64,000 bases of DNA from an uncultured Desulfobacteraceae bacterium (GTDB lineage Bacteria > Desulfobacterota > Syntrophobacteria > BM002): the NCBI GenBank assembly GCA_964346905.1, contig CAYFXH010000001.1, positions 1,280 through 65,279 on the forward strand. The letters run 5' to 3'. The position numbers were made by a program, and so were the translations under genes. The notes under the pieces were generated by a model. It searched no databases, was not told the DNA's origin, and saw only the letters and a program-made list of their open reading frames with translations. This document shows positions 1 through 64,000 of this stretch, piece by piece; positions within the stretch are counted from its first letter, which is position 1; every line of letters starts with the position of its first letter.

Positions 1-580
1 TCACCGGGTGGATAAATTCAGACCCAGGTGGCATAGTGACATCGAGGTACTGCGGCTCGATGACGATGTCCTGGACAGGCCCCCTGTTGCCGTCGACTTC
101 GCCACAGATGATCGTGATCTTTATGTCATTTTCTAGAGTAACCTCGGGAATTTGGTCGTTTCTCACGTCCCTATAGCGAGGATCCATCATCTTGTGGGAT
201 GCTGGGAGATTGGCCCAAAGTTGAAATCCCCACAGCAGGCCTTGTTCATCTCCCTTGGGCATTTCCTGGTGGATGATGCCGCTGCCTGCTGTCATCCATT
301 GCACCTCGCCAGAGTTGATGATGCCCCTGTTTCCCATGCTATCCCCGTGTTCCACTTCTCCATGAAGTACATAGGTGATGGTCTCGATCCCCCGATGCGG
401 ATGCCATGGAAAACCTTTTAGGTAGTGCTCAGGGTTGTCTGAGTGAAAGTCATCCAGAAGCAAGAACGGGTCGAATACTGGCACCTGACTGAATCCGAAT
501 GCCCGTTTGAGATGTACACCCGCTCCCTCTTTCGTGGGTTTGCTCTGAAGGACTTTGCGGATCTTTCTGGTTTCTTTCAT
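1..580 (-). CDS. Pirin-family cupin protein; 3' end of gene runs off window start
   Basis: Minus-strand reading frame from ATG at ~580 with GGAGGA RBS 6 nt upstream (586-594). Translation MKETRKIRK...GFPWHPHRGIETITYVLHGEVEHGDSMGNRG... carries the pirin His-x-His...Glu cupin signature. Absent from ORF track because it has no stop in window. Confidence 0.7.
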   Translation of the reverse strand, partial: MKETRKIRKVLQSKPTKEGAGVHLKRAFGFSQVPVFDPFLLLDDFHSDNPEHYLKGFPWHPHRGIETITYVLHGEVEHGDSMGNRGIINSGEVQWMTAGSGIIHQEMPKGDEQGLLWGFQLWANLPASHKMMDPRYRDVRNDQIPEVTLENDIKITIICGEVDGNRGPVQDIVIEPQYLDVTMPPGSEFIHPV

Positions 581-666
581 GGTAATACTCCTCCATAGCT
601 GTGGCGATGTCTGATTCTTGGTTTGGTTGAAGCGATGGGAAGTTGCCTCGTAGACGTCTTACTCTG

Positions 667-1119
667 CTAGCGATCTGCCTTGAGCCCGAGCTTTCGACAG
701 AGGCGAGCCAGTTCTTCCTGTTCGGATGCTCTGAGGGAACTCATCTCTCGCACTATGCTTTCAACGTGGCTTGGGAAAATCTCACTGATCCGCTTTTGTC
801 CCTTAGCCGTCAAATGAACCTTTGCGACCCGGCGGTCCTTGAGATCCCGCGTGCGCTTAACAAGCTTTTGCTTTTCAAGGTTGTCGATGACCATAGTCAT
901 ATTTCCACTACTTTTGAGAATCTTCTCCCCAAGATCACGCTGAGACAGGGGACCAAGGTGATACAGTGCTTCCAACACCGCAAACTGGCTCACCGTTAAT
1001 CTCCAACTGGCAAGGTGACGGTGGACGCGTGCAGTCACGGAGTTCGCCGCACGCATCAGCTTGATATAGGCGTCCAACGATCTGACCTCCTGCTTGCTGC
1101 CTTTGTATCGAGTCGCCAC
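667..1119 (-). CDS. MarR-family transcriptional regulator
   Basis: 150 aa; winged-helix region LTVSQFAVLEALYHLGPLSQRDLGEKILKSSGNMTMVIDNLEKQKLVKRTRDLKDRRVAKVHLTAKG typical of MarR. Confidence 0.8.
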   Translation of the reverse strand: MATRYKGSKQEVRSLDAYIKLMRAANSVTARVHRHLASWRLTVSQFAVLEALYHLGPLSQRDLGEKILKSSGNMTMVIDNLEKQKLVKRTRDLKDRRVAKVHLTAKGQKRISEIFPSHVESIVREMSSLRASEQEELARLCRKLGLKADR

Positions 1120-1141
1120 TTTTACCTCAACATTAAATAGT

Positions 1142-1159
1142 TTAATATTAAGTTAACTT
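1142..1159. promoter_or_regulatory. AT-rich perfect palindromes (TTAATATTAA / AAGTTAACTT) immediately upstream of the MarR start; candidate autoregulatory operator
   Basis: Seen directly in sequence 23-40 nt upstream of ATG 1119; MarR proteins bind palindromic operators overlapping their own promoters. Confidence 0.3.
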
Positions 1160-1415
1160 CGAGCTCACCGAAAGTCAAGGGTTTAGGTCAGATTTTCACT
1201 GGCAGAATGAACAGGTGGATTGCTCAGTAGTGATGATGACGAGACTTTGGTAGGAACATTGGGGATGGTGAAACGTACGTGCATTCCAGATGGCCACCGT
1301 GATAGTCATCTGGAATACCCTTGCCCCGCGACAGGAAACAGTCAGGGTGATGAGAAGAAACCAGATTGTGCTCAATCCAGCACGCACTCTAGCAGGCATA
1401 ACGGTAACAGGTGGG

Positions 1416-2426
1416 TCAGGCTTTCACGTCGTTCCGCGATCGTTCAGCGCGCTCCTTAAAACTCATGATTTTTTCTCTGGATTCAGGCTCCAACTTAATC
1501 ACTCTGTCAAAGTCATTGATTGCGCTGGAGTAATTTCCTAAATTTTGCTTTACTAGTGCACGTCTGAAGTAGGCATCGCTGTATTCTGAATGTATCTCAA
1601 TTGCTCTGTCAAAATCTTTTATCGCCCCGCGGTTATCTCCTAAATTTTCCTTTGCTATTCCTCGATTGCAATACGCCTCAACAAACTGCGAATTCAAATC
1701 AATTGCTTTGTTATAATCTTTTATCGCCTCAATAAAAATCATTTGCTTTGACTTTATATTCCCACGATTATTATACGCATTGGCATATTTCGGATTTATT
1801 TCAATTGCTTTATTATAGTCTTCGTTGGCTCCTTTTAGATCTTTAACTCTTTCTCTTGCCATTCCCCGGCTATTTAACACGTGAGCTAGAAGACAAACAA
1901 CCGGGTACTCTACAAAATATTGGTCCTCTAAATCACAGTCAAAGGCAAGCGGATCTGTGTTGTCAATATTGTATGTGGCTTCGTCTACCTTTAATCTGTT
2001 TAGAATATGACTGTCACTCACCACGATTGTGAGATTCAGACCTTCTCTTAGCCCTAAGACGGTATACAGGGCGGTCAGCCCAACACATGAACCAATCGTT
2101 TGATGTATGTCGGAGTTTAATTGGGCGTCGATCACATCTGTCAATAGGAAATTACTGTCGCATCTCTTCGGTTTGGTGTTCCAGAGATATTCAAAAAGTA
2201 ATTTGGCTCTGGTGGCGGCCATATGTTTTCTTAATACCGGCAGACTCAATGGACTTTTGACTGTTACGTTTTCAATAAATTCATTGTGAATCCGGTCCAG
2301 TTTTCGGCTGTACTCTGCAATCTCTCGTTCGGCTCTCAATCCTGAGAGTATGAGCAGACCTCTCTCCAGAGAAACACTCTTGCCTTCTTTGATGTCTTGA
2401 ATGAGTTGCGCTTCTAGATTGACCAT
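1416..2426 (-). CDS. Transglutaminase-like (Cys-His-Asp) N-terminal domain fused to C-terminal TPR repeats (SirB1/YchA-like architecture)
   Basis: C-terminal half has repeated A-x-x-x-Y-x-x-R-G / AI-x-D-x-x-x-AI TPR units. N-terminal half has GSCVG...DSHIL...NIDNTD spacing consistent with a transglutaminase-like triad. Confidence 0.5.
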   Translation of the reverse strand: MVNLEAQLIQDIKEGKSVSLERGLLILSGLRAEREIAEYSRKLDRIHNEFIENVTVKSPLSLPVLRKHMAATRAKLLFEYLWNTKPKRCDSNFLLTDVIDAQLNSDIHQTIGSCVGLTALYTVLGLREGLNLTIVVSDSHILNRLKVDEATYNIDNTDPLAFDCDLEDQYFVEYPVVCLLAHVLNSRGMARERVKDLKGANEDYNKAIEINPKYANAYNNRGNIKSKQMIFIEAIKDYNKAIDLNSQFVEAYCNRGIAKENLGDNRGAIKDFDRAIEIHSEYSDAYFRRALVKQNLGNYSSAINDFDRVIKLEPESREKIMSFKERAERSRNDVKA

Positions 2427-2956
2427 TTGTGCCGTGTTTAATTCTGATTCCTAGCAGTTAGGTACCGATTGACTTCACCTTGATTGTTTCAACCGTAGCA
2501 TACCATCGTTGCTGAGGTCAAAAGCATAACTCACATGTGTACATACCCGAATCGAGGAATTCAAGAATCCAGGAATTCAAACAATGAAGATTTTCAAAAT
2601 TACAGACTTTAATCCGCAATCAAAAAATCATGTAGGCACCAGCCAATGTGTAATTTCGAAAACGGTTATGTACTTTGCTCCGCAGGATAGCTACACGGCT
2701 CCTGGCTCCTCGAGAGAATGTGACGCAATCCGTCATCCCGGCCAAGTCAGCCTGCTCCGGACGCGAGCCGGGATCCAGACGACGTCTCCTCCGCGAACGC
2801 GGGGAACCAGACACCAAATGACGTCATTGTAGCTTATTGGATTCCGGATCTCGCCCCGCGAAGCGGTGCTCGTCCGGAATGACGGGTTCGGCCAATTGTG
2901 ACATAGTTCCAAGGGGAGAGGAGGTTTTTGTAGAGTTACTCACATAACCGTTTTTC

Positions 2957-3062
2957 GATATTCGAAATTCTCGAGCCTTGCACCTTGTACCTTGCGCCTT
3001 CTGCCCGCTGCCCTCTGCCTTCTGCTCCATGCTCTATGCCCCATGCCCCATGCTCCCTGCTA
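2957..3062. repeat. Phased degenerate heptanucleotide tandem array (ccttgca/ccttgta/ccttgcg/ccttctg/cccgctg/ccctctg/.../ccccatg x2)
   Basis: About 12 consecutive 7-nt units kept in phase, seen directly; non-coding region 2430-3275. Confidence 0.7.
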
Positions 3063-3275
3063 AATGTTGCGACACATCCCACACCCCGTAAGCCTCAGTG
3101 TTCTTGGTGGATACACACCCAAACTGGGTGAAACCATGAACCATTTACTTGTGTGAAATGATGTTTACTATTACTATTGCGTCTGGCGGGTTCGTACAGG
3201 ATAATATTTCAAAACGTTCAGCGTTCAATTTGAACCAAAGGCAATCACTGTCTTGCCTAGTCACGGAGATTCAGG

Positions 3276-3902
3276 ATGAAAAAATCCATGTTCTTTTCGA
3301 TGCTGCTTGCCATTTTTTTCTGTGGTCCTGCCCAAAGCTTGGCAGAAAAAGCTCCGCAAAAGATCGCCGGGTTCGTGCTTGGCGACCAAGTTGCCCTGTA
3401 CATTGACCTGATTCGCATGGAGACGACTATGCCGATTCGTGATCAGCAGTATCTTCGTATAGCACAGACGAAAGATCTCGACGGCTACAAGAGTGGCACC
3501 ATCGCATTTGCCAACTGCGCTGAGCCGGGGCGAATCGTCCGAATCAAACTAAAATACGCTTTTTCGGACAAAGAGTTTTACAACGAGCTCCTGGAGCGAT
3601 TTAAAAAAAACTTCGGGGAACCGGATGAGTGGCGTGGAGACCCTTTCCACGTGATTATAGCCTGGAAATGGGCTTTCAGAAATGAGGCCAACAACAAAAT
3701 CAGTCTCACCCTTCAGCATAGCAGGGATGAGGAATATAAGTGGGGCAACTCGGTGAAGTTGACCAACACAACGCTTGTGGAGAAAGAACGGCTCTGTTAC
3801 CAGCAGAAAAAACCTGGGAAATCCGATGAGCAGAAAAGCGGTTTTGGCGCCAAGAAGAAAAGCCTGACAGAAAAAGACTACCAGCGATTCGTTCCAGAAT
3901 AG
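3276..3902 (+). CDS. Hypothetical secreted protein (N-terminal signal peptide)
   Basis: 208 aa; MKKSMFFSMLLAIFFCGPAQSLA signal sequence; no recognisable domain by eye. Confidence 0.5.
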   Translation: MKKSMFFSMLLAIFFCGPAQSLAEKAPQKIAGFVLGDQVALYIDLIRMETTMPIRDQQYLRIAQTKDLDGYKSGTIAFANCAEPGRIVRIKLKYAFSDKEFYNELLERFKKNFGEPDEWRGDPFHVIIAWKWAFRNEANNKISLTLQHSRDEEYKWGNSVKLTNTTLVEKERLCYQQKKPGKSDEQKSGFGAKKKSLTEKDYQRFVPE

Positions 3903-3921
3903 ATTTCCACCATACAGCTGC

Positions 3922-3952
3922 AGGGTGGGCGATGCCCACCCTACGTTTTTCT
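3922..3952 (+). terminator. Rho-independent terminator-like hairpin (AGGGTGGGC-GAT-GCCCACCCT followed by ACGTTTTTCT)
   Basis: 9-bp GC-rich perfect stem, 3-nt loop, T-run; 20 nt after stop of 3276..3902. The same palindrome recurs at 8951-8967. Confidence 0.5.
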
Positions 3953-3960
3953 AAAACGGT

Positions 3961-4079
3961 TAAAATCTAAAATCCTCAATTCCCACATTCGCAGTTCGAA
4001 ATTCGAAATTCGAAATTACTTCCCTATGCCCCATGCTCTATGCCCTATGCCCTATGCCTGCTTTAGCCACCTTAGACAC
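3961..4079. repeat. Phased heptamer tandem array (taaaatc x2 ... tcgaaat x3 ... ctatgcc x4 ...), about 17 units
   Basis: Units stay in 7-nt register across 119 nt; same words (tcgaaat, ccctatg) recur at 5569-6050, 7086-7140 and 7741-7960. Confidence 0.7.
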
Positions 4080-4080
4080 C

Positions 4081-5499
4081 TCACATAAGTGCGCTGGCCG
4101 CTGCACGGGCTATTTCAAGAAGATAGCGTGGGAATACACCCACCACCACCATTACGGTTACCAGACCCCCCGTGAGCACCTTGGTGGGAATGGACAATTG
4201 AAGTCGAGGCAAACGTTCATCCGACTCTAACAGGTAGGCGGCCCTGACTATCAAAATGTAGTAATACAGGGAAATTACCACATTGACCATTGCGATGAGC
4301 ACTAACATGAAGTACCCCTTTTTCATGGCGGCGATAAAGACCAGAAATTTGGCGGTGAAGCCGATGGTCGGGGGAATGCCGGCCAGTCCGAACATTCCGA
4401 GCATCAGGGCCATGGCAAGCATGGGGGAGCGGCGGTGTAATCCTGCCAGTTGGGCAATCTGCAAGTCACTGCCGTCATATGCCACCTTCACCACCACCAG
4501 AAAGCAGGTAAACTTCATCACTAGATAGGCCACAGCATAAAAAATCGCACCGGCATAGCCGTTTTGATTCATGCTGAGAATCCCGATCAGAACGTAGCCG
4601 GCATGGGAAATGCTTGAGTACGCCAACAGCCGCTTCATGTCCTTCTGCACAATCGCCACCAAATTCCCCAAGGTCATTGAGGCTATTGAAAGCGTAACCA
4701 GCACGTGAGCCAGATAGGTGCTGCTACCTGTGCTCAGGGCTACCGTCCTCATAAGGATTGCCACCGCCGCAACCTTGGAGGCCGTGGCAATATAGGCGGT
4801 GACCTGATTGGCAGCCCCCTGGTATGCGTCCGGGGCCCAGAAATGAAATGGGAAGACGGCAAGCTTAAAGAAGAAGCCGCACAGAGTGAGGAGCAACCCG
4901 ATGATGGCTGCCGGCCTCCCAATTGCACCGGGAAGCACCTTGATAATTTCCGCCACATAGGTGGTGTGGATAACCCCGTAGAGTGAGGCAATGCCAAAAA
5001 GCATCACCGCCGAGGCAAAAGCTCCCACCAGGAAATACTTAATGCCCGACTCCACATGTACGCCGTAACCCCTCCTGAGAGGAACCAATATGTAGAGCGA
5101 ATAACTGGAGAGTTCCAGAGCGACGTAGATGGTCAGCAACTCAACGCTGCTTACCAGTAGCATCATCGCCAGGGTGCATGTGCTCAAAAGGAGGTAGAAT
5201 TCTGGGTGGTGCCGCTCCTCTATACCATTAAGCTCAGAGCAGATACAGATCACGAGAAACAGACCCATGGCCAGAATGACCTTGAAAACCTGAGAAAAGA
5301 GATCCACCCGATAGACCTTAAAAAAGAGCGTTCCTTCCAGCCTAACTGAGGCCAAACACACTGCCACACCCACAGAGGCCAGGAAGAGGGCGATGAAGTA
5401 ATCCCTCCTAGGATTGGGTCGCACCACCAAAGCCAGGCTAAAGAAAACCGCGATCATGAACAAGAAATATAATTCAGGTATGAAGAGAGACCAATTCAC
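4081..5499 (-). CDS. nuoN: NADH-quinone oxidoreductase subunit N
   Basis: 472 aa, 14 TM-like segments; FPFHFWAPDAYQGA, ATASKVAA, KRLLAYSSISHAGY motifs align to NuoN (E. coli FHLWTPDVYQGAP / KRLLGYSSISHLGY). Confidence 0.85.
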   Translation of the reverse strand: MNWSLFIPELYFLFMIAVFFSLALVVRPNPRRDYFIALFLASVGVAVCLASVRLEGTLFFKVYRVDLFSQVFKVILAMGLFLVICICSELNGIEERHHPEFYLLLSTCTLAMMLLVSSVELLTIYVALELSSYSLYILVPLRRGYGVHVESGIKYFLVGAFASAVMLFGIASLYGVIHTTYVAEIIKVLPGAIGRPAAIIGLLLTLCGFFFKLAVFPFHFWAPDAYQGAANQVTAYIATASKVAAVAILMRTVALSTGSSTYLAHVLVTLSIASMTLGNLVAIVQKDMKRLLAYSSISHAGYVLIGILSMNQNGYAGAIFYAVAYLVMKFTCFLVVVKVAYDGSDLQIAQLAGLHRRSPMLAMALMLGMFGLAGIPPTIGFTAKFLVFIAAMKKGYFMLVLIAMVNVVISLYYYILIVRAAYLLESDERLPRLQLSIPTKVLTGGLVTVMVVVGVFPRYLLEIARAAASALM

Positions 5500-5568
5500 G
5501 GCTTCAACCTATATTGATCCGGAATGTACTGAGCTTGATTACAGTTTCACTACACGTCTAATCTGGCA

Positions 5569-5625
5569 TTAAATTCGAAATACGAAGCACGAAACAAATC
5601 CGAAATACGAATGTTCAAATGCTCC
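5569..5625. repeat. Heptamer array (cgaaata/cgaagca/cgaaaca/aatccga/aatacga); left arm of inverted repeat flanking 4HB gene
   Basis: Reverse-complementary in composition to 5976-6050 (gatttcg/aatttcg units). Confidence 0.6.
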
Positions 5626-5630
5626 AAAGA

Positions 5631-5996
5631 CTACTGACTCTTCTGCAATATGGCACCGAAAATATTCATCAGTTCGGTAGCTTCAATGATCAAAGTGTCT
5701 CGATCTTTTTCCTGTTCTTGATCTTTATTAGTGTCGACCAACCTTAGCCAATACCGGCTTTCTTTGGCCTCTTTACGGCAGATCTTGATTCGCATAATGA
5801 AGTCTTTTTTGCTGAGAGACTCATTAGCTTCAATGTAGTTCGATCCAACAGAGCCAGATGCCTTAACCAATTGTTTTCCATCTTCGATATTTGTAATAGT
5901 CCTCGGTAGTCTCTTTACGAAGGCCCTGACTTCCCTGGCAAAAGCCAGGGTGCGGTCTTCAAAATCATACTGTTTTGAATTTCGAATTTTGGACAT
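5631..5996 (-). CDS. Four-helix-bundle protein (23S rRNA intervening-sequence protein family, TIGR02436-like)
   Basis: 121 aa; motif KASGSVGSNYIEANES plus KICRKEAKESRYWLRL helices typical of IVS-encoded 4HB proteins. Sits on the same strand as the nuo genes, between nuoK and nuoN, flanked by inverted heptamer arrays. Confidence 0.7.
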   Translation of the reverse strand: MSKIRNSKQYDFEDRTLAFAREVRAFVKRLPRTITNIEDGKQLVKASGSVGSNYIEANESLSKKDFIMRIKICRKEAKESRYWLRLVDTNKDQEQEKDRDTLIIEATELMNIFGAILQKSQ

Positions 5997-6050
5997 TAGA
6001 ATTTGTTTCGGATTTCGATATTCGGATTTCGGATTTATTCCGCCTCAGGG
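5976..6050. repeat. Heptamer array (tgaattt/cgaattt/.../gatttcg x3); right arm of inverted repeat flanking 4HB gene
   Basis: Seen directly; overlaps 4HB start codon region. Confidence 0.6.
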
Positions 6051-6101
6051 TGTCCGTGTCTCCTTTTTCCCTTTTTTTTCTCGTTGCGATCGCCAGTTCC
6101 T

Positions 6102-6407
6102 TTACCATTTCAAAATGTTATAAGTTTCCGGGTTCAATGAACCCGTCCGCCTGTAGGCATAGACAATTAACGCCAGTCCCACCGAGACTTCTGCTGCTGC
6201 GATCGCAAAGATGAAAAGCACGAAGACCTGTCCCTCCAGCTGTTGCCAGCGTAGCGCTGCAGCGACAAAGGCCAGTGCGGCTGCATTCAGCATGATTTCC
6301 ACACCAATGAGCATCATGATCAGGTTGCGGCGGGCCACTGCGCAAACCACCCCCATCGCAAAAAGTATCCCTGCTAAAACCAAAACATGGCTGTAAGGCA
6401 CAATCAT
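6102..6407 (-). CDS. nuoK: NADH-quinone oxidoreductase subunit K
   Basis: 101 aa, 3 TM; LIGVEIMLNAAALAFVA motif; 4-nt overlap with nuoJ. Confidence 0.9.
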   Translation of the reverse strand: MIVPYSHVLVLAGILFAMGVVCAVARRNLIMMLIGVEIMLNAAALAFVAAALRWQQLEGQVFVLFIFAIAAAEVSVGLALIVYAYRRTGSLNPETYNILKW

Positions 6408-6931
6408 GATTCATCCTCTTTACGGTCGCCGCTCTCCTGTACATAGGCTTTGCCCAGATACAGAGCGCCGATCAGGGCTATAAGCAGCAGGAATGAGATG
6501 ATCTCCACTGAAAGCCAGTATTTCTGGAAAAGAAATCGCCCGAACACCCTCGGCTTTGCCAGGGCTGTTTCCAGAATCGTCTGGCTGCCTGGGTCTGTAG
6601 TAACTACAAGAACTGTAACAGCAAGATAGACAATGCCTAAGATACCGGCTGGGAACCATTCTCGTAGTGACGGCCTACGCAGGGCCGACGGTTCCACCCG
6701 AAGCATCATGATGATAAAAAGAAACAGGACCATAACTGCCCCGGCATAGATAATAATTTCCAGTGCGGCCAGAAGCGGTGCCCCGAAAAGATAATAGAGC
6801 ATGGCGCTCCCGAAGAAGGAGATGATCAAATAGACCACCGCATGCACCAGATTTTGCCGGGTAATGGCTAGCCCGGTGGCAACCAAAATCACGCCGGCTA
6901 AGACATAAAAAATGGCAGCATAAATGGTCAT
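6404..6931 (-). CDS. nuoJ: NADH-quinone oxidoreductase subunit J
   Basis: 175 aa multi-TM protein directly upstream of nuoK in conserved order. Confidence 0.85.
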   Translation of the reverse strand: MTIYAAIFYVLAGVILVATGLAITRQNLVHAVVYLIISFFGSAMLYYLFGAPLLAALEIIIYAGAVMVLFLFIIMMLRVEPSALRRPSLREWFPAGILGIVYLAVTVLVVTTDPGSQTILETALAKPRVFGRFLFQKYWLSVEIISFLLLIALIGALYLGKAYVQESGDRKEDES

Positions 6932-6944
6932 TCTCTTACCTTAA

Positions 6945-7140
6945 TCAGTAGTCAGTAGTCAGTAGTCAGAGAGGCATAGGGCTCAAGGCTCAGGGCGCAA
7001 GGAAAAAATTTCGTCTTCTACTGCCTTTAGCCTTACGCCTTGTGCCGTGCGCCTTTCATCAATCTGCAATCTGCAATCTCAAATCTGAAATCCCCTAATT
7101 CCGAAATCCGCAATTACTTCCCTATGCATGCTGTCTCGAG
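6945..7140. repeat. Long composite heptamer array in nuoJ-nuoI spacer (cagtagt x3, gctcaag/gctcagg, tagcctt/acgcctt/gcgcctt, tctgcaa x2/tctcaaa/tctgaaa, ccgaaat)
   Basis: Seen directly; ~200 nt of non-coding DNA inside an otherwise tightly coupled operon. Confidence 0.7.
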
Positions 7141-7148
7141 TCTCCCTC

Positions 7149-7685
7149 TCACGGCAAATTGCTTTTTATGTTCACCGGTTTATCTTCTTTCACGTGTGCT
7201 CCTTTGCCGCCAACCTCGGTTACCACTCCAGCGTATTTATAGAAGTTGTACTCGTTATTTTTGCCGCCGTGATCCACCAGAAGATCTTCTTTTTCATAGA
7301 CGAGTTTCAAAATGTCGCGCTCACATGTCTCAAAATAGGGCGTTAGTTGGATCGCCAGGGTGGGACACGCCTCTTCGCAAAGTCCACAGTAGATGCAGCG
7401 GGCAAAGTTGATGCGAAACCAGCGGGCGTAGCGGCGGCCATCCTCCTGCTCTGCCGATTGCATGGAGATGCAACTTACCGGGCAAACGGCCGAGCACAGG
7501 TAGCAGGCGACACAGCGCTCACCACCATCGGGATCCCGCGTAAGGATGATTACTGCCCGTGACCGCTCCGGCAGAGGCCGCTTGTACTCTGGGTATTCCT
7601 CGGTAATGGGTTTGCGAAAGAGATGCTTAAATGTAGTAGCAAACCCACTAGCCAAGGCCTTTAATGCTTCCAAGGTCGCCTGCAC
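7149..7685 (-). CDS. nuoI: NADH-quinone oxidoreductase subunit I (2x[4Fe-4S] ferredoxin)
   Basis: 178 aa; CVACYLCSAVCP and CIYCGLCEEACP cluster motifs. Confidence 0.9.
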   Translation of the reverse strand: MQATLEALKALASGFATTFKHLFRKPITEEYPEYKRPLPERSRAVIILTRDPDGGERCVACYLCSAVCPVSCISMQSAEQEDGRRYARWFRINFARCIYCGLCEEACPTLAIQLTPYFETCERDILKLVYEKEDLLVDHGGKNNEYNFYKYAGVVTEVGGKGAHVKEDKPVNIKSNLP

Positions 7686-7740
7686 GAAAACCCCTCTAAA
7701 CTTTTGATTGCAGTCCTACTTCATAATCTGCGCTGTTAGG

Positions 7741-7960
7741 CCTTGCAAATTCGAATATCGAAATTCGAAATCCGAAACAATGTTCAAATTCTCAAAATTG
7801 GTCCTCCGGATCCCCCAGCATACGGGCGGGTCCCAGTTTCGAATGACCAAAACTTAATACAAAGGCTTTCATTCAGAGTTGTTTTGAATATTGGAGCATT
7901 TGAATTTCGAATTTGTTTGGAAATTCGTGCTTCGGATTTCGGATTTTTAGATCAAAAGAA
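7741..7960. repeat. Inverted pair of tcgaaat/ccgaaac heptamer arrays (7741-7800 and 7890-7950) in nuoI-nuoH spacer
   Basis: Arms are reverse complements in composition (attcgaa... vs ...ttcggat). ORF 7743..8042 inside it is judged spurious. Confidence 0.6.
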
Positions 7961-8930
7961 CTGCTCCCGTCACCATGATGTTCAGCAGGGCCAGGGGTAC
8001 CAGAACCTTCCAGCCCAGGTGCATGAGTTGATCATAGCGTAGTCGTGGCAAAGTCCCCCTCACCCAAATCATGAGGATGGCAACCACAAGGATTTTAATC
8101 AGGAACCACACCACTGGTGGCAGTATGGGCCCGCGCCATCCCCCCAAGAAAAAGACGGCCACTAGCGCCCCGAATACCTGCAGATTCACGTATTCTCCGA
8201 GGAAAAACAGGCCAAAGCGCATTCCGCTATATTCTGTGTGGTAACCGGCGCCCAGTTCATTTTCCGCCTCTGGAAGGTCGAAGGGAATACGCTTGGTCTC
8301 GGCCATGGCGCTGATAAGAAAGATGGCGAAAGAGACCGGCTGCACCAGAACGAAGGGATAGTCAGCCTGGGCGCGGACAATGTCCACCAGGCTGAAGGAA
8401 CGTGCCAGCATAACTATGGGAACCAAGGAAAGCCCCAAAGAGAGCTCGTAGCTGATCATTTGGGCGGCACCACGAATACCACCCAAAAGACTGTATTTTG
8501 AGTTTGAAGCCCAGCCTCCCAGGGCAACTCCGTACACACCCAGAGAAGCCAGAGCAAACACATAAAGCAATCCTACATTCAGATCCGTGATCACAAGAGG
8601 AATTGTCTTCCCGAGAACGGTTACACTGGCACCAAAGGGGACAACTGCAAAGATAAGCAGTGCCTCGGCAGCAACCACTGCCGGAGCCAAAAGGAAAAGA
8701 GCACGGTCTGCGGCCTCAGGAACCGTATCCTCTTTGGTCAACATCTTGACAGTGTCGGCAAGGGGTTGCAGCAAGCCAAACTTTCCAGCCCGATTCGGCC
8801 CGTAGCGAATTTGTAGCCGGCCAAGGAATTTTCTCTCCAGCAGCACCAGGTAGGCAGCCAGGAGAAGCAGTCCAACCAGAACCACCCCCAGTTTTACGAT
8901 GAGCAGGATGAATCCGATAAGCCAGGTCAT
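7947..8930 (-). CDS. nuoH: NADH-quinone oxidoreductase subunit H
   Basis: 327 aa, 8 TM; LLERKFLGRLQIRYGPNR and EAENELGAGYHTEYSGMRFGLFFLGEY motifs. Confidence 0.9.
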   Translation of the reverse strand: MTWLIGFILLIVKLGVVLVGLLLLAAYLVLLERKFLGRLQIRYGPNRAGKFGLLQPLADTVKMLTKEDTVPEAADRALFLLAPAVVAAEALLIFAVVPFGASVTVLGKTIPLVITDLNVGLLYVFALASLGVYGVALGGWASNSKYSLLGGIRGAAQMISYELSLGLSLVPIVMLARSFSLVDIVRAQADYPFVLVQPVSFAIFLISAMAETKRIPFDLPEAENELGAGYHTEYSGMRFGLFFLGEYVNLQVFGALVAVFFLGGWRGPILPPVVWFLIKILVVAILMIWVRGTLPRLRYDQLMHLGWKVLVPLALLNIMVTGAVLLI

Positions 8931-8950
8931 AGGATTCCGTTCTCATGGAT

Positions 8951-8967
8951 GGTGGGCATCGCCCACC
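8951..8967. repeat. GGTGGGCATCGCCCACC palindrome (second copy of the 3922-3942 hairpin)
   Basis: Exact reverse complement of the element at 3924-3940. Confidence 0.6.
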
Positions 8968-8984
8968 AAACGGTTATTTCATGA

Positions 8985-9172
8985 ATCCTGCAGGAGCAAC
9001 GTCCTCGTTGCGATCCCACAATCCACAAACTACACAATCGTTTATCGCCAGCAGCCTCCGGCCCGGCTTTCAGGCCGGAGGGAGGGGCCTTATCGCAAGC
9101 AGAGCTTGCTCTACAGGAGTTCTCATCACATGCATTGAGCAACGCTTTATGGCGGGCACAGAGGCCCGCCCT
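8985..9172. repeat. Hairpin-rich intercistronic element, copy 1 (nuoG-nuoH spacer)
   Basis: Shares blocks cctgCaggagcaAcgtCctcgttgcgatcc and tttaTggcgggcacagaggcccgccct with copy 2 at 11768-11912; internal hairpins ctccggcc...ggccggag, gcaagc-agag-cttgc, ggcgggc...gcccgcc. Confidence 0.6.
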
Positions 9173-9214
9173 ACCGGTCTCTCATTGAAGTATGGGTAAT
9201 TCATCTTGACCATT

Positions 9215-11725
9215 TTAAGCACGTATCTTCTCTATCTCCTCAAACCTTACGAACTTCGGCGACCTCTCGATCTTCTGCCACTCCAGGAGGTGATGCCGCG
9301 GCAAAACCATCACCCCGGGAGCCATATTTTCCACAGCACAGAGATTGACTTCCAGACTACCTCTATCCAGTTCGATCGAGACCGTATCTCCATGGGTCAG
9401 ACCCAATCCGGTGGCATCATCGATGTGCATGAAGAGACAGGGGCTCTTTTCCAACCGACCGAGGGGTGGTGAGTGAGCGGAGAGTTCTTCGGTGCCAAAG
9501 GTCCAGTCAGTCAGAAGGAGTTCCAGGCCATCACCAGGAGCATGGCTTTTTTTCATCTCCTTCAGCCAGTCCAGCGAGAAGCGGTGAATATCTTCCTTAC
9601 TTACCCGGAGCCGGACCCCGTCATCCGGGAGTTCATCGATTGGCGGGATATCTGCGAATGCGGGATTGGCCTCAGCTAGCCAACCCCACACGCTCGCACG
9701 CGTTGTTTCCTCACCAACCTCCAGCTCTCCATTGGCAAGCTGTGCGAGAACTTCCCAGGCAGCCCGCAACTCCCCACCTGGAATGACACTGCTGTAAACC
9801 CGCGGCGGATGGTTGCCGCCACTAATGCGAGCGAGAGGGATTCCACCCGGATATACCTTCACTGCTGCCTGAACCCTGCCTTCCTGGTTTATGAAAACCC
9901 CACCTGTCTCATAGAGAGTTGATACAGGTAGAAAGACATGCGCCTGGTGCGCAGTTAGAGAATCTCGATAATCCAAAACAACAAGCAAATCGAGCTTTTC
10001 AATAGCAAGGTCCAACCTTTGCCGATCCTGAAAATGGCCAAAAGGATCGCTTTCGGCCACGATCAACCCCTTAACCGTTCCTTGCTCGATATCCTCGAGT
10101 GTCTTCGAGAAGGAACTCGCTTCAGCTGAAAGCACTGACGAGCCGAAACCGTTTGCTCCGGGCATCAGGTAAAAAAGTCCTGCTGGCTTGTTCATTGCCC
10201 GCAAAAGTAAGGCGTGGTCAGCTGCCAAAGCTGGAGTGGTCTGGCGTACGACCTCAGTGCCGCATACAATTATTGGTCGCTGACTCTCTCGAAGTTCTTG
10301 TGCTAATATTGATACCTGCTCCCGAAGCGGAGGAGCAGCACGTTTCAGGGCCGGCATCGCCTCGTAAAAATCGACTGCGGCCGGTCCAAGTTCTTTCGCC
10401 GCTTCACGGTGGACAGCCTGTTTTATCAGTAAACTGCAGTAGAGGTTGACCTCAGCCAATCCCACTGGCATGTGTTCGAAATCAAAGGGCAAGGAGATCG
10501 GTCGAGGGTCGATGACAGCTATCGTGCCGCCGGCTCGTCGGGCCTGTCTCATTGCCAAGGCCAGCATGGGCGCCTCGTTGATGGGATCGGCTCCCACCAC
10601 AAGGATGAAATCAGCTCCTTCCAACTCCCGCAGAGAAACCGTTAAGTCCGGTTCCAGCCTTGAGGTTGCTATTTCCGCCTTTATCGCCAGGGATTGATCC
10701 ATAAAGTATGACGGACCGTTCCATCCTTTTGATTGACATAGCTGCTCGAGCATTGCCTGAGTTTCGAGAGTGCTGCGTCCTGAGCCCACGCAACCGATAG
10801 CCTCAGCTCCTTCCCTCTTGCTAATCTGTTCCAGCCTTTCATGGACGGTTCTGATAGCCTGGTGGTAAGTAACCTCCTCGCCTTCAACCAGTGACCGCCA
10901 TGGTCTCTTCTCGTCGCTTGCATAGGCGAAGCCGTAGCGGCCCCGATCACATATAAAGTAGCCGTTTACCGCCTCACTGTATCGTGCTTCCTGCCGCACT
11001 ACCTCCCGGTAACGAATACTTGCTATGGTATGACATCCTAAAGAGCAGTTGATACAGAGAGAAGGGCTACGCTCATAGTCCCACCGCCTACCGAAAAACC
11101 GAGATGGTTTATCGGTGTAAACACCAGTGGGGCAGATATCGGCCAGATTGCCGGCAAAGGGGCTTTTTAGGGTGCCATCTTTGTACCGGCCAAAATAGGT
11201 GCGGTCGCCTATCTGCATCACGCCCAGGTCGTCATACCCCGCAAATTCTTGATAGAACCGCGAACACCGGTAGCAGTGAATGCAGCGATTCATTTCATGC
11301 TGGAGCAACGGACCCAGGTACTGATCTTGGTAAGTCCGTTTCTTCCCCAGATATCTTCGGATACCGTGCCCCCCCGAAATCGTCATATCCTGCAATAGGC
11401 AGTGCCCCCCTTCATCGCAGACAGGACAATCATGCGGATGATGCAGCATGAGCCATTCGATTACGTATTTACGAAATTCCACCGATTCTTCGTCGGTGGT
11501 TGATACCACCATGCCGTTCTTAGCATCGATCATGCAGCTCATCTGCACGCCTTTAAACGGCCCTTCCACGAACTTCACGGCACAAACCCGGCAGGCCCCC
11601 ACAGACCCCAGTCCGGGATGATAGCAAAAGCGAGGAATCATAATGTCCAGCTGTTCCGCGGCCTCGATCACCTTTGTCCCTTCGGGGACCTCTATTTCTC
11701 GATCATCGATAATTATCTTAACCAT
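9215..11725 (-). CDS. nuoG: NADH-quinone oxidoreductase subunit G (75 kDa, 2Fe-2S/4Fe-4S, molybdopterin-like domain)
   Basis: 836 aa; N-terminus MVKIIIDDREIEVPEGTKVIEAAEQLDIMIPRFCYHPGLGSVGACRVCAV, CPVCDEGGHC and CIHCYRCSRF cluster motifs. Confidence 0.9.
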   Translation of the reverse strand: MVKIIIDDREIEVPEGTKVIEAAEQLDIMIPRFCYHPGLGSVGACRVCAVKFVEGPFKGVQMSCMIDAKNGMVVSTTDEESVEFRKYVIEWLMLHHPHDCPVCDEGGHCLLQDMTISGGHGIRRYLGKKRTYQDQYLGPLLQHEMNRCIHCYRCSRFYQEFAGYDDLGVMQIGDRTYFGRYKDGTLKSPFAGNLADICPTGVYTDKPSRFFGRRWDYERSPSLCINCSLGCHTIASIRYREVVRQEARYSEAVNGYFICDRGRYGFAYASDEKRPWRSLVEGEEVTYHQAIRTVHERLEQISKREGAEAIGCVGSGRSTLETQAMLEQLCQSKGWNGPSYFMDQSLAIKAEIATSRLEPDLTVSLRELEGADFILVVGADPINEAPMLALAMRQARRAGGTIAVIDPRPISLPFDFEHMPVGLAEVNLYCSLLIKQAVHREAAKELGPAAVDFYEAMPALKRAAPPLREQVSILAQELRESQRPIIVCGTEVVRQTTPALAADHALLLRAMNKPAGLFYLMPGANGFGSSVLSAEASSFSKTLEDIEQGTVKGLIVAESDPFGHFQDRQRLDLAIEKLDLLVVLDYRDSLTAHQAHVFLPVSTLYETGGVFINQEGRVQAAVKVYPGGIPLARISGGNHPPRVYSSVIPGGELRAAWEVLAQLANGELEVGEETTRASVWGWLAEANPAFADIPPIDELPDDGVRLRVSKEDIHRFSLDWLKEMKKSHAPGDGLELLLTDWTFGTEELSAHSPPLGRLEKSPCLFMHIDDATGLGLTHGDTVSIELDRGSLEVNLCAVENMAPGVMVLPRHHLLEWQKIERSPKFVRFEEIEKIRA

Positions 11726-11767
11726 TGGTCAATAAAAGGGGTCAGGCAGTTCGAGTTAATGCTCGTT

Positions 11768-11912
11768 GTCCTGTAGGAGCACCGTGCTCGTTGCGATCCA
11801 TTCGCATGTGTACCAATTCATCTATCAAATCGCGACCTGGAGGTCGCTCCTACAGACAATTTACCAATGATGGCTTTTAGGCGGGCACAGGAGGCTCCGC
11901 CCTATTGAGATT
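11768..11912. repeat. Hairpin-rich intercistronic element, copy 2 (nuoF-nuoG spacer)
   Basis: Blocks cctgTaggagcaCcgtGctcgttgcgatcc and tttaggcgggcacaggaggctccgccct; long-range complementarity ctgtaggagc ... gctcctacag. Confidence 0.6.
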
Positions 11913-11976
11913 ATCTACCTTTAGACGCATTAGGCACTTCAGCTCACTTTAGGCATGTCTAGCCTGACAGCTGACA

Positions 11977-13254
11977 TCACTTCCTAAAAGGACATCTCTT
12001 TTGACTAATGTGCTCCCTGACCTCATCTTCAAAGTAGGTAATGAGGCTCTCAACCGGTGATACGGCACCGGGGGCGAATGCACAGTAAGAACTCCAGAGA
12101 TGCTTGCTCATCTGCTGAAGCATTGGTATGAACTCCTCCCTGCCCTCACCTTCTTCCAAACGTCGGAGCAGATCCCGGATGTACGGCAGACCTTCCCGGC
12201 ACGGCGTACACCAACCGCAGGACTCTCGGGCAAAAAACTCGGTTAAGTTCAGGGTGGCGGCAACAAGACACGTCTTCTGGTCGAAGACCATGATTGCACC
12301 GGTACCGAGTCTATGTCCAACTGCGCGCATGGGATCAAAGTCCATTTCAATGTCGTAGAACTCCTTGGGCAGATAGCGGGTGGAAGCGCCGCCCGGCAGA
12401 CAGGCCTTATATTCGGAACCTTCTGGCATCCCGCCAGCATGGACTTCAATGATTTCACTCAGCTGCACTCCCATGGGTAGTTCTACGCAGCCCGGCTTAT
12501 TGACCCTGCCACTGATACAGAAAATCTTGGTACCCGCACCGGTTTCATTTATTGCCAGGCTTTTGTACCACTCAGAGCCGTTTCTGATGATATGCGGTAT
12601 GTTTGCGAGAGTTTCCACGTTCTGAAGTACGGTGGGCTTGTCCCAAAGCCCCTTTTCCGTAGGATAGGGAGGTGGTTGCTGCGGGTTCGGCCTCTTGCCC
12701 ATCAGGGCATTTAATTGAGCCGTGACCTCGCCGCAGATGTATCTACCTCCACTGCGGTGGACAACAATGTCCAGGCTATAGTCGTTTCCCAGGATGTTTT
12801 TTCCCAAAAAGCCTGCCTCTTTGGCAATCTTGATCTCCCTTTCGAGAATTCTTGCCGCGCTCTCGTATTCAGGTCGAATGAAAATAATGCCCTTCTCCGC
12901 CTTTGCCCCGTATCCATCGATGATCATGCCCTCAATAATCATGTGGGGGTCCGTATGGATCAAGACCCGATCTTTGAATGTTCCTGGCTCCATCTCATCG
13001 GCATTACACACGACGTATCTCGGATACGGCGCATCATCCGCTACCGTCATCAACTTCCTTCCGGCTGGAAAGGCGGCGCCACCCCTACCCAGCAGAATGG
13101 CATCCAAGAGTACCTGCTGCACGTCCTTGTAGGAGTAGTTGCGCATTACCTCAGTCAATGCCTGGTAACCGCCGCTCTGCTGATATTCCTCAAGCGTGGC
13201 AATTCGGTCCGGCTTGCGATTTTGAAAGAGAACTTGCGGATAGCTCGGGGCCAT
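11977..13254 (-). CDS. nuoF: NADH-quinone oxidoreductase subunit F (51 kDa, FMN/NADH-binding)
   Basis: 425 aa; GRGGAAFPAGRK (FMN site), ESCGWCTPCREG 4Fe-4S motif. Confidence 0.9.
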   Translation of the reverse strand: MAPSYPQVLFQNRKPDRIATLEEYQQSGGYQALTEVMRNYSYKDVQQVLLDAILLGRGGAAFPAGRKLMTVADDAPYPRYVVCNADEMEPGTFKDRVLIHTDPHMIIEGMIIDGYGAKAEKGIIFIRPEYESAARILEREIKIAKEAGFLGKNILGNDYSLDIVVHRSGGRYICGEVTAQLNALMGKRPNPQQPPPYPTEKGLWDKPTVLQNVETLANIPHIIRNGSEWYKSLAINETGAGTKIFCISGRVNKPGCVELPMGVQLSEIIEVHAGGMPEGSEYKACLPGGASTRYLPKEFYDIEMDFDPMRAVGHRLGTGAIMVFDQKTCLVAATLNLTEFFARESCGWCTPCREGLPYIRDLLRRLEEGEGREEFIPMLQQMSKHLWSSYCAFAPGAVSPVESLITYFEDEVREHISQKRCPFRK

Positions 13255-13296
13255 CTGTCCTCGCCTCTCGGTTCAGGGACGCATCACTATTCTAAG

Positions 13297-13378
13297 AGGT
13301 GCGATGTGGGATATGGGATGTGTACTGCCAGAAGACGGGCTTCGAAGAATCTCTATCTCACATCTCACATCCTCGCTC
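13297..13378. repeat. Hairpin element built from GATGTGR heptamers (gcgatgtgggatatgggatgtg ... atctcacatctcacatcctcgc)
   Basis: Inverted arms seen directly in the nuoE-nuoF spacer; same word family as 18155-18245. Confidence 0.6.
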
Positions 13379-13421
13379 CAGGACAGCCGCATATTGTGCT
13401 TCTTCATTATGATGTAACCAT

Positions 13422-13970
13422 CTAAGCCTGTGATTTGAGCTTGTCTAAGATCTCATCTAGTTTCTCGGGCGTAAGCGGTCCGTATACTTTCTTGTTGATT
13501 AACATAGCTGGTGCTCTATCGCAGTAGCCAATGCAGCACACCGGCAATAGGGTAAACAGTCCGTCTGCCGTGGTTTCCCCCATCTCTATCCCTAATTTCC
13601 GGCAGAGGTGCTCAATAATTGACTCATGTCCTTCCATCCAGCAGATGACACTGTCACAGATGTGGATAACGTATTTTCCAACCGGCTCTCTGTAGACGAA
13701 GGTGTAGAACGTAGCGAGTTCTTCCACCTCCAGGGGAGACATATTCAGGAGTGCGGCCACCTCCTCAACAGCCTCATCGCTCAGATAGCCGTAGTGGTCT
13801 TGGACAGCGAACATCACATCCACCACCAGCTCCCGGGGATGTTCGACGGTGGCTATGTGTTCTTCGAGGGAATTTTTCAACGGTTCAGGCAACATTGGAT
13901 GTCTAGACCCACATGAGCTCAATGGAGTGCTGGAGTAACAGTACTCCACTACTCCCGTTTTCCTGGCCAC
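13422..13970 (-). CDS. nuoE: NADH-quinone oxidoreductase subunit E (24 kDa, thioredoxin-like 2Fe-2S)
   Basis: 182 aa; CDSVIC...CCIGYCDRAP cysteine pattern; ORF-track start is GTG, true start uncertain. Confidence 0.85.
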   Translation of the reverse strand: MARKTGVVEYCYSSTPLSSCGSRHPMLPEPLKNSLEEHIATVEHPRELVVDVMFAVQDHYGYLSDEAVEEVAALLNMSPLEVEELATFYTFVYREPVGKYVIHICDSVICWMEGHESIIEHLCRKLGIEMGETTADGLFTLLPVCCIGYCDRAPAMLINKKVYGPLTPEKLDEILDKLKSQA

Positions 13971-14014
13971 CCCAGATTACCTAGATGCAACTGACCACGG
14001 ACAACGGACATTAT

Positions 14015-16405
14015 TTATCTATCTATATCCGGCAGAATATAGTCGATGGAACCTACGATGGCGATGAGGTCTGCAATGGTCTCATTCACAGCCATCAAGG
14101 GCATCACCTGCACATTGGCAAATCCGGGTGCACGTATCCTCGTGCGATAGGAGTAGCCGACTCCGTCACTCACCACGTAATAGCCCTGTTCCCCCCGGGG
14201 GATCTCACAGGAACTGTAAGCTTCACCTTTGGGGATTTTGGGTCCACGGGTTACGTTGATAAAATGATGAATTAGGCTCTCTATGTCTTTGAGCATGTCC
14301 CCGCGCTCAGGGATCACATAGCGGTAATCGTCCGTGACGTACCGACCAGCAGGCATCTGCTCTGCGGCCTGTTCAATAATCCTCAAACTCTGGCGCATTT
14401 CTTCCACCCGCAACAGATAACGGGCATAACAATCTCCTTCCGTGGCGGTGGGCACTTCAAACTCAAAGTTCTCGTAACCAGAATATGGAAAATTCTTTCG
14501 CAGATCCCACTCCAGACCGCAGGCACGCAAGTTTGGACCACTCACGCCCCAGTCAATGGAATCTTCCAAGGAGATGCGGCCGATGCCCTGGGTTCGGGCC
14601 TTAAAGATGGCGTTCTTGGTTATGAGTGTTTCGTACTCTTTGAGCCGCTCAGGGAATATTTTGACAAAGTAATCCACCGCTTCTTTCCAACCCTCCGGCA
14701 AGTCAGCGGCAACACCTCCCAACCGGAACCAGGACGGATGCAATCGTCCTCCGGTTATGAGTTCAATAATGTCGAGAATTATCTCCCGTTCGCGGAAGGT
14801 ATAGAAATTGGGGGTCATGGCTCCCACATCGTGGGCCATGGTGGCAAAAAAGACGAGGTGGTTGCTGAGCCGGAAAAACTCGCTGAGCATCACCCGAATA
14901 ACCTGAGCCCGATCAGGAACATTGATATCGGCAAGTGCTTCCACCGCCATTACGTATGGGAGATTATTGGCAGCCCCAGCCAGGTAATCCACTCGATCCG
15001 TGTATGGAATATATTGGTGCCAGGTTTGGCGTTCGCCGATTTTTTCCGCCGCCCGATGGTGGTAGCCGATGTCCATGTCAAGTTCGGTGATCTCTTCACC
15101 TTCAAGTGAGACAATAAAGCGCATCAGGCCGTGGGTACTGACGTGGTGAGGACCGATGTTTAATACCAGCTGGTGCTCCTTTCCATCTCTCCTAATATAG
15201 ATACCACCATCCAGGGGTTGGTGCTGCTGGGCATCGGCCAGGGTATAAGGCTCCATTTCCGTTGCACGGCCAGGATAGCTCTTTCTCAGGGGATGGCCCT
15301 CCCAGTCGTGCGGCATAAGAATGCGACCGAGATTCGGATGACCCTCAAACCGGATCCCAAACATGTCGTAGACTTCCCGTTCATACCAGCTTGCAGACGG
15401 CCAGATATCGGTGACACTTTTGGTAACCGGTTCCTCACCGTTTAGGGCAACCTTTACACGCAACCGGCAGGCGGGCTCGAATGAGAGCAGGTGATAGACC
15501 AGGGTGTAGTCCGAATAACCAGCTCGCTCCCTCCGGGCGGATTCATCAATTGCGGTGAGATCGTCCAAGCGTCGGTACCTGGGAGTCGCTTCTCCTTTGA
15601 GAAAACGCAGAACATCCTTAAACCGTTCGTGCGGTACCTGGAATGTGGGCATGTCCGAGGTCTGTGGCGTCTGCTGGATATCGTCCCCAAACCGCTCTTG
15701 CAAAACATTTGCGAGGCTCGTATCATCCTCACTCAATTCTATTCGCCGCGGCCGGGGTGTCCACATGAGATCGGAGCGGCTGTCCCAAAATTTCGGTGGA
15801 GCCACTGAAGTCCCTCTGATGGCAACACCTTGCATGCCCGGGCCACGCGGGTCTCGAGACTTTGTCTGGCCATCGACGAGAATGGGCGTCTGAGTGCCCT
15901 GGGTACCCCCTGGGAGGTGGAAAATGGCACGAGTCGGTCGTTCTTCCGAGACTATTTTTTCTTGCAAAAGCACAAGCCCTTGGAGTACAGCCTCAGGTCT
16001 GGGTGGGCAGCCAGGAATATAGACATCCACCGGCAATATCTGATCCACCCCCTGCACTACGCTATAGGCGTCATACATGCCACCACAGTTGGAGCACGAT
16101 CCCATAGAGATGACCCACTTGGGTTCCGCCATCTGCTCGTAAAGCCGCAAAACAACAGGGGCAATCTTCTTGAAAACAGTACCGGATATTATTAAGAGAT
16201 CCGCCTGCCGGGGTGAAGGCCGGAGCACCTCCGCCCCGAAGCGGGCCATGTCGTACCGGGCGGTAAAAGCGGTAGCCTCCTCCACGAAGCAGCAGGAAAG
16301 CCCAAAAAACATGGGCCAGAGACTGTACTTACGGGCCCAGTTTATCAGGAAATCGGCCCCCTGCAGCAACCGGTTGTTCAATGCTTTTTCGACGTTGGCC
16401 CCCAC
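14015..16405 (-). CDS. nuoBCD: Fused NADH-quinone oxidoreductase subunits B, C and D in one ORF
   Basis: 796 aa single ORF. Residues ~1-170 are NuoB ([14 protein letters not shown]...GCPPRPE), then a ~100-aa linker, then NuoC ([19 protein letters not shown]), then NuoD ([10 protein letters not shown]...[10 protein letters not shown]). Confidence 0.85.
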
Positions 16406-16788
16406 TCAAGTCCCCCCTTCTTCCAGATATACAGAAGACCAAGGAGCAGAACGATAATGAAGAACGATATTTGCAACCAGCCCGCCCAGCCGAGGCTATC
16501 GTAAGAAATGGCCCAGGAGAAAATGTAGGCCGCCTCCACATCAAAAATGAGAAAGAAGATGGCAACAAGGTAAAAAGGAACGGGGTAACGAAGACGAGCC
16601 GAGCCGGTAGGAATTACCCCGCTTTCATAAGGCCTGAGTTTCTCAGGATTGCTTTTCTTTTCCCCGAGCCAGGAAGCAAAAAAGAGGAGCACCACCACCA
16701 GACCTAGCACCATAAGACCGTAGATAGCCAAGCTAAAAAGACCCGGCTCCCAGGGCGAGAGTGTACCGACAGTTAGGATTGGTTGCAC
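16378..16788 (-). CDS. nuoA: NADH-quinone oxidoreductase subunit A
   Basis: 136 aa, 3 TM; PYESGV...[12 protein letters not shown] motifs; 28-nt overlap with nuoBCD start. Confidence 0.85.
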
Positions 16789-17383
16789 GCTTCCTCCGGG
16801 GTGTCACTCCGATAGTCTTTCCTGGTTGAATATGTGAGAACAATTGGTCAGAACTAGTGCTGATGCCTGGCGTATGCTCTATTCGGTTTTGCCAGCACAC
16901 ATGGACCCTAGAGAGTCCTGCCTGCAGAAACCAAAATGAAGTTCATGATAATTGAGAGACCAGGGGAGTGCAAGAATTTTTCTCTGCACAATCAGACAGA
17001 TGCGTGAGTCTCTTCATGTCTCAATTTCAAACCCTATAAGAACCGTTTCTTAGCTCGCAGTCAAGGACTACGTCTTGGAGCGCTATGTGCACGGCTTACA
17101 CCGCACGGCACAGGGTATCCGGCATAGATGTTGGCAGAAGATTGCCGTATGGTTTGAGCCCTGTACCATATGATTTATCCAATAGATATCTGCTTGAAAT
17201 TGTTGTTGATTGTGTTAGAATTATGCCTTATTCACAGACTGTGGTTGCCTAACTTCTGGAGCCCACTGCAGCACTGTGAAACATGCTGAAAACATTTGAA
17301 GGATGGTGAACGGGAAGAAGTTTAGCAACAACCTAAATCTCGATACTCCACAAATTCCTAAATTCATTTTGTAAAGGATACCC

Positions 17384-18154
17384 TTGCAACAGCAGATTCA
17401 GTTTGCAAATAACGTTGGCGAAAAGTTAGCGGGCACCTTCCATGTCCCTTCAGAGGATTCCCACTGTGGCATCATCCTGGGTCACTGTTTCACCTGCTCC
17501 AGACATACCAGAGTCCTGCGCGATATAAGTCACGGCCTCGTAGATGCGGGCTTCAACATACTGCGATTTGACTTTTCTGGAAACGGTCAGAGTGAAGGAA
17601 GTTTCTCTGAGTCCTTGTATTCCAAGCAGATCACCGAAATGAAGACCGCAGCCTCTTTTATGTCTGCTCAAGGAGTCTCATGGGTCGGACTGGCTGGTCA
17701 CAGCATGGGTGGTATGGTTGGCCTCCTAGCCGCATCACAGATGGATACCGTGAGGGCGGTTTGCACCCTTGCTGCGAAAGCATCTCCTCTGGAAATCGAT
17801 CATTTTCTCCATGAGAGTCAGCGTCAGGAATTACGGTCCACGGGCAGAGTCCACTTCATCAGCAGGGGCCGCAATTTAGAGCTTACGGAAGCGTTTTTCG
17901 TAGACGCAGCAAGATATAAACTTTCGGATATTATCTCCTCTTTGCCACAGCCCCTATTGATAGTGCACGGCGATCAGGATGAAATAATCTCTGTAGAGGA
18001 TGCCTATCGACTTCACCAATTCAAACCGGTGAATACCGACCTGGCCATTATTCCAGGTGCGGACCACATGTTCAGCCATGACGAGCATCGCCAAAAGGTT
18101 GTTGAACTGGTAGTGGAGTGGTTTAAGAGTCTGGCCATAAAAGACGGATTTTAG
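17384..18154 (+). CDS. Alpha/beta-fold hydrolase
   Basis: 256 aa; nucleophile elbow GHSMGG, catalytic His near C-terminus (GADHMF); TTG start with AAAGGA RBS. Confidence 0.7.
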   Translation: MQQQIQFANNVGEKLAGTFHVPSEDSHCGIILGHCFTCSRHTRVLRDISHGLVDAGFNILRFDFSGNGQSEGSFSESLYSKQITEMKTAASFMSAQGVSWVGLAGHSMGGMVGLLAASQMDTVRAVCTLAAKASPLEIDHFLHESQRQELRSTGRVHFISRGRNLELTEAFFVDAARYKLSDIISSLPQPLLIVHGDQDEIISVEDAYRLHQFKPVNTDLAIIPGADHMFSHDEHRQKVVELVVEWFKSLAIKDGF

Positions 18155-18268
18155 ATTGCTGATATGCGATGTGAGATGTGAGATGCAGAATATATAATCC
18201 AAGACCCTTCCTGAACACCCACATCGCATATCAGACATCCGACATTTGAATTTGTTTCGAACTTCGGT
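18155..18268. repeat. GATGTGA-heptamer hairpin element (ctgatatgcgatgtgagatgtgagatgcag ... cacccacatcgcatatcagacatccgacat) plus adjacent ttgaatttgtttcg unit
   Basis: Inverted arms with a TATATAAT-containing loop (18189-18196); seen directly. Confidence 0.6.
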
Positions 18269-18319
18269 CTCTTGTGGCCGATACGGAGATCGGCCCTACG
18301 AAAAGAAGGTGGACCAGTT

Positions 18320-21040
18320 ATGGCTTTGACCGGTGCTTGGAATGCCGATTTCATCGATGAACAATATCGGCTGTGGAAGTCTGATCCCAGCAAGGTTTCC
18401 CGAGATTGGCAGTTTTTCTTTGAAGGTTTTGAGTTGGCCTCTGCCAGAGAGGCCGAAGTGGTTCTGGTCCACGATGATGACCAGGTTTCACGCCAGTCGC
18501 GGGTTGAAGCGCTTGTATATCGCTATCGTGATCTCGGACACCTGCTGGCCTGTCTGGATCCGCTTACGGCCTGCCCCACCGATCACCCTTTCTTAAATCC
18601 GGCGGCTTTTAACCTCACGGACGACGATCTGGATCGAGAATTCTACACCCAGCTTTTCCCTGACAGAGACCTGGCTTCCCTGCGCGAGATTCTTGAAGCC
18701 CTGAAAGAAACGTACTGCCGCTCCCTCGGGGTTGAGTATATGCACCTGCAGGACCCCGCGGAGCGCCAGTGGCTGCAAGAGCGTATGGAACCAGGTCGTA
18801 ATCGACCGATTTTGACCAAAGAGCAAAGAGTACGAATTCTTGATAAGCTGTACCAGGCCTCCCTCTTCGAACAGTTTCTCCATAAGAAGTACCTGGGTCA
18901 AACACGCTTTTCCCTGGAGGGAGCTGAGGCCCTAATTCCCATGCTGGATTCTCTCTTGAACCATGTTGCTGCAGGAGACTGCAGAGAAATTATCCTGGGG
19001 ATGGCTCATCGCGGGCGTTTGAATGTGCAGGCAAATATACTCGAAAAATCATACGAGGAGATTTTCTGCGAGTTTGAGAGCAACTATGACCCGGATACCG
19101 TATTTGGTGCCGGGGATGTCAAATACCACAACGGCTTCCTGGCTGACGTCCAAGTGGCCAACAATCGCGAAATGAGACTTTTTCTGGTTAACAATCCGAG
19201 TCACCTAGAGTCGGTCAATCCCGTGGTAGAAGGATTCGCTCGAGCCCGGCAGGACATATTGAGTGAGGAGGACGGACGTAGGATGGTGCTGCCGCTTCTC
19301 ATCCACGGTGACGCCGCCTTCGCCGGTCAGGGCGTTGTCGCCGAAACCTTAAACATGTCTCAACTTGAAGGGTACAGCACTGGGGGCACTGTTCATATTA
19401 TCATCAACAACCAGATTGGTTATACCACTTTGCCCGAAGATGCTCGCTCTACCCGCTACTCCACCGATATAGCTAAGATGCTCATGGTACCCATCTTCCA
19501 TGTCCATGGGGAGAATCCGGAAAGCGTCATTCACGTTACAAAACTTGCCTGTGACTATCGCATGGAATTCGGCAAGGATGTGGTCATTGATCTGGTCTGT
19601 TACCGCCGCTATGGGCACAACGAGGGCGACGAACCTTATTTTACTCAACCCCAGATGTACCAACGTATCAGGGAGAGACCGCCACTATACAAGATTTACG
19701 GTGAACAACTACTCGCGGAAAAGACGGTAACCGATGATGAGGTTAAAAGCATCGAGGCTGGCATAAAGGAGCGTTTAGAAACTTCCTTTACGACTATGCG
19801 AGAAAAACAGTGCGTCCTTCCCACTGTCAAATATTATGAGAACTGGGAGGGAATTAATGGAGAATATGCTCATACATCCGTAAAGACGGCCGTTCCAAAA
19901 AAGCAGCTCCTTGCCCTCGGTGGGAAATTGAATACCGTCCCAAAGGACTTCTCTCTCCACCCGAAGCTAGTGGGCCTTCTCAAAAAAAGGCTGGAAACCA
20001 TAGAAAAAGGGGCAGAAATCGACTGGGCCAACGCTGAAACCCTTGCTTTTGGCTCTCTGCTTTTGGAAGGTTTTCCCATTCGACTCAGTGGTCAGGACAG
20101 CCGTCGGGGCACCTTCAGCCAAAGACACAGCTCTTTGGTGGACACCAAGACCGGTGATGTATTCGTAGCTCTCAATGCTTTAGGTGAAGGGCAGGCTCCC
20201 TTTTACGCCTATGACAGCCTACTCTCCGAAGCCGGCGTCGTCGGCTTTGAATACGGGTATTCTCTCGCCCAACCGAATGGGCTGATCATGTGGGAGGCAC
20301 AATTCGGTGACTTCGTCAATAACGCCCAGGCGGTAATCGATCTTTACATAACCAGCGGGCAGTCTAAATGGCAGCGCTTAAGCGGTCTGGTCTTACTGCT
20401 TCCGCACGGTTTCGAAGGAATGGGGCCGGAGCATTCGAGTGCTCGTCTGGAGCGCTTTCTGCAGCTGTGTGCTGAGGAAAACATTCAGGTTTGCAACCCT
20501 ACTACCCCAGCTCAGTACTTTCATCTGCTCAGACGCCAGGTGAAGCGAGATTTTCGCAAGCCTTTGGTGGTTATGACTCCCAAAAGCCTACTGCGCCACC
20601 CCCTTGCGGTTTCGCACCTCGTGGAAATGACCTCAGGCTCCTTTAAAGAAGTTCTCGATGATGGTAACAACAAGAAAACCTGCCGCCGCATCCTCTTTTG
20701 TAGTGGCAAGATTTATTACGAACTCTTTCAGAGGCGCCAGGATCTGAAAGCGTCTGACATTGGTATCGTGCGGCTGGAGCAACTGTATCCCTTCCCTGAA
20801 AAGCAACTGGGAGGGGTGATCGATACATACAGTAGGGCCAAAGAGTGGTATTGGGTCCAGGAAGAACCCGAGAATATGGGAGGATGGAGCTTCATCCGAC
20901 CACGGTTGGCATCGTTAGCTGAAAAGCACATCAACTATATTGGCAGAGAAGCGGCGGCTAGCCCGGCCACAGGTTTTCGCAGTATCTACAAGGTTCAACA
21001 ACAGGCCATTGTCGACGAGGCTATTGGTCCGGTCCCATAA
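18320..21040 (+). CDS. sucA: 2-oxoglutarate dehydrogenase E1 component
   Basis: ORF-track frame 18272..21040; preferred start is Met17 (MALTGAWNADFIDEQYRLW) with GAAGGTGG RBS 7 nt upstream. ThDP-dependent E1 fold throughout (e.g. GQGVVAETLN, RYGHNEGDEP). Confidence 0.9.
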   Translation: MALTGAWNADFIDEQYRLWKSDPSKVSRDWQFFFEGFELASAREAEVVLVHDDDQVSRQSRVEALVYRYRDLGHLLACLDPLTACPTDHPFLNPAAFNLTDDDLDREFYTQLFPDRDLASLREILEALKETYCRSLGVEYMHLQDPAERQWLQERMEPGRNRPILTKEQRVRILDKLYQASLFEQFLHKKYLGQTRFSLEGAEALIPMLDSLLNHVAAGDCREIILGMAHRGRLNVQANILEKSYEEIFCEFESNYDPDTVFGAGDVKYHNGFLADVQVANNREMRLFLVNNPSHLESVNPVVEGFARARQDILSEEDGRRMVLPLLIHGDAAFAGQGVVAETLNMSQLEGYSTGGTVHIIINNQIGYTTLPEDARSTRYSTDIAKMLMVPIFHVHGENPESVIHVTKLACDYRMEFGKDVVIDLVCYRRYGHNEGDEPYFTQPQMYQRIRERPPLYKIYGEQLLAEKTVTDDEVKSIEAGIKERLETSFTTMREKQCVLPTVKYYENWEGINGEYAHTSVKTAVPKKQLLALGGKLNTVPKDFSLHPKLVGLLKKRLETIEKGAEIDWANAETLAFGSLLLEGFPIRLSGQDSRRGTFSQRHSSLVDTKTGDVFVALNALGEGQAPFYAYDSLLSEAGVVGFEYGYSLAQPNGLIMWEAQFGDFVNNAQAVIDLYITSGQSKWQRLSGLVLLLPHGFEGMGPEHSSARLERFLQLCAEENIQVCNPTTPAQYFHLLRRQVKRDFRKPLVVMTPKSLLRHPLAVSHLVEMTSGSFKEVLDDGNNKKTCRRILFCSGKIYYELFQRRQDLKASDIGIVRLEQLYPFPEKQLGGVIDTYSRAKEWYWVQEEPENMGGWSFIRPRLASLAEKHINYIGREAAASPATGFRSIYKVQQQAIVDEAIGPVP

Positions 21041-21100
21041 TCGCAGAGCGCATGGCTTGATGAGACAAGATCGCTTTGACGCCCGGTAATGCGCGCGTGA

Positions 21101-21265
21101 TCAAATTCGAAGCTAGAATGTCGAAATCCGAAACAATTCTCAAATGTTCAAAATTCAAATGATCAAAACTAAGACACCAATTTCTCTAGTGCCAATTTCT
21201 AGCATTGGAGAATTCGGTTTTTGAATTTGTTTCGTGCTTCGTGCTTCGGATTTAGAATTTGGATT
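21101..21265. repeat. Inverted pair of cgaaatc/ttcaaat heptamer arrays between sucA and sucB
   Basis: Left arm attcgaagctagaatgtcgaaatccgaaacaattctcaaatgttcaaaattcaaatg; right arm ttcggtttttgaatttgtttcgtgcttcgtgcttcggatttagaatttgg. Confidence 0.6.
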
Positions 21266-21316
21266 ATTCATTGTTGGCGAGAGGTTTCTGAACAACCAAA
21301 TAACCTAGGAGCAACC

Positions 21317-22576
21317 ATGTTGTTAGACATTAAGGTCCCCAGTGTGGGAGAATCGGTGACGGAAGCAACCATAGCCCAGTGGTACAAGAAAGACGGTGAC
21401 CTGGTTCGCAAGGATGAACTCCTTTTCGTCCTTGAAACCGACAAAGTCACCCTCGAGATCGAGGCCGAAGCGGACGGAGTCTTAAAGATAACTGTACCGG
21501 AGGGCGAAACGGTGGCGATTGGAGCCATCGTTGGCACCATTGATGTCGAGGCTGTTCCTGAGGTGGTTGAAGAGGTTGCACCCCGCGAGGTGCCAAAACC
21601 ACCTCCAGCCGCTCCACCGCCGCCTGAACCACCAGCTGTTGAGCCAGCAAGGGAAATTCCGCAAATGGTATCCCTTGAACCAGTTCTGGCCCCCTCAGTG
21701 CGGAGACTCGTGGCCGAGAAAAACGTAGACGTTTCCCACATCACTGGCACTGGGCCTGCAGGCCGAATTACCAAAGGTGACGTACTTCTCTATCTAGAGC
21801 AAGCCGCGGTGGCAGCACTCCGCGAAGCTCCGGTCACACAGCCAGCCGTGGTTCAGGAGGTTATTCCTGCAATCGATGAGCAGATTACCCGGAAGCCCAT
21901 GAGCCAGATCAGACAGCGCATTGCTACCCGGTTGTTGGAAGCAAAACAGAACACGGCTATGCTCACCACCTTCAACGAAGTTGACATGAGCAGGGTCCAG
22001 GAAATCCGCGCGCATTACAAGGATGCCTTCCACAAAAAGTATGGGGTAAAGCTGGGTATCATGTCCTTTTTTATAAAGGCATGCGTCGAGGCCTTGATGG
22101 AATTTCCCGAGTTGAACGGCTCCATAGAGGGGAAGGATATCATCTACCACAACTACTACCACATAGGCGTGGCCATTGGCGCTGAACGGGGTCTGGTGGT
22201 GCCAGTTATTCGCCATGCCGACAAACGAAGCTTCGCCGAACTTGAACAGACCATCATAGATTATGTCAACAAGATTAGAGAAAATCGCCTTGAACTCGCT
22301 GACCTTGAAGGCGGCACCTTTACCATTACCAACGGTGGCGTATTCGGTTCCCTGTTGAGCACCCCAATTCTTAATATGCCTCAAAGTGGTATCTTGGGCA
22401 TGCATAAGATTGAGGATCGCCCCATGGTCGTGGATGGCAAAGTTGTCGTCCGGCCCATGATGTATGTGGCCTTGACCTACGATCATCGTATGGTGGATGG
22501 TCGGCAAGCAGTCACATTTTTGGTTCGGATCAAGGATTTCATCGAAGATCCAGACCGGATCATGATAGAGATCTAG
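21317..22576 (+). CDS. sucB: Dihydrolipoyllysine-residue succinyltransferase (E2) of the 2-oxoglutarate dehydrogenase complex
   Basis: Start Met33 of ORF 21221..22576 ([27 protein letters not shown] lipoyl domain); Pro/Ala-rich linker; catalytic [13 protein letters not shown] motif. Confidence 0.9.
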
Positions 22577-22681
22577 CCAGTCCGTTTAAAATGATCTATT
22601 TTATCTCTCACAGAGAACTCAGAGAACTCAAAAACACCAAAAGTTAGATGATCATGGATCGAAGGATCGCTTTGAAGCTCA

Positions 22682-22790
22682 GGGGAATCCTTGTGGAGGC
22701 GAAGATAAGCAAGCTTATTTTTGCCTCCACAAGGATTCCCCATCGGTCCTGATGTAAGCCATCGGGACCGTCCCGCGCCTAGGCGCGGGG
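22682..22790. terminator. Three consecutive hairpins after sucB (19-25 bp stem GGGGAATCCTTGTGGAGGC...GCCTCCACAAGGATTCCCC; tcggtcc...ggaccg; CCCGCGCCTAGGCGCGGGG)
   Basis: Perfect inverted repeats seen directly, 106-214 nt after sucB stop; no clear T-run, so may be RNA-processing/REP-type rather than intrinsic terminators. Confidence 0.4.
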
Positions 22791-22911
22791 CTTTCAAACG
22801 ACCCAACACATTTTCATAATATGTCTTTCTCTGAGTCCTCTGAGGGCTCGAGTGAGCCCGCAGAGCGGGAGAGCGGGCGAGAGACCTGAATTTCTAACAT
22901 AGGATCTGACC

Positions 22912-24339
22912 ATGGCAAAGAAAGAAACCTACGACCTCATTATTATCGGTTCTGGGCCCGGTGGATATGTGGCGGCGGTGCGGGCGGCGCAGCTCGATAT
23001 GAAGGTGGCCTGCCTCGAGAAAGAGCCTCGGCTCGGTGGGGTGTGTCTGAATGTCGGCTGTATTCCCAGCAAGGCACTCCTTGATTCCAGTGAGTACTTT
23101 CATCTTGCCAGGGATCACTTTTCAGACCATGGAATCAAGATCGGTAAAGTGAGTTTGGATCTGGCCGCCATGATGGCAAGAAAAGATCAGGTGGTTCAGG
23201 AGCTCACCGATAACGTGCGCAAGCTCTTGGAGGGAAATAACGTTGACATTATCCACGGCACCGGTCGGTTGGTGGGCGAGGATCAGGTTGAGGTGGTGAA
23301 AAAAGCGGGCTCCCGCCGTAAGAGCGATCGCCGGACCTTACAAGCGAAAGCCATTCTTCTAGCCACTGGAAGTGAACCCATATCGGTTCCCGGCCTCGAA
23401 TTTGACGGTGATCGCATTGTAAGTTCCACCGAAGCACTTACCTTTGACTCGGTCCCCAAGCACCTTGGCGTTGTGGGCGGCGGCTACATCGGCCTTGAGC
23501 TAGGATCAGTCTGGCTGCGCTTGGGAGCCAAGGTCACGGTAATTGAGATGCTACCGCAAATCGCCACGCTCTTGGATGGGCAGGTAGCCCGCGGTCTGGA
23601 ACGTATTCTTTCTAAACAAGGTTTGACTTTTCGGTTGCAGACCAAGGTTGCAGGGGCAAAGGTCGCTGGTAAAAAGGTTCAGGTGACTTTGGAAAGCGAT
23701 GGCAAAGAAGAGTCTATGAATTGTGACCGCTTGCTGGTTGCCGTGGGCCGCCGTCCTCTGACTCGCGGGCTCGGCTTGGAGGAGATAGGGGTTGAATTGG
23801 ACTCCAGGACTGGCCACGTGTTGGTGGATGAGAACTACCGAACCAACCTCCAGTCTGTGTATGCCATCGGTGATCTCATCCCTGGCCCAGCATTGGCTCA
23901 CACTGCCTCTGCCGAGGGAATCGCCGCAGTGGAAAGCATTGCCGGGCTTCCCGGAGAAGTAAACTACGATGCCATTCCCTCAATAATCTACACCTGGCCT
24001 GAGGTAGCTAGTGTGGGGCTCACCGAGGAACAGGTGAAAGAACGCAATATTCCCTATTGTATTGGTGCCTATCCATTTGCCGGCGCCGGGCGGGCGCGCT
24101 GCATGGGTGAAAAGGATGGATTTGTCAAGATAATCGCCCACGCCAAGACCGATCGAATCTTGGGCGTGCACATCCTCGGGCCACGCGCTTCGGATATGAT
24201 CGCAGAATGCGTTCTCGCAGTAGAATTCGGCGCCAGTTCCGAAGACATTTCTCGAACCGTCCACGGCCACCCAACTTTTGCCGAGGCACTACAGGAGGCG
24301 GCCTTGGCGGTGAGAAAGTGCTCCATCTATGCCTCATAA
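22912..24339 (+). CDS. lpdA: Dihydrolipoyl dehydrogenase (E3)
   Basis: 475 aa; FAD motif IIGSGPGGYVAA, redox-active disulfide GGVCLNVGCIPSK, C-terminal HAHPT. Confidence 0.9.
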   Translation: MAKKETYDLIIIGSGPGGYVAAVRAAQLDMKVACLEKEPRLGGVCLNVGCIPSKALLDSSEYFHLARDHFSDHGIKIGKVSLDLAAMMARKDQVVQELTDNVRKLLEGNNVDIIHGTGRLVGEDQVEVVKKAGSRRKSDRRTLQAKAILLATGSEPISVPGLEFDGDRIVSSTEALTFDSVPKHLGVVGGGYIGLELGSVWLRLGAKVTVIEMLPQIATLLDGQVARGLERILSKQGLTFRLQTKVAGAKVAGKKVQVTLESDGKEESMNCDRLLVAVGRRPLTRGLGLEEIGVELDSRTGHVLVDENYRTNLQSVYAIGDLIPGPALAHTASAEGIAAVESIAGLPGEVNYDAIPSIIYTWPEVASVGLTEEQVKERNIPYCIGAYPFAGAGRARCMGEKDGFVKIIAHAKTDRILGVHILGPRASDMIAECVLAVEFGASSEDISRTVHGHPTFAEALQEAALAVRKCSIYAS

Positions 24340-24473
24340 CGGTGCGGTCAATACCTCACCCACATTTTGCAGTACTGATTACAAGTGTGTCCAGCGGTTA
24401 TTCTCAACCGCTTTCCGTCCTAAACAACCTCATTACGTGTAAATGCGTATTGACTTTGACTGGACCGCTTACC

Positions 24474-24502
24474 TTGCGAAACCGCGGATGCATCACTATA
24501 TA
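24474..24502 (+). promoter_or_regulatory. Sigma70-like promoter candidate (TTGCGA - 17 nt - TATATA) upstream of the epimerase gene
   Basis: Hexamer match and spacing seen in sequence; 85 nt upstream of ATG 24587. Confidence 0.3.
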
Positions 24503-24586
24503 GTAAGCAACATAGCTAACGAAACTGGAGCTTGCAGTAATTCGTAATCCAGTTAGAGTGTTGAGAAGGACGGGGGAGAATTCAGG

Positions 24587-25576
24587 ATGGCTAACGATCC
24601 TGGCAAGATATTAGTAACAGGCGCTACTGGCTTTATCGGCTATGAAGTTGCAAAACAACTGTCTCAAAAAGGCTATAAGCCCAGACTAATGGTGAGAAGA
24701 CCGCTCCGCGGTTTCCTGTTGAAATCCCTGGATGCTGAGCTAATGCAGGGTGATCTAGGGCAACCCAAGAGTCTGGAACGTATGCTTAAGTCCGTTGATA
24801 TGGTGATTCATCTGGGCGCCCGGGCCACCTTCGAGCCTTACAAAGCACTGCGTCCTTCAATAGTTGAAGGATCAATTAATCTTATGCGCGCTGCGATAGA
24901 AGCGGGCGTAAGAACCTTTGTGTATGGAGGTAGTCTTCTGGTATATGGCGAGCAGGCAAAGCCGATCACCCAGCAAACGGCTGCGGCGCCAAATATTGAT
25001 TACGGTAGAGCTAAGCTGGAAGCAGAAACTATGTTGTTGAAAATGGCAGCAGATGCCGGTATCTGTTTCACTTCAATGCGTTTACCACACACTTACGGGG
25101 TGAACAGCCTCCTTTTTAATCAGATGCGGGGAGGAAAAATCGTATTTCCCGGAAAAGGAAACAATGTGTTTGCTCACCTTCACGTGGTCGATGCAGCTCG
25201 GGCATTAATCAAAGCCGCTGAGGATGGTAAGGCTGGTATATCAGTAATAGCGGATAATGCATCGTGCACTTGGAACGATCTTTTTGCCATCACCCAGCAT
25301 TATTACCCCAAGCTCCGTGTTATTAGAGTTCCCAAATGGATAGCCCTCTTTGTGACCACTATTCTGGATACGCTCTACCGCTTCACCCCCTATTGGAACA
25401 AATTTTCTCCAGGCGGAGTAAAAAGCTGGACTTCAAACTTACCGGTAGAACCAAATACTTTGCAGGATATTTTGGGGATGGAGCCGATGTACCCAACTAT
25501 TGAACAAGGTATACCCGCCGCCCTTGACGATTGTATCTCTTATTTTTGGCGTCATTCATTAGAAGACAATGATTAA
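24587..25576 (+). CDS. NAD-dependent epimerase/dehydratase (extended SDR) family protein
   Basis: 329 aa; N-terminal Rossmann motif ILVTGATGFIGYEV. Confidence 0.75.
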   Translation: MANDPGKILVTGATGFIGYEVAKQLSQKGYKPRLMVRRPLRGFLLKSLDAELMQGDLGQPKSLERMLKSVDMVIHLGARATFEPYKALRPSIVEGSINLMRAAIEAGVRTFVYGGSLLVYGEQAKPITQQTAAAPNIDYGRAKLEAETMLLKMAADAGICFTSMRLPHTYGVNSLLFNQMRGGKIVFPGKGNNVFAHLHVVDAARALIKAAEDGKAGISVIADNASCTWNDLFAITQHYYPKLRVIRVPKWIALFVTTILDTLYRFTPYWNKFSPGGVKSWTSNLPVEPNTLQDILGMEPMYPTIEQGIPAALDDCISYFWRHSLEDND

Positions 25577-25709
25577 TCGGCACGATAAACAAGCAGGAGC
25601 ACCACACTTTATTTCACGGGCCTTTCTTGGCTGGATGGCAGCCTTAGCGGAGACCAAACAATAATTTCCATCGGATCTTCAGTTCAATCAGGTCTGCGGA
25701 GGTAACCTC

Positions 25710-26165
25710 ATGTTCATTAGTGAAGAAATTGAGATCTCAGCACCAATTTCCATTGTTTGGGCTGTCTTTTCCAAAGTGGAAGAATGGGACGACTGGAACA
25801 GCGCCTGCCAAAGGTGCCATCTCATTTCAGGCGAGGAGATGGCGACGGGAGCGTGCTTTTCCTTTGTGGTTAGACCGTTTACCCTGCCAATTAAAGTCAA
25901 CTCGCAAATCATTAAGTGCGAACCTGGACAGGAGGTGGTCTGGAAGGGAGAACGTCTAGGGATTCACGCTGTGCATACATGGACTTTTAAAGAGGTGGAT
26001 GGTGCGGTTATTCTTGACAGCCATGAACAGTATAGCGGCCCCCTACTCTGGTTGGCGAGATTGATCCTGGTCCCCAGACGTCTTCACCATCTTACCCGAG
26101 AGCTTCTTGTTTCCATCAAGCAAGAGGCTGAGGCTCGTTACCAAGCCAAAAGGGCTCCTGACTAG
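25710..26165 (+). CDS. SRPBCC (polyketide cyclase/dehydrase-like) ligand-binding protein
   Basis: 151 aa; IEISAPISIVWAVFSKVEEWDDWN N-terminal signature of SRPBCC fold. Confidence 0.6.
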   Translation: MFISEEIEISAPISIVWAVFSKVEEWDDWNSACQRCHLISGEEMATGACFSFVVRPFTLPIKVNSQIIKCEPGQEVVWKGERLGIHAVHTWTFKEVDGAVILDSHEQYSGPLLWLARLILVPRRLHHLTRELLVSIKQEAEARYQAKRAPD

Positions 26166-26210
26166 GATTGTCAGGAGATCTTTTCGGCAGCCATCTTTTT
26201 CACCTACTTG

Positions 26211-27083
26211 CTAATAAACATCCAGTATTGAAGCATGTCTCAGCACTTCGTCCGTTGCATGCTTAAGATCAGACATGCACATCACGTTCTTGAGGGCAAT
26301 TGCAGCGTATCTCGAGAAGGAGTTCAGCAGCTTTAGATTATCCAGGGTAAACCGGTTCCCTTTTCGATTGCTTAAATTCAACACTCCAAAACAATTTCCC
26401 TGATATTTGAAGGGGACGCATATCAGAGACCCGATCTCTAACGAACCGACCTTGTAGCGCGAGTCTGTTAGGACATCATTGACGAGTTCGGCTTTACCGG
26501 TCCCTATGACATCGCCGGCAACTCCTTCACCAACTGCGAGGTCTAATCTCTTCTGTGCTTTCTCACCGAAGGCAGCCCTGATGTATAGTTGATCGTTCTC
26601 CTCTTCAACAAGCATGATCGAACCGTTTTCTGCAGTTACAACGTTTTCTTTGGCTTCTTCCAGGATAAAACTGCAAGTCTCTTCTAAATCCAGAGTGCCG
26701 CAAAGTATGTTCAGTTTTTTCTTCTTCAGCTCGGCAAAATCCTTACTAAGCCGTCTTATTGTGCCACTCATGGTTTCAATTACTTTTAGAACCACCGTCG
26801 GGTCCTTCCAGATTGTCGAAAACAGTTTCTTCTTGTCGATACTCAAAACCCTCGTATCACCCTCGGCCGTGGCGGATGCGGATCGCGGCAACTTGTCGAA
26901 CAGAGCCATTTCTCCAAATATATCTCCGCTTTGAAGCGTGACCATGGTGATATCTCCAGAAGAATAGTTTTTCGATATTCTTACCTTTCCCGACTGGATT
27001 ACATACATTACATCGCCCTTTTCACCCTCTCTAAAAATAATCTCACCATCGGAATACAGCCTGCCAAGTTCACCTTCTCTCAT
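26211..27083 (-). CDS. Cyclic-nucleotide-binding domain protein with C-terminal GAF domain
   Basis: Start taken at Met16 of ORF 26211..27128 (AAGGAGGTG RBS 7 nt upstream). cNMP motif GEIIFREGEKGDVMYVIQSGKVRI...GDIFGEMALFD...RSASATAEGD; C-terminal ~150 aa GAF-like (VGEGVAGDVIGTGKAELVNDV). Confidence 0.7.
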   Translation of the reverse strand: MREGELGRLYSDGEIIFREGEKGDVMYVIQSGKVRISKNYSSGDITMVTLQSGDIFGEMALFDKLPRSASATAEGDTRVLSIDKKKLFSTIWKDPTVVLKVIETMSGTIRRLSKDFAELKKKKLNILCGTLDLEETCSFILEEAKENVVTAENGSIMLVEEENDQLYIRAAFGEKAQKRLDLAVGEGVAGDVIGTGKAELVNDVLTDSRYKVGSLEIGSLICVPFKYQGNCFGVLNLSNRKGNRFTLDNLKLLNSFSRYAAIALKNVMCMSDLKHATDEVLRHASILDVY

Positions 27084-27088
27084 TCGCC

Positions 27089-28480
27089 TCACCTCCTTCT
27101 TATCAGTGTTCTCGCGAACGCCCTCCATAGATCAAACCGCATCGGCAAGCTAATAGCTGTTCCGAAAATATTCTTGAAGCGTTCGTTTCCCGTGAACATG
27201 TTCCACAAGACTGAACTCAATCTTTTGCGATCCTTAGGATCGCTCTGTTCTTCCCGAACAATTTGTAGCATCCATCTCGTAAGCAGTCCGTAATTCTTGT
27301 ACAGATCGGCAAGGAAATATAGGTAAGTCCCGAAATAGTTGTCCACAATAATGTTTTTGTAGACTGGATAGTAATGTTCCTGAAAGTCCTGCTTGCTCAC
27401 CCCGTGAAGAACCGCCGTGTTTGCTGCAGCTTTTCCCATGATGTAGGCGGCTCCAAGACCATCTTTAAAAAGGCGCGTCGACCCGGCATCACCACACATG
27501 ACCACCCTGTCCGTAAACGGTATTTTGGGGGCTTTGATATTCATCTTAGGCAGACAGCGACAACCAAACTTGTAGCTCACTGACTTCGGCAGGACTTCTT
27601 TCACCACCGGGTAGTCAAGAAAGTCTGTTATTGTATTGACATTCAAATCATGCCCCAGAATGCATAGGGTGAGATATGTGACTTTGGGAACTATGGCCGC
27701 GAATTTCAGATTCTTTATCGGCAGGAGAAAGATGTGAATGGAATTGCCAAAATGCTCAGTGATAATTTCTTCGTCGAAGCTCAATTCAGCAATAGCCGCC
27801 TTGATAGTCCGAGGCTCTTCATACCCGAATCCTATATCCTGAAAAATGCCCGACTTGCCACTGTTTACCCCCACGGCCCCGACAACAAGGTCAGCTTGCT
27901 CTTTCCTCCCGCCCTGGGAAAACAAAATCGGCTTGCCATTCTTGTATTCAATTCCTTGAATCTTGAGAGGGATGTGTGCTGCCCCCTCCTTTACAGCCTG
28001 ACCCAGAAGAAAATCATCGAAACTCTCCTTGTCTTCCCCGATAATACCCTTTGGTCCGCCTCCCCTATAAACTGCGGCTATGGTGTTTTCAAAAGATGGA
28101 GTAGCAATAGAAACGCTTCCCTTCGTGGTATGGAGTTGATAGGAATTAATACCCTTCCACACGACCGAATCCGGCAAGTTGATCCCCTCAACTGCAAGCG
28201 TCTGGACGAGCAGTTCGGATATTATGCCTGCGCATTTATTACAGCCCGCAGGGCCATCCTTGGTGAAGTTCTTGGGATCATAGATGGTAATATTGAGTTT
28301 CTTGTCGAGCATCTTGGCCAGTTTCAGGGCAAAGATACTGAAGAAGGACCCCGTCGGCCCGCCCCCTACAACAGCAATCCTCGAGCCGTCCTCCAGGGCA
28401 TAGGGACCACTTTCGGCTAGAGCCTGCTTGGCCACGTAAGCTGCAAAATCAGATTTTGAGTGATCCTGGCGCGATAACAT
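27089..28480 (-). CDS. FAD-dependent oxidoreductase (geranylgeranyl-reductase-like flavoprotein family)
   Basis: Dinucleotide-binding motif RIAVVGGGPTGSFFS near N-terminus; ORF track extends to 28555 (GTG), start uncertain. Confidence 0.55.
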   Translation of the reverse strand: MLSRQDHSKSDFAAYVAKQALAESGPYALEDGSRIAVVGGGPTGSFFSIFALKLAKMLDKKLNITIYDPKNFTKDGPAGCNKCAGIISELLVQTLAVEGINLPDSVVWKGINSYQLHTTKGSVSIATPSFENTIAAVYRGGGPKGIIGEDKESFDDFLLGQAVKEGAAHIPLKIQGIEYKNGKPILFSQGGRKEQADLVVGAVGVNSGKSGIFQDIGFGYEEPRTIKAAIAELSFDEEIITEHFGNSIHIFLLPIKNLKFAAIVPKVTYLTLCILGHDLNVNTITDFLDYPVVKEVLPKSVSYKFGCRCLPKMNIKAPKIPFTDRVVMCGDAGSTRLFKDGLGAAYIMGKAAANTAVLHGVSKQDFQEHYYPVYKNIIVDNYFGTYLYFLADLYKNYGLLTRWMLQIVREEQSDPKDRKRLSSVLWNMFTGNERFKNIFGTAISLPMRFDLWRAFARTLIRRR

Positions 28481-28749
28481 AAACTCGGTTAAAATACGAT
28501 GAAGACACAAAAATTTTATAATAGGATAGAAAACTCTCGGTTTGAAGTTTACCACAATGTGCCATGTCCGTCAAGCTAGATGCATGCCAGGAGTTACCCT
28601 GAAAGTAACCGGTTTATTGCAAGCTCGTCCCTAAATTTTTACAATAAAATTTGCCCATAAACAAAGAATATGATCGCGCGAAGAATTACTTTTCACAATT
28701 TTTTGCTGATATAGCTAGGATGCTTTTGAGCTTGAGTGGAGGTGTTCGA

Positions 28750-29160
28750 ATGAAAAGGCCTCAGGTGGGTGTGGGTATATTTGTCAAGAGAGCAGGAAAA
28801 ATTCTAGTGGGTGAGAGAAAAAGAGCTCTCGGCGCCGGTACCTGGGCTTTACCCGGAGGGCATCTGGAAGGTGGGGAGTCTTTTGAGGAATGCTGCAAAA
28901 GAGAAGTTTTGGAGGAGACAGGCCTCATTATAAAAAATCCTCGTCCCCTCATATTCACCAATGACGTTTTCGCTGATGAGGGCCTTCATTACGTTACGTT
29001 ATTTTTTACTGCTGATTACGAATCTGGGGAGTTAGTGGTTGGAGAACCACGCCAATCTGCGCAGTGGCGGTGGGTTTCGCTGCGCACTATCCCCCAGCCC
29101 ATTTTTCTACCACTTCGCAACGCCCTGGAAGAAATCGGCAAGCGGCAGCTATCAGTATAG
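28750..29160 (+). CDS. NUDIX hydrolase
   Basis: Start Met34 of ORF 28651..29160 (GGAGG RBS). Nudix box GGHLEGGESFEECCKREVLEETGL. Confidence 0.8.
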   Translation: MKRPQVGVGIFVKRAGKILVGERKRALGAGTWALPGGHLEGGESFEECCKREVLEETGLIIKNPRPLIFTNDVFADEGLHYVTLFFTADYESGELVVGEPRQSAQWRWVSLRTIPQPIFLPLRNALEEIGKRQLSV

Positions 29161-29261
29161 CGGGGTCAGGCCTTGTAATTGAATCACATCCCCAGGTTTA
29201 AAAGACAAGCTATTTTTGCTTATATAAAGGCGATATTATTTGAAATACAGGTGATCCACTG

Positions 29262-29723
29262 ATGACTCATAAACTCAAGACTTCAGTCACAGTACCTTTG
29301 GGAATTTCCGAGGCTTTTGGTTTCTTCGCCGATGCCTCAAACTTGGAGAGGATTACCCCACCGGAGCTGTGTTTTCGTATCCTAACACCTCAACCCCCTG
29401 AAGTCACCGAAGGTACAGAGATCGATTATCGATTGACTCTCTACGGCGTGCCGCTCAGCTGGCGGGCGCGGATAACCAACTGGAATCCCCCTCACCGATT
29501 TGTCGATGAGCAGATTCAGGGACCGTATAAGCTGTGGGTCCACATGCATCGCTTCTATGAGCAGAATGGGGCCACCGCAATTGTAGACGAGGTCTGGTAC
29601 CAGCTACCCCTTTGGCCACTTGGGGAGATAGCTTATCCACTTGTTGCCGCCCAGCTCAAAAGGATATTTCGTTTCAGGAGAAAAGCCATAGGGGACGCAC
29701 TTGCTGTAAGATTCAATCTCTAA
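29262..29723 (+). CDS. SRPBCC-family ligand-binding protein
   Basis: 153 aa; no catalytic motifs; fold assignment from overall pattern only. Confidence 0.45.
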   Translation: MTHKLKTSVTVPLGISEAFGFFADASNLERITPPELCFRILTPQPPEVTEGTEIDYRLTLYGVPLSWRARITNWNPPHRFVDEQIQGPYKLWVHMHRFYEQNGATAIVDEVWYQLPLWPLGEIAYPLVAAQLKRIFRFRRKAIGDALAVRFNL

Positions 29724-29799
29724 CAGGCATGTTGAGAGAGAAAATTGCTACAGACAAAGTGAAGCTCCCCGACCAGAAGTCGGGGCTTCTAAAGCAGGT

Positions 29800-29990
29800 A
29801 TGCTCTAAAGCTGTGTCGCTTCGCCAGTCAACGTCCATCCGGGAACCACTCTATGTCATCCTGAGCCCCTCGTCAGGCTCAGAGCCTGCCCTGAGCCTGA
29901 CGAAGGGATAAACTCAGCGAAGAATCTCTCAGGATCCAGCGACTATGAGATTCTTCGTCGTCCCGCCATCGGCGGGACTCCTCAGAATGA
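29800..29990. repeat. Cluster of nested inverted repeats (gtcatcctgag/ctcagaatgac; cgtcaggctcag/ctgagcctgacg; cgaagaatctc/gagattcttcg)
   Basis: Three palindromic pairs seen directly in non-coding DNA after 29262..29723; possible structured RNA or REP-type element. Confidence 0.4.
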
Positions 29991-30252
29991 CAATGAGCCG
30001 TTTTTAAATGCAGACTAGCTATTTGAATTCTATTTCGTCACATTCTTGCCCGCCTGAGAGTCGGAGCACTCTGCGACATTCTCGCAAACGGTAGGTGGAC
30101 TCGGTTTCAGGGAAGAGGAGAATTCAGGAGTCAGTAGCCAGAATCCAGCAGGAAAAATACGAAAACAAATGCTTTACCTACTGACTCCTAGCTCCTGACT
30201 ACTGTATTTACGGCTCACCTTAGCTGGCGGATCCGAGAAAGGCCGTTCTCAT

Positions 30253-30750
30253 ATGACCACCTCCGATGGACGCGGTTATCAGGGGGATGCAAGAACCAAG
30301 AGAGGGAGTTTTATCCTTATGCTTGTTTTGACAATGATATTAATGCAGTGCTCGACAGATCAAACCATGAAGATTGGAGTCACCAACGGAAAGCTTTCAC
30401 CCTGCCCCACGTCTCCCAACTGTGTCTCTTCACTGGACACTGGCGCATCGCGTTATGTGGAACCACTGCACTACGAGGGTACATCGGCAGAGGCAAGAGA
30501 AACGCTCATTTCGGTGATTAATTCAATGAAGCGTTCTGAAATTGTCACCGTCGAACCCAACTACATTCATGCGACCTTTACATCGTTGCTTTTTCGCTTC
30601 GTTGACGATGTGGAGTTTGCCTTCGATGATGAGAACAAGATCATCCATCTGAGATCTGCATCAAGGACGGGTTACTCTGATCTTGGGGTGAATCGGAGAA
30701 GGGTGGAGAAAATTCGCAGCAGCTTTATGAGCTCTCCAACGCTAAAATAG
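30253..30750 (+). CDS. DUF1499-family protein
   Basis: 165 aa; SPCPTSPNCVSS ... DDVEFAFDDENKIIHLRSASRTGYSDLGVNRRRVEKIR matches the DUF1499 conserved C-terminal block; true start probably an internal Met (signal-like MLVLTMILMQCS). Confidence 0.6.
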   Translation: MTTSDGRGYQGDARTKRGSFILMLVLTMILMQCSTDQTMKIGVTNGKLSPCPTSPNCVSSLDTGASRYVEPLHYEGTSAEARETLISVINSMKRSEIVTVEPNYIHATFTSLLFRFVDDVEFAFDDENKIIHLRSASRTGYSDLGVNRRRVEKIRSSFMSSPTLK

Positions 30751-30775
30751 CCGCACATGTGGGGAGTATATATAC

Positions 30776-31285
30776 TTAAAGCCAGGACAATATTCCTTGA
30801 ATATGTTTGCTTATTCCAATTGCCATGTAAACATACAGAAGGCAAAGTCTAACTTCTGTGTCTATCTCCTCCCCCTTAAAGAATCTCCATGATTCTATGA
30901 GTATATAGGAAAATCCTAGCAGTACTGCCAGTTGAAGGGCTTCTATTCCTTGAACCCGTATAAGGCCTTCTGGTATTCCGTATTCCTGCATCATAAAAGA
31001 AGTAAATAGATGGGATTCTTCATGAGGACCTCCTATATTTTTTAGGGTGAAGCCAGCGTCCAGGGCTGTAGAAGCCATATACGCCCCCAAAAATGAAATG
31101 TCGGTAATCTTCAGGTATTTCTTTAATTTACTTAGATATTTATTTCTAAACTCAAGATATGCTTTCTCTATTTTCGTATGCAAACGGAAGACCTTACGTC
31201 CAGACCGCAATAGTTCTGTCTGAAACGTAGTATAAATGGTGAATGGACTACCAGTAGGGAAAGTCATAGGGTTCTCGTGTGCCAA
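30776..31285 (-). CDS. Hypothetical protein with HExxH motif, in AT-rich segment
   Basis: 169 aa; GGPHEESHLF contains HEESH; local GC visibly lower than flanks. Confidence 0.4.
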   Translation of the reverse strand: MAHENPMTFPTGSPFTIYTTFQTELLRSGRKVFRLHTKIEKAYLEFRNKYLSKLKKYLKITDISFLGAYMASTALDAGFTLKNIGGPHEESHLFTSFMMQEYGIPEGLIRVQGIEALQLAVLLGFSYILIESWRFFKGEEIDTEVRLCLLYVYMAIGISKHIQGILSWL

Positions 31286-31556
31286 AAAATCCGGCTAGAA
31301 AGGAAATTGCAGAGGTAACCTTTTCTCTTAGACAAAAAACATACCAACTCCAGTGTTTATGAAAATTCCTAATCTTAACGATTATTTAGCTAAGACTACC
31401 AAGGGAATCGCAGCAAAAAGATTGGCAATAAAATCCATAGATTTGGAAAAATCATTCTACTAGTTAGCACTATGATGGCTTGAATGAAACGGGCGAAAAT
31501 CGACTTGCGGGTATACATAGGGGACGTTGTTTACAAAGGGCTTTTAATTCTCTTCT

Positions 31557-32024
31557 TCAAATTTCTTCCATCGCTTCGTATGCGCCCTTTAGCCTGTCTC
31601 GAAGTAAGAAGCAGAGTCTTTCCAAGATAGTAAATCCAAGCTCATTGTTATCAAGCATCATCTGTCTGAGGTCCGGACCCTTAATGACCAAGACTCTTGT
31701 TGGTTTTTGACAGACGGCCGAGGACATGAGGGTATGCTTTTCATTGAGAAGTGTGGACCAGCAGCCAAAAACCCTTCCTTTCCTGATCATTCCTATAAAG
31801 ACACTTCCCGTGCGCATGCCCAGATCCACAGATCTTTCCAAAAAGACATGGCCTTCAGCAACGAGATAGATCTGATCTCCCGAATCACCTTGACGAAAAA
31901 TGTGATCGCCGGTGGCATAGGCTTCCATCCGAGACAGATTTGTGATTTTCTCAATGTTATCTTTGTGAAACCCCTTGAAAAATTCACAGCTTTCTAAGAG
32001 ACGGATAATCTCTGAACGATCCAT
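31557..32024 (-). CDS. Stand-alone cyclic-nucleotide-binding domain protein
   Basis: 155 aa; FFKGFHKDNIEKI...GDHIFRQGDSGDQIYLVAEGHVFL...RTGSVFIGMI cNMP-binding fold without an output domain. Confidence 0.65.
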   Translation of the reverse strand: MDRSEIIRLLESCEFFKGFHKDNIEKITNLSRMEAYATGDHIFRQGDSGDQIYLVAEGHVFLERSVDLGMRTGSVFIGMIRKGRVFGCWSTLLNEKHTLMSSAVCQKPTRVLVIKGPDLRQMMLDNNELGFTILERLCFLLRDRLKGAYEAMEEI

Positions 32025-32527
32025 GAGCGATCCTTTCGATTTCTATGGGATGTATGCTGGAGCATATCGCGTATAAATGCTGGGTTTACTTGTGTTGTTT
32101 TGCTTCCCTTCTCACATCTTCATGTAAAAAGATAGACCTAACTCTCCCGGTGGGTGACACCTTTGCCTGTTTCAATATGTATTTCCCTTGCTGAGTCGGA
32201 TGCACGTCACCATGGAAGCTGCCCGCACAGAATGGACCGCAATTCATGGTCGCGTCGACTGATTATTGAGAGCAGTTCTTAGACCAGGATATACTCGATT
32301 CAAAAAGTCCGTCAATCCGAAAAACCACCACCTGAGTTTGCATCCAGAGGAGGAGGGGACCAGCGTAGGATACTCAACGCTCAAAAGACAATATTGGTAG
32401 ACGTTAGAATGGCAAAAAAGGTTTTGTATAAATCCTACTTGAATAGTGGGAAAATAGGGTTATGATAATAGCTGGGAATTTCAGGACCAAGACATTTCCC
32501 TCTAAAATGAATAGAGGAGGTTTTACC

Positions 32528-32656
32528 ATGGAAAAAGATGTGACCCTAAGCTGTCCCGATGGCTATGAATTGACCTGTATGAGGGACCGCAAGTCAGATA
32601 AGTGTTGCTACTGTTGCGTGAGCATAGTTTCACCCATACGGAAGTCCTCGACTTAG
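32528..32656 (+). CDS. Small Cys-rich peptide (42 aa: MEKDVTLSCPDGYELTCMRDRKSDKCCYCCVSIVSPIRKSST)
   Basis: Internal Met23 of ORF 32462..32656 preceded by AGAGGAGG RBS 7 nt upstream; 7 Cys including a CCYCC run. Confidence 0.35.
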   Translation: MEKDVTLSCPDGYELTCMRDRKSDKCCYCCVSIVSPIRKSST

Positions 32657-33131
32657 TTCCCTGCTCTCCAGCAATCACCTACAGGTCTTTCGGAATAAGT
32701 CCACAACCAACCAATCCATTCTAGGCGGAGTGTTTTACTCCGCCTAGAGCCAGCCCGTACTCCAAGAATAAGGTTATCAATTTGCGTTGACCTGAGGGAG
32801 CTCAGCAACATGTCGAATCGTTTGTACGGACAAGTGGCAAACGGCAAGAGGGATGCTAAGAATTGCATGTATGCAATCGGTTAGCCAATTTTAGCCTGGG
32901 CTACATTGTTGGCTAACGACGCTGCTCCCTTCACTGTTCTCGAAAAAACACTTGAAATCGGACGAGAAGCCGTGCACTAATTGTATTTATCCAGGAAAAT
33001 TGCCAAGCATGGCCGGCGGACTACTGGCTGTTCCTCCAGGGAGTGCTCTATTGTTAGTCCTGGTGGAGTGCAGGTGTTCGCAAATGGACCACGTGCATTG
33101 CCACAAGAGAGGCGCGAAAAGGAGGTCTACC

Positions 33132-33347
33132 ATGGCGATATCAGGAAAATATGGCAAAATAGACATTCCGAAAATAGGCGAAGAGGAACCGGTATTTATC
33201 TTGCGGGCCCAGGACAGGCTTGCTGATGGGATCATCGAAATATACAAAGTCATAACCTCTATGCACGGGTCTGGACTTGGTGAAGAGCTCGACAAGGAGA
33301 TAGATCGTTTCCGCAGCTGGAGCGGCCAGAAGAAGATGCCAGATTAA
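33132..33347 (+). CDS. Hypothetical small protein (71 aa)
   Basis: Internal Met of ORF 32952..33347 with AAGGAGG RBS 6 nt upstream; no recognisable domain. Confidence 0.35.
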   Translation: MAISGKYGKIDIPKIGEEEPVFILRAQDRLADGIIEIYKVITSMHGSGLGEELDKEIDRFRSWSGQKKMPD

Positions 33348-33524
33348 ACGAGATAGTCATACAATTCTCGGTTCTCAGAGGGAGAATTGCACAATTTCAA
33401 CATCTTCTCTGTTTTCCGTTCATGGATGAGATAGAGGTGAGAGCATCTAGTCTATATCCTCGATACGGTACGTATGTTTCGGTCCATTGTCGGAATTTTC
33501 TGCCCAGCAAGAAAGGAAAGCAAC

Positions 33525-33815
33525 ATGGTGTTTGAACGGTATTATCTAGACTTGTTTGAGATGCTTAATTCAGCCTGCAAAAAGATTGCGCGTGGTAACT
33601 ATGAAAAATCAGATGCCGATAAATTATTTGAACTTGCAAAAACGGGCAGATATCCGAGTCTCCTGGTAGAATTGGCCGAATCATTTGGAATGATGCTGGT
33701 CAAAGTTGAGGCCAGAGAATTTGAACGCTCGCAGATCATCGAAGAACTCGAAAAGGCCAAAGCCAAGCTTGAGGACTATTCACAGAAATTGGAAAAACAG
33801 ATTGAGGAGTGCTGA
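33525..33815 (+). CDS. Hypothetical coiled-coil protein (96 aa)
   Basis: Met18 of ORF 33474..33815; C-terminal EELEKAKAKLEDYSQKLEKQIEE heptad-like segment; no known domain. Confidence 0.3.
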   Translation: MVFERYYLDLFEMLNSACKKIARGNYEKSDADKLFELAKTGRYPSLLVELAESFGMMLVKVEAREFERSQIIEELEKAKAKLEDYSQKLEKQIEEC

Positions 33816-33885
33816 ATAAACAGAGACACGGTCACGCAACTATACGTTTTTAGGGGGAGAATTGCATGACCGTCCACCTTTTCCG

Positions 33886-34593
33886 CTACTTATCTGGCGG
33901 TCTGAGTTTCATCCCGAAAATCAACACCAACGCTATGCCAATTATACCGTAAAGCCCAATATTGCTTATTTCTTCCGGGCTGGGATATCGTTTGTTGGGA
34001 TAACGCCAGAGGACGATTCTGGGGTCTAATTCCACCGACTTTCTGTAATCTGCAAGGGCACGTTTGGTCTGGCCGAGCTTCCAGTAGACCTTGTACCTGG
34101 TTTTATAGGCGTCTGCCTTACTTCGCGGAATGCCTTTACGCTGGGTCGCTCGAGTAGCATCTCGGATGGCTTCCTGGTCCTTGCCCATCAGCCGATACGT
34201 TTCAGCTCTGTTGGCGTAAGCTTGGGCTTGCTCCGGTTCCATCTCGATGGCACGGCTGAAGTAATGAAGAGCCGGTTCATAGCTTCCCTTGTTTAGATAG
34301 CCCATTCCAACCATCCTGTAGGCCTCGGCTTTTGCAGGACCGATCTCAAGGTAGCTCAGAAAGTCTTGAATGACTTTTTCATAGTTCTCTTGAAAATAAT
34401 AAAGCCTTCCTCGTCTTTCGTAAGCCTCTGCCCAGCTGGGATTTAGCTCCAAAGCCTTGGTGAAATATTCGATCTTTTTGCGGGTGACGGAGCTCTCGAG
34501 TCCGAGGTTAAAATATGTCATGGCATCTTCGCTGTGGGCGGGGGTGGCACCCAGCAAAATAACTAACGCAAGGAATAGAAACCTTTTTCTCAT
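33886..34593 (-). CDS. TPR-repeat protein with signal peptide and C-terminal membrane anchor
   Basis: Start Met19 (AAGAGGA RBS). Signal MRKRFLFLALVILLGATPAHS, five TPR units (AEAYERRGRLYY, AEAYRMVGMGYL, AQAYANRAETY...), C-terminal hydrophobic helix. Confidence 0.65.
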   Translation of the reverse strand: MRKRFLFLALVILLGATPAHSEDAMTYFNLGLESSVTRKKIEYFTKALELNPSWAEAYERRGRLYYFQENYEKVIQDFLSYLEIGPAKAEAYRMVGMGYLNKGSYEPALHYFSRAIEMEPEQAQAYANRAETYRLMGKDQEAIRDATRATQRKGIPRSKADAYKTRYKVYWKLGQTKRALADYRKSVELDPRIVLWRYPNKRYPSPEEISNIGLYGIIGIALVLIFGMKLRPPDK

Positions 34594-34936
34594 TTTTTCC
34601 TCTTTCTTGCTACACTCGCTAACACCAACACGCAACAAAGGCACCATCTCACAACCATCCGCACCTCTATTACCGCTCTGGAGTTGTGGGCCATCTAAGG
34701 TTCATCGTATCTGCCTGATGAACAACCTGGACCCTGGTTAAACTAAACATCCAAAATGGGAAGCGCAAGTATCAGCTGCTTTTTTGCTACACGAAAGGAC
34801 AGACTGTTTGCAAGGGTGCATGCAATTGACTCCGGTGACCGAGCTGGTTACCATTCAGAGCTTAAATAGTCACATCTCCTGGTGACTACAAGAGAGCATT
34901 TGAAGGTCCGCTTAATCCGTTGCCAACTCGACGGGG

Positions 34937-35416
34937 ATGGATACACATCTATTCTTGCAAACTTTTCATTCTCGTAAACGCATGTCTGTGATGTTTGAAT
35001 GTATTCAGCTTATATCCGTTCTGTATCTTTGTGGATTAATATGGACGGTTCAGCTGGTGCACTATCCCAGCTTTCGCTACGTGAACGGTGGTGAATTCTC
35101 TCAGTTTCACGAACATCATTTTAAGAAAATCTCCATCGTTGTTATTCCGGCCATGATAACAGAGGCAGTTTCGGGTTCTTATCTTCTGTTTGCAAAACCC
35201 TCGTATGGCAATGCCTTACATTTCTTTCTATTCAGTATTTTGCTAATCATATGGCTCAGTACTTTTCTCATCCAAGTACCGCTTCACAGGAAATTGAAAG
35301 AAGGTAAGAATCTGGAGAAAATAAAGACCCTTGTAGCAACAAATTGGATTAGAACGTGTGGGTGGAGTTTGAGGTCGATAGTTCTCTCCGCATTGTACGT
35401 ATCAAGCGGTATATAA
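34937..35416 (+). CDS. Hypothetical integral membrane protein (4 predicted TM helices)
   Basis: 159 aa hydrophobic segments; no motif recognised. Confidence 0.4.
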   Translation: MDTHLFLQTFHSRKRMSVMFECIQLISVLYLCGLIWTVQLVHYPSFRYVNGGEFSQFHEHHFKKISIVVIPAMITEAVSGSYLLFAKPSYGNALHFFLFSILLIIWLSTFLIQVPLHRKLKEGKNLEKIKTLVATNWIRTCGWSLRSIVLSALYVSSGI

Positions 35417-35498
35417 CGAAATAGATCGGATAATTTTAAGACTGTAATAGATAACCACCAAGATATTTATTTGAATTGATTAGAAGAAAGGCAACAAA

Positions 35499-35927
35499 AT
35501 GAATGAAAAAACTGATATCATGAAAATATTTGATTACGACACGAATTTTCAAGCCATAATGAGGTATTTGCTGGAGAATGCAATGGAACACTCTTTCGAC
35601 GCGATTATGATAACAAAGGCAGAACCCGGCTACCCGGTTATTTATATCAACGATGCCTTTACCGTACTCACTGGCTACAGCGCCGAGGAGATAATCGGTA
35701 AGTCACCAGCTGTTTTGCAAGGGCCCAAGACGGATCGTGCTGTATTGGATCGACTGGAGCGAGAATTATCAGAGGGTCGGCTTTTCCACGGTGAAGCGAT
35801 TAATTATCGCAAAGATGGTTCTGAATTTGTGATGGAGTGGAAGATCGTCCCCATCAAAAACAAAAGAGAAGAAACCTCCCATTATCTTGCCATTCAACGA
35901 GACGTTACCAAGTTGAGAAATCATTAG
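35499..35927 (+). CDS. Stand-alone PAS domain protein, LOV-like but lacking the adduct-forming cysteine
   Basis: 142 aa; DAIMITKAEPGYPVIYINDAFTVLTGYSAEEIIGKSPAVLQGPKTD aligns to the LOV core (GKNCRFLQGPETD), with the Cys position occupied by Pro. Confidence 0.6.
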   Translation: MNEKTDIMKIFDYDTNFQAIMRYLLENAMEHSFDAIMITKAEPGYPVIYINDAFTVLTGYSAEEIIGKSPAVLQGPKTDRAVLDRLERELSEGRLFHGEAINYRKDGSEFVMEWKIVPIKNKREETSHYLAIQRDVTKLRNH

Positions 35928-35935
35928 GTAAATGC

Positions 35936-37042
35936 ATGGAAGACGAACTGAGACAAGTTTTAAGTTACTATGACCTGGGTGAACCCAGAAGCATTCAACG
36001 GGTCGAGTGTGGCTTTGTCAACGACAACTGGGTGCTTGAAACAACCCGTGGACAATACTTTTTGAAGCGCCGCCATACTGACTTGCGAAATCCAGAAGTT
36101 ATCTGCTTCCAGCATGACCTCATGCAGCATCTCAGGCAGGCGGAATTCCCGGCTCCAGCCATTCTGCCCACCATAAGCGGAGAAACTTTTTTGGTGCATG
36201 CTGGCGAGTTCTACGAGATTCAGGAGTATATCAACGGGGCACCATGCGAACACTTTTCTCCACCGCATATACACGTAGCCGCTCTGATGCTTGGCCACTA
36301 CCATGCTTGCGTTCGGGACTTCGTCCCCAGACCCCTGTGTGATTTTGGGGATCTCTACAGTCCTGCTATCCTCATAAACAACCTGACCAGACTATCGGAG
36401 GCTTGGGCCCTCCATCGGGACCCTACCCTGAGGCAAATTGTCCATCAGTTGGAGACCCAGGCGGAAGAACTAGCGGCTCTTTTCACCGAGCATGGAGAGC
36501 TCCCCCATCTGGTAATCCACGGTGACTATCACGCGGGCAACCTTCTGTTCCAAGGTGACCGTATCATTGGAGTGGTCGACTATGACAAGTCTTGCTACCA
36601 GCCTCGGGTTGTAGAGTTGGCCGAAGCCTTGATTTACTTTGCCTCGACCCGGCCAGGTCATCTAAAGCACCTGGTGTATCTCGGTTTTCTTGAGTGGGGT
36701 ACGTTCATGACATTCATGTACCATTATGGTTGTGGACTCAGCTCCTTTGCCAAGGAACCTGTCCAGTACGACCACCGTCCGGAGGCAGATCGGCCCAGCG
36801 ATCTAGCCTGTCAGGCTGGGGACGTTTTTCTCAAGGCAAACGAAGTGTACGCCCTGCCGGACTACATCCGTTGCATCTGGCTTTCGGTCTCGCTCCAACG
36901 GCTGTTGGAAAAAACCTCCCGCTCACCAGTAGCTCTGGAAGCCCTGCGAGAGGTACTGGCACTGGGGCAATGGGCCGCCACCAATAGGGAACGGATTATC
37001 CACTCCGCGCTAGAAAAAATATCTGACGTGGCAGAGCGTTAG
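35936..37042 (+). CDS. Phosphotransferase-family (APH/choline-kinase-like) protein
   Basis: Start Met34 of ORF 35837..37042, 8 nt after the PAS stop. Brenner motif VIHGDYHAGNLLF and DYD catalytic/metal motif. Confidence 0.7.
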   Translation: MEDELRQVLSYYDLGEPRSIQRVECGFVNDNWVLETTRGQYFLKRRHTDLRNPEVICFQHDLMQHLRQAEFPAPAILPTISGETFLVHAGEFYEIQEYINGAPCEHFSPPHIHVAALMLGHYHACVRDFVPRPLCDFGDLYSPAILINNLTRLSEAWALHRDPTLRQIVHQLETQAEELAALFTEHGELPHLVIHGDYHAGNLLFQGDRIIGVVDYDKSCYQPRVVELAEALIYFASTRPGHLKHLVYLGFLEWGTFMTFMYHYGCGLSSFAKEPVQYDHRPEADRPSDLACQAGDVFLKANEVYALPDYIRCIWLSVSLQRLLEKTSRSPVALEALREVLALGQWAATNRERIIHSALEKISDVAER

Positions 37043-37091
37043 ACAGGCAACGGTTAGGCTGCATCTGCCTGCACCTGTTCAAGGAGTAGCC

Positions 37092-37691
37092 ATGATAAAA
37101 GCTATCATTTTCGATTTCGGCCGGGTCATCTCGACCCAAAAGCCGCCATCCCTCTTCAGCGGCTATGAAAAGGATTTGGGACTCCCCCCCGGAACGCTCA
37201 ACCCTATTATGTTCGCTAGCCGGGCCTGGCAAGATACCTTGATTGGCCACAAGACCATTGAAGAGTTCTGGGACGAAATTGGGCCCAAGCTTGGACTGAA
37301 TACTCCCGAGGAAATTGAGGAGTTCCGCCGTCGGTACCGGGCTGATGAAGCGGTTAACGAGGGTGTGCTGAATCTACTCCATCGGCTGCACGGCCATTAC
37401 AAGCTGGCGGTACTCTCCAATGCACCGCCTGGCCTGGGCCAATGGCTGGGCGACTGGGGGATGCTCCATCTGTTCGATGTGCTGTTCTGCTCCGGAGACG
37501 AAGGCGTGGTAAAGCCAGAGCCGGCTGCTTTTACTATCACCCTAGAACGACTCGGCGTGGAGCCCAATGAAGCAGTGTTCATTGACGATACACTGGAACA
37601 CGTGGAGGCAGCCAGGACACTGGGGCTGCACGGAATACTGTTCACCACCGCAGAAGCTCTGGAGGCGGAATTAGATGGCTTACTTGCTTGA
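37092..37691 (+). CDS. HAD-superfamily hydrolase (subfamily IA)
   Basis: 199 aa; motif I IKAIIFDFGRV (DxD-type), SNAPP motif II, GDE...D motif IV region. Confidence 0.75.
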   Translation: MIKAIIFDFGRVISTQKPPSLFSGYEKDLGLPPGTLNPIMFASRAWQDTLIGHKTIEEFWDEIGPKLGLNTPEEIEEFRRRYRADEAVNEGVLNLLHRLHGHYKLAVLSNAPPGLGQWLGDWGMLHLFDVLFCSGDEGVVKPEPAAFTITLERLGVEPNEAVFIDDTLEHVEAARTLGLHGILFTTAEALEAELDGLLA

Positions 37692-37712
37692 AGACCAGAT
37701 GAGGGAGGAAAG

Positions 37713-38363
37713 ATGGCGACCGTTGTGAGCAATGACCACATTAAAATTGATCGGTTAGAATTGGGGCCGTTCGGCACTAATGGGTACATCTTAACCTGCC
37801 AAAAGACACAAGAGAGTGTGGTGATTGACGCCCCCGGCCAAGTCGACAGAGTCCTGGAAGCGCTGGAGGATACACACCCCCAATACATCCTAATTACTCA
37901 TGACCATTTTGATCATGTGGGTGGTCTTTCCCGGTTGAAATCAGCCTTGAACGTTCCCGTCGCTGCCCACCCTGCAGATGGTGACGGGCTTCCCCTACCT
38001 GCGGATATTCTCCTACATGACGGTGAGGTACTATCCTTTGGAGCCAGAGAGCTTACGGTGTTGCACACACCGGGCCACACTCTGGGAAGCATATGCTTGC
38101 TGACCGGGAATTACTTGATTGCGGGGGATACGTTATTTCCGGGAGGTCCGGGTAAAACCCAATCACCCGCAGACTTCCGGCAGATTATTGAATCCATAAC
38201 CCAGAAGATTTTCACATTGCCGGACAACACCCACGTGTATCCCGGACACGGGGAAGCAACAACGGTCAAGGAGGCAAAAAAACAGTACGAGGTTTTCTCA
38301 ACCCGACCGCACGATCCGGATCTTTGCGGGGATGTGGTTTGGGATAAATCGCAGAGCGCATAG
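37713..38363 (+). CDS. MBL-fold metallo-hydrolase
   Basis: 216 aa; ITHDHFDHVGG (HxHxDH) and downstream His/Asp ligands. Confidence 0.8.
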   Translation: MATVVSNDHIKIDRLELGPFGTNGYILTCQKTQESVVIDAPGQVDRVLEALEDTHPQYILITHDHFDHVGGLSRLKSALNVPVAAHPADGDGLPLPADILLHDGEVLSFGARELTVLHTPGHTLGSICLLTGNYLIAGDTLFPGGPGKTQSPADFRQIIESITQKIFTLPDNTHVYPGHGEATTVKEAKKQYEVFSTRPHDPDLCGDVVWDKSQSA

Positions 38364-38498
38364 CGCAGAGCGTATATTCAAAAACTGCAAAGTTATTTTA
38401 AATATCGCAAACAAATGCTAGTCGTTGAATTTACCAGAATGATTTTAGTCTAGCCGTTTTTCTAAACGCTATGCGCTTTGCGCTCTGCGCTATGCGAG
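38350..38498. repeat. Inverted heptamer repeat (cgcagagcgcatagcgcagagcg ... cgctatgcgctttgcgctctgcgctatgcg) bracketing the convergent gene ends
   Basis: Arms at 38350-38373 and 38467-38498 are near-perfect reverse complements; candidate bidirectional terminator/REP element. Confidence 0.5.
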
Positions 38499-38499
38499 C

Positions 38500-39195
38500 T
38501 TACCAACCTATTACCACTCGGTGAAAACCTTCCGCCAGTTCAAAATCCTCCCCTTCAGCCATCTCCCTGCACCGCTCTCTCAGCCAATCTTCAGGGTCCG
38601 GATTGGGGAATCCCTGTACCTGGCTCTGGTGGCAACGTAGGGCCGCAATTTTAAGATCAAAGGTATCGGTGATGTCCGAGCGATAGTTAATGTCTTCCGC
38701 CGCCCAGAATAAGATCTCATCTACATTGTGAGGCTCCAAACCTTCCTCTAACAAATCAGGGTAGGCAAGATGATCCCGAGAGTACGGGAAAACTGCATCG
38801 AGAGTAACCTGCCCGGCAATGCGATGGTCGCGATGCCAGAGGTAACGACGGTAGGGATCCGAGGTCACCACGATCCTGGGCTGGTACATGCGTATAAAGC
38901 GAACGATCTGCTTACGAAATTCCGGCGTGTCTTCCAACTCCTGATCCGGGTATCCCAGGAATATTACTTCTCGGACCCCAAGGATCTTGGCCGCAGCCTG
39001 TTGCTCCTTTTTTCTGATTTCGGCCAATTGTTCAGGTTTGAGGCTCCGGTCGCTGGTTCCCTTGTCGCCATTGGTGCAGACAACGTAGACAACCTGCTTT
39101 CCTTCTCTGGTCCAGCGCGCTACTGTTCCTGCCACCCCGAATTCGGCGTCATCCGGATGAGCTGTTACCACCAGTACGTCCGTTGCTTTCGTCAC
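38500..39195 (-). CDS. PIG-L/LmbE-family N-acetylglucosaminyl deacetylase (MshB/BshB-like)
   Basis: Start chosen at GTG (Val71 of ORF 38500..39405) with AGGAGG RBS 6 nt upstream, giving 232 aa; signature VLVVTAHPDDAEFGVAGT and downstream His/Asp. Confidence 0.75.
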   Translation of the reverse strand: MTKATDVLVVTAHPDDAEFGVAGTVARWTREGKQVVYVVCTNGDKGTSDRSLKPEQLAEIRKKEQQAAAKILGVREVIFLGYPDQELEDTPEFRKQIVRFIRMYQPRIVVTSDPYRRYLWHRDHRIAGQVTLDAVFPYSRDHLAYPDLLEEGLEPHNVDEILFWAAEDINYRSDITDTFDLKIAALRCHQSQVQGFPNPDPEDWLRERCREMAEGEDFELAEGFHRVVIGW

Positions 39196-39250
39196 AACGA
39201 ACCTCCTAAAAAGTCGAGACTCGAGTAGTTCAATGAAATACCGAATGATG

Positions 39251-40459
39251 TTACCTGAGTATGGCTGTGTATTCTTCCAGCATAGCGGACGCCACATTTG
39301 CCCAGCTAAATTGGAGGACCGACGCGCGAATTGCTTCAGCGGATAGTCCGTTGGAGTTCGAGATAAAAGCTTCGATACCGTTTGCCAGTAAACGGGGAGA
39401 ACCATTGGTCACCAGATGTCCTGTCTCACCTTGGCGGAGGATGCTCTCCATAGCCCCCACCTTCGTTGCCACCACCGGTGTGCCAGAGGCGAGCGATTCC
39501 AAGGCCACCAGCCCAAAGCTCTCGTAGTAAGAGGGCACAACCAAGACATCTGCGGCATTGTAGTACGGCGGCAGGTTATCCTGTTCGATCCTTCCCACAA
39601 AGGTCACGGAATCCTGAATACCCAACTTCCAGGATAATCTTTGGAGGTTTTGCGACTCCGGTGTATGATGGCCATCGCCACCGACAATTACCAGTCGAAG
39701 CCTTTGATGATTCAGAAGGCGGGCCACGGCCTCAAGCAATCGGTCTATTCCCTTCAATGGCGCAAATCTGCCCACGAACAACACAATCGACTCATCCTCC
39801 GCAAAACCCAACTGCTCTCGCGCCCTCGCTTTGTCCCATGGGCGGAAAAGATCCAGGTTGACACCACACGGTACAACGCCAATTGTCGCAGAGGACGCCC
39901 CATAGTGTTGCATTAGATGGTCTCTTTCTCTGTGGGTGGCGACGAGAATGCGGTTACAATTATGTGCCAAATGCTGTTCGGTGGCTGTACGCAGTTCGGG
40001 TTCTTTCTCCGCACCAACTGTACTGTTCTTTACCGCGCCAACAGTATGGAACATGAAAAGATGAGGGACTTCCCAGCGTTCATGGGCCCATTTCCCCACC
40101 CGACCGGAGAGCCAGTAGTTACTATGTACAAGGTCATAGTCCAACGACTCGTATGTTCTAAATCTTTCCAGCTCCCGGAAAAAATCAGGCAGATAGGGAT
40201 AAAGTGCCAATTTGTTCATATCACCGTTGTTCCCGGCTTTTAGATGAATGAGTCGGACGTTCTCACATAGTTCAACTCTCTGAGTATCAGCTGCATTACT
40301 GAGACGCGTATAAATGTCGACCAAATGGCCGCGGTTTCCCAGCTCCCGGGCAAGCTCACGGACATAGACACTCATGCCTCCGGTGTCTTTTGTCCCTAAT
40401 TCTCCTAGCGGACTTGAATGAACGCTCAACATTGCAATTCTTAACTGTTCTGCTTCCAC
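39251..40459 (-). CDS. GT4 glycosyltransferase of the MshA/BshA (N-acetylglucosaminyl-transferase) family
   Basis: 402 aa; IAMLSVHSSPLGELGTKDTGGMSVYV, DLVHSNYWLSG, HTVGAVKNS, PSYYESFGLVALESLASGTPVVA align block-for-block with Corynebacterium MshA (from memory). Confidence 0.75.
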   Translation of the reverse strand: MEAEQLRIAMLSVHSSPLGELGTKDTGGMSVYVRELARELGNRGHLVDIYTRLSNAADTQRVELCENVRLIHLKAGNNGDMNKLALYPYLPDFFRELERFRTYESLDYDLVHSNYWLSGRVGKWAHERWEVPHLFMFHTVGAVKNSTVGAEKEPELRTATEQHLAHNCNRILVATHRERDHLMQHYGASSATIGVVPCGVNLDLFRPWDKARAREQLGFAEDESIVLFVGRFAPLKGIDRLLEAVARLLNHQRLRLVIVGGDGHHTPESQNLQRLSWKLGIQDSVTFVGRIEQDNLPPYYNAADVLVVPSYYESFGLVALESLASGTPVVATKVGAMESILRQGETGHLVTNGSPRLLANGIEAFISNSNGLSAEAIRASVLQFSWANVASAMLEEYTAILR

Positions 40460-40503
40460 GTGCGCTACCTCTCGATTCAGTGCTTGTTTACCGTTCAGAT
40501 TGT

Positions 40504-41481
40504 TCAGAGTTTAATCTGGCATCTATACAAGGTAACAGGTTTACCTCCCAACCGATGTTTGTAATCCTCTGCGCCTTTGAGAAAATCGTACCTCTCTTTT
40601 CCTCTCTGAATGCTTTCTTGAATGGTGAATACCTTACTGAGCAGACCCACGTTCAGCGAACTGAATCTGCCGTCATACCCATTGTTGTAAAGATATATCG
40701 TCGAATTATAATCAAAACACATCACCGCGGCTGCAGGTGTCCCGTCAAGTTCGAGGATAAACAGTTGCAATAGCTTGAGCGTTGCCATTGTCTCGGCCAG
40801 TGACCGAAAAAAAGAAGCCATCTGACTAGTCATAAAAGCTGCCTTATCGGCTCGACTCAATCCAAACAGCGCCAAAAAGGTGTCCATTTCCTCCAGGACT
40901 TCTCTTACATCCTCCACAACCCGATATCTGATGTCTGCAGCCTCATCTAATCTCCTGAGTTTTCGTCTCACTTCGTGCCGCTGTTTTCCGGTCAACATGT
41001 GCAAGAATTCATCCCAGCTTGCCGGCAACTCTAACTCCAGGGTAACATCCTCGGGATCGCAAAAAACCTCGCACTCCAGCGCTTTGGCCACGTTGACAAA
41101 ATCGGTGAGCACTTTAGAGTCGGCACGTACGGAGTTCAGATCCAGGTGAGTGATACCCTGCTCCCTTAAATGATTGATGAGAATCTCAGAAAACTCCCCT
41201 ACCCTCCCAGGGGTGACGATGAAATCTTGGTAATCGCAAACATCAGGATCGCCCATGAAGCGGGCCTCTCTTCCTTCCAGCAAAAACGGCGCGATACCGA
41301 TCACTTCTTCCCCGTCTTTCACCGCGTAGAGGGAGGGAGCCAATTCAGCACTGAATACGTTCCACCATACCTCCAGCCAGCCGGGCAAAACAAAGAGACA
41401 ATCCCACTCCAGGACATATCCCGGATCTAGCCAGTAAGAGGCGAGATTTTCAAAGGTCTCTTCAGTTACGGTATATGCCAT
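40504..41481 (-). CDS. FemAB/CelD-like tandem-GNAT acyltransferase (Acetyltransf_6-like)
   Basis: Start Met27 of ORF 40504..41559 (GAAGGTGA RBS). ~326 aa with two GNAT-like halves; architecture typical of aminoacyl-tRNA-dependent transferases (FemX/FemAB) and CelD; no precise motif verified. Confidence 0.5.
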   Translation of the reverse strand: MAYTVTEETFENLASYWLDPGYVLEWDCLFVLPGWLEVWWNVFSAELAPSLYAVKDGEEVIGIAPFLLEGREARFMGDPDVCDYQDFIVTPGRVGEFSEILINHLREQGITHLDLNSVRADSKVLTDFVNVAKALECEVFCDPEDVTLELELPASWDEFLHMLTGKQRHEVRRKLRRLDEAADIRYRVVEDVREVLEEMDTFLALFGLSRADKAAFMTSQMASFFRSLAETMATLKLLQLFILELDGTPAAAVMCFDYNSTIYLYNNGYDGRFSSLNVGLLSKVFTIQESIQRGKERYDFLKGAEDYKHRLGGKPVTLYRCQIKL

Positions 41482-41574
41482 GGTCACCTTCGGAGTATTG
41501 GTACTGTAACGATTGCGGATTGCGGAATTTGGTGATTTCCCTGCTTTGCAATCCTTCATGCTGAAATCTGTAAT

Positions 41575-42006
41575 CTACAAGCTGACCTTGCCGCCGCTTC
41601 TAAAATCTCCACCACCCGTACCAAGTCTTCCAAGGGAGCTGCTATTGGCTCTCCCGTCAACAAATGATCGGCTAGGTTCCGATGAAAAAGATAATGCTCT
41701 CGTTTGGGCAATGCCAGTTTTTGGGTGATAAGTAGTACCTACTGGGATCGCATCATGGGAATGCCAGTAGCCACAGGGGTGCGCAAAACTGCCCACGAAG
41801 GTCTCCATGTAAAAGAGGTCGCCAATCAGCCCATGAGCGAGTGCTTGTTTAATCGCCAAGTAGTCCACGTCCCACCGCCGGTTTTGGTGGCAGCTCAGAT
41901 GCACCCGCTGTTTTTTGGCCATCTCCACCATGGCGGCTGTTTCCTTTTGGCTCAATGCCAGGGGCTTTTCACAGACCACATGCTTCCCTGCTGCCATCAT
42001 TTGCAA
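41575..42006 (-). pseudogene. Gfo/Idh/MocA-family oxidoreductase remnant (N-terminal Rossmann region and C-terminal domain missing)
   Basis: ORF begins at AAGKHVVCEKPLAL, the motif that normally lies ~90 aa into Gfo/Idh/MocA proteins. Only 75 nt separate it from the upstream gene. C-terminal 40 aa are low-complexity, suggesting frameshift. Confidence 0.5.
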
Positions 42007-42080
42007 AGATAAGTTTGCATGGGAGTTCGGTGGGGTGGCTAATCATTTTCCTTTAACCCTCACAGTTCCTGGTTTCTTGC

Positions 42081-43334
42081 CTATGACTTCAGTCGCCACT
42101 GCGCGCCATCTCCAGTATCCTCAACTATTATGTCTGCTCGCTGGAGGCTGTCGCGGATGACGTCGGCTTCTTGCCATTGTTTCTTTTGTCGGAACTCCTG
42201 GCGCAACTTGAGTAGCTCTTCCACGAGAGGGGCAAGACAATCAGCCCTATTTTTTGGAGAAGCCTCAAGTCTCATTCCTAAAATGACTATCAAATCTCGA
42301 AAAATTTCTTTAGCTTGGGAAATGAATTCCTCGTTTTCATGATCCTGCTTGGCTCTCCAGATAACCCGATCAAGCTCCAAAAGAGCGTTGGTGGCTTCTT
42401 TCGGTTCGTCTTTTTCGAGGCCGAGCCGAAAGGTGTTTTCGATTGCATGAATGGTATCCCAGAAGGACTCTGCATCAACATCAGAGGTAGGTTTGAAAAT
42501 CGCTTGCTTTGGGGTTGTCGGTTTCCACTCCTTACCCATCTCTCCTCCACGGAGAACATCAAGAGAAAAACGGTCACCCTTTTCAAAGACCAACTCAGCT
42601 CCCCGACAACGTAGGGTCGCAGTGCCGAGTCCCTTAATGAGAGCTTCTTCTTTTTCAAAATCAATGAGGCAGGCCGTATGTTCATCCAAGCCAAAAATGG
42701 ATACATCCTTGGGCAAGAGGGACTCGAGCTTGCGAAAGCGCGATTCACCCATGAAACAGAAACGGGTGTCGTGAGTCCCACCTTCAGCGTTGTTCCAATG
42801 GGGAATCACCACCAGATTGAAGCCGAAGTGGTGGAGTATATTCATCCCCTCCACCCAATGCAGGTCTTCGCCCACCTTGTAAATCTCATAGACTGGGAGA
42901 GTGAAGCGTCCCAGGGTCAGGGCGGCAGCACTGGCAGCCACTAGGCAACCGCCGGATTCGATCTGCTTTATCAAGATTTCAGGTACGGGTGTTTGCTGCC
43001 ACTGGCGAAGGGCATACGTCGGACTTCCTGGGCCAATCAGAATAAAGTCGGCCTCCCGCAGCGTATGAAAGGCCTGCTCGGCTTCGTATGGTGTGATCCT
43101 CTCGTTTGACTGAAACGAGGCTGTTGACATGGGTTGTTGAACATGGATACGAAAATAATCCAAGGCTCTCTTGGATATCTGATCAACATTAAGCTGAAAG
43201 CCAGCCGGCGTATCGAGAAATACGGCTCGGGGATCTTGAGCAAATCCCGCCAGTAACTCCTTGTGAACTTCAACCATGGTTGCAGTGAGTTCACCTGAGC
43301 CCATGAGGGCGATAATTCCTTTCCTTGATGACAC
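42081..43334 (-). CDS. Fusion protein: peptidase S51/cyanophycinase-like (class I GATase-like) N-terminal domain + C-terminal tRNA-anticodon-binding region of cysteinyl-tRNA synthetase
   Basis: 417 aa. N-terminal IALMGSGE...FLDTPAGF...ILIGPGSPTYALR...GGCLVAASAAALTLG resembles the S51 fold. C-terminal ...LRQEFRQKKQWQEADVIRDSLQRADIIVEDTGDGAQWRLKS aligns with E. coli CysRS C-terminus ...[39 protein letters not shown] (from memory). No HIGH or KMSKS motifs present. Confidence 0.6.
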   Translation of the reverse strand: MSSRKGIIALMGSGELTATMVEVHKELLAGFAQDPRAVFLDTPAGFQLNVDQISKRALDYFRIHVQQPMSTASFQSNERITPYEAEQAFHTLREADFILIGPGSPTYALRQWQQTPVPEILIKQIESGGCLVAASAAALTLGRFTLPVYEIYKVGEDLHWVEGMNILHHFGFNLVVIPHWNNAEGGTHDTRFCFMGESRFRKLESLLPKDVSIFGLDEHTACLIDFEKEEALIKGLGTATLRCRGAELVFEKGDRFSLDVLRGGEMGKEWKPTTPKQAIFKPTSDVDAESFWDTIHAIENTFRLGLEKDEPKEATNALLELDRVIWRAKQDHENEEFISQAKEIFRDLIVILGMRLEASPKNRADCLAPLVEELLKLRQEFRQKKQWQEADVIRDSLQRADIIVEDTGDGAQWRLKS

Positions 43335-43749
43335 GCCGAACTTCTTTCCAGTGAGCCACAGAGGCCACTGATCATTGGATTGAGTTCAGAGACTGCTGAG
43401 CTACCGTCTCCATTGATAATCAAAACCGACACCCAACTGGATAAGATAAGCCACTTTTGTTAACTAGTAAAGGTCACACCATGTTCTTTGCTGAAGAGAG
43501 AGCTTCACTTTGCGCATTGGACGGGATGCTTCCATGTTTAGTAGTCTCTGCCAAGATCTATCCCAGACGGCAATCGCTGGGGGTACAGAGGACGTCTTGA
43601 TCACACACGAAGAGCTCGGCAGGTAAGATGAGACCCGTGCAACGTGTTTCCGGTTGGCACACCCCTTGCTTCTGTATATGTATTGCAATCTGTGGCAACC
43701 AGTAGTCTGCACCATTCACTGGTCTACTTTGGTGAAGCGAGAACGAGAA

Positions 43750-43980
43750 ATGACGTACATTTGCATAAAATGTAGAAAAACCTGGGTCAGTGGAACTCAT
43801 ACTGATCAGTATTCCGGGGGATTGTGCCAAGCGTGCACTACGGAGTACATTAGAGAGAGGCAAAAAAGCCACGGGTTTCATGATTGCTTCAAACGGGCAG
43901 TTGAAGTCTGTTCAAGAGACGAATGCAGTTACTGGCTCTTGTGCAACAGAGATCTTATGGAGAAGAGGGGATGTGCGTGA
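43750..43980 (+). CDS. Small Cys-rich (9 Cys / 76 aa) putative zinc-ribbon protein
   Basis: Internal Met of ORF 43654..43980; CIKC...CQAC...HDC...C...DEC pattern; weak RBS, so uncertain. Confidence 0.25.
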   Translation: MTYICIKCRKTWVSGTHTDQYSGGLCQACTTEYIRERQKSHGFHDCFKRAVEVCSRDECSYWLLCNRDLMEKRGCA

Positions 43981-44107
43981 ACCTGTGACTTTCTACTCAA
44001 CCTCTAAATCGGTCTCTTGGTACCGGTAACGTTAAGGGGCAAAACATACGGCAAGAGGGACAGCCATGAAGGTATACCTGATCAATGGTATATGTTCATG
44101 ACCGTCC

Positions 44108-45208
44108 CTACTTCGAGGCCAGCATGTAACCTTTCCGGGCCATGTGGCTGGTTAGCAGACCGTCTAGACCGTTGTAAAACACCAGGAGAATGAGGGCAAC
44201 GATAAGACTCTCCTGCTCTCCGCTCAAAAACGCCAATATCACCACCGCCCAAATCACCATCGAGCCCAATAATTCCAGACTGCCTAACAACGTGTGACCG
44301 AGATACATGTCTCTCAATCCGGGCAATAACAAAGATCTCAAAAAAGCTGTCTTTGGGTTTTTAAACTCTGCCTGGCATTTTGGGCATGCAAGCAAGTTTT
44401 TCGCAAGCGGCACGTAACAGGAGGGACAGAGGTCTTCAACCGCAGCTTCCGCTGTCTTTGCGGCCTTGAAAAGACGCTGCCTTTCCCGAACAAATTGTTG
44501 AAAATCTTTCGCCATGTACCGCTTCATCCCGGTAAAGATACGACGTTTGCCTTTCTGCCGGTGGAGTACGAGACTCGTGCCGAACAGACCCGTCCCAACT
44601 TTGCTGATGGTCTCATAGGGTATCTGGAAAAAGTAGTGGGTCGGCTTTGAAATTTTTTGATTTACATTGATGAACAGGAGTCTCTGACTGGTGCCCACCA
44701 CTGCATAGTGATTGTACAGCGTCGTCAAGTAGCCGTTTCCAAAAATAATCTCTGATGGGTAATAGGCCGTTGCTTTACCAATTCGCATGGCTTGCTCATC
44801 GCTTAGTAGCATTTTATCCAGCGTTCCATGCACCGCCTTAAGAATTTTGACCTTAAACGTGTTTCTTCTGGTCTTATAGGCTCCTTTTTTACTGGGGGTA
44901 ATCATTCCATCAAGCTTCAGTTTTTCAGAGGTCAGATTCTGCAACTCCGGGTATTCAGTGATGAGAGTTAATTCAGACTCAGACCGATCTCTTTCCTGGG
45001 GAATTTGGTAGTTTGCATCATTGGACGGAGGTGTTACAGCAGCAAAGTCGGACACCATCTGGGCATCCAGAATCATGTCTTGCTCCCCATGCGGCTCAAC
45101 GAGAAATTTTCCTCCACATCTTTTGCAACTGGCTTGAACGGGCTTTTCCGGGATTTTGTCGCTTGCAACCTTGTACTGAGTGTTACAGATGGGACAAACA
45201 ATCTGCAT
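44108..45208 (-). CDS. Membrane protein with N-terminal MJ0042-type zinc ribbon, central bacterial PH-like domain, second CxxC...CxxC pair and C-terminal TM helices
   Basis: MQIVCPICNTQYKV...CKRCGGKF; later CPSCYVPLAKNLLACPKCQAEF; hydrophobic C-terminus. Confidence 0.5.
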   Translation of the reverse strand: MQIVCPICNTQYKVASDKIPEKPVQASCKRCGGKFLVEPHGEQDMILDAQMVSDFAAVTPPSNDANYQIPQERDRSESELTLITEYPELQNLTSEKLKLDGMITPSKKGAYKTRRNTFKVKILKAVHGTLDKMLLSDEQAMRIGKATAYYPSEIIFGNGYLTTLYNHYAVVGTSQRLLFINVNQKISKPTHYFFQIPYETISKVGTGLFGTSLVLHRQKGKRRIFTGMKRYMAKDFQQFVRERQRLFKAAKTAEAAVEDLCPSCYVPLAKNLLACPKCQAEFKNPKTAFLRSLLLPGLRDMYLGHTLLGSLELLGSMVIWAVVILAFLSGEQESLIVALILLVFYNGLDGLLTSHMARKGYMLASK

Positions 45209-45478
45209 GGCGCCCCCCTTGGGTTTGAATTGTTATGAATCTCTTCTGTTCCTGGTTGCCAGGGCTACTAGGTGAGTTGGCCCATGACCCCGTGGTAATG
45301 CAAACCGCATGCCGACCTCCCTCAATGCATGATCTTTTGGATGGTCCGAAGACCTAGAAGTCCATGGCTTTACCAGGCAGGATGCACCAGCTATTCCCCC
45401 CTCTACGATGACCTGGTTTGCAAATGTGCTGGTCTGCTTTATTATTAAAGATACTCGAGAAGACAGGTACAATTGACA

Positions 45479-46522
45479 ATGTCGAAATTTCCTCTCGTAA
45501 TAGCTTTTTTAGCCGCGGTTTTGTTTGGCGGAGCAACACCCGCAAGTAAGGTATTGTTGCGGGCTTTGCCAACATTTCAGCTTGCAGGGCTCCTCTACCT
45601 CGGCGCTGCCCTCGGCGTCCTACCCCTGATCGCCCATGAGGGGACGTTTTCGTGGCCTTGGAGTCTTGACCGCAAAACCGGTCTCCGACTTGTTGGAGCA
45701 ATCAGCTTTGGGGGTGTGGTGGGCCCGGTGTTCTTACTTTTCGGCCTGCGGCTCGCCTCGGCTGCTTCGGTATCTTTGTGGCTCAATTTGGAACTCATTG
45801 CCACTGTACTTCTCGGCTATCTCGTTTTTCGCGACCAGCTAACCGCATACGGATGGGTTGCCGCCATAGGAACGCTTGCAGCAGCGACGCTATTGTCCGC
45901 ATCCGAGGGATTGGCCGGGGTGAAGGCTGGTCTGCTCGTCACCCTGGCCTGTTTTTGCTGGGGCTTGGATAATCACCTCACCGCCCTGATCACCGGTATC
46001 ACTCCGGCACAGACCACCTTTTGGAAGGGCTTGGTTGCGGGTATGGTGAACCTCGCCATTGGAACAAGATTGGACCCCTACACTGCGACAATCTCTTTGA
46101 CAGCCGCGGCCATCGCCGTCGGTATTCTTTCCTATGGAATAAGTATCGTGCTCTATATCACTTCGGCACAAAAGCTGGGTGCCACGAGAAGTCAAATCAT
46201 TTTTTCCAGTTCGCCATTTTTGGGGGTCATCCTGGCTGCAATTTTCCTGAGAGAAACCATTTCTGTGGCTCAAATAGTGGCCTCACTGGTTATCATTACT
46301 TCCCTTGCGTTTCTGTTCTTCGAGCAACATGCGCACGTGCATCATCATGACGCCACGGCACACGAGCATTGGCATCGCCATGACGACGGCCATCACGACC
46401 ACGTATTCCCAGGAATGCCTCGGGCTATATATCACAGTCACTGGCACGAGCATAAAGCCATGACCCATAAGCATGCTCACCGGCCCGATCCATATCACCG
46501 GCATAAACACGGGGAAGACTAA
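45479..46522 (+). CDS. EamA/DMT-superfamily transporter with His-rich C-terminal tail
   Basis: 10 TM-like segments, then HAHVHHHDATAHEHWHRHDDGHHDH...HSHWHEHKAMTHKHAHRPDPYHRHKHGED; ORF-track frame begins at TTG 45473. Confidence 0.65.
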   Translation: MSKFPLVIAFLAAVLFGGATPASKVLLRALPTFQLAGLLYLGAALGVLPLIAHEGTFSWPWSLDRKTGLRLVGAISFGGVVGPVFLLFGLRLASAASVSLWLNLELIATVLLGYLVFRDQLTAYGWVAAIGTLAAATLLSASEGLAGVKAGLLVTLACFCWGLDNHLTALITGITPAQTTFWKGLVAGMVNLAIGTRLDPYTATISLTAAAIAVGILSYGISIVLYITSAQKLGATRSQIIFSSSPFLGVILAAIFLRETISVAQIVASLVIITSLAFLFFEQHAHVHHHDATAHEHWHRHDDGHHDHVFPGMPRAIYHSHWHEHKAMTHKHAHRPDPYHRHKHGED

Positions 46523-46540
46523 CGAAGGCAAACAGCAGGG

Positions 46541-46576
46541 TTCAGATTGCAGATTTTAGATTGCAGATTTTAGATC
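46541..46576. repeat. Tandem 14-mer (cagattttagattg x2) 3 direction of the DMT gene / far upstream of the ECF operon
   Basis: Seen directly. Confidence 0.5.
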
Positions 46577-46698
46577 TAGGAACTAAGACCAAGAGTGTGC
46601 CAGTGATAATCACATGTGTGTTTTCAAAAAGGACATGTTGAACGTGCATCGAAAAAAACCACCTCCTAGATATTCACAATCTCAAATCTCAAATGGTC

Positions 46699-46728
46699 TT
46701 GACACCGTGTAGAATGTCGGTAATAATT
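46699..46728 (+). promoter_or_regulatory. Sigma70-like promoter candidate (TTGACA - 17 nt - AATAAT) followed by ~200-nt hairpin-rich leader before the ECF transporter operon
   Basis: Perfect -35 hexamer and A/T-rich -10 seen in sequence; leader contains gggctgaagccc and other hairpins. Confidence 0.3.
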
Positions 46729-46921
46729 TTTCAAAGCGTGGGCTGAAGCCCATATTGTTATCAGAGAAGATATCAGCACTATTGGGCCACGAAGGCTTAT
46801 CTGAACTCAGGAGAGTTAGAAGAGGATAAGCTGATGTGGCTTTTTTGTTGGGCCTGCAGCCCAGGGCGATCGGGTATTCCCCCCTTGGTAAAAGGCCAAC
46901 CGCTTCCAGCATGACGGACAA

Positions 46922-47698
46922 ATGTGGCAGACAGAGATGAAGAAGATGGTTGGGTTGCTTGTGACGGTACTGTGGCTGGTCTTTTTTGCTCACCAGACGG
47001 CAACCGCTCACTTCGGTATGATCATTCCTTCAGATGAGATGGTTATGAGGGGGGAAAGCCCGAATGTCGCCGTGCAGCTCATGTTCTGGCACCCCTTCGA
47101 AGGTCAGGGAATGGAACTGGCGAAGCCCGCACAATTTGGCGTGGTGGCAAACGGCAGCAAGCAGGACTTGTTACATACGCTCAGTTCTAGAAAGATCAAA
47201 GAACATACCACCTGGCAGACTACCTATCGAATCAGGCGGCCCGGACTTTATATTTTTTACATGGAGCCGCAGCCTTACTTGGAGGCTGCGGAAAATTCTT
47301 ACATCATTCATTACACCAAGACCGTAGTTGCAGCTTATGGTAAGGACGAAGGCTGGGATGAACCCATCGGCCTGAAAACCGAAATCGTCCCCCTAAGCAG
47401 ACCTTTTGGCCTTTACGTGACCAATGTGTTTCAAGGGGTGGTTATGCGCAATGGGAAACCCGTGGCCGGTGTCGAGGTGGAAGTCGAGTACTTCAATGTG
47501 ACTGGTACGTATTCCGCCCCTACGGACTACATGGTGACCCAGACCACTAGGACCGACCCGAACGGGGTTTTTACTTACGCGGTCCCCAAGGCTGGCTGGT
47601 GGGGTTTCGCCGCCATCACCACTGATGATCACCAAATCAACGGTAAAGATGTGGAAATTGGCGCTGTGCTATGGGTCAAGTTCCATCTGATGCAATAG
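46922..47698 (+). CDS. DUF4198-family periplasmic component of Ni/Co ECF transporter (NikK-like)
   Basis: 258 aa, signal peptide, adjacent and upstream of cbiM in same orientation; start may be Met6. Confidence 0.55.
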
Positions 47699-47707
47699 GA
47701 AAGAGCC

Positions 47708-48322
47708 ATGCATATTTCTGAAGGAATACTGTCAGCACCCGTGCTGATTACCGGTGCAGCCCTCACAGCTGCCGGTGTTGCCGTGGGGCTAAGGAAGATG
47801 GACAATGAGAATATTCCCCGGGTTGCCGTCTTGACCTCGGCGTTTTTCGTCGCTTCACTGATACGTGTACCTCTGGGCCCTTCCGCTGTGCATCTGGTTT
47901 TAAACGGCCTTCTCGGGTTGGTACTTGGCTGGGCCGCATTTCCGGCTATTCTTGTGGGCGTGGCGCTCCAAGCCCTCCTTTTTCAGTTTGGCGGGTTGAC
48001 TACTCTGGGTATAAATACCTTCATCATGGCCATGCCCGCTATCCTCTGCTATTACTTCTTCGCCAGAACCATTATCCAGAAACAATCAGGGGTGGCCATG
48101 GCCCTTGCCTTTGCCAGCGGCTTTGTTGCAATCTTTCTGAGTGCTCTCCTGTTGGCCCTATCTCTAAGATTTACGGGAGAATCGTTTCTCGAGGCAGCCA
48201 AGCTTCTCGTGGTAGCACACCTTCCCGTGATGGTTCTCGAGGGTGCTGTTGCCGCCTTCTGTTTGGCGTTCCTCATGAAGGTCAAACCAGATCTCCTGGG
48301 AGCACCTCATGCCACCGGGTAG
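47708..48322 (+). CDS. cbiM: ECF transporter substrate-specific component CbiM/NikM
   Basis: N-terminal MHISEGIL (hallmark MHIxEG), 5-6 TM helices. Confidence 0.85.
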   Translation: MHISEGILSAPVLITGAALTAAGVAVGLRKMDNENIPRVAVLTSAFFVASLIRVPLGPSAVHLVLNGLLGLVLGWAAFPAILVGVALQALLFQFGGLTTLGINTFIMAMPAILCYYFFARTIIQKQSGVAMALAFASGFVAIFLSALLLALSLRFTGESFLEAAKLLVVAHLPVMVLEGAVAAFCLAFLMKVKPDLLGAPHATG

Positions 48323-48971
48323 GAAACGGAGTCTTTTTCAGAAGGCGGCCATTGCCAGCTTCGTTGGAATCTTGCTCGCCTCGACGCTGATGGCCACCAG
48401 TCTCCTGGCCCACAAGGTGAACGTGTTTGCCTGGGTTGAGGGTGACATAATCTTCGTGGAGGGCTATTTCCCCGGTGGCAAAAACGCGCAGAATTCACTG
48501 GTGGAAGTATTCAACCAGGCTGGAGCCAAACTTTTGGAAGGAAGAACCAACGAAAAGGGCGAGTTCTCCTTCAAGACTCCAGAAAAGACCGATCTTAAGA
48601 TCGTGCTCAGCGCCGGGATGGAGCACAGGAACGACTTCACTGTGTTTGCCAGCGACTTTGCAGAAACAGCGCCATCGCCGGCCGCACCCTTCCGAGAACT
48701 CCAGGAGAGCGAGACACTCTCCGGTGAGGTTGATGAGGACATGCGGCGGCTGGAAGCACTAATCAACCGAACGTTGGACCGCAAGCTTACCCCGGTAATC
48801 AAACTCATCCGCGACTCCAGGAGAGAGGGCCCGACTTTTTCTGAGATCGTTGGAGGTATTGGTTATATTTTCGGACTCGTTGGGGTGGCGCTTTATTTTA
48901 GTAATAGAAAAAAGAAAGAAGGCGGTCAGCGGTCAGCGGTCAGCGGTCAGCAAGATACGGACGGGCAGTAA
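48309..48971 (+). CDS. CbiN/NikL-like accessory membrane protein with periplasmic beta-sandwich-like domain
   Basis: N-terminal TM, HKVNVFAWVEGDIIFVEGYF...EKGEFSFKTPEKTDLKIVL, C-terminal TM; position between cbiM and cbiQ. Confidence 0.45.
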   Translation: MPPGRKRSLFQKAAIASFVGILLASTLMATSLLAHKVNVFAWVEGDIIFVEGYFPGGKNAQNSLVEVFNQAGAKLLEGRTNEKGEFSFKTPEKTDLKIVLSAGMEHRNDFTVFASDFAETAPSPAAPFRELQESETLSGEVDEDMRRLEALINRTLDRKLTPVIKLIRDSRREGPTFSEIVGGIGYIFGLVGVALYFSNRKKKEGGQRSAVSGQQDTDGQ

Positions 48972-49052
48972 TCATTTCCAAGTGCTGCTGTACGAATTAT
49001 CACCTGTTGCGTTTTGATTCTTGCTTATAGCTGACGGCTGATAGCTGATAGC
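48923..49052. repeat. (cggtcag)x4 tandem at the 3 end of 48309..48971 and imperfect inverted copy gctgacggctgatagctgatagc 60 nt downstream
   Basis: Seen directly; encodes GGQRSAVSGQQ tail; arms could pair as a 3 hairpin. Confidence 0.5.
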
Positions 49053-49061
49053 TCAAAAGAA

Positions 49062-49820
49062 ATGCACATAGATAACTTCGCCAGCGGAGATTCCCTTCTC
49101 CATCGTCTCGATCCCCGAGTGAAAATAGTCGTCGCTACGCTGTTTTCTGTGGTGGTTGCCCTCGCAGATAACTACCTTTGCCTGGTGACAGCTGTTGGCG
49201 TAGCTGTCACTTTGCTGCTTGTGGCCCGGCTCTCTTGGAAACAGGTCGCTCTCCGTTTGCTCGCGGTAAACACCTTTATTTTCTTCCTTTGGCTTTTTTT
49301 GCCTTTCACCTACGGAGGTGAAGAACTCTTCAGTATCGGTCCCTTGCACGCTACACGTGAAGGGATTGGTTACGCCCTGCTCATCACGGTAAAGTCGAAT
49401 ACCATTGTGCTCGGACTGATCGCGCTGCTCGCCACCAGTCCCATTATCACCCTTGGCCACGCTATGAGCCATCTTCATGTTCCCGACAAATTGATTCATC
49501 TTTTCTTCTTTACCATCCGGTATCTCCAGGTACTCCATTTGGAGTACGAGCGGTTGCGTGATGCCATGAGGATTCGCGGATTCAAACCTCGCTCCAACCT
49601 GCACACCTACAAAAGCCTAGCTTATCTCATTGGCATGCTCTTGACCAAGAGCTTTGATCGGGCTGAACGCATTAGAAAAGCAATGCTCTGTCGAGGATTT
49701 CACGGAAAATATTATCTCATTAGTCATTTTAAGCTGAAGAGAGGCGACATGGCCATGTTTGTCTTCATGATGCTGATCATAAGTGGGATGGTGGCGTTGC
49801 AATGGCTAACCCCGAAGTAA
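49062..49820 (+). CDS. cbiQ: ECF transporter transmembrane (T) component CbiQ
   Basis: 252 aa multi-TM; conserved ARG-containing C-terminal loop (AMRIRGF...RIRKAMLCRGF). Confidence 0.8.
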   Translation: MHIDNFASGDSLLHRLDPRVKIVVATLFSVVVALADNYLCLVTAVGVAVTLLLVARLSWKQVALRLLAVNTFIFFLWLFLPFTYGGEELFSIGPLHATREGIGYALLITVKSNTIVLGLIALLATSPIITLGHAMSHLHVPDKLIHLFFFTIRYLQVLHLEYERLRDAMRIRGFKPRSNLHTYKSLAYLIGMLLTKSFDRAERIRKAMLCRGFHGKYYLISHFKLKRGDMAMFVFMMLIISGMVALQWLTPK

Positions 49821-50482
49821 TCATAAACGTGAACCGGATCTCCTTTGCGTACCATGGGAACCAAGCCAAACGGCCGGTTCTGGATGATCTCAATTTCCAG
49901 CTAATCCGCGGGGAACGGGTGGGTTTGATCGGCGCCAATGGCAGTGGTAAGACCACGCTTTTTCACCTGATCATGGGGCTCCTGCCACCGACCCGGGGAG
50001 ATATTGAGGTGTTCGGCGAGAAGCGAAGACAGGAAAAAGATTTCAAAGAAGTCAGAGAGAGGATCGGTCTGCTCTTTCAGGATGCCGATGATCAACTTTT
50101 CTGCCCCACGGTGGCCGAAGACGTGGCCTTCGGTCCGCTGAACCTGGGAAAGACCCAAGAGGAAGCAGGAGCTATCACTCAGGATATCCTAACGAGGCTC
50201 GGGCTGGAAGGTTTTCAGAAGCGTTTAACCTATAAGCTTTCAGGAGGGGAGAAACGGCTGGTTGCTTTGGCCACTGTCCTGGCCATGCAACCAGAAGTTC
50301 TCATCCTTGATGAACCCAGTACCGGCCTCGATGAAGATACGATGAAACTACTCGTCCATATACTCAACAACTCTGACCTTACCTACCTCATCGCCTCCCA
50401 CAATACCGATTTTCTGACACAGACCACTGATGTTATCTACCGGCTGGCAAATGGGAAGATAACCAGAACAACTGAGAGCTAA
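49802..50482 (+). CDS. cbiO: ECF transporter ATP-binding (A) component CbiO
   Basis: Walker A GANGSGKTT, signature LSGGEKRL, Walker B ILILDEP. Confidence 0.85.
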   Translation: MANPEVIINVNRISFAYHGNQAKRPVLDDLNFQLIRGERVGLIGANGSGKTTLFHLIMGLLPPTRGDIEVFGEKRRQEKDFKEVRERIGLLFQDADDQLFCPTVAEDVAFGPLNLGKTQEEAGAITQDILTRLGLEGFQKRLTYKLSGGEKRLVALATVLAMQPEVLILDEPSTGLDEDTMKLLVHILNNSDLTYLIASHNTDFLTQTTDVIYRLANGKITRTTES

Positions 50483-50504
50483 TCCTTCGAGACAACAAGA
50501 TGAA

Positions 50505-51089
50505 TCAGTGTCCAGGAGCCTTGCCCAGCAGGGTCTCAAGTTCCTTCTTTTGAGCCTCGAGCTTGGTTTTCAGGGCCCGGGCCTCACTGGCGGTCGCCTC
50601 CATCTCCTTGAAAATCTGCTCCACCTGCTTGTCCGCCGAGTCGTGCTCGCCGGCCAACGGACTGTATGCCATCCGGGCGTTCTCGATAAACCCCTTAACG
50701 TTCTTTTCGAGATCGCCGGCGGTGTCTTCGGTGCGGTGGAGATTTTCGCGCACTAGATGATTGAAGATGTTCTTGAATGCTTTTTCAAGACCCGCTTGGT
50801 CTTGGCGATTAACGGCATCCTCCAGAGGCTTATACAGGTCCATATTGTCGTGGTGGCTCAGGTCGCGGATGGGCTTGGCGATGTCTTTCAGCTCCTCGCC
50901 CAGATGATGCCAGTCAAGCTTGCCCTCTTCTAAATGGTGCTGGAGTTCTTTATAGGTGGCTACAACCTTATTCACCGTCTTCCGTTCTTTGTGATAGGCC
51001 TGGGCGGGTTGTCCCCAGACTGCGAGGCAGAGCGCAAAGACGAGGCCTAGTACTGCCAGCCTTTCCAGTGTAGTAAACTGTTTGCTCAT
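50505..51089 (-). CDS. Hypothetical secreted alpha-helical protein
   Basis: Signal peptide ending AQA; His/Asp/Glu-rich helical repeats; no known domain recognised. Confidence 0.45.
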   Translation of the reverse strand: MSKQFTTLERLAVLGLVFALCLAVWGQPAQAYHKERKTVNKVVATYKELQHHLEEGKLDWHHLGEELKDIAKPIRDLSHHDNMDLYKPLEDAVNRQDQAGLEKAFKNIFNHLVRENLHRTEDTAGDLEKNVKGFIENARMAYSPLAGEHDSADKQVEQIFKEMEATASEARALKTKLEAQKKELETLLGKAPGH

Positions 51090-51651
51090 GGTTTACATCT
51101 CCTCTCGTTGATAAGAGATTCTCTCGTGTAAGCGGTCTTCTCGTGGACCTAGAACTGTTAAATGTTCTTAGTTGAACCGCAACATCTAGAAACTGACCTA
51201 ACCTCTCAAAAAGTATTTTTCTTATAAGGCTACCGCACTTGGATGTCAAGCGGAGCCCTTCTTGCCGTTGGTCAAACGTTCATTCATTTTGGGTGTACTT
51301 TCACCGTGCATCCAAGGGTTGAAGGGGAGAATTATCACAGGACTTTCCTCAAAAATTCAGGTACTGAACAAGACGAACTGGCCTTTTGTGGTGTTTCTTC
51401 TGAGTGACCTGCCCTGTTGAATAGGGTTCCCTTCGGGAAATTCAACAGGGCTGACGGCAGGTCTGAGCCACTTCTTTAGCGAAACCATACTCTGTCAGAA
51501 GAATTGACCTTACTCCAACCATTGTTTATGGTTAGGAACTATCCGGTTGCGAATTCCCTCATTCTTGATGGCTAGCATAACTGCTTGTGTCCAAATTCGC
51601 GCCATATCACTGAAATAGATATCATAAGCAGGGCATCAGGAGATCAGAGCC

Positions 51652-52284
51652 ATGACCCGCCGGACCGTCTGGCTGATTCTTTTTTCTCTTTTTGTTTTTT
51701 TCCTGTGTAGCGGATTTAATCATTTATCCGTACATCCCCTCACCGTTGAGCCAGAAGGTAAAGAGCTACTCAGTGGGGAACCCTTTATCTACAGAATCGA
51801 ACCTGAAACACGAGGCGGCGAGGCCTACAAGCTCGTTTATATTGTGCCTGTCCCCATTGAGGTTTTCTGGAGGTTTAAGACGGATTTTCATGGCGATTTC
51901 CTCGAGACCAACAAGTACGTCAAAGAGCAGAAAGTCATCCGAGAACAACAAAATGTGGTCATCGTTGAGAACAGGTTGTCACATAAACCTGAGACAAGAT
52001 TTAGATGGCGAAATACCCTTCACCCGCAGAAATTCCGTCTGGATTTTGTCCTGGAAAACCCTGAACAGTGCGGCCAAAAATTTCACTACGGCCACATCCA
52101 GCTTGAAGCATCTGGATCTTACACCAAAGTCTCCCATGCGGCGTACTTTGATTTTCTTGGGGCTTCCCTGTGGGCCAACTATCCCTGGCAGGGCGGCATG
52201 TACGTTTTTTTGGACTACATTGCCCGGTGGGAACAAGAGATCATTGTTCAGCTGAAAGATGACTACAAAGAGAAAGAACCATAA
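51652..52284 (+). CDS. Hypothetical secreted protein
   Basis: 210 aa with N-terminal hydrophobic signal; no motif recognised. Confidence 0.45.
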   Translation: MTRRTVWLILFSLFVFFLCSGFNHLSVHPLTVEPEGKELLSGEPFIYRIEPETRGGEAYKLVYIVPVPIEVFWRFKTDFHGDFLETNKYVKEQKVIREQQNVVIVENRLSHKPETRFRWRNTLHPQKFRLDFVLENPEQCGQKFHYGHIQLEASGSYTKVSHAAYFDFLGASLWANYPWQGGMYVFLDYIARWEQEIIVQLKDDYKEKEP

Positions 52285-52625
52285 AGAAACGTTCACTCGA
52301 CGAATATGGAGGTCCCCATGCTTCCCGGCCAACGGCAACCACTTGGCGGAGCTGGCACGGCTAGAACTCTCATCGCAGGTGGGAAGAAGGGCTACGACAG
52401 ATCAGCACCTGCAGGTAAGGTCCCTCATTCAACTCTTCACCTCTTTGAGTAGCTGGATCCCTTCACTTTTGCAGTACCATTGGAGAATTACAACGACCTA
52501 CACTGGCCGGTTGCACCTGCCGCTGATATAGTTGGGCTGAAAGCAACACCAGTGGAAAATCTCCGGTCTGGTTATCCATTACTTCCAAAGGAGCTTCCAG
52601 CAGGGAGGAAAAATGGTGGAAAAAG

Positions 52626-53369
52626 ATGAAAACGCACGGTGCAGTCAGAGGGAAAGTATTCTTGCAACATATTTCGAGTTCTGAGATGCTCAGCGCTCGT
52701 TTGGCCCGCTGGTCTTTCATTCATTCCGTATTGATGGTCCTGGCTACGACCATCTCCCTGGCTGCTGACTCGGTTCACATATTGCTCTTGATTGGTGCTC
52801 TTTCCTTCTGTTTTTTGGTATTCATGGCTCGACCCTTCTGGACCGGGGCAGGTCTCTTCGGGCCAGCCAATAGGGTGACGGCTGTTCGTCTGGCTGGGGT
52901 ACTGGCTCTCCCTTTTCTCAACAACCCCGTCTTCGTTGCCGGATTCGGTCTCGCCCTGCTGTTGCTAGACGGACTGGATGGCTGGCTGGCTCGGCGGCAT
53001 GATCAGGCTTCCGAATTTGGCGAGTATTTCGACAAGGAAACAGACGCTTTCTTTTTGCTGGTCTTGTGCGTCCTTGCCGTTTTCCGCCACCGGTTGGGGT
53101 ATTGGATCTTGATAGCAGGTCTGCTTCGATACGCATTCATACTTATGCTCCACTGCTTCAAATCCACCCTCGTCAAAGAGCGAAAATCCTCGCGAGCCCG
53201 AATTATGTATGGTTTGGTGATGCTAGCGATGCTCGCTGTTTTCCTGCCGTATGCCACCTTCTCCAGACTCCTCGTGGTCGCAGCGACAATGGGATTAATC
53301 CTGTCGTTCGTTTTAGACTTTTTCTTCGCGTTTTCAGGTAGACTACCCTTGCGGAAAAACGGCTCTTGA
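52626..53369 (+). CDS. CDP-alcohol phosphatidyltransferase family protein
   Basis: DGLDGWLARRHDQASEFGEYFDKETDAFF matches the D-G-x2-A-R-x8-G-x3-D-x3-D motif; start probably Met21. Confidence 0.75.
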   Translation: MKTHGAVRGKVFLQHISSSEMLSARLARWSFIHSVLMVLATTISLAADSVHILLLIGALSFCFLVFMARPFWTGAGLFGPANRVTAVRLAGVLALPFLNNPVFVAGFGLALLLLDGLDGWLARRHDQASEFGEYFDKETDAFFLLVLCVLAVFRHRLGYWILIAGLLRYAFILMLHCFKSTLVKERKSSRARIMYGLVMLAMLAVFLPYATFSRLLVVAATMGLILSFVLDFFFAFSGRLPLRKNGS

Positions 53370-54250
53370 ACAAGCGACACCAGTCCAGATTGCACCGTTG
53401 GCATACTCCCACCGAACCTCGAAGAAAAATTTCCCCTCACCCGGTTATGGAGCACACCGCTGGAGTCGTTTCTGTGCTTGAGCGATTTCGCAGATTGAAA
53501 ACCAAAGAGGTCTTCACCTCCGGCGACATCAAAAGGTTTTTTGATGCGTGTGCCCCTACGTATGCGCAGGAGCACGGCGATGTCCAGCGCTTGCTGCACT
53601 ATCGGACCGCTCTCATCAAGGAGGTTGTCCGCCCGGAAAACAACCACGTCGTTTTGGACGTTGGCTGCGGTATTGGTCATCATCTCTTGGCACTGGCCAA
53701 AGACATTGGTCATGGCATTGGCATTGATTTTTCAGAAAAGATGATTGCCCTGGCAAAACGACTCACCCATGATTCGCCTTGGCGAGGGAGGCTAACCTTT
53801 CATCTGGACGACGCAGAAGAATTGTCAACCATACCCGACGCTTCCATCGATATCATTATCTGCATCGGCGCCCTGGAGCATATGCCCAGGAAGCATGCTG
53901 TCCTGTCAAGTGGCTATCGAGTTCTCAAACCGGGTGGCCGCTTTCTTTGTCTAACTCCCAACGGGGAGAATCTTTGGTACCGTTTCCTTGCACCACTTCT
54001 GAGGGTAGACACCAAGCATCTTTCCACCGATACATTTCTGACAGGCCGGGATATGGAGCAACTCCTGGCTGGCTCAGGATACGATCAAATCTCATTTGAA
54101 TATTGGACCTTTATCCCAAAAGGAGACATCCATTGGATGGTGAGCGCTACCCTGCAGGTGCTGGATACGGTAGGCACGCTTCTCCACATGGGCAGCCTCA
54201 GGGGAGGGCTTTTCATTACCGGCCGCAAACCCCGGGGCAAAGATTGGTGA
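53366..54250 (+). CDS. Class I SAM-dependent methyltransferase
   Basis: Motif I VLDVGCGIGHH; start uncertain (TTG 53366 or Met28 at 53447). Confidence 0.7.
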   Translation: MNKRHQSRLHRWHTPTEPRRKISPHPVMEHTAGVVSVLERFRRLKTKEVFTSGDIKRFFDACAPTYAQEHGDVQRLLHYRTALIKEVVRPENNHVVLDVGCGIGHHLLALAKDIGHGIGIDFSEKMIALAKRLTHDSPWRGRLTFHLDDAEELSTIPDASIDIIICIGALEHMPRKHAVLSSGYRVLKPGGRFLCLTPNGENLWYRFLAPLLRVDTKHLSTDTFLTGRDMEQLLAGSGYDQISFEYWTFIPKGDIHWMVSATLQVLDTVGTLLHMGSLRGGLFITGRKPRGKDW

Positions 54251-54290
54251 GATCGTTTGGGTGAGTTTCTCGGCGCATGCCCCTCTATAG

Positions 54291-55202
54291 TTACGGTCGC
54301 CCGAGCACATCTAACTGATGGGCGATATAAAAAAGCCGCCCTTCTTCAATGTGGCGGTGGCGTGTTGTCAGCCATTGTTCCAGTTGGTGGACCTCAAGCT
54401 CGGGACACCCCCTCAGTCCATCCTCCATGAGGTGCAAGATATGGTGCAGGAAATATGCTTCATCTGCTGGATAGGGGGGATAGACCACCCAGTCCGAACT
54501 GTGGGCGGCCAGGATTGCGGTCCCCTGCAGCCAGAGGGTTTCAAGCAGAATTCGCCCCGTCTGGCTATGTCCCGCAGGCCGCCCCTGGAGCACCCGCTCG
54601 TTCATGCACCGGTGGTAGCAAGCCTCCACTCTGGCATCAAAATCTGGATCCACAGTTGGCCGCAAAATGGTGCCGCCGTCGAAAACCAGGGTGAAGTAGA
54701 AGAGTCCTCCTGCATGCAGACAGGAGAGGAGGGTGGGCAGGGTGGTATCCAGATCTACCAGGTCCATGAAGGCGTGTGCAATGAGGAGATCCCAGGACCT
54801 CCCCGGCTGCTTTGCCAGGTGGAAGATATCCGTGGCGATGAATTCCAGTGAGATCTCTTGCCTGTCCCCTGCTAGGATGAGTCGGTCCTGTTGTGCTCGC
54901 TTTGCCTGCCAGCCGCGGGACTCGGCCCAGATTGGCAAGCGCACGGCTGCCCTGGCCAAGAGAGAAGAGTCTACGTCCACGGCTGTGTAGTTTAAATCAC
55001 GATGGAGGCCCCATTCCACCAACCGTTCTACCATGGTCCCAACTCCTGCGCCCACCTCCAGCACCTGGAGGGGTTGGTTGGGGGAAAAACTCTTCAATTC
55101 CTCGAGAAGTCGCTCCCAGCACCGTCGGCTCAGGGCGCGGTCATCCACAGTGCGCTTGGCCTCCAGATAGCGGCTGAAACTATAGTGTTCGGGTTGTGCC
55201 AT
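54291..55202 (-). CDS. Class I SAM-dependent methyltransferase
   Basis: Motif I VLEVGAGVGTM; last gene of the minus-strand operon 60401->54291. Confidence 0.7.
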   Translation of the reverse strand: MAQPEHYSFSRYLEAKRTVDDRALSRRCWERLLEELKSFSPNQPLQVLEVGAGVGTMVERLVEWGLHRDLNYTAVDVDSSLLARAAVRLPIWAESRGWQAKRAQQDRLILAGDRQEISLEFIATDIFHLAKQPGRSWDLLIAHAFMDLVDLDTTLPTLLSCLHAGGLFYFTLVFDGGTILRPTVDPDFDARVEACYHRCMNERVLQGRPAGHSQTGRILLETLWLQGTAILAAHSSDWVVYPPYPADEAYFLHHILHLMEDGLRGCPELEVHQLEQWLTTRHRHIEEGRLFYIAHQLDVLGRP

Positions 55203-55204
55203 GT

Positions 55205-56299
55205 TCAGTGGCTGCTGCTGGAAATGGCTTCCACAAGAAAATCACGGATTGTGGAAGCTGTTTGCTCCCAGCTGGGAAATGTGTCAAAACGTCGTCGTGC
55301 TACAAGGCTCAAGCGGAGCAGTTCGTCCCGATTGTTGAGCAATCGCTGCAACAGGTGGACGAGTCCGCTCAGGTCTCCCGGCTCGAAGAGATAACCGTTC
55401 TCGCCGTGGCTGACAATCTCTTCTGCTCCACCGCGGCGGCATGCCAGGGAAGGAAGCCCGTAGGCCATTCCCTCCAGGTAGACGATACCGAAGCCTTCGT
55501 AGGAGAAAGGCATGGCAATGACGTCGCTCTCCTTGAGAAGATGCGTTAGCTCACCGTCAGTGAGTGATCCCAGTAGCCGCACCTTCCCATCAACACCCAG
55601 GGTTGTGATTCGTTGCCGAACCGTAGCTACGTAACCCACGTCTACCTCCAAGCTGCCAACCACAGACAACTGCCAGGACTCGTGCCGGAGCGAAGCCAGG
55701 GCCGTGAGCAGATCGTCCAACCCCTTTCGAGAGATCACATTACCCACAAAGGCGAGGTTTAAGGGTCTGTCCCGCCGGACGCGATGGACGATCTCCCCCT
55801 TCTCCATAGCCGGTTCCAGACGATTCCCGCCAGGGTGAGCAACGACCCCGAACCGGGGACCACCGCACAATTCCTCCACCGAGCGACGGGTAGCCTTGCT
55901 GTTGAAGACAAATCCATCCACCGAGGTGAGATAGGAGCTTTCCACAGCCTGGTAGAGGATCCGGGCTGGAAAAGACCACTGCTCCCGGCAACGGAGGTGG
56001 TGGACGATGGAAACCACGGGGTAGGACACCCGGGGACGTAGTCTTCTGTTAAGCAGGAACAGAGAGGGGTGATTCAGCTCATCCTGGAGAAGCACGTCCA
56101 GCTGGGCCCGGGCCAAACGTTTCAGCCACTGGGCAGAGAGATTGTGCGTCAAATGTCTGGCATAAGAGTGTAAGGGCATGGAGAAGACTTCTACGTCGTC
56201 CCCACGTTTCCTGAGGTGCTCCACCAGCTTCCGATCGTAGAGATACCCTCCGCTCACGGACTGCAGAGATCCATAAATTACGATGCCAACTCGCATCAA
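55205..56299 (-). CDS. GT4-family glycosyltransferase
   Basis: 364 aa; C-terminal EGFGIVYLEGMAYGLPSLACRRGGAEEIV...NGYLFEPGD (E-x7-E GT-B motif). Confidence 0.75.
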   Translation of the reverse strand: MMRVGIVIYGSLQSVSGGYLYDRKLVEHLRKRGDDVEVFSMPLHSYARHLTHNLSAQWLKRLARAQLDVLLQDELNHPSLFLLNRRLRPRVSYPVVSIVHHLRCREQWSFPARILYQAVESSYLTSVDGFVFNSKATRRSVEELCGGPRFGVVAHPGGNRLEPAMEKGEIVHRVRRDRPLNLAFVGNVISRKGLDDLLTALASLRHESWQLSVVGSLEVDVGYVATVRQRITTLGVDGKVRLLGSLTDGELTHLLKESDVIAMPFSYEGFGIVYLEGMAYGLPSLACRRGGAEEIVSHGENGYLFEPGDLSGLVHLLQRLLNNRDELLRLSLVARRRFDTFPSWEQTASTIRDFLVEAISSSSH

Positions 56300-56673
56300 A
56301 ACGTCTCGGTATAACTAGCCCAGGCGATTCCGCTTTCCCAAACTCTTACTCTGATGCTGCTCAGGTGGTTTGAGTTCAAACGCTCCAGCAGAGTGTGGCA
56401 CCAGATACGGGAGAAGTGCTCGATGCTGGGATTAAGGCCAGCAAATTCCGGCTGATCATTGAGGGTCTTGCCGGCAAAATAGGCAACCAGATCTTCCATG
56501 GCCTCTTCGATGAGGGAGATATCAACAAGGTAGCCGAACTTGTCCAGGGTCGCTCCTGAGAGCAGCACCTCCACCGTGTAGTGGTGGCTGTGAGGCAGGT
56601 TCTCCTCGCCCCAGTCTCCCCCCACCAGGTAATGGCTCGCCTCGAACTCGCGTCTCACCGCTACCTCATACAT
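56296..56673 (-). CDS. 6-pyruvoyl-tetrahydropterin synthase-like (PTPS/QueD-fold) protein
   Basis: 125 aa; EFEASHYL ... PHSHHYTVEV zinc-binding His pattern of the PTPS fold; lacks the QueD Cys. Confidence 0.55.
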   Translation of the reverse strand: MYEVAVRREFEASHYLVGGDWGEENLPHSHHYTVEVLLSGATLDKFGYLVDISLIEEAMEDLVAYFAGKTLNDQPEFAGLNPSIEHFSRIWCHTLLERLNSNHLSSIRVRVWESGIAWASYTETF

Positions 56674-56783
56674 TCCATCTCCTCCGCGTTACTCATTGTG
56701 GCGTGGTACAGAATGGGGACTCTTGCAGTAATTTCCAACGGACAATGACTGCGAGCCCACACTGTTGCGTCTACACCACCATG

Positions 56784-57809
56784 CTAGCTGTCATAGGTGA
56801 GTATTACCTGAAGATCTTGGGACGGATCCTGGTGCAGAAGGTTGTATGCCTCGTCGGCTCGCTCCAAGGGAAAACGGCGGGTAATAAATCGAGTGGGGCC
56901 AATTTCCTGCAGCCACCGCCAGGCCACCTCCAGACGGCGAGGTTTGCTCCAGCGGCCCGTGAGCTCTGGGGCCACGGTACTCACCTGACTGCTGATCACC
57001 CTCACTCGGTTCCGGTGAAATGTACCCCCAAGGTCTACCGCGGCGCGCTGCTTCCCATACCAAGACCCCAGCACAATGCGCGCCCCAAAGCCGCAGGCCC
57101 CAAGGGCCATATCCAGTGCAGCCGGATTGCCACTCAGCTCGTAGACCAGATCCGCCCCACCCTTTGTTTCCAGTGCATCGGTCAGCCGAGCAAGGGTATC
57201 CGGGCCAGCTGGATCAAAACTCTCCGCCGCCCCCAGTTCGACGGAGATCTCCCGACGGCGGGGATAACCGTCCAGGGTAAGGAGACAATCCAGGGGAAAA
57301 CGAGATAACAGAGCCGTGCTGAGAAGTCCTACGATCCCCTGGCCGAGCACAACTACCGCCTCGCCGATCATCGGGCGGCCGTCCATAACCAGATTCACCG
57401 CAGTCTCCACGTTTGGCAGGAAGACCGCCTCCTCATCGCTTACTCCCTCAGGCAGGGGAAAAAGCTCATGGGTATAGGCAACAAAATGACTCTGGTGGGG
57501 TTGGAAAGAAAAGACCAGACGACCCAACCAGGAACCATCAACCTGCGGGCCTACATTGTACACCCGCCCAACTGAACTGTACCCGTATTTCAGGGGAAAG
57601 GTAAGGTTGCTCCCGGACAGAGCTGGTATGTACGGGTCACCGGCCATGTGCTCGGGAGCCTGACCGCGGTAAATCAACAACTCGCTGCCGGCGCTGATGC
57701 CGGAGATTAGCGTCTCCACCCCCACCTGCCCCGGCTCTGGTTCTGAAATTTTTTCTTCGCGCACCTCCACTCGCCCGGGTGCCAGGAAATAGAGGGCCCG
57801 ACGGATCAT
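56784..57809 (-). CDS. Zinc-binding/MDR-family dehydrogenase
   Basis: Start Met10 of ORF-track ORF (GGGGGAG RBS, ATGA overlap with upstream stop); GQGIVGLL NAD(P)-binding motif. Confidence 0.65.
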   Translation of the reverse strand: MIRRALYFLAPGRVEVREEKISEPEPGQVGVETLISGISAGSELLIYRGQAPEHMAGDPYIPALSGSNLTFPLKYGYSSVGRVYNVGPQVDGSWLGRLVFSFQPHQSHFVAYTHELFPLPEGVSDEEAVFLPNVETAVNLVMDGRPMIGEAVVVLGQGIVGLLSTALLSRFPLDCLLTLDGYPRRREISVELGAAESFDPAGPDTLARLTDALETKGGADLVYELSGNPAALDMALGACGFGARIVLGSWYGKQRAAVDLGGTFHRNRVRVISSQVSTVAPELTGRWSKPRRLEVAWRWLQEIGPTRFITRRFPLERADEAYNLLHQDPSQDLQVILTYDS

Positions 57810-58549
57810 TGCTCCCCCCAGAAAGGCTGGCCCCACACGATGAGGTCCTGCCCAAATGCAGCGTAGCGCACCTTGGATAACCGAGGCAAAAGGGCAGGCT
57901 CACGGCTCAGGCGGGAGAAGGCACGCACCCCGCCGACTATCAGGGGGGCAATGGTGATGATCACTTGGTCCACAAGGCGAGCCGTGATGAAGCTCGTCAA
58001 CACCCGGCCGCCGCCCTCAACCATGAGGCTGTTGATACCCATCTGCCCAAGTTTGTTTAACAACGGCTCTAGGGTAACCCACCCTCGCTCGTTTTTCGGA
58101 AAACGAAAGATCTGGGCTCCTTTGGTCTCCAGCTTCTGTTGCCGCGAGTCCTTGGCCTCCCGGCTGGTGGCGATCCAAACTCGTCTGCTGTTCTGGTTCA
58201 GCAGTTTACTGCTGAGAGGTGTACGTAGCTTGCTGTCAAGCACTACCGGCTGTGGATTCTCACCAGGGACGAGTCGCACGGTAAGCGCGGGGTTATCCGC
58301 CAATACAGTGCGGATGCCCACCAGAATGGAGTCGTGGAAAGCTCGAAGCTGATGGGTAAATATCATGGATTCCTGGCCACTGAGAGGTAGAGGGCTCATG
58401 GGATTACAGGCGATGGAGCCATCCACACTCTGAGCGTAAGAGAGGGTACAGAAGGGACGTCCTTGGCGGTATCGGTGCTCAGCCGCTCGCTCCAGCCTAG
58501 CCTTGATATCACTCAAAAAGGTTTCAGACCTCTCCACTGACATGGGCAA
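57806..58549 (-). CDS. RibD C-terminal domain / dihydrofolate-reductase-like reductase
   Basis: 247 aa; TLSYAQSVDGSIA N-terminal signature and EGGGRVLTSF near the C-terminus typical of RibD-C/YwjB family. Confidence 0.65.
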   Translation of the reverse strand: MPMSVERSETFLSDIKARLERAAEHRYRQGRPFCTLSYAQSVDGSIACNPMSPLPLSGQESMIFTHQLRAFHDSILVGIRTVLADNPALTVRLVPGENPQPVVLDSKLRTPLSSKLLNQNSRRVWIATSREAKDSRQQKLETKGAQIFRFPKNERGWVTLEPLLNKLGQMGINSLMVEGGGRVLTSFITARLVDQVIITIAPLIVGGVRAFSRLSREPALLPRLSKVRYAAFGQDLIVWGQPFWGEQ

Positions 58550-58700
58550 AACCCCGGGGTCAACCTGGCGGTTTGCTGCCAGGCGTGATCAGCCGTGATT
58601 CTTCGAATACCTGATATTTTCCCTTGCCAGATCGATTCCATGAGAGCGATTGCTGGCGACAACACTTCATTAATTCAGAAAAACAACCACAGTGTCAAGT

Positions 58701-60401
58701 TTATTTGAGGCTCGAAGGGACCGAGACACCGGCCACATCCTTTGCCGCTTCTTTTCTGGGTGGTGTGCTGAAGTCTTCAAGGAAAGCATAGAGGAAGGTT
58801 TCCATGCCCAGGTGCGGCGGCGGCTGCTTTGGAATCAGTCCGGGCGTAAAGCCGCGTGCCGCGAAAGGCTTCAGCAAATCTCGGTTCCGGCTGATGACAT
58901 GAATAGGTACTGACCAAGGCCGGTTTTCGCCCGTAATTTGGACGTTAGGCTGATGGTCGCCCAGGATGATGATGAGACCGTCTTCTTGGATGTACTGTTC
59001 AAGATAACCTCCGAGAACTTGAAACTCGTAGTTGATGGAGGCCATAAAAGCCTCGCCGGCATTACTCAGGTCAGGCCAGACAATGGGATAGGTGATGGTT
59101 TCCTTCTCGTGGTAAATGGCGCCGTCACCTATCTGCGACCAGTCCTCCAGGTAGGGTGGTTGCAGGTGAAACGGTGCGTGGCTGGTTATCAGCACGTATT
59201 CGATAAACAACGGTTGGCTATGGTTTCGAATTTCATGGCGATGGATGTAGTCAAGCACGTACTGATCGGGCATGGGTGACCAGCCGTAACGCGGTCCTTT
59301 ATAATCGAAATTCCAGGCGTAGTATTTTTTCTTGTAGCCAAAGAAGGAGCCCTCAGGCCAGGGCCAGGTGGTACCAGGCATGGCCGAAATGGTTCTGTAG
59401 CCAGCCTCATTGAAGTAGAGGGCAATGGTCTTGAAATTTGAGGTTACCAGCAGATTGTATAGCAGTTGGCTATCCAGATTCACTCCGCTGGCAAGGGTGG
59501 CGTGCGCTAACCAGGAAGATCCACCATACGTTGGCGAGGTCAGGAAATTAGAGTAAACCGCGAAACCCTTGGCCCCCAGGCTCTTTTCCAACTCTTCAAA
59601 ACCGGTTGCAATCATAGAAAAATGGTTGGAATCAGCAAATACTGTGTATCCGTATGATTCAACGAAAATCAGGTGGACATTTGCCCCGTGGAGCCTGTCC
59701 AGGGAAGCCGGGGTGTCCTTGGCTTTGGCCGCAGCTACCCTCAGCGCCTCCAGGTACTCCGTCCTATAACCCTGAACGTGCAAGATGAAGTCCACCTCTT
59801 CAACAACTCGGTGAAAGAAACCCTTGGCAAATATGGTTACCCGATCATTTGGACGATTGTGGAACAGGGAAAGTGATGCGAGCACAGCGACGAGTCCAAG
59901 AAAAATGTACCGCTGGCTTGCAAGTCTAAAATAGCAATGGACTGTCTTAAGAGACCGCCAAATACCCCAACTTGCCGCTGCCAAAATGGTTATGGCCAGA
60001 CCACCATAAGCAATCACCGCTTCAAGCGAGAGGGTGTGGTAAAGAAGATGCACCAGGTCAGGCACATACCGCGAGTCTATATATACATTGAAAGTACGAT
60101 TGAAATACATCGGCACGAGCACGTCACCCGTGCGAAAAAACCGAAAGAAGAGCAAGAGTACCGTGAGAGCGAGGTACACCGCGCGATGAAACTCCATGCC
60201 CAACCCCACTGCTATGCACAGGGCCGAGAGAAGCACAGCGATTTCCGGCGAAGGAAGTAACGGAGCCAAAAGATTCGGCTCTTTGGCAGGAAAGTTCAGA
60301 TTGAGTAAAGCATTGAGGAATGCCCAGGCGAGCACAAAACCCATGGTAGGCTTCAGCATCTGAGCGTAAGCTCTGACGCCATCAGGCAAAGGAGACTGCA
60401 T
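58701..60401 (-). CDS. Membrane-anchored alkaline-phosphatase-superfamily enzyme (LtaS/sulfatase-like phospho-transferase/hydrolase)
   Basis: 566 aa; ~5 N-terminal TM helices then soluble domain with HLIFVESYGYT metal-site-like segment; assignment by architecture. Confidence 0.5.
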   Translation of the reverse strand: MQSPLPDGVRAYAQMLKPTMGFVLAWAFLNALLNLNFPAKEPNLLAPLLPSPEIAVLLSALCIAVGLGMEFHRAVYLALTVLLLFFRFFRTGDVLVPMYFNRTFNVYIDSRYVPDLVHLLYHTLSLEAVIAYGGLAITILAAASWGIWRSLKTVHCYFRLASQRYIFLGLVAVLASLSLFHNRPNDRVTIFAKGFFHRVVEEVDFILHVQGYRTEYLEALRVAAAKAKDTPASLDRLHGANVHLIFVESYGYTVFADSNHFSMIATGFEELEKSLGAKGFAVYSNFLTSPTYGGSSWLAHATLASGVNLDSQLLYNLLVTSNFKTIALYFNEAGYRTISAMPGTTWPWPEGSFFGYKKKYYAWNFDYKGPRYGWSPMPDQYVLDYIHRHEIRNHSQPLFIEYVLITSHAPFHLQPPYLEDWSQIGDGAIYHEKETITYPIVWPDLSNAGEAFMASINYEFQVLGGYLEQYIQEDGLIIILGDHQPNVQITGENRPWSVPIHVISRNRDLLKPFAARGFTPGLIPKQPPPHLGMETFLYAFLEDFSTPPRKEAAKDVAGVSVPSSLK

Positions 60402-61041
60402 CTGTAGCTCCTCGGCAAAGCACTTCTAAGCTCCGGATAGAGACGGTGATGGAGATCTTAGGCATAGATTGTATCCTGGGGTGGCGGGGTTGGCTAAGGT
60501 CACATTCTGGCTCCATACGTGATAGTTAACCTCGCGGGTATCTTCTGAAACAGCAAACCTTGAAACATTCCTGCCACCTGCTGGTCTAAACCTAATCATT
60601 ATCATTGTTAAGCAGTATTTGCTTGATGTGCAATACCCTAGAGGGCATACGTTTCTTGGCCTAGCCAATGCTACCGGCCTCGTTTAGGAATGATGGTTAC
60701 CATCACCTTTACCCTGATCCTTGTGTTTTTAGAACGCTGGCAGCGGTCTTTATCGGAGCAAGGTAATGGCATGAAGTCTGTCTTTCCTGCTTGACATCCT
60801 CATTCCAGCTTTGCTATTCTTACCATTCTTTCAAAACTATCCTAATCATTCTAATTGTTTACAATTTAGTCGACCTCAAGATTAACTTAACTGCCCAACA
60901 ACGTGAGAGACATTTGTCTTTGTCGCGGGTGAGCATCTTGCCTTTCGGGGCAACATTGGATATTTTTATATGCCTTTCTATTTTATGGACCTATGATGTT
61001 CACTCCCATTCTAGTAATCAATACAGGGAGTATCTTATAAA

Positions 61042-63981
61042 GTGGACCGGAGAACCTTCCTGAAGATTGCCGGTGTAGGAAGTCTTTCGTTTGCCGCCAG
61101 CTGTACCTCTCAGCCTGCCAGAACCCTGTATTCTTTTGTCCAGGCGCCGGATGACATGGTAATCGGCCAGCCGACCTGGTACGCCTCCACCTGCAGAGAG
61201 TGTCCGGCCGGCTGTGGAGTCTTGGCCAAAAACAGAGAGGGTAGGATCATCAAGGTTGAAGGTAATCCCCTTCACCCCATCAACCGGGGGACACTGTGCA
61301 TACGGGGTCAGGCCGCCCTCCAAGGTATATACAACCCGGACAGGATCAAGACACCTCTGTTGAGGGAGGGCGACGTCTACCGTCCATTAACCTATCCGGA
61401 GGCGGAAGCCCTTCTTACCACCAAGGCTAATACTGCAGCGAAAAATGGTCGGGATAGGGTTCGAATGCTTACAGAGGTTGTGGGTAAGAGCCTCATAGGC
61501 CTCATGAAGGAATCTTCGGCTAAGTGGCATTCTAAAGAACCTCTGGTTTTTGAGCCCTTTGGTTATGAGTCTTTAAAGACAGCAAATGAGAAAGTATTTG
61601 GGCTTGATGTGTTACCTTCCTACAGGATGGAACAGGCCGACCTCTTGATCTCTTTCGGGGCGGACTTCTTGGAAACCTGGCTCTCCCCGGTGGAATACGG
61701 TTGGAAATTCAAAGAGATGCACGCGCTCAAAGGGCAAAATAAGGGTCTCTTCTTCCATATCAGCCCCTACATGTCCATGACCGGCGCAAATGCAGATCTC
61801 TGGCTCTCTTGCAATCCTGACACCGAATATGCTGTCGCCCTGGGCCTCTTACGGGAAAGTGTGCGGAGTGGCAAAGGCAGGGCTCTTCCCAAAAAAATTC
61901 GGGATGCTATTGAGAGAGTCGCCTCCCCCTACACCAGTGATAAAGTCGCGGAGCTATCAGGGCTGTCAGCTGAACACTTCCATAAGCTTGCCACCCACCT
62001 CAAGAGTGCACAGAAACCTCTCATCCTCGGTACCACCACCGGTGCAACCGGAACTCATACCTTACAGGCCAACATAGCTGCCAACCTCTTAAACCTGGTT
62101 TTCGATCCTGCTTTGACTCTTTTTGACTTCATCAATAGACACCGGGTGGAAGAGGCGGCGAGAAGATCAGAGGTTCTCGACTTCTTCAGCCAGCTGGAAA
62201 CTGATTCGGTGGAACTCCTGCTTCTCAACAACGTGAACCCATCCTTTGCCCTGCCTCCAGAAAGCAAAGTTAGGGAGTCCCTGAAAAGGGATTCTCTCTT
62301 TGTTGTGAGTTTTAGCAATTTCATTGATGAAACCACCGAACTGGCTGATCTCATTCTGCCGGTACAGCTCCCTCTGGAAACCTGGGACGAATATAGTGGA
62401 AAAACCGGATTCGTCTCCACCATACAACCCACCATGGGAAGTCTGACCGGAGCACCGAACCTTGGGGACGTCCTGCTTCGCGCTTCTTTCGGTGAAAAGC
62501 GGCCTTACAAGAATTTCCAGGCCTACCTGTTTGCTCAACTCACGTTCAGCCGTGTCATCCGGGAGAAGCAAGATTGGCTCCAGGCCTTGCAGAACGGGGG
62601 AAATTTTAAAGTTAGTTCTAAGAAGCGCTCAACCCCAGTGACTTTATCAGATAGATTTGAGTCCGGTTTTACCGCTCCTTACCCTCCCAGGGCGACCGAA
62701 CTCGTTCTGTTTGCCGCCCCTTCTATTCGCTTCTTTGACGGCAGGGGGGCAAACAAATCCTGGCTTTGTGAGATTCCCGACCCATTAACCAAGATTACCT
62801 GGCAGACCCCGGTGCTGGTGCACCCTGAAACCCTCGCCACTAGAGGTTTGCGCCAGGGGGACATTGTCAAGATCCAATCCAGGTGGGGCGAACTGGAGGC
62901 ACCTGTCTATGAAACAGCAGGGGTGAGGTCTGGTGTTGCAGTCATGCCAATCGGCCAGGGCCATACCGGTTACGGGCGTTATGCCAGCGACACCGGACTC
63001 AACCCTATTACCATCCTCCCGCCAGAATTGGAACCGGATTCTGGCGCCCCCTATTTTACGACGGGACCCATCGCCCTCGAAAAAACGGGTCGGTCCATGA
63101 AGCTGGCCCACACAGACGGTAGCCGAATCCAACACGGGAGAAAGATTGCCCTATCAGTTAGTTTGAACGAGCTTGGCCAAGAGCAACCGCACAAACGGCA
63201 GGGGCTGGGCATGTGGGAGTTTCCCTTCACCCTACCGCTACCTGAGGGCTATGACCGTAGAAGGGATATTTATCCTCCTCATGATCACAAGGATTATCGC
63301 TGGGCTATGGTGGTTGATATGGACAGGTGCATCGGTTGCGCAGCCTGCGCCGCCGCCTGTTATGCGGAAAACAACGTGGGCGTGGTGGGAGTGAAGAGGG
63401 TGCTTGAAGGTAGGGAAATGGCATGGCTTCAGATCCAACGTTACGAGGATGAAGCTAATCCCGAAAAAATCACTTTCCTCCCCATGCTCTGCCAGCACTG
63501 TGACAACGCCCCGTGCGAATCGGTTTGCCCGGTCTATGCTCCTTATCATACCCAGGAGGGCTTGAACGCCCAGATTTACAACCGCTGCGTGGGAACTCGC
63601 TTTTGCTCCCAGGACTGTACCTACAAGGTGCGACGCTTCAACTGGTTTGACTATGAATGGCCCAAGCCCCTTGACTTGCAACTGAACCCGGATGTTACCG
63701 TGCGCAGCAAGGGGGTTATGGAAAAGTGCTCCTTCTGTCACCAGCGGATCAAGGATGCCAATGATAAGGCCAAAAACGAGGGAAGAAAGATTCTGGACGG
63801 CGAGGTTCAACCCGCCTGCTTGCAGACCTGCCCCACCGGGGTGTTCACCTTCGGCAATCTGATGGATAAAGAGAGCAAGGTCTGGAAAAAAGTCCACGAC
63901 CAGCGAGCTTACCAGGTAATGGGATACCTGAACACCAAACCTGCAGTGATCTACCTGAAGAAAGTTGTCCAGGAGATATGA
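61042..63981 (+). CDS. Tat-exported molybdopterin-oxidoreductase-like domain fused to a 4Fe-4S (NrfC/PsrB-type) domain; ActB-like subunit of an alternative-complex-III-type or related quinone-interacting complex
   Basis: 979 aa; twin-arginine signal RRTFLKIAGVGSL; N-terminal CRECPAGCGV cluster; C-terminal CIGCAACAAAC, CQHCDNAPCESVCP, CSFCHQRIK ferredoxin motifs; GTG start. Confidence 0.6.
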   Translation: MDRRTFLKIAGVGSLSFAASCTSQPARTLYSFVQAPDDMVIGQPTWYASTCRECPAGCGVLAKNREGRIIKVEGNPLHPINRGTLCIRGQAALQGIYNPDRIKTPLLREGDVYRPLTYPEAEALLTTKANTAAKNGRDRVRMLTEVVGKSLIGLMKESSAKWHSKEPLVFEPFGYESLKTANEKVFGLDVLPSYRMEQADLLISFGADFLETWLSPVEYGWKFKEMHALKGQNKGLFFHISPYMSMTGANADLWLSCNPDTEYAVALGLLRESVRSGKGRALPKKIRDAIERVASPYTSDKVAELSGLSAEHFHKLATHLKSAQKPLILGTTTGATGTHTLQANIAANLLNLVFDPALTLFDFINRHRVEEAARRSEVLDFFSQLETDSVELLLLNNVNPSFALPPESKVRESLKRDSLFVVSFSNFIDETTELADLILPVQLPLETWDEYSGKTGFVSTIQPTMGSLTGAPNLGDVLLRASFGEKRPYKNFQAYLFAQLTFSRVIREKQDWLQALQNGGNFKVSSKKRSTPVTLSDRFESGFTAPYPPRATELVLFAAPSIRFFDGRGANKSWLCEIPDPLTKITWQTPVLVHPETLATRGLRQGDIVKIQSRWGELEAPVYETAGVRSGVAVMPIGQGHTGYGRYASDTGLNPITILPPELEPDSGAPYFTTGPIALEKTGRSMKLAHTDGSRIQHGRKIALSVSLNELGQEQPHKRQGLGMWEFPFTLPLPEGYDRRRDIYPPHDHKDYRWAMVVDMDRCIGCAACAAACYAENNVGVVGVKRVLEGREMAWLQIQRYEDEANPEKITFLPMLCQHCDNAPCESVCPVYAPYHTQEGLNAQIYNRCVGTRFCSQDCTYKVRRFNWFDYEWPKPLDLQLNPDVTVRSKGVMEKCSFCHQRIKDANDKAKNEGRKILDGEVQPACLQTCPTGVFTFGNLMDKESKVWKKVHDQRAYQVMGYLNTKPAVIYLKKVVQEI

Positions 63982-64000
63982 GCGAGACGCCTGAACTGAC

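Follow-up and report, generated by a model that had tools for sequence, protein, structure and literature searches.

The open reading frame at 42081-43334 was confirmed to encode a real fusion of an S51-fold serine hydrolase domain with the anticodon-binding tail of cysteinyl-tRNA synthetase (CysRS). The gene lies within a 64,000-nucleotide stretch of DNA from an uncultured Desulfobacteraceae bacterium (hereafter, the window) and belongs to an old, very large and uncharacterised family. The fusion was detected in at least 588 species genomes of several phyla, and each of two protein searches returned at least 8000 matches. Family members were found to bear automatic names only (e.g., 'peptidase E' and 'cyanophycinase-like exopeptidase'), and a full-text literature search retrieved no paper on the fusion or on the operon described below.

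Domain architecture of the fusion protein

The gene and its domains were delimited as follows.

42081..43334, minus strand: whole gene, S51-fold serine hydrolase domain plus CysRS anticodon-binding module (417 aa, GTG start)
42549..43334, minus strand: S51 (PepE/cyanophycinase-like) domain, residues 1-262, from profile, Foldseek and alignment
42480..42548, minus strand: interdomain linker, residues ~263-285, predicted to be disordered (pLDDT <50 at residues 270-285)
42084..42479, minus strand: helical bundle (DALR_2-like) and alpha/beta CysS_C anticodon-binding domain, CysRS-derived, residues 286-417

The original prediction of a CysRS anticodon-binding tail was borne out by Pfam CysS_C (PF23493; E 3.7e-10, above cut-off, residues 367-414), by TIGR00435 (cysS), by a family profile and by Foldseek. 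Model positions 362-464 of TIGR00435 aligned with residues 313-414 of the fusion at 33.8 bits, below the cut-off of 340, and Pfam DALR_2 gave a weak match to residues 313-356. The profile, built from 54 diverse family members, matched solved CysRS chains over ~125 residues (E 7.8e-16 to 7e-11) in a region equivalent to residues 332-460 of E. coli CysRS. Foldseek analysis of an AF2 model of the fusion, a check named in the original prediction, retrieved chain 1u0b_B of the CysRS-tRNACys complex as well as S51 structures. The CysRS-like stretch was thus present as predicted and proved longer than first thought, with the C-terminal ~125-130 residues, instead of ~110, homologous to bacterial CysRS (TIGR00435; PDB 1U0B, 1LI5, 3TQO and 8QHP). 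By contrast to CysRS, the fusion has no class I Rossmann core; no match to the synthetase catalytic domain PF01406 was found in the protein and the HIGH and KMSKS strings were absent from its sequence, as had been anticipated. It cannot activate cysteine with ATP. From N- to C-terminus, the S51 fold precedes the anticodon module, just as the catalytic core does in CysRS.

In E. coli CysRS, the GCA anticodon is contacted by R427, W432, D436 and R439 (PMC13449415). These align to R382, W387, D391 and R394 of the fusion, which retains the motif R-x3-R-x4-W-x3-D-x2-R. Among the 54 diverse members, position 382 was Arg in 52 (Lys in the other 2), position 387 was aromatic in 53, and D391 and R394 were kept in all. 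CysS_C was retained by all length variants, even by short ones without the helical bundle, and no anticodon domain of another aminoacyl-tRNA synthetase was found on the same S51 subfamily among 10 length variants.

The N-terminal domain was likewise found to be of the S51 serine hydrolase type that had been proposed for it. In Foldseek, the AF2 model matched 6nqc, 7ffp, 6a4r, 3en0, 7uqw and 1fy2, with PepE and cyanophycinase among these matches (E 1e-14 to 1e-10; TM-scores of up to 0.84), and the family profile matched 6nqc over this domain at E 3.9e-14. The fusion scored 22.8 bits (E 8e-5) against Pfam Peptidase_S51 (PF03575), narrowly below the cut-off of 23.9, which some of its homologues passed. 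The peptide GGCLVAASAAA, in which a nucleophile elbow had been suspected, corresponds to residues 128-138, and its Ser135 was found to align with the nucleophile serine in the SAGA motif of standalone S51 paralogues and 6nqc, while His179 and Glu218 fall at the PH and DE motifs of these proteins. The triad predicted in this way builds on the catalytic residues of PepE.

42930-42932, minus strand: codon of Ser135, predicted triad
42798-42800, minus strand: codon of His179, predicted triad
42681-42683, minus strand: codon of Glu218, predicted triad

Ser135, His179 and Glu218 were conserved in 53/54, 54/54 and 52/54 diverse members, respectively. The fusion shares its fold and Ser-His-Glu triad with peptidase S51 proteins (PepE, CphB/CphE and PDB 6NQC from an acI-B1 actinobacterium) and differs from them in its GSGE/GPGSP motif set, its C-terminal predicted tRNA-binding module and two active-site insertions, PVYEIYKVG and NAEGGTHDTRFC. 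Compared to the standalone S51 paralogues, these insertions are specific to the fusion; they are conserved, adjoin the active site and are rich in Tyr, Lys, His and Arg.

Based on the profile, Pfam and Foldseek matches of both halves, the predicted domain homologies are well past chance level. A plain dipeptidase E, or a peptidase of the cyanophycinase type, with a helical tail unrelated to tRNA, as the database names would have it, is disfavoured and highly improbable. The tail is no unrelated coiled coil, as it matches CysRS at the profile level with essentially invariant anticodon-contact residues; nor is the head a conventional peptidase E, with a score of 14.8 against the PepE equivalog NF003642 (cut-off 156) and no match to any cyanophycinase model.

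Operon context in the window and in relatives

In Desulfobacterota, Nitrospirota and Nitrospinota, the fusion was found to be the first gene of an operon for two sugar/cyclitol dehydrogenases, a FemX-like protein, an MshA-like GT4 glycosyltransferase and a PIG-L family deacetylase, with genes for inositol-phosphate synthase, an HAD phosphatase and a GloB-like hydrolase nearby. The following neighbours were located in the window.

41598..42042, minus strand: relic of a long Gfo/Idh/MocA dehydrogenase gene, two fragments equivalent to residues 274-378 and 496-540 of a 557-aa orthologue
40504..41559, minus strand: FemX-like tandem-GNAT protein, from Pfam Acetyltransf_6, weak FemAB_like and an AF2 model
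39251..40459, minus strand: MshA-like GT4 glycosyltransferase of the D-inositol-3-phosphate glycosyltransferase type, from TIGR03449 and C. glutamicum MshA
38500..39405, minus strand: PIG-L family deacetylase (BshB1/MshB-like), from PF02585
37713..38363, plus strand: MBL-fold hydrolase, most similar to hydroxyacylglutathione hydrolase GloB, with a score below cut-off
37092..37691, plus strand: HAD-family phosphatase, near the operon in 6 loci

The second gene of the dehydrogenase pair is gone at this locus, and a genome of the same genus keeps both intact. The GT4 protein matched TIGR03449 over its full length (E 1.3e-109; 366.8 bits, below the cut-off of 462.5) and has C. glutamicum MshA as its closest solved relative (E 2.4e-75). 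Equivalents of MshA K78, Y110, H133, T134 and R154 are kept and N25 is replaced by Ser, positions which we presume to be of functional importance in MshA. The PIG-L protein matched PF02585 at 1e-36 and the BshB1, BshB2, Mca and MshB models all below their cut-offs; the start of its gene is probably internal to the listed reading frame, since the latter overlaps the GT4 gene. The FemX-like protein matched PF13480 above cut-off and PF04339 below it (24.7 vs. 27). Its AF2 model (pLDDT 92) places it in the tandem-GNAT Fem fold, with FemX, FemA, Sbb17/Sba18 and MprF as top Foldseek matches and acetyl-CoA-dependent tandem GNATs at lower TM-scores; by this modelled likeness, an acyl-CoA donor would also be compatible. 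Among NCBIfam matches of this tandem-GNAT protein, the MshD model did not appear. The GloB-like hydrolase recurs beside the operon in 8 loci, and the HAD phosphatase is a candidate for dephosphorylation of GlcNAc-inositol-phosphate. Neither Rfam families nor promoters or terminators scored over background when the locus was scanned for them.

Conservation of this context was examined in 32 loci of closer relatives in which the sequence continued for 5 kb or more downstream of the fusion, and the operon was detected in at least three phyla. Genes for the MshA-like GT4 (22/32) and the FemX-like protein (21/32) were most often found, compared to 14/32 for PIG-L and 13/32 for the dehydrogenase pair, the linkage of which to the fusion extends across phyla. 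Inositol-phosphate synthase adjoins the operon in at least 7 loci, and in some genomes the FemX-like and GT4 proteins form a single reading frame. Within its own phylum, the fusion is accompanied by a FemX-like gene in 35/38 genomes. This tight co-occurrence would suit an adaptor that does no more than hold Cys-tRNACys or deliver it to the FemX-like transferase, whether for specificity or for protection from EF-Tu, with the S51 domain as a docking scaffold; enzymes of the FemX type recognise no part of the tRNA but its acceptor arm (PMC2655667). We consider such an adaptor improbable, as the triad and its surrounding motifs are near-invariant over at least 54 diverse members, which favours catalysis, and the fusion also occurs in genomes devoid of any FemX-like gene.

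The genome under study, 95% complete, was examined for related functions. A separate, normal, full-length CysRS is encoded, and on this basis a role of the fusion as substitute for an anticodon domain lost from CysRS was rejected. Matches to MshC, BshC, GshA and GshB were not found in this genome; the sole notable match to TIGR03447 (MshC) was the normal CysRS itself (317.8 bits vs. a cut-off of 485). Three homologues of inositol-phosphate synthase were detected. A second, dedicated tRNACys isoacceptor was not found, with one GCA gene among the 38 tRNAs of this incomplete assembly.

Predicted action on cysteinyl-tRNA

Recruitment of tRNACys or Cys-tRNACys for a non-ribosomal reaction, or hydrolysis of an aminoacyl bond, had been suggested for this protein, and this predicted role is strengthened by the family-wide conservation of the anticodon-contact residues and by the operon with FemX-like and MshA/MshB-like enzymes. 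We tentatively favour, at somewhat less than even confidence, a tRNACys-directed acyl enzyme that in its preferred variant would pass cysteine to the amine of glucosaminyl-inositol, and we infer the binding of tRNA, the attack on the ester, the acceptor and the product as follows. The CysRS-inherited module would grip tRNACys at its GCA anticodon and along the anticodon stem, and the S51 domain would take the place of the synthetase core in CysRS. Ser135-His179-Glu218 would then attack the ester bond that links cysteine to the 3' end of tRNACys to generate a Cys-O-Ser135 intermediate; S51 peptidases take acyl groups with a free alpha-amine. From Ser135, the cysteinyl group would pass to the free amine of glucosaminyl-inositol provided by the neighbouring enzymes: inositol-phosphate synthase would form inositol phosphate, the MshA-like GT4 would add GlcNAc, the HAD phosphatase would strip the phosphate and the PIG-L deacetylase would then free the amine. 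The FemX-like enzyme would supply an N-cap or attach a second residue, again from a charged tRNA.

Precedent for an acyl enzyme of this kind is found in cyclodipeptide synthases, in which an aminoacyl-Ser enzyme forms from aminoacyl-tRNA by a ping-pong mechanism (PMC7672478). Non-ribosomal use of aminoacyl-tRNA, as proposed for the fusion, is also common to FemX/FemA/MurM, Sbb17/Sba18 (which aminoacylate an amino-sugar amine), MprF, L/F-transferase and PEARLs; however, both the S51 fold and an anticodon-binding domain are absent from all of these enzymes, cyclodipeptide synthases included, which recognise only the acceptor arm and aminoacyl moiety. The proposed step would correspond to that catalyzed by MshC (cysteine:GlcN-inositol ligase) in mycothiol synthesis, but would depend on tRNA instead of ATP. 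Both proteins are CysRS-derived and, by this analogy, mirror images: MshC retains the CysRS core for catalysis and depends on ATP but has no anticodon domain, whereas the fusion retains of CysRS only the anticodon module and, unlike MshC, would need pre-charged Cys-tRNACys.

Several observations weigh against the acyl-enzyme reading, including the single tRNACys gene, the S51 score just under the Pfam cut-off and the contexts in Actinomycetota and Syntrophomonadaceae. Modules of FemX-like, GT4 and PIG-L genes without the fusion were found in 30/65 genomes; thus, the FemX-like enzyme may itself be the cysteinyl transferase and the fusion may have another job. Among these FemX-like-positive genomes, an extra CysRS-type gene was present in 14/30 without the fusion compared to 0/35 with it. 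This complementarity counts in favour of the reading, as it points to cysteine/tRNACys as the amino acid of the pathway, yet it is no more than suggestive, since one of the extra types is a complete, divergent CysRS that serves as sole CysRS in another family; for the same reason, the extra genes were rejected as MshC analogues. Actinomycetota carriers have an MshC-like gene (~400 bits) and no FemX-like gene, and simple non-orthologous displacement of MshC was therefore rejected for them. Neighbours of the fusion in this phylum are an alpha/beta hydrolase, that same pair of dehydrogenases or zinc- and nickel-related genes (ZnuABC or CobW/HypA/NicO), a setting that would suit breakdown or salvage as well as biosynthesis. 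No GlcN pathway was found adjoining the fusion gene in Syntrophomonadaceae carriers. In Firmicutes carriers, BshC was not found and GT4 matches were weak, with none beside PIG-L or FemX-like genes, such that a BshA/BshB pathway devoid of BshC was unsupported.

The same architectural evidence fits a hydrolytic deacylase for trans-editing or quality control of tRNACys, which we regard as unlikely. With tRNACys selected by the anticodon module, the S51 triad would remove a wrong or damaged aminoacyl group (e.g., a mis-activated analogue or S-thiolated or persulfidated Cys), and the FemX-like enzyme alone would put cysteine on GlcN-inositol, in line with the 30 genomes that have the modules without the fusion. 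A function confined to tRNACys fits the occurrence of the fusion in Actinomycetota and Firmicutes without FemX-like and GT4 genes, and CysRS, the selectivity of which is zinc-dependent, has to our knowledge no editing domain; the actinobacterial zinc- and nickel-related neighbours also count for this reading. It leaves unexplained the first-gene position in the MshA/PIG-L/FemX-like operon and the cross-phylum linkage to the dehydrogenase pair. YbaK, ProXp, AlaX and DTD are free-standing hydrolases which, as proposed here for the fusion, target in trans the aminoacyl ester on certain tRNAs, yet their folds are unrelated and they generally lack an anticodon module; the S51 fold occurs in no known trans-editing factor, and we know of no editing factor for tRNACys.

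Rather less plausible is a tRNA-gated amidase, in which the S51 domain would cleave a Cys-GlcN amide or Cys dipeptide of a thiol pool and the CysRS module would sense uncharged tRNACys. Cysteine would be released from this reservoir as charging falls, and the dehydrogenases and alpha/beta hydrolase would degrade the leftover GlcN-inositol. S51 enzymes are peptidases or amidases, the cross-phylum partners are hydrolases and glycoside/inositol dehydrogenase-type enzymes, a standalone S51 paralogue adjoins the fusion in 12 surveyed loci as well as in L125/L126, and the carriers include mycothiol-type Actinomycetota already provided with the MshC-like ligase. By contrast, co-transcription with biosynthetic MshA-like and FemX-like genes would be odd for a degradative enzyme, and we know of no bacterial precedent for a synthetase-derived anticodon domain as allosteric sensor on a hydrolase.

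Possible implications for cysteine and thiol metabolism

In its broadest form, which we hold to be possible although on the doubtful side, the acyl-enzyme reading would make S51-CysS_C a new class of aminoacyl-tRNA-dependent enzyme that transfers cysteine between tRNACys and the amine of GlcN-inositol via Cys-O-Ser. Together with the FemX-like enzyme, it would provide an MshC-independent, tRNA-dependent route to an undescribed mycothiol-like low-molecular-weight thiol in many anaerobes of the Desulfobacterota, Nitrospirota and Nitrospinota.

If true, a new catalytic fold would join the few enzymes that divert charged tRNAs from translation, and it would be the first of these with an anticodon-reading domain. 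A widespread, unrecognised thiol or cysteinyl-aminosugar-inositol metabolite would be implied in sulfate reducers, syntrophs and nitrite oxidisers, the relevant organisms being without glutathione, bacillithiol or canonical mycothiol genes. The nature of the redox buffer in these organisms, and the means of cysteine attachment in the absence of MshC or BshC, would become directly testable questions. A new function would likewise follow if the protein were instead an editing factor for tRNACys or an amidase gated by tRNA. Since the family is very large and bears automatic names only, one biochemical result would annotate very many genes.

Domain composition and conservation of the fusion

The gene at window positions 42081-43334 encodes a protein read in the original prediction as an anticodon-binding tail of cysteinyl-tRNA synthetase (CysRS) without the synthetase core, preceded by an S51-like domain with a possible nucleophile elbow at GGCLVAASAAA. 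Its start site was the same in homologues (e.g., MSSRKG... in L034, one of the loci sampled from other genomes and given L-numbers here). By Pfam analysis, CysS_C (PF23493, CysRS anticodon-binding domain) was detected above cut-off on residues 367-414 (E 3.7e-10), together with a weak match to DALR_2 on residues 313-356 and a match to Peptidase_S51 on residues 9-225 that, at 22.8 bits, was narrowly below the cut-off of 23.9. Only the final hundred or so positions of the NCBIfam cysS model (362-464 of 466) were matched, and no PF01406 match, HIGH string or KMSKS string was found in the sequence. The nearest solved structures by sequence were CysRS C-termini (3tqo, 8qhp, 1li5/1u0b) and 6nqc ('cyanophycinase-like exopeptidase'). 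A family profile, built from 54 diverse members and searched against solved structures, matched CysRS chains at 7.8e-16 to 7e-11 (profile positions 293-416, E. coli CysRS 332-460) and 6nqc at 3.9e-14. In the AlphaFold2 model (mean pLDDT 89.5, pTM 0.74), an alpha/beta domain (residues 1-262) is joined by a disordered linker (270-285) to five helices, which are followed by a small domain with a beta-hairpin. By Foldseek, a tool proposed with the original prediction, the first part of the model retrieved 6nqc (TM 0.84), PepE and cyanophycinase and the last part retrieved 1u0b chain B (CysRS-tRNACys complex).

GGCLVAASAAA occupies residues 128-138, and its Ser135 (codon 42930-42932) was found to align with the SAGA-motif serine of 6nqc and of twelve standalone S51 paralogues, with His179 and Glu218 aligned to the PH and DE motifs of the same proteins. 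In the 54-member family alignment, the predicted triad Ser135/His179/Glu218 was conserved in 53/54, 54/54 and 52/54 members, respectively. By contrast to the standalone paralogues, the fusions have two conserved insertions beside the predicted active site, PVYEIYKVG and NAEGGTHDTRFC. The anticodon contacts of E. coli CysRS in 1U0B (Arg427, Trp432, Asp436 and Arg439; 2026 CysRS-engineering paper, PMC13449415) correspond to R382, W387, D391 and R394 of the fusion by HMMER alignment to 1li5. At these positions arginine was found in 52/54 members (lysine in the other 2), an aromatic residue in 53/54, aspartate in 54/54 and arginine in 54/54; R378 and W413 were likewise invariant. Since these equivalents are conserved family-wide, the tail is more than CysRS-like and retains the GCA-reading residues. 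Taken together, the Pfam, NCBIfam, profile and AlphaFold2/Foldseek results and the missing core motifs agree with the predicted architecture on every point, including the elbow. We rejected the fusion as a CysRS because the catalytic core is absent, and as a conventional PepE or cyanophycinase because the equivalog models fail and because of its insertions and tail.

Each of two word-indexed protein searches (queried with the window's fusion and with an actinobacterial member) returned at least 8000 matches. Source names among the matches listed, all automatic, were 'peptidase E', 'cyanophycinase-like exopeptidase', 'CysS/YqeB C-terminal domain-containing protein', 'type 1 glutamine amidotransferase-like domain-containing protein' and 'hypothetical protein'. 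Searched exhaustively, the 50%-identity representatives yielded 460 clusters at E < 1e-30, most spanning both domains; with one genome scanned per species, at least 588 encoding stretches were detected. Carriers included Desulfobacterota, Nitrospirota, Nitrospinota, Firmicutes (Syntrophomonadaceae), Chloroflexota, Actinomycetota, Rokubacteria and others; of 301 genomes sampled from the phylum to which the window belongs, 38 had the fusion, patchily by family. CysS_C was kept in all ten length variants examined; one form of 370 aa no longer has the helical bundle and retains the alpha/beta motif after a Pro/Ala-rich linker. Members of the family are present in databases, and no account of it was found in the searchable literature.

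Gene context in the window and in other genomes

Genes of the operon in the window
42081-43334, minus strand: S51-CysS_C fusion (open frame, 417 codons, GTG start)
41598-42042, minus strand: relic of a Gfo/Idh/MocA dehydrogenase (143-codon fragment, ThuA-like N-terminus type), downstream of the fusion
40504-41559, minus strand: FemX-like tandem GNAT, 351 aa (Acetyltransf_6/FemAB-like)
39251-40459, minus strand: GT4 glycosyltransferase (MshA model matched full length, 1.3e-109, below cut-off; best solved relative C. glutamicum MshA, 2.4e-75)
38500-39405, minus strand: PIG-L deacetylase (BshB1, BshB2, Mca and MshB models, each below cut-off)

The PIG-L frame as listed shares 155 nt with the GT4 gene; since orthologues are about 232 aa and the PIG-L domain begins at residue 78, the true start is probably an internal codon. 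Three genes converge on the operon and encode a HAD phosphatase, an APH-family kinase and an MBL-fold protein whose nearest match is glyoxalase II (GloB, 2e-28). Upstream of the fusion, a 107-aa frame without family match (43558-43881, minus strand) and a gene for a 366-aa protein whose N-terminus has a zinc ribbon of the MJ0042 type (44108-45208, minus strand) were found; in other loci neither was conserved beside the fusion. About 4 kb upstream lies a Co/Ni uptake cluster of the DUF4198-CbiM-CbiQ-CbiO type (46922-50482, plus strand), which was also near the fusion in relatives (L120, L079-L087, L038); a link of the fusion or its putative thiol product to Zn/Ni/Co homeostasis is possible. GC content was 0.43-0.49 across 26001-36000 compared to 0.49-0.58 over most of the remaining window (about 0.47 in the first 4 kb), and GC skew showed a strong negative spike at 26-28 kb; by composition, 26001-36000 may be of different origin.

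Open reading frames were called and clustered in 84 loci. In closer relatives, which span at least three phyla, the recurring order was [standalone S51], S51-CysS_C, [long and short dehydrogenase], FemX-like, MshA-like GT4 and PIG-L. In the 32 of these loci for which 5 kb or more of downstream sequence was available, FemX-like was found in 21, GT4 in 22, PIG-L in 14 and the dehydrogenase pair in 13. A FemX-like homologue was also present in 35 of the 38 fusion-carrying genomes of the phylum sample. In another family, a single 705-aa frame (L099:8144-10261, plus strand) encodes both FemX-like and MshA-like GT4 domains, a Rosetta-stone link between the two. Genes flanking the operon included inositol-3-phosphate synthase (TIGR03450, 1e-121) in 7 census loci and in L097 and L098, the HAD gene in 6 loci and the GloB-like gene in 8. 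Standalone S51 paralogues (about 230-260 aa, with classic GG/SAGA/PH/DE motifs and without the fusion-specific insertions) lie directly beside the fusion in at least 12 loci (L023-L025, L029, L030, L034, L036, L047, L050, L053, L057, L058), with another at L125:1577-2356; the solved structure 6NQC (acI-B1 actinobacterium) may represent a partner of this kind.

Of the long dehydrogenase, the window retains two fragments (residues 274-378 and 496-540) within 41598-42042. The short gene has been lost, and tblastn against the assembly (E 1e-30 or better) recovered neither gene in intact form. In a same-genus genome (L118) the two stand complete between the fusion and FemX-like genes, so the loss is a recent deletion within a conserved operon. 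Since the fusion, FemX-like, GT4 and PIG-L genes remain intact, the contribution of the dehydrogenases is dispensable in this lineage.

The FemX-like AlphaFold2 model (pLDDT 92.4) was closest to FemX, FemA, Sbb17/Sba18 (aminoacyl-tRNA-dependent enzymes solved with streptothrisamine) and MprF/aaPGS synthases, all aminoacyl-tRNA users, and acetyl-CoA tandem GNATs ranked below with lower TM. Because of this similarity, the natural reading of the GT4, deacetylase and Fem-like trio would be tRNA-dependent N-aminoacylation of a glucosamine (GlcN) amine, although fold alone cannot fix the donor. The genome, 95.5% complete, has one normal full-length CysRS and one tRNACys(GCA) gene. Within it, no match over cut-off was found for MshC (the Cys:GlcN-inositol ligase of mycothiol synthesis) and none for GshA or BshC, and the sole GshB match was a 28-bit fragment. 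Three inositol-phosphate synthase homologues in the genome (contigs C80:9318-9644 and C80:13314-13649, 4 kb apart, and C3:58686-59024) suggest substantial inositol metabolism beyond the fusion operon.

Proposed action at tRNACys and alternatives

We propose that the inherited anticodon module of the fusion would bind tRNACys and that its S51 triad would act on the acyl bond at the 3' end, with movement of cysteine to the GlcN-inositol amine, a counterpart of the MshC step, as the preferred outcome. Such action is suggested by the catalytic and tRNA-reading parts, which keep the order of CysRS and are both strongly constrained. It is also consistent with the chemistry of S51 enzymes, which accept acyl groups bearing a free alpha-amine, as a cysteinyl ester offers. 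Precedent is found in cyclodipeptide synthases, for which PMC7672478 describes covalent aminoacyl-serine intermediates made from aminoacyl-tRNA. Taken whole, this putative scheme is put forward tentatively, as a possibility somewhat short of probable; within it, transfer of cysteine specifically onto a GlcN-inositol-type amine is, on its own, clearly less likely than not.

FemX-like and GT4 genes, in some cases with PIG-L, were found without the fusion in 30 sampled genomes. This complicates the transfer reading, against which three alternatives were weighed: the FemX-like protein would itself transfer the cysteinyl group, with the fusion acting as a hydrolytic deacylase in quality control; the fusion would be a tRNA-gated amidase in thiol turnover; or it would be a mere adaptor. 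An extra CysRS-type gene was present in 14 of these 30 genomes compared to 0 of 35 with fusion and FemX-like: in one family a 729-aa CysRS catalytic domain fused to GT2, without the anticodon module (L105:3933-6122, minus strand), and in others a complete but divergent second CysRS. One family included five genomes with the second CysRS, one with a (short) fusion and one with neither. As judged from gene content, this pattern points to cysteine/tRNACys as the currency of the pathway and does not indicate the step of the fusion. By hand count, two or more PF01406 matches were found in 98/233 genomes with neither fusion nor FemX-like, 8/38 with the fusion and 19/30 of the FemX-like genomes without it; extra CysRS copies are common also where fusion and FemX-like are both absent.

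In the same fusion-less family as L105, an 832-aa frame (L106:5381-7879, minus strand) joins a PLP-dependent PALP (cysteine-synthase-like) domain to a complete CysRS, and CysRS-matching frames of about 780-836 aa were seen in many other sampled genomes. Genes for an ECF sigma factor and a zf-HC2 (ZAS-type, RsrA-like) anti-sigma factor lie directly upstream of the FemX-like/GT4 operon (L096:6402-7963) and, in the same genome, beside the CysRS-GT2 gene (L105:2616-3497), a placement that would be consistent with control by thiol or oxidative stress.

A further complication comes from five Actinomycetota carriers of the fusion, in which no FemX-like gene was found; all five had a gene resembling MshC, which scored about 400 bits in four of them and passed the cut-off in the other. 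In some Actinomycetota an alpha/beta hydrolase gene precedes the fusion (with slight overlap in L122-L124) and is itself preceded by an orthologous long and short dehydrogenase pair, the long one 43% identical to its deltaproteobacterial counterpart. The module common across phyla is therefore the fusion with the dehydrogenase pair (and hydrolases); within the pair, the long enzyme is similar to glycoside 3-dehydrogenases (DgpA) and inositol dehydrogenases. Other Actinomycetota fusions adjoin ZnuABC or CobW/HypA/NicO, and in Syntrophomonadaceae carriers a small GNAT, a thioesterase and a nitroreductase were near the fusion, with no GlcN pathway found nearby.

By analogy, the fusion would combine features of a tRNA-specific trans-acting factor with those of an aminoacyl-tRNA-dependent transferase, and to our knowledge the S51 fold is not known in either role. 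Domain by domain, MshC and the fusion are mirror images. If cysteine transfer is the outcome, the operon would map one-to-one on mycothiol synthesis, with the FemX-like protein providing a second acylation.

Follow-up and report, generated by a model that had tools for sequence, protein, structure and literature searches.

We describe a gene in which a serine-hydrolase domain of the S51 family is joined to the module with which cysteinyl-tRNA synthetase (CysRS) reads the anticodon of tRNA(Cys). The gene was found in a stretch of DNA of 64,000 nucleotides, hereafter the window, where it heads an operon that looks like mycothiol biosynthesis minus the ATP-dependent cysteine ligase (Table 1). We tentatively propose, with a confidence somewhat short of even, that the fusion protein acts in a mycothiol-like pathway as a cysteinyl transacylase that depends on Cys-tRNA(Cys).

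Table 1. Features of the fusion gene and its neighbours, in window coordinates.
Feature	Position	Strand	Details
S51-CysS_C fusion gene, whole	42081..43334	minus	GTG start, 417 aa + stop; ORF list
S51 (PepE/cyanophycinase-like) domain	42540..43334	minus	aa 1-265
Putative triad codons	Ser135 42930-42932; His179 42798-42800; Glu218 42681-42683	minus	
Linker, variable, predicted disordered	42465..42539	minus	aa 266-290
Helical region, part of CysRS helical bundle (DALR_2-like)	42255..42464	minus	aa 291-360
CysRS anticodon-binding domain (CysS_C)	42084..42254	minus	aa 361-417; Pfam E=3.7e-10
Equivalents of E. coli anticodon contacts	R382 42189-42191; W387 42174-42176; D391 42162-42164; R394 42153-42155	minus	
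Pseudogene remnant, ThuA-Gfo/Idh/MocA oxidoreductase	41580..42042	minus	tblastn, two frames
Fem/MprF-fold GNAT (Acetyltransf_6, FemAB_like)	40504..41481	minus	325 aa; mechanical ORF reaches 41559
GT4 glycosyltransferase, MshA-like	39251..40459	minus	NCBIfam
PIG-L de-N-acetylase, MshB/BshB-like	38500..39405	minus	Pfam PIG-L E=1e-36, domain from aa 78
MBL-fold hydrolase, glyoxalase-II-like, candidate thiol-ester hydrolase	37713..38363	plus	top NCBIfam GSH_gloB, E=2.3e-28
HAD phosphatase, candidate for sugar-phosphate/inositol-phosphate phosphatase step	37092..37691	plus	Pfam, NCBIfam
APH-family kinase	35837..37042	plus	Pfam APH E=9e-28

The combination of an S51 domain with a CysRS tail is confirmed as a real architecture that far exceeds chance. 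The two-domain protein recurs at full length in thousands of database proteins, and a database search returned full-length homologues at 34-77% identity; homologues begin at the same N-terminus, MSSRKGIIALMGSGE. The family spans at least 589 species genomes from Desulfobacterota, Nitrospirota and some Actinomycetota; a full-text literature search brought up no account of the fusion or of Fem genes linked to mycothiol genes. The linker has a mean column identity of 0.26, as against 0.63-0.75 in the domains, and pLDDT falls below 50 over residues 267-288 of the structure model. Helices are modelled across residues 291-358, and Pfam gives a weak DALR_2 match (E=0.25). The domain content is S51 and CysS_C alone, with none of the known folds of aminoacyl-tRNA-dependent transferases (Fem/GNAT, CDPS, PEARL, aaRS-like). 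The lack of a synthetase core noted in a first-pass annotation held up: the translation contains no HIGH or KMSKS string, and Pfam and NCBIfam profiles match no Rossmann or tRNA-synt_1e domain in it. Nor did these profiles detect a nucleotide-binding or synthetase domain such as that of the ATP-dependent, adenylate-forming MshC and BshC.

The N-terminal half had been read at first pass as an S51-like serine hydrolase with a nucleophile elbow in GGCLVAASAAA, and both points were borne out. The domain has the S51 alpha/beta fold (class I glutamine-amidotransferase-like). Pfam Peptidase_S51 (PF03575) matches residues 9-225 (E=8.4e-5) with 22.8 bits, slightly below the cut-off of 23.9, and NCBIfam PepE scores 14.8 bits against a cut-off of 156; the domain thus belongs to a divergent subfamily. 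The N-terminus matches the 'cyanophycinase-like exopeptidase' 6nqc (phmmer, E=2.4e-5), and S135, H179 and E218 align to its 'CSAGA', 'IPHFN' and 'GIDE', Ser135 of the proposed elbow pairing with the serine of 'GCSAGA'. Among 112 representatives, 34-67% identical, these residues are conserved at 99%, 100% and 96%, respectively, and about 50 positions of the S51 domain at 90% or more. A conserved, family-specific insertion of 12 residues (N182-C193) lies immediately behind the catalytic histidine; together with the conserved positions, it would seem to exceed the needs of a simple hydrolase. The fusion also differs from PepE, CphB/CphE and 6nqc in its extra C-terminal CysRS module, and from the S51 family in its nucleophile motif, A-A-S-A-A instead of G-x-S-A-G, and in the lack of a cyanophycin or peptide context. 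It shares only 21% identity with the standalone S51 paralogue of the same clusters.

The C-terminal tRNA-binding region of CysRS, also claimed at first pass, was recovered above the curated threshold: Pfam CysS_C (PF23493) matches residues 367-414 with 40.2 bits against a cut-off of 23. NCBIfam cysS (TIGR00435) aligns through just its model positions 362-464 of 466 to residues 313-414 (E=2e-8, 33.8 bits against a cut-off of 340). In phmmer searches of solved CysRS chains (3tqo, 8qhp, 1li5/1u0b), residues 313-416 correspond to E. coli residues 354-461, and Foldseek matches the fusion to 1u0b_B (E=5.6e-4, 29% identity). The alignment with 1li5/1u0b places R382, W387, D391 and R394, with an offset of 45 residues, on R427, W432, D436 and R439 of E. 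coli CysRS, which touch G34/C35 of tRNA(Cys) (PMC13449415). Across the 112 representatives, R382 is conserved in 96% and D391 and R394 each in 97%, and an aromatic residue fills position 387 in 96% (tryptophan in 52%). The 127 C-terminal residues include 7 positions conserved at 90% or more, among them three of the four contact equivalents (hypergeometric P=4e-4). The same 48-residue segment has ten matches in a plasmid collection; the four that are annotated are all cysS, and the other six have no listed gene. These residues suggest that the module would bind tRNA(Cys). The conservation pattern indicates strong selection on both domains at exactly their functional positions, and both halves of the fusion look functional. 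Variant members were also considered as carriers of another synthetase's anticodon domain; of 10 divergent members scanned, 8 have CysS_C and none another tRNA-binding domain. The NCBI name of some members, 'CysS/YqeB C-terminal domain-containing protein', gave a lead that was dropped, E. coli YqeB having no CysS_C match at E<0.1.

The gene context is the source of most functional information on the fusion, and it narrows the suggested function to a thiol pathway resembling that of mycothiol. Downstream, the next intact gene encodes a Fem-like GNAT, which has the fold of aminoacyl-tRNA-dependent transferases and is predicted to be one; a profile search of this protein against PDB sequences returned nothing, its kinship to Fem being visible at the fold level only. 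The exact sequence of the window's GNAT matched no database record. The C-terminal segment of the fusion did not prove to be an unrelated coiled coil, nor the N-terminal domain an ordinary peptidase E unconnected to tRNA: CysS_C exceeds its cut-off, the residues equivalent to the G34/C35 contacts are kept, and this downstream gene has the fold just named. The pseudogene remnant matches residues 274-378 (80% identity) and 496-546 (84%) of a 557-residue protein of locus L001. Relatives have two intact oxidoreductase genes at its place, the second of which (GFO) is absent from the window.

The top NCBIfam match of the GT4 is mycothiol MshA (TIGR03449, E=1.3e-109), a full-length match at 366.8 bits where the cut-off is 462.5, and those of the PIG-L protein are BshB1, BshB2, Mca and MshB. 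Homologues of the latter have 231-240 residues; since its ORF as listed runs into the GT4 gene, translation probably begins near 39200. Of 58 species loci, 14 have the MBL gene next to PIG-L, an arrangement also seen in many loci from metagenomes, and the HAD phosphatase is seen again in 13 of the 58. The association of the APH kinase is loose and confined to the closest relatives, with occurrences in L005 and 1 of the 58 loci. Rfam gave no matches on the window, and a promoter and terminator scan of 38000-44200 showed no excess over chance. A search of the window and of about 104 loci turned up no dedicated tRNA(Cys) gene. Two other tRNA genes look incidental: in one clade tRNA-Val(GAC) lies a few kb upstream, and tRNA-Glu follows the actinobacterial gene.

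The operon linkage of the fusion is kept across phyla. Among the 58 species loci, each with at least 7.5 kb downstream, the Fem-like GNAT follows the fusion in 41, the GT4 in 39 and PIG-L in 36. The fusion is thus associated with MshA/BshA-type GT4 and MshB/BshB-type deacetylase genes, in functional analogy to MshC and BshC, to which its catalytic domain is not homologous. Ino1 and phosphatases are present in L090, L057, L061, L067 and L077. An MshD-like tandem GNAT occurs in 15 loci, 4 of them with the fusion too; mutual exclusion of the two genes is ruled out by their co-occurrence in L035, L040, L042 and L065. L065 has separate MshA-, MshB- and MshD-like genes, which leaves MshC as the sole Msh step with no gene assigned to it. 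The fusion, its standalone S51 paralogue and the Fem-fold protein are the ones among the conserved genes that have no equivalent in the Msh pathway. No MshC/BshC-type gene was found among the cluster genes examined. The GT4, PIG-L, MBL, Ino1, phosphatase and MshD-like neighbours point to a thiol pathway. The S51 paralogue accompanies the fusion in 22 of 66 loci and a Gfo/Idh/MocA oxidoreductase pair in 29 of 58.

Domain composition and operon suggest that aminoacyl-tRNA would be the acyl donor of the fusion, which would act as a tRNA(Cys)-directed S51 acyl-enzyme catalyst at the stage where cysteine is added in a low-molecular-weight thiol pathway akin to that of mycothiol. The MshA-like GT4 would join GlcNAc and inositol phosphate, the latter supplied by Ino1 where that gene is linked, and a phosphatase and the PIG-L deacetylase would expose the glucosamine amine. 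Cysteine would then be added without an ATP-dependent ligase, from the Cys-tRNA(Cys) of the housekeeping CysRS. The C-terminal CysRS module would dock on the GCA anticodon and anticodon stem, and the flexible linker of about 25 residues would give the S51 domain access to the 3' end of the tRNA so bound. There Ser135, activated by His179 and Glu218, would attack the cysteinyl ester to form a cysteinyl-enzyme, which may be resolved to an amide by a pathway amine, that of GlcN-inositol or of an intermediate to which cysteine has already been added. The Fem-fold neighbour would be a second aminoacyl-tRNA-dependent transferase at the same stage. In this scheme we infer tRNA binding, the use of charged tRNA, transfer in place of hydrolysis, the acceptor and the product. 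The first-pass suggestion of Cys-tRNA(Cys) recruitment for a non-ribosomal reaction, or of aminoacyl-bond hydrolysis, is compatible with all of the findings, again with tRNA binding and catalysis as putative activities. PepE and cyanophycinase cleave after an N-terminal aminoacyl residue via an acyl-enzyme, and by analogy the cysteinyl ester would have the geometry of an S51 substrate, which we count in favour of transacylation. We know of no S51 enzyme that uses aminoacyl-tRNA or acts as a transferase. More broadly, the S51 fold tethered to a CysRS anticodon module may be an unrecognised class of aminoacyl-tRNA-dependent transferase, and the fusion, the Fem-fold neighbour or both may allow hundreds of anaerobes in Desulfobacterota, Nitrospirota and other lineages to make a cysteinyl-glucosaminyl-inositol thiol of the mycothiol type along a tRNA-dependent route, instead of with the ATP-dependent ligases MshC and BshC; we regard this as possible but more doubtful than probable.

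Freestanding editing or tRNA-binding proteins derived from synthetases include archaeal ThrRS-ed (which has an anticodon-binding domain), AlaX and YbaK/ProX. Like them, the fusion is predicted to combine a hydrolytic domain for the aminoacyl end of one tRNA with a synthetase recognition module and no synthetase site, whereas they have other catalytic folds, serve translational quality control and lie outside metabolite-biosynthesis operons. With Fem-type transferases (FemX/FemA, MprF/L-PGS, Orf11/Sbb17) the fusion would share the use of an aminoacyl-tRNA donor to acylate the amine of a sugar-containing metabolite, but it lacks the GNAT fold, and a Fem-fold protein is encoded immediately downstream of it. 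As far as is known, Fem enzymes read the acceptor end of the tRNA, not the anticodon. Both MshC and the fusion are CysRS-derived and stand at the cysteine-adding step, predicted in the case of the fusion, beside MshA-, MshB- and MshD-type genes. MshC keeps the Rossmann catalytic core and activates cysteine in an ATP-dependent, tRNA-independent manner (PMC2922099), whereas the fusion carries the complementary CysRS fragment, the anticodon-binding end only, with no adenylation domain and an unrelated catalytic fold. In AcmF (AlaRS-like) and SbzA (IleRS-like), a synthetase-derived architecture passes the aminoacyl group from aminoacyl-tRNA to a small molecule, and SbzA retains the canonical IleRS architecture (PMC12945691); in the fusion, by contrast, the anticodon end alone is kept and grafted on a peptidase fold. 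The classes of aminoacyl-tRNA-dependent enzymes in a 2026 review are aaRS-like, GNAT, CDPS and PEARL, with no S51 class (PMC12945691).

The main competing explanation is that the Fem-fold neighbour itself moves cysteine from Cys-tRNA(Cys) to the glucosamine amine and is the true MshC substitute. The fusion would then be a dispensable tRNA(Cys)-specific partner, either handing over tRNA(Cys) or lending specificity, or a deacylase or proofreader on the aminoacyl end, by analogy with freestanding editing domains that bear a synthetase anticodon-binding domain. We judge this unlikely, although it has to be taken seriously. By analogy, there is good precedent for the neighbour as the enzyme that would acylate an amino-sugar amine from aminoacyl-tRNA, the Fem-type Orf11/Sbb17 being on record as glycylating an amino sugar in this way (PMC12945691). 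The tighter Fem-GT4 linkage, the Fem clusters without the fusion and the lack of a tRNA(Cys) gene in the clusters also count against transacylation by the fusion. Fem-fold and GT4 genes are almost inseparable, adjoining in 32 of 33 loci, a tighter linkage than that of the fusion with the GT4. Among Fem-seeded loci with at least 4.6 kb upstream, 10 of 24 have no fusion within 5 kb upstream (one, L129, has it downstream), and at least four of these (L140, L151, L152, L171) hold an apparently complete set of Fem, MshA-like, MshD-like and MshB-like genes. Clusters of Fem, MshA-like, MshD-like, MshB-like and MBL genes occur without the fusion within 5.5-8 kb, and with Fem in place of MshC four genes would cover the four mycothiol steps. 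On the other hand, known Fem-type enzymes do without a tRNA-presenting partner, CysRS is accurate with no known need to edit tRNA(Cys), and a pure adaptor would not retain the triad at 96-100% or some 50 near-invariant S51 residues. The fusion is also found without a nearby Fem-like gene, including in an Actinomycetota branch, which argues for a function of its own. A 322-residue actinobacterial neighbour was considered as Fem-like and rejected (hhalign probability 0.05).

The S51 domain might instead cut the amide between cysteine and glucosamine, in the thiol itself or in its conjugates, in the manner of Mca, and free cysteine. The CysRS module would make this activity depend on how much tRNA(Cys) is available or on its state, as in a response to uncharged tRNA(Cys) when cysteine is scarce, within a turnover or recycling module containing the S51 paralogue and two sugar/inositol dehydrogenases. 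The order S51 paralogue, fusion, ThuA-GFO, GFO is frequent, and this block stands alone in L002, L012, L019, L022, L027 and L029; its occurrence without biosynthetic genes (L002, L012, L022) could mark such a module. The GFOs resemble inositol 2-dehydrogenase and glycoside/disaccharide 3-dehydrogenases in NCBIfam. All characterised S51 enzymes are hydrolases acting on N-terminal aminoacyl-type amides, and mycothiol is seen as a cysteine reservoir. We nevertheless find this reading improbable: an anticodon-binding domain alone cannot separate charged from uncharged tRNA, tRNA-gated amidases are without known precedent, and a degradative enzyme heading a biosynthetic operon is less parsimonious; the window has no intact GFO genes left, yet the fusion is intact and conserved directly upstream of biosynthetic genes. 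A conventional exopeptidase acting on aspartyl dipeptides or cyanophycin-like substrates, with the C-terminal domain re-used for oligomerisation or non-tRNA binding and the operon linkage reflecting a shared regulon only, would fit the database names 'peptidase E' and 'cyanophycinase-like exopeptidase' and the borderline Pfam S51 score. It is made highly improbable by the CysS_C score, by the CysRS anticodon-reading positions being the most conserved of the domain, by the plasmid matches annotated as cysS only, by the flanking gene of transferase fold, and by gene contexts in which no cyanophycin synthetase or peptide-transport genes were found. The poorest prospect is a role outside the thiol pathway, as a freestanding trans-editing factor that clears misacylated tRNA(Cys), such as O-phosphoseryl-tRNA(Cys) in SepRS/SepCysS lineages. 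In architecture, a hydrolase with the anticodon domain of a synthetase and no core resembles freestanding editing proteins, and S51 enzymes prefer acidic N-terminal residues. SepRS/SepCysS are reported from some uncultured anaerobic bacteria (PMC5424206), but neither gene occurs in any of the loci inspected. Editing would also leave the linkage to GT4, PIG-L, Fem-like and MBL genes across phyla unexplained.

To our knowledge, there are two cysteinyl-glucosamine redox buffers, mycothiol and bacillithiol. The cysteine is put on by a dedicated ligase in both. The fusion and its operon point to a third solution for the cysteine step, which draws on the translational Cys-tRNA(Cys) pool and is widespread in strictly anaerobic sulfate reducers, syntrophs and Nitrospirota, and they suggest that many anaerobic bacteria build a protective thiol with cysteine from charged tRNA. 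If this is true, the short list of aminoacyl-tRNA-dependent enzymes would gain a fold, or failing that a two-protein arrangement, that is new to it. The CysRS gene would have been 'split' both ways, MshC being the core without the anticodon domain and the fusion family the anticodon domain without the core, and translation would be tied directly, through metabolism, to redox homeostasis.

The N-terminus MSSRKGIIALMGSGE of the fusion is common to its homologues. Its C-terminus matches the Pfam cysteinyl-tRNA ligase anticodon-binding domain CysS_C (residues 367–414; E=3.7e-10, 40.2 bits for a cut-off of 23), and residues 313–414 align with only the last 100 positions (362–464 of 466) of the NCBIfam cysS model. 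A phmmer search against PDB sequences returned four solved CysRS proteins matched via their C-termini, including E. coli 1li5/1u0b residues 354–461, and Foldseek, one of the checks proposed in the first-pass annotation, led from the C-terminus to 1u0b, CysRS in complex with tRNA (E=5.6e-4, 29% identity). Domain searches and inspection of the translation revealed neither a Rossmann nor a synthetase domain, and the HIGH and KMSKS motifs are missing too. The N-terminus matches Peptidase_S51 over residues 9–225, below the Pfam cut-off (22.8 bits vs 23.9), as well as the solved 'cyanophycinase-like exopeptidase' 6nqc (E=2.4e-5). The CysRS tail, the missing catalytic core and the S51-like N-terminus that the first-pass annotation had described are thus borne out, and its observation is correct in every detail. 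The AlphaFold2 model of the fusion, computed with 49 homologues as input (mean pLDDT 78), comprises an α/β domain (residues 1–265), a disordered segment (267–288), four long helices (291–399) and a β-hairpin at the end.

Conservation was measured on an alignment of 112 full-length representatives that are 34–67% identical to the query fusion. The putative triad residues Ser135, His179 and Glu218 align with S51 motif positions of 6nqc and are 99%, 100% and 96% conserved, respectively. Among the C-terminal 127 residues, only R378 (97%), R382 (96%), D391 (97%), R394 (97%), L397 (92%), D406 (96%) and W413 (94%) reach 90% conservation, and position 387 is aromatic in 96% of representatives. With a constant 45-residue offset, R382, W387, D391 and R394 align with E. 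coli CysRS R427, W432, D436 and R439, which a 2026 engineering study targeted as G34/C35 contacts of tRNA(Cys) in 1U0B (PMC13449415). Three of these four documented anticodon contacts are among the seven most conserved of the 127 positions (hypergeometric probability 4e-4). The linker is the least conserved part of the protein, with a mean column identity of 0.26 vs 0.63–0.75 in the domains. Relative to a standalone S51 paralogue, the fusion harbors a 12-residue insertion right after the catalytic histidine (N182–C193), which is itself conserved (N182 98%, G185 99%, H188 91%, D189 100%, T190 98%, R191 93%, C193 93%). Judged by sequence, both halves of the fusion look functional.

The family is large. 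A word-indexed search gave at least 8,000 candidates, of which the best 120 matches are full-length with 68–77% identity; an exhaustive search of 50%-identity representatives gave 461 clusters at E≤1e-30, full-length down to about 34% identity, and a scan in which each GTDB species was represented by a single genome gave at least 589 confirmed relatives. The best 80 of the latter are MAGs of Desulfobacterota (Syntrophobacterales, Desulfobacterales, Desulfosarcina), Nitrospirota/Thermodesulfovibrionia, Dissulfurispiraceae, Aminicenantes and a few others. CysS_C was matched in 8 of 10 divergent members scanned, including an Actinomycetota branch of 497–526 residues, and no other tRNA-binding domain was found in these ten. 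This branch (Acidimicrobiales loci L088/L089; P0283, 526 residues) is extended at the N-terminus, its linker is longer, and its context differs, with ClpS, DUF2017, tRNA-Glu and MurT/GatD and no GT4, PIG-L or Fem genes nearby. In another representative (P0255, 448 residues), S51 and CysS_C are followed by a GT2 glycosyltransferase domain, which may reflect a gene fusion or a contig-end gene-call artefact. Relatives are named 'peptidase E', 'cyanophycinase-like exopeptidase', 'hypothetical protein' or 'CysS/YqeB C-terminal domain-containing protein' in databases, and in full-text literature searches neither the family nor a linkage between Fem and mycothiol genes turned up. The fusion is a real, widespread two-domain enzyme that has apparently not been characterised so far.

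Downstream of the fusion in the window, the same strand carries a degraded oxidoreductase remnant, a GNAT gene, a GT4 glycosyltransferase and a PIG-L deacetylase, and the plus strand opposite encodes an MBL hydrolase (best match glyoxalase II), a HAD phosphatase and an APH kinase. The remnant corresponds, in two reading frames, to residues 274–378 and 496–546 of the 557-residue ThuA-Gfo/Idh/MocA protein (ThuA-GFO) of a relative (locus L001), and the second oxidoreductase gene (GFO) of relatives is wholly missing. Therefore, about 2.6 kb comprising two oxidoreductase genes was lost from an otherwise conserved cluster in which the fusion is intact. The mechanical starts of the GNAT and PIG-L reading frames are probably too long. 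A 100%-identical database protein of 325 residues starts at Met27 (41481) of the mechanical GNAT frame (40504–41559, minus strand), most likely the true start; the PIG-L start is probably near 39200, since the frame overlaps GT4 by 155 nt and homologues have 231–240 residues. Immediately upstream of the fusion lies a gene for a protein whose only match is an N-terminal zinc-ribbon, and tblastn found no match to this protein near the fusion in any of 87 loci. Elsewhere, the window consists of ordinary chromosome, including a complex I operon, in which one reading frame joins the NuoB (20 kDa), NuoC (30 kDa) and NuoD (49 kDa) domains, and a 2-oxoglutarate dehydrogenase complex; a 488-residue frame has no Pfam match at E≤1e-5.

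Positions of features in the window and in loci of relatives (L numbers)
Locus	Feature	Position	Strand	Closest match or remark
Window	Fusion ORF	42081..43334	(-)	GTG start, 417 aa
Window	Degraded Gfo/Idh/MocA remnant	41580-42042	(-)	ThuA-GFO of relatives
Window	GNAT	40504-41481	(-)	Acetyltransf_6 / FemAB_like
Window	GT4 glycosyltransferase	39251-40459	(-)	Mycothiol MshA, E=1.3e-109, full length
Window	PIG-L deacetylase	38500-39405	(-)	BshB1, BshB2, Mca, MshB
Window	Gene upstream of fusion	44108-45208	(-)	366 aa
Window	ORF of 488 aa	27089-28555	(-)	
Window	NuoB-C-D ORF	14015-16405	(-)	796 aa
Window	NuoF	11977-13254		
Window	NuoG-like	9215-11725		
L090	Standalone S51	9223-9945		
L022, L035, L037, L042, L048, L050, L051, L053, L054, L056, L057, L065, L067, L069, L071, L072, L074, L076, L083-L085, L087	Standalone S51			
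L090	myo-Inositol-1-phosphate synthase / His_Phos_1 phosphatase	14200-15917	(-)	Adjoin cluster
L057, L061, L067, L077	myo-Inositol-1-phosphate synthase / His_Phos_1 phosphatase			Adjoin cluster
L171	MshD-like tandem GNAT	10227-11153	(-)	
L152	MshD-like tandem GNAT	10315-11247	(-)	
L171	Thioredoxin-reductase/AhpF-like flavoprotein	6645-7559	(-)	Adjoins Fem-like gene
L152	Dual-specificity/PTP-like phosphatase	7421-7963	(+)	Just upstream of Fem-like gene

Neighbours were counted by tblastn in the 58 species loci that extend 7.5 kb or more downstream of the fusion. GNAT is nearby in 41 of them, GT4 in 39, PIG-L in 36, the ThuA-GFO and GFO pair in 29, MBL in 14 and HAD in 13; six loci have none of these. 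The distant locus L090, whose fusion is only 44% identical, holds a standalone S51, the fusion, GNAT, GT4 and PIG-L, with a His_Phos phosphatase and a myo-inositol-1-phosphate synthase on the opposite strand. At least five loci carry the synthase within 10 kb and at least six carry the phosphatase, and the position of these two genes adjoining clusters of several distant members supports an inositol-phosphate acceptor for the MshA-like GT4. In 22 of 66 species loci, the gene immediately upstream of the fusion encodes the standalone S51 paralogue, which is absent from the window. The paralogue is a canonical protein of about 240 residues (6nqc match, E=4e-20), 21% identical to the fusion N-domain, and one possibility is that it is an Mca-like amidase. 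In one clade, tRNA-Val(GAC) recurs a few kb upstream of the cluster (L033, L036, L039, L044, L060, L109, L111, L118), which is probably nothing more than synteny; none of the loci yielded a tRNA-Cys gene.

The neighbouring GNAT belongs to the Fem type. Fem-like enzymes form an established class of transferases that depend on aminoacyl-tRNA; among them, Orf11 uses Gly-tRNA(Gly) to glycylate streptothrisamine, an amino-sugar intermediate (PMC12945691). A reverse metagenome scan seeded with the GNAT found GT4 after it in 32 of the 33 loci that extend far enough downstream, and the fusion upstream in 14 of 24 loci with at least 4.6 kb there and downstream once (L129). Between GT4 and PIG-L, the fusion-less loci L140, L151, L152, L171 and others encode a tandem Acetyltransf_1 GNAT of 308–310 residues, whose best family match is mycothiol synthase MshD, below the family cut-off (E=3e-29 to 5e-30). 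This gene occurs in L171, L152 and 13 other loci, mostly in clusters without a fusion nearby, and together with the fusion in L035, L040, L042 and L065. The flavoprotein of L171 could be a thiol-disulfide reductase. L152 carries a phosphatase gene beside its Fem-like gene.

The clusters thus encode recognisable equivalents of Ino1, MshA, a phosphatase and MshB, in some cases also of MshD, together with a glyoxalase-II-like enzyme. Such a set has the profile of a cysteinyl-glucosaminyl-inositol thiol resembling mycothiol. The cluster genes examined include no ATP-dependent cysteine ligase of the MshC or BshC type; where it would be are a predicted Fem-fold aminoacyl-tRNA transferase and a protein with a putative tRNA(Cys) anticodon reader. 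On balance, we think that Cys-tRNA(Cys) supplies the cysteine-adding stage and that the aminoacyl end of tRNA(Cys) is where the fusion acts. The data themselves show architecture, conservation and linkage. In the mechanism that we tentatively prefer, with tRNA binding, donor, acceptor and product as we infer them, the CysRS module would dock the GCA anticodon and the S51 domain would reach the 3' end via the flexible linker. Ser135 would then take the cysteinyl group to form an acyl-enzyme, and a pathway amine, either GlcN-inositol or an already cysteinylated intermediate, would resolve it to an amide. PepE and cyanophycinase, which take an N-terminal aminoacyl-type residue as acyl-enzyme, offer a parallel for the Ser135 step.

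The main rival, which we consider rather unlikely, is that the Fem-fold enzyme makes the amide and the fusion is an accessory, hand-off or hydrolytic partner. The Fem-type enzyme has direct precedent, GT4 is tied more tightly to the Fem-like gene than to the fusion, and fusion-less clusters point the same way unless those genomes encode the fusion elsewhere, an arrangement that does occur (L002, L012, L022). A turnover module could instead unite the fusion with the standalone S51 and the two sugar/inositol dehydrogenases, a Cys-glucosamine amidase being coupled to tRNA(Cys) status, but this appears improbable. A plain peptidase whose C-terminal domain is not for tRNA fits the data poorly and is very improbable, and an editing factor unrelated to the thiol pathway, also a poor fit, is still harder to credit.

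The fusion is no CysRS: the search for a catalytic core showed that it has none. Nor is it an MshC or BshC, because it is without an adenylation domain. By fold and triad it is a divergent S51 member that scores below curated sequence thresholds. Freestanding editing domains carrying an aaRS anticodon-binding domain exist and are near conceptual relatives. Another is MshC, the opposite fragment of CysRS, which acts independently of tRNA (PMC2922099). The fusion matches none of the aaRS-like, GNAT/Fem, CDPS and PEARL folds that a 2026 review gives for aminoacyl-tRNA-dependent enzymes (PMC12945691). We rate the system as a variant of kinds already known, cysteinyl-glucosamine thiol biosynthesis and aminoacyl-tRNA-dependent acylation, and we see a considerable likelihood that the S51-anticodon-domain enzyme represents a new transferase class among those dependent on aminoacyl-tRNA. 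The operon context turns the open suggestion of the first-pass annotation into a testable hypothesis, that of tRNA-dependent cysteinylation in a mycothiol-like pathway of anaerobes.

Follow-up and report, generated by a model that had tools for sequence, protein, structure and literature searches.

The gene at 42081..43334 on the minus strand of the window, i.e., the whole 64-kb stretch of DNA that was analyzed, encodes a protein of 417 aa (P0001) which joins an S51-fold hydrolase domain to the anticodon-binding module of cysteinyl-tRNA synthetase (CysRS). In our view this fusion protein is a probable binder of tRNA-Cys with a role in cysteine-thiol metabolism. The open reading frame 43334..42081 is real, starts with GTG, and homologues share its start site with the residues MSSKKG. 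The architecture itself lies far beyond chance, and the two domains occur together in 135 of 151 cluster representatives (50% identity).

Two halves of the fusion protein

Foldseek, the HMMER alignment to 6nqc and residue conservation identify the S51 (PepE/cyanophycinase-like) domain at residues 1–262 (42549..43334, minus strand). The Pfam model Peptidase_S51 (PF03575) covers residues 9–225 with an E-value of 8e-5 and 22.8 bits and falls just short of its gathering cut-off of 23.9, while precomputed annotation lists PF03575 for some of its close relatives. With the AlphaFold2 model of the fusion (pLDDT 79.8) as query, Foldseek recovered the alpha/beta fold of S51 enzymes, which is class-I-glutamine-amidotransferase-like. 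The model matched 6nqc, which comes from an acI-B1 actinobacterium and is named ‘cyanophycinase-like exopeptidase’, with E 7e-14 and a TM-score of 0.80 on the target, followed by PepE (6a4r, E 1e-11) and cyanophycinase (3en0, E 6e-10); 7uqw was matched as well. Thus the S51-like N-terminal domain suspected in an earlier note on this DNA is borne out by structure comparison. The same holds for the nucleophile elbow that had been proposed for the motif AASAAA, since S135 of this motif aligns with the serine of ‘CSAGA’ in 6nqc. In the HMMER alignment S135, His179 (IPHWN) and Glu218 (LDEHT) correspond to the SAG, PH and DE motifs of 6nqc, which make up the catalytic triad of PepE and CphB. Within the fusion family the three residues are kept in 148 of 149, 149 of 151 and 139 of 148 sequences, respectively, and the motifs GSGE (12–15), GPGSP (101–105) and PHWNNAEGG-HDT--C (178–193) are invariant.

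While the fusion shares fold and aligned Ser-His-Glu triad with PepE, CphB/CphE and 6NQC, it differs from them in other aspects: it is only 12–22% identical to the solved members, carries a tRNA-binding-type tail, and contains a long invariant loop after the histidine (WNNAEGG-HDT--C) that is missing in the 6nqc alignment. In addition, its gene is located outside any cyanophycin or peptide-utilisation context. Judged from its sequence, the domain represents a divergent S51 subfamily. Enzymes of the S51 family are exopeptidases that cut behind an N-terminal residue whose amine is free, and we know of none that acts on aminoacyl-tRNA. Nor is one mentioned in the review PMC12945691.

The S51 domain is followed by a variable linker (residues about 263–290; 42465..42548, minus strand) that is predicted to be disordered, with pLDDT <50 at residues 267–269 and 273–288. 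Given its low conservation and the indels found in two family alignments, it is likely a flexible tether. A helical bundle (residues about 291–360; 42255..42464, minus strand) with model helices at 291–307, 311–330 and 335–358 resembles the DALR_2/helical domain of CysRS; the Pfam DALR_2 match is weak (residues 313–356), and some distant family members lack the bundle. The protein ends with the CysS_C alpha/beta anticodon-binding subdomain (residues about 361–417; 42084..42254, minus strand), which Pfam CysS_C detects at residues 367–414 with E 3.7e-10 and 40.2 bits (cut-off 23). Furthermore, residues 282–414 align with residues 338–488 of the genome's own CysRS at 31% identity (E 4e-12), and the family profile matches residues 353–486 of the CysRS chain 8qhp (E 1.8e-8). 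Consequently, the tail is the CysRS-derived module that the earlier note had recognized by eye, and the protein is neither a lone peptidase E nor one extended by an unrelated coiled coil.

The synthetase catalytic core is absent, again as anticipated: Pfam gave no match of the class I Rossmann catalytic domain PF01406 in the fusion, and TIGR00435 reached 33.8 bits against a cut-off of 340, covering model positions 362–464 only. HIGH and KMSKS are missing because the entire Rossmann core is missing. What the fusion shares by homology with E. coli CysRS (1LI5/1U0B) are the DALR_2 and CysS_C domains, which make up its C-terminal ~130 residues and keep the anticodon contacts. It lacks the Rossmann domain with both motifs, the CP and SC-fold domains, and the zinc site. 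Without these catalytic parts the fusion is unable to activate cysteine. A complete, normal CysRS is encoded elsewhere in the same genome.

If aligned to 1li5/1u0b, residues R378, R382, W387, D391 and R394 of the fusion correspond to R423, R427, W432, D436 and R439 of E. coli CysRS. The first four of these E. coli residues contact the anticodon base G34 (PMC12684709), and Arg439 is a residue of the anticodon-binding domain that was picked for mutagenesis (PMC13449415). All five are kept in 95–97% of about 150 cluster representatives (50% identity). No other positions of the tail are as conserved, and 13 distant members, some of which lack the helical bundle, show no exception. The assembly holds a single tRNA-Cys(GCA). 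No tRNA gene is located in the 64-kb window, and none is linked to the cluster across 40 related loci, where two tRNA-Val genes were the only ones seen. The functional idea of the earlier note, according to which such a protein may recruit tRNA-Cys or Cys-tRNA-Cys for a non-ribosomal reaction or hydrolyse an aminoacyl bond, is strengthened by the near-invariant G34-contact residues and by the synteny with a FemX-like gene.

A putative thiol-type operon and its distribution

The fusion is encoded by the first gene of an operon that continues with genes for a FemX-like protein, an MshA-like GT4 glycosyltransferase and a PIG-L deacetylase, an order conserved in Desulfobacterota and Nitrospirota. 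Directly downstream of the fusion gene lies a 143-aa open reading frame (41575..42006, minus strand), the decayed remnant of an IolG-like Gfo/Idh/MocA dehydrogenase that matches Pfam profile positions 80–117 only. It corresponds to the first of two IolG-like genes placed here in close relatives, both of which are intact at locus L010 (550 and 356 aa). Compared to the congener L118 the remnant has three deletions, the junctions of which are bridged by independent unitigs of run X1.

The FemX-like protein (40504..41559, minus strand; true start probably near 41487) is a tandem-GNAT protein and putative aminoacyl-tRNA-dependent aminoacyl transferase, as suggested by Pfam Acetyltransf_6 (E 9e-29) and FemAB_like; the FemAB_like cut-off is reached by the L068 orthologue only (28.8 bits). 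Its family profile found no match among PDB sequences, so that the Fem link is one of fold comparison only. The model (pLDDT 91.8, residues 1–26 disordered) is structurally closest to FemX, FemA, Sbb17/Sba18 and MprF with Z-scores of 16.7–21.4 (6snr 21.4, 1lrz 21.3, Sbb17 21.1), while MshD gave 13.6–14.7. The matching Sbb17/Sba18 structures (Z 19–21) contain bound streptothrisamine. Close to its C-terminus the family has the invariant residues Y333 and K334, and a match to FemX Lys305 is suggested by alignment ranges only. Such a neighbor could by itself move cysteine from Cys-tRNA, a possibility that speaks against our main reading of the fusion. A complex prediction for the fusion and the Fem-like protein, run without controls, scored 0.00 and speaks neither for nor against a complex.

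The GT4 glycosyltransferase (39251..40459, minus strand) scores 366.8 bits on TIGR03449 (mycothiol_MshA), below the cut-off of 462.5, with the next family at 120.7. In the PDB it matches C. glutamicum MshA (3c48) over its full length with E 2.4e-75, the cyanobacterial GT4 6kih (Tll1590) with E 2e-66 and PimA with about 6e-11. From its sequence it would transfer GlcNAc from UDP-GlcNAc onto a sugar or inositol phosphate. The PIG-L/LmbE-family N-deacetylase (38500..39405, minus strand; Pfam PIG-L E 1e-36) is MshB/BshB-like, giving 109 bits with BshB1, 91 with BshB2, 71 with Mca and 59 with MshB, each below the respective cut-off, and it matches the PDB deacetylases 8bgn, 6p2t and 1q74. Since its longest open reading frame overlaps the GT4 gene, its true start probably lies further downstream. 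As neither the GT4 protein nor the PIG-L protein reaches the curated cut-offs (MshA and MshB/BshB, respectively), acceptor and product of the pathway are putative. Convergent to the operon lies a HAD-family phosphatase gene (37092..37691, plus strand; NCBIfam HAD-IA), a candidate for the dephosphorylation step, and next to it a gene for a metallo-beta-lactamase-fold hydrolase (37713..38363, plus strand; Pfam Lactamase_B) that recurs beside the cluster. An Rfam scan of 38000–45500 gave no match and thus no T-box or riboswitch upstream, and promoter and terminator scans revealed nothing exceeding shuffled expectation.

Among 80 loci from Desulfobacterota and Nitrospirota, many of the misses being short contigs, a Fem-like gene was found at 55, GT4 at 52 and PIG-L at 42, usually on the same strand and directly downstream of the fusion gene. 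A HAD gene lies near the cluster at 14 of the 80 loci and a metallo-beta-lactamase-fold gene at 15, plus L097 and L101. The operons of some relatives add genes for an inositol-1-P synthase, a HAD phosphatase and IolG-like dehydrogenases. For example, the L110 operon with its 45%-identical homologue reads fusion, Fem-like, GT4, PIG-L, Inos-1-P synthase and HAD. PIG-L is adjacent to GT4 in the window and at 42 loci, and Inos-1-P synthase and HAD join them in the L110 operon. In a phylum sample of 301 genomes a Fem-like gene occurs in 34 of the 38 genomes with a fusion vs. 61 of 301 overall. The fusion is not obligatory to the Fem-like/GT4 module, because this pair occurs without it in 27 of the 61 Fem-positive genomes. 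One family has the Fem-like and GT4 parts joined into a single protein, and in some families the fusion is unlinked to the cluster.

At E <= 1e-30 the fusion family comprises 460 cluster representatives (50% identity) from at least four phyla. Databases name its members ‘peptidase E’, ‘cyanophycinase-like’ (‘cyanophycinase-like exopeptidase’) or ‘hypothetical’. Distant homologues on metagenome contigs are located directly after clpS and DUF2017/AosR, one cluster of them including members labelled Acidimicrobiales/Actinomycetota, and no Fem-like gene is nearby in this putative Actinomycetota context. The redox regulator AosR controls the cysteine synthesis by which mycothiol is sustained (PMC8280819). 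We found no description of the fusion family in the literature on its architecture, CysS_C/PF23493, tRNA-dependent thiol synthesis, mycothiol genes in the carrier phyla or 6NQC. Within the literature searched we came across neither an enzyme of this kind nor a tRNA-dependent thiol route.

The genome itself has three Ino1-type genes. It gave no match to MshC, BshC or E. coli-type GshA; the sole TIGR03447 (MshC) match above 29 bits is the canonical CysRS (318 bits, cut-off 485), and MshC is likewise absent from the NCBIfam matches of the fusion. Another complete CysRS, belonging to a distinct subtype, occurs in 14 of the 27 Fem-positive, fusion-negative genomes vs. none of the 38 fusion genomes, a comparison of few families (roughly 10 vs. 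3) that is confounded by phylogeny, and second CysRS copies are common throughout the phylum anyway. These genes, fused to GT2 in one family, were considered as MshC-like ligases and rejected, as their TIGR00435 scores of 422–427 bits identify them as complete CysRS. In two of five fusion-bearing Nitrospirota genomes a CysRS paralogue lacks the anticodon-binding domain. A tRNA-dependent cysteine synthesis of the SepRS/SepCysS type was rejected as well, with a normal CysRS present and no pointer to it in the operon.

A putative role in thiol synthesis and competing explanations

We tentatively propose, with confidence somewhat short of even, that the fusion is a tRNA-Cys-anchored acyl enzyme acting on a cysteinyl ester as part of a Cys-GlcN-inositol-type thiol synthesis. 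Ino1 would provide inositol-1-P, to which GT4 would attach GlcNAc, and a phosphatase and the PIG-L enzyme would then yield GlcN-inositol bearing a free amine. Normal CysRS would charge tRNA-Cys, the resulting Cys-tRNA-Cys would be bound at its GCA anticodon by the tail of the fusion, and the S51 domain, held by the linker, would engage the cysteinyl ester at the 3' end of the tRNA. There, Ser135 would accept the cysteinyl group as an acyl-enzyme and hand the cysteine to the GlcN amine, equivalent to the MshC step without ATP. Taking the position of MshD, the FemX-like enzyme might subsequently add a second aminoacyl group that caps or extends this product. A serine acyl-enzyme formed from aminoacyl-tRNA has a precedent in the cyclodipeptide synthases. 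That the fusion, and not the Fem-like enzyme, catalyses the cysteine transfer is doubtful when taken as a claim of its own. It is similarly unlikely that the fusion represents a new class of aminoacyl-tRNA-dependent serine acyl-enzymes which would ligate the cysteine of anticodon-selected Cys-tRNA-Cys to GlcN-inositol, in an ATP-independent, translation-coupled thiol route of Desulfobacterota, Nitrospirota, Chloroflexota and some Actinomycetota.

The gene set resembles those of mycothiol (MshA-A2-B-C-D) and bacillithiol (BshA-B-C) synthesis in its GT4 GlcNAc transferase, its PIG-L protein and the need for a cysteine-adding step, and in the Ino1 and phosphatase genes of a relative's operon. In contrast to these pathways, the fusion and the Fem-like protein stand in place of MshC/BshC and MshD, the carriers (Desulfobacterota, Nitrospirota) are not typical mycothiol producers, and the product is putative. 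Both MshC and the fusion are CysRS-derived, and the fusion occupies, within a mycothiol-like gene set, exactly the place for which an enzyme that adds cysteine is required. However, MshC keeps the ATP-dependent catalytic half (411 model positions), whereas the fusion keeps the opposite, anticodon-binding half; it would require cysteine pre-activated on tRNA and is not a member of the MshC family. FemABX enzymes such as Orf11/Sbb17/Sba18 acylate amines non-ribosomally from aminoacyl-tRNA, and the gene immediately downstream of the fusion has the Fem fold, while the fusion itself has another fold and presumably a covalent serine acyl-enzyme chemistry. The fusion shares its concept, a non-synthetase activity steered by a module that is aaRS-derived or tRNA-specific, with free-standing tRNA-directed hydrolases and sensors such as the Cys-tRNA-Pro deacylase YbaK, AlaX, D-Tyr-tRNA deacylase and the HisRS-like domain of GCN2. 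To our knowledge these are of unrelated fold and possess neither an S51 domain nor a CysRS anticodon-binding module. For Fem enzymes, interaction with the tRNA acceptor stem is described and the anticodon is not mentioned (PMC12945691). The same review reports that Orf11, which is related to Sbb17/Sba18, glycylates the amino-sugar intermediate streptothrisamine from Gly-tRNA.

A different division of labor appears unlikely to us: the FemX-like enzyme would be the cysteinyl transferase that joins cysteine from Cys-tRNA-Cys to GlcN-inositol, and the fusion a tRNA-Cys-directed hydrolase with a helper or quality control function. As a helper it might capture tRNA-Cys and present it to the pathway in competition with EF-Tu; as a quality control factor it might deacylate aberrant tRNA-Cys species (S-thiolated, persulfidated or mischarged) in high-thiol cells. 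Such a role would fit the Fem-like fold, whose nearest structures are aminoacyl-tRNA transferases, some of them solved with an amino-sugar intermediate, and the existence of the Fem-like/GT4 module without the fusion and as one fused protein. It would further fit the putative Actinomycetota locus, with its redox/cysteine regulator and no Fem-like gene nearby. The second CysRS of fusion-negative genomes (14 of 27 vs. 0 of 38) and the fusion could then be alternative dedicated handlers of tRNA-Cys, but this complementary distribution amounts to roughly 10 families vs. 3 and is confounded by phylogeny. Moreover, the near-invariant catalytic triad would lack a clear purpose if the fusion merely presented tRNA, and we know of no trans-editing factor with an S51 fold.

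Two further explanations appear improbable to us. By analogy to the HisRS-like domain of GCN2, the fusion might be a sensor of tRNA-Cys status coupled to an amidase, in which uncharged tRNA-Cys would switch on the S51 exopeptidase to free cysteine from Cys-GlcN-inositol or another store. Cys-GlcN-inositol would indeed offer the N-terminal residue with a free amine that S51 exopeptidases need, and both genomic contexts of the family relate to cysteine/thiol homeostasis. However, an anticodon-binding module alone is blind to charged vs. uncharged tRNA, a degradative enzyme heading a biosynthetic operon would be unusual, and we are aware of no bacterial precedent for a tRNA-status sensor coupled to an amidase. 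Of comparably low probability is an ordinary S51 peptidase, as the database names of its relatives (‘peptidase E’, ‘cyanophycinase-like exopeptidase’) would have it, with the CysS_C-type tail co-opted for structure, dimerisation or general RNA binding and without tRNA-Cys specificity; the NCBI name ‘CysS/YqeB C-terminal domain’ implies that this small domain occurs in other proteins too. In this case the operon would yield something other than a thiol, for example an aminoacylated glycoconjugate or a glycolipid head group. The GPI-type synthesis of GlcN-inositol lipids likewise begins with a GT4 step and a PIG-L step, and the structural neighbors of the Fem-like protein include MprF-like domains for lipid aminoacylation. 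Yet the contact residues are kept at 95–97%, even where the helical bundle is missing, which is difficult to account for unless the ligand is a GCA anticodon loop. In addition, the GT4 protein is far nearer to MshA with its soluble inositol-phosphate acceptor (367 bits, E 2e-75) than to PimA-type lipid enzymes (about 6e-11), and the HAD phosphatase inside the L110 operon fits a soluble route.

Significance for anaerobic thiol metabolism

The low-molecular-weight thiols of many anaerobes, such as sulfate reducers and Nitrospirota, are poorly known. The operon described here is a candidate source of a GlcN-inositol-cysteine conjugate that uses tRNA-derived cysteine. If our proposal of a tRNA-Cys-anchored acyl enzyme is true, the new architecture would join the short list of non-ribosomal aminoacyl-tRNA users, which comprises Fem/GNAT enzymes, cyclodipeptide synthases, PEARLs, MprF and L/F-transferase. 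It would also show the otherwise unused half of CysRS being recycled, as a mirror image of MshC, and the synthesis of the thiol buffer in these organisms would be tied directly to the charging state of tRNA-Cys.

Domain architecture and conserved residues

The 417-residue protein encoded at 43334..42081 (-), with its start placed at the GTG-equivalent site common to its homologues, is predicted from profiles and a structure model to be a divergent S51-fold enzyme joined to the anticodon-binding module of cysteinyl-tRNA synthetase (CysRS); we refer to it and its homologues as the fusion. Pfam places CysS_C, the alpha/beta anticodon-binding domain of CysRS, at residues 367-414 (E 3.7e-10, above threshold), together with a weak DALR_2 match at residues 313-356 and a Peptidase_S51 match, slightly below threshold, at residues 9-225. 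The genome's own CysRS, a normal full-length gene on a different contig (590 bits), aligns through its residues 338-488 to residues 282-414 of the fusion (31% identity, E 4e-12). An AlphaFold2 model built from 35 homologues (pLDDT 79.8) folds residues 1-262 into an alpha/beta domain, leaves about 263-290 disordered and ends in five helices and then a beta-hairpin. Foldseek matched the alpha/beta domain to S51 structures, led by 6nqc (E 7e-14, TM 0.80) and next PepE and cyanophycinase, and the tail to the CysRS-tRNA-Cys complex 1u0b. An earlier note, made from the sequence alone, had described a CysRS tail lacking the catalytic core and an S51-like N-terminal domain with a possible nucleophile elbow. 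It was right on all points: CysS_C, the alignment to the genome's own CysRS and 1u0b bear out the tail, and the model with its Foldseek matches the N-terminal domain. As for the core, the NCBIfam cysS model is covered at positions 362-464 of 466 alone, with 33.8 bits against a cut-off of 340. Since only the last hundred or so positions are matched, the catalytic core is absent, and HIGH and KMSKS with it; the fusion being itself a CysRS or MshC is thereby ruled out.

In the E. coli CysRS-tRNA-Cys complex, Arg427 and Asp436 hydrogen-bond the anticodon base G34, Trp432 stacks on it and Arg423 is part of a water network there (PMC12684709), while Arg427, Trp432, Asp436 and Arg439 were the positions picked in the anticodon domain for re-targeting CysRS (PMC13449415). 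A HMMER alignment equates R382, D391, W387, R378 and R394 of the fusion with Arg427, Asp436, Trp432, Arg423 and Arg439 of 1li5. No substitution of R378, R382, D391 or R394 occurs in 13 distant relatives (33-51% identity), including those without the helical bundle. Among 150 cluster representatives (50% identity) they are kept in 134/140, 136/140, 133/138 and 134/138, respectively, and position 387 is aromatic in 132/137. Because these contact positions are the best conserved of an otherwise variable tail, there is good, though indirect, evidence that its ligand is still the GCA anticodon loop. Conservation is just as strong for the S51 triad (S135 148/149, H179 149/151, E218 139/148) and for a loop that follows the catalytic His, where N182, D189 and T190 each reach at least 98% and C193 stands in 139/149. 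From this pattern the fusion is predicted to be an enzyme and more than a binding protein.

The operon and its Fem-like member

Four features follow 3' of the fusion on the same strand (-): a Gfo/Idh/MocA remnant of 143 aa, a tandem-GNAT protein (Acetyltransf_6/FemAB_like; here Fem-like), a GT4 glycosyltransferase and a PIG-L deacetylase. Across 80 related loci from Desulfobacterota and Nitrospirota species genomes, Fem-like was found in 55, GT4 in 52 and PIG-L in 42, many of the loci scored without them being short contigs. The three genes usually lie directly 3' of the fusion; in 38 loci two IolG-like dehydrogenase genes intervene. At 41575-42067 of the window, the mosaic remnant replaces these two Gfo/Idh/MocA genes (550 and 356 aa in the related locus L010), and three deletions relative to a genome of the same genus (L118) account for it. 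All deletion junctions are bridged by independent unitigs of the DNA run X1, which excludes a binning artefact. For the cluster, the dehydrogenases seem dispensable. Elsewhere in the window, DUF4198, CbiM and the next ORF (46922-48971, +) look like a cluster for Ni/Co uptake; near the operon of a few of the closest relatives, CbiM recurs in four loci and an EamA transporter gene (45473-46522) likewise in four.

The GT4 is specifically MshA-like (367 bits on TIGR03449 against 121 for the next family) and aligns with C. glutamicum MshA over the full length (E 2e-75). Since GT4 and PIG-L fall below the curated equivalog cut-offs, the acceptor could be other than inositol phosphate. The most complete operon, on a 181-kb metagenome contig (L110), reads fusion (45% identical), Fem-like, GT4, PIG-L, inositol-1-phosphate synthase and HAD phosphatase, and is predicted to cover all steps to GlcN-inositol as in mycothiol synthesis. 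Directly 5' of its fusion, a 172-aa extra ORF (L110:8399-8917, +) with a weak Peptidase_S51 match may be a duplicated fragment.

The window's genome, 95.5% complete, holds three Ino1-type genes. No MshC was found in it, the sole match being the normal CysRS (318 bits against a cut-off of 485), and neither BshC nor an E. coli-type GshA. The setting resembles a mycothiol/bacillithiol-type pathway in which, by gene content, the apparent gap is the enzyme that activates and adds cysteine. The assembly encodes one tRNA-Cys(GCA) and a tRNA-Sec(UCA) (C246:3004-3079 and elsewhere), the latter indicating use of selenocysteine; with only 38 tRNA genes found, the set is incomplete.

The Fem-like protein was modelled with pLDDT 91.8 and its structural matches were re-ranked with VIA. 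Aminoacyl-tRNA-dependent transferases make up 22 of the 23 best matches, the exception being the uncharacterised 2hqy. Z scores were 21.4 for FemX, 21.3 for FemA, 20.4-21.1 for Sbb17/Sba18, about 19.4 for Weissella FemX and 17-19 for MprF aminoacyl-PG synthase domains; CoA-dependent tandem GNATs, including the mycothiol synthase MshD, rank lower (13.6-15.4). The Sbb17 and Sba18 structures are complexes with streptothrisamine, an amino-sugar intermediate that the related Orf11 is reported to glycylate using Gly-tRNA (PMC12945691). Orf11 is a direct precedent for placing a tRNA-borne amino acid on a GlcN-type amine. Two proteins of the operon are thus predicted to have a tRNA connection, Fem-like through its aminoacyl-tRNA-transferase fold and the fusion as a putative reader of the tRNA-Cys anticodon.

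Distribution, other contexts and CysRS paralogues

The fusion family is large, with matches in 1979 cluster representatives (50% identity) at E <= 1e-3 and still in 460 at E <= 1e-30, and with relatives also in Chloroflexota and Actinomycetota (ESM Atlas clusters); all carrier genomes whose record name was seen are metagenome-assembled genomes or uncultured symbionts. Of 301 genomes sampled from the window's phylum, 38 carry the fusion and 61 the Fem-like gene, and 34 of the 38 fusion carriers have both. Some genomes have the Fem-like/GT4 pair but not the fusion, and one family encodes the pair as one polypeptide of about 705 aa (L090:8144-10261, G136; also L091, L092), which links the two steps in Rosetta-stone fashion. 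The pair is thus the older core and the fusion a frequent, non-obligatory partner.

The fusion lies away from the cluster in two families; in two genera of one family, a PNP_UDP_1 gene (nucleoside phosphorylase/nucleosidase superfamily) stands 3' of it (L100:9700-10443, +; L102:6036-6773, -). Distant homologues (34-41% identity; metagenome contigs L104-L108 and L112), one cluster of which includes members labelled Acidimicrobiales/Actinomycetota, are preceded by clpS and DUF2017. In these putatively actinomycetotal loci the neighbourhood also conserves genes for haem A/O synthesis and an AhpC/redoxin gene, and L104 has the same Gfo/Idh/MocA pair and an alpha/beta hydrolase directly 5'. DUF2017 is AosR (Rv1332), an actinomycete redox regulator that with SigH switches on the mec-cysO-cysM cysteine pathway and is required to maintain mycothiol under oxidative stress (PMC8280819). 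The operon and the clpS/AosR locus are thus two independent contexts that both speak for cysteine and thiol homeostasis.

We further asked whether genomes with the Fem-like/GT4 module but without the fusion hold an MshC-like ligase. They often hold extra CysRS-type genes, either complete CysRS of a second subtype (Pfam, NCBIfam) or CysK-like::CysRS fusions. One family has, in 7/7 sampled genomes, the Fem-like/GT4 pair, no S51-anticodon fusion and a complete second-subtype CysRS with a C-terminal GT2 domain (729 aa in L113:5933-8122, -, G024); such a pairing of synthetase and glycosyltransferase is unusual on its own account. Some genomes of the phylum hold further CysRS copies in which a cysteine-synthase-like PALP domain is joined to a full-length CysRS (L114:1123-3471, +, 782 aa; L117:6381-8879, -, 832 aa). 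The second subtype occurs in 14/27 Fem-positive, fusion-negative genomes versus 0/38 fusion carriers, a comparison of about 3 families with 10 in a phylum where second CysRS copies are generally common. Subtype and fusion also alternate between genera inside one family, which may hint at alternative dedicated tRNA-Cys handlers for the pathway. Two of five fusion-bearing Nitrospirota genomes encode a CysRS paralogue of 405-411 aa in which the anticodon-binding domain is missing (L119:8006-9241, +; L120:7429-8646, +), MshC-like in architecture and in both directly 3' of a MATE efflux transporter gene.

Proposed mechanism and alternatives

The better-supported part of our proposal is a core shared between readings: the tail would dock on the tRNA-Cys anticodon, and the S51 domain, on a flexible tether of 25-50 residues, would act at the aminoacyl end. 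S51 enzymes work through a serine acyl-enzyme and act on an N-terminal residue with a free amine, cutting its acyl bond; the cysteinyl ester on A76 is closely analogous to this substrate. Cyclodipeptide synthases likewise form serine aminoacyl-enzymes from aminoacyl-tRNA. Beyond this core, we tentatively suggest, as a possibility only, that Ser135 passes the cysteinyl group to GlcN-inositol, an ATP-free replacement of MshC, and that the Fem-like enzyme then adds the cap. Such a function resembles the known non-ribosomal use of aminoacyl-tRNA. In the main rival, itself rather unlikely, the Fem-like enzyme, with its transferase fold and the Orf11 precedent, transfers the cysteine, and the fusion serves as a helper or editing hydrolase directed to tRNA-Cys. 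Weaker candidates are an amidase that is gated by tRNA status and sets cysteine free, and, against the evidence of the conserved anticodon contacts, an ordinary peptidase whose tail was co-opted.

All evidence on the fusion is computational. No functional description of the family was found in the literature and databases searched, where relatives are named 'peptidase E', 'cyanophycinase-like exopeptidase', 'CysS/YqeB C-terminal domain-containing protein' or 'hypothetical'. Aminoacyl-tRNA-dependent enzymes are reviewed in a 2026 paper (PMC12945691) that treats Fem/GNAT enzymes, cyclodipeptide synthases, PEARLs and others; an S51-anticodon enzyme is absent from it. If the S51 domain is the transferase, the fusion could represent a categorically new enzyme class.
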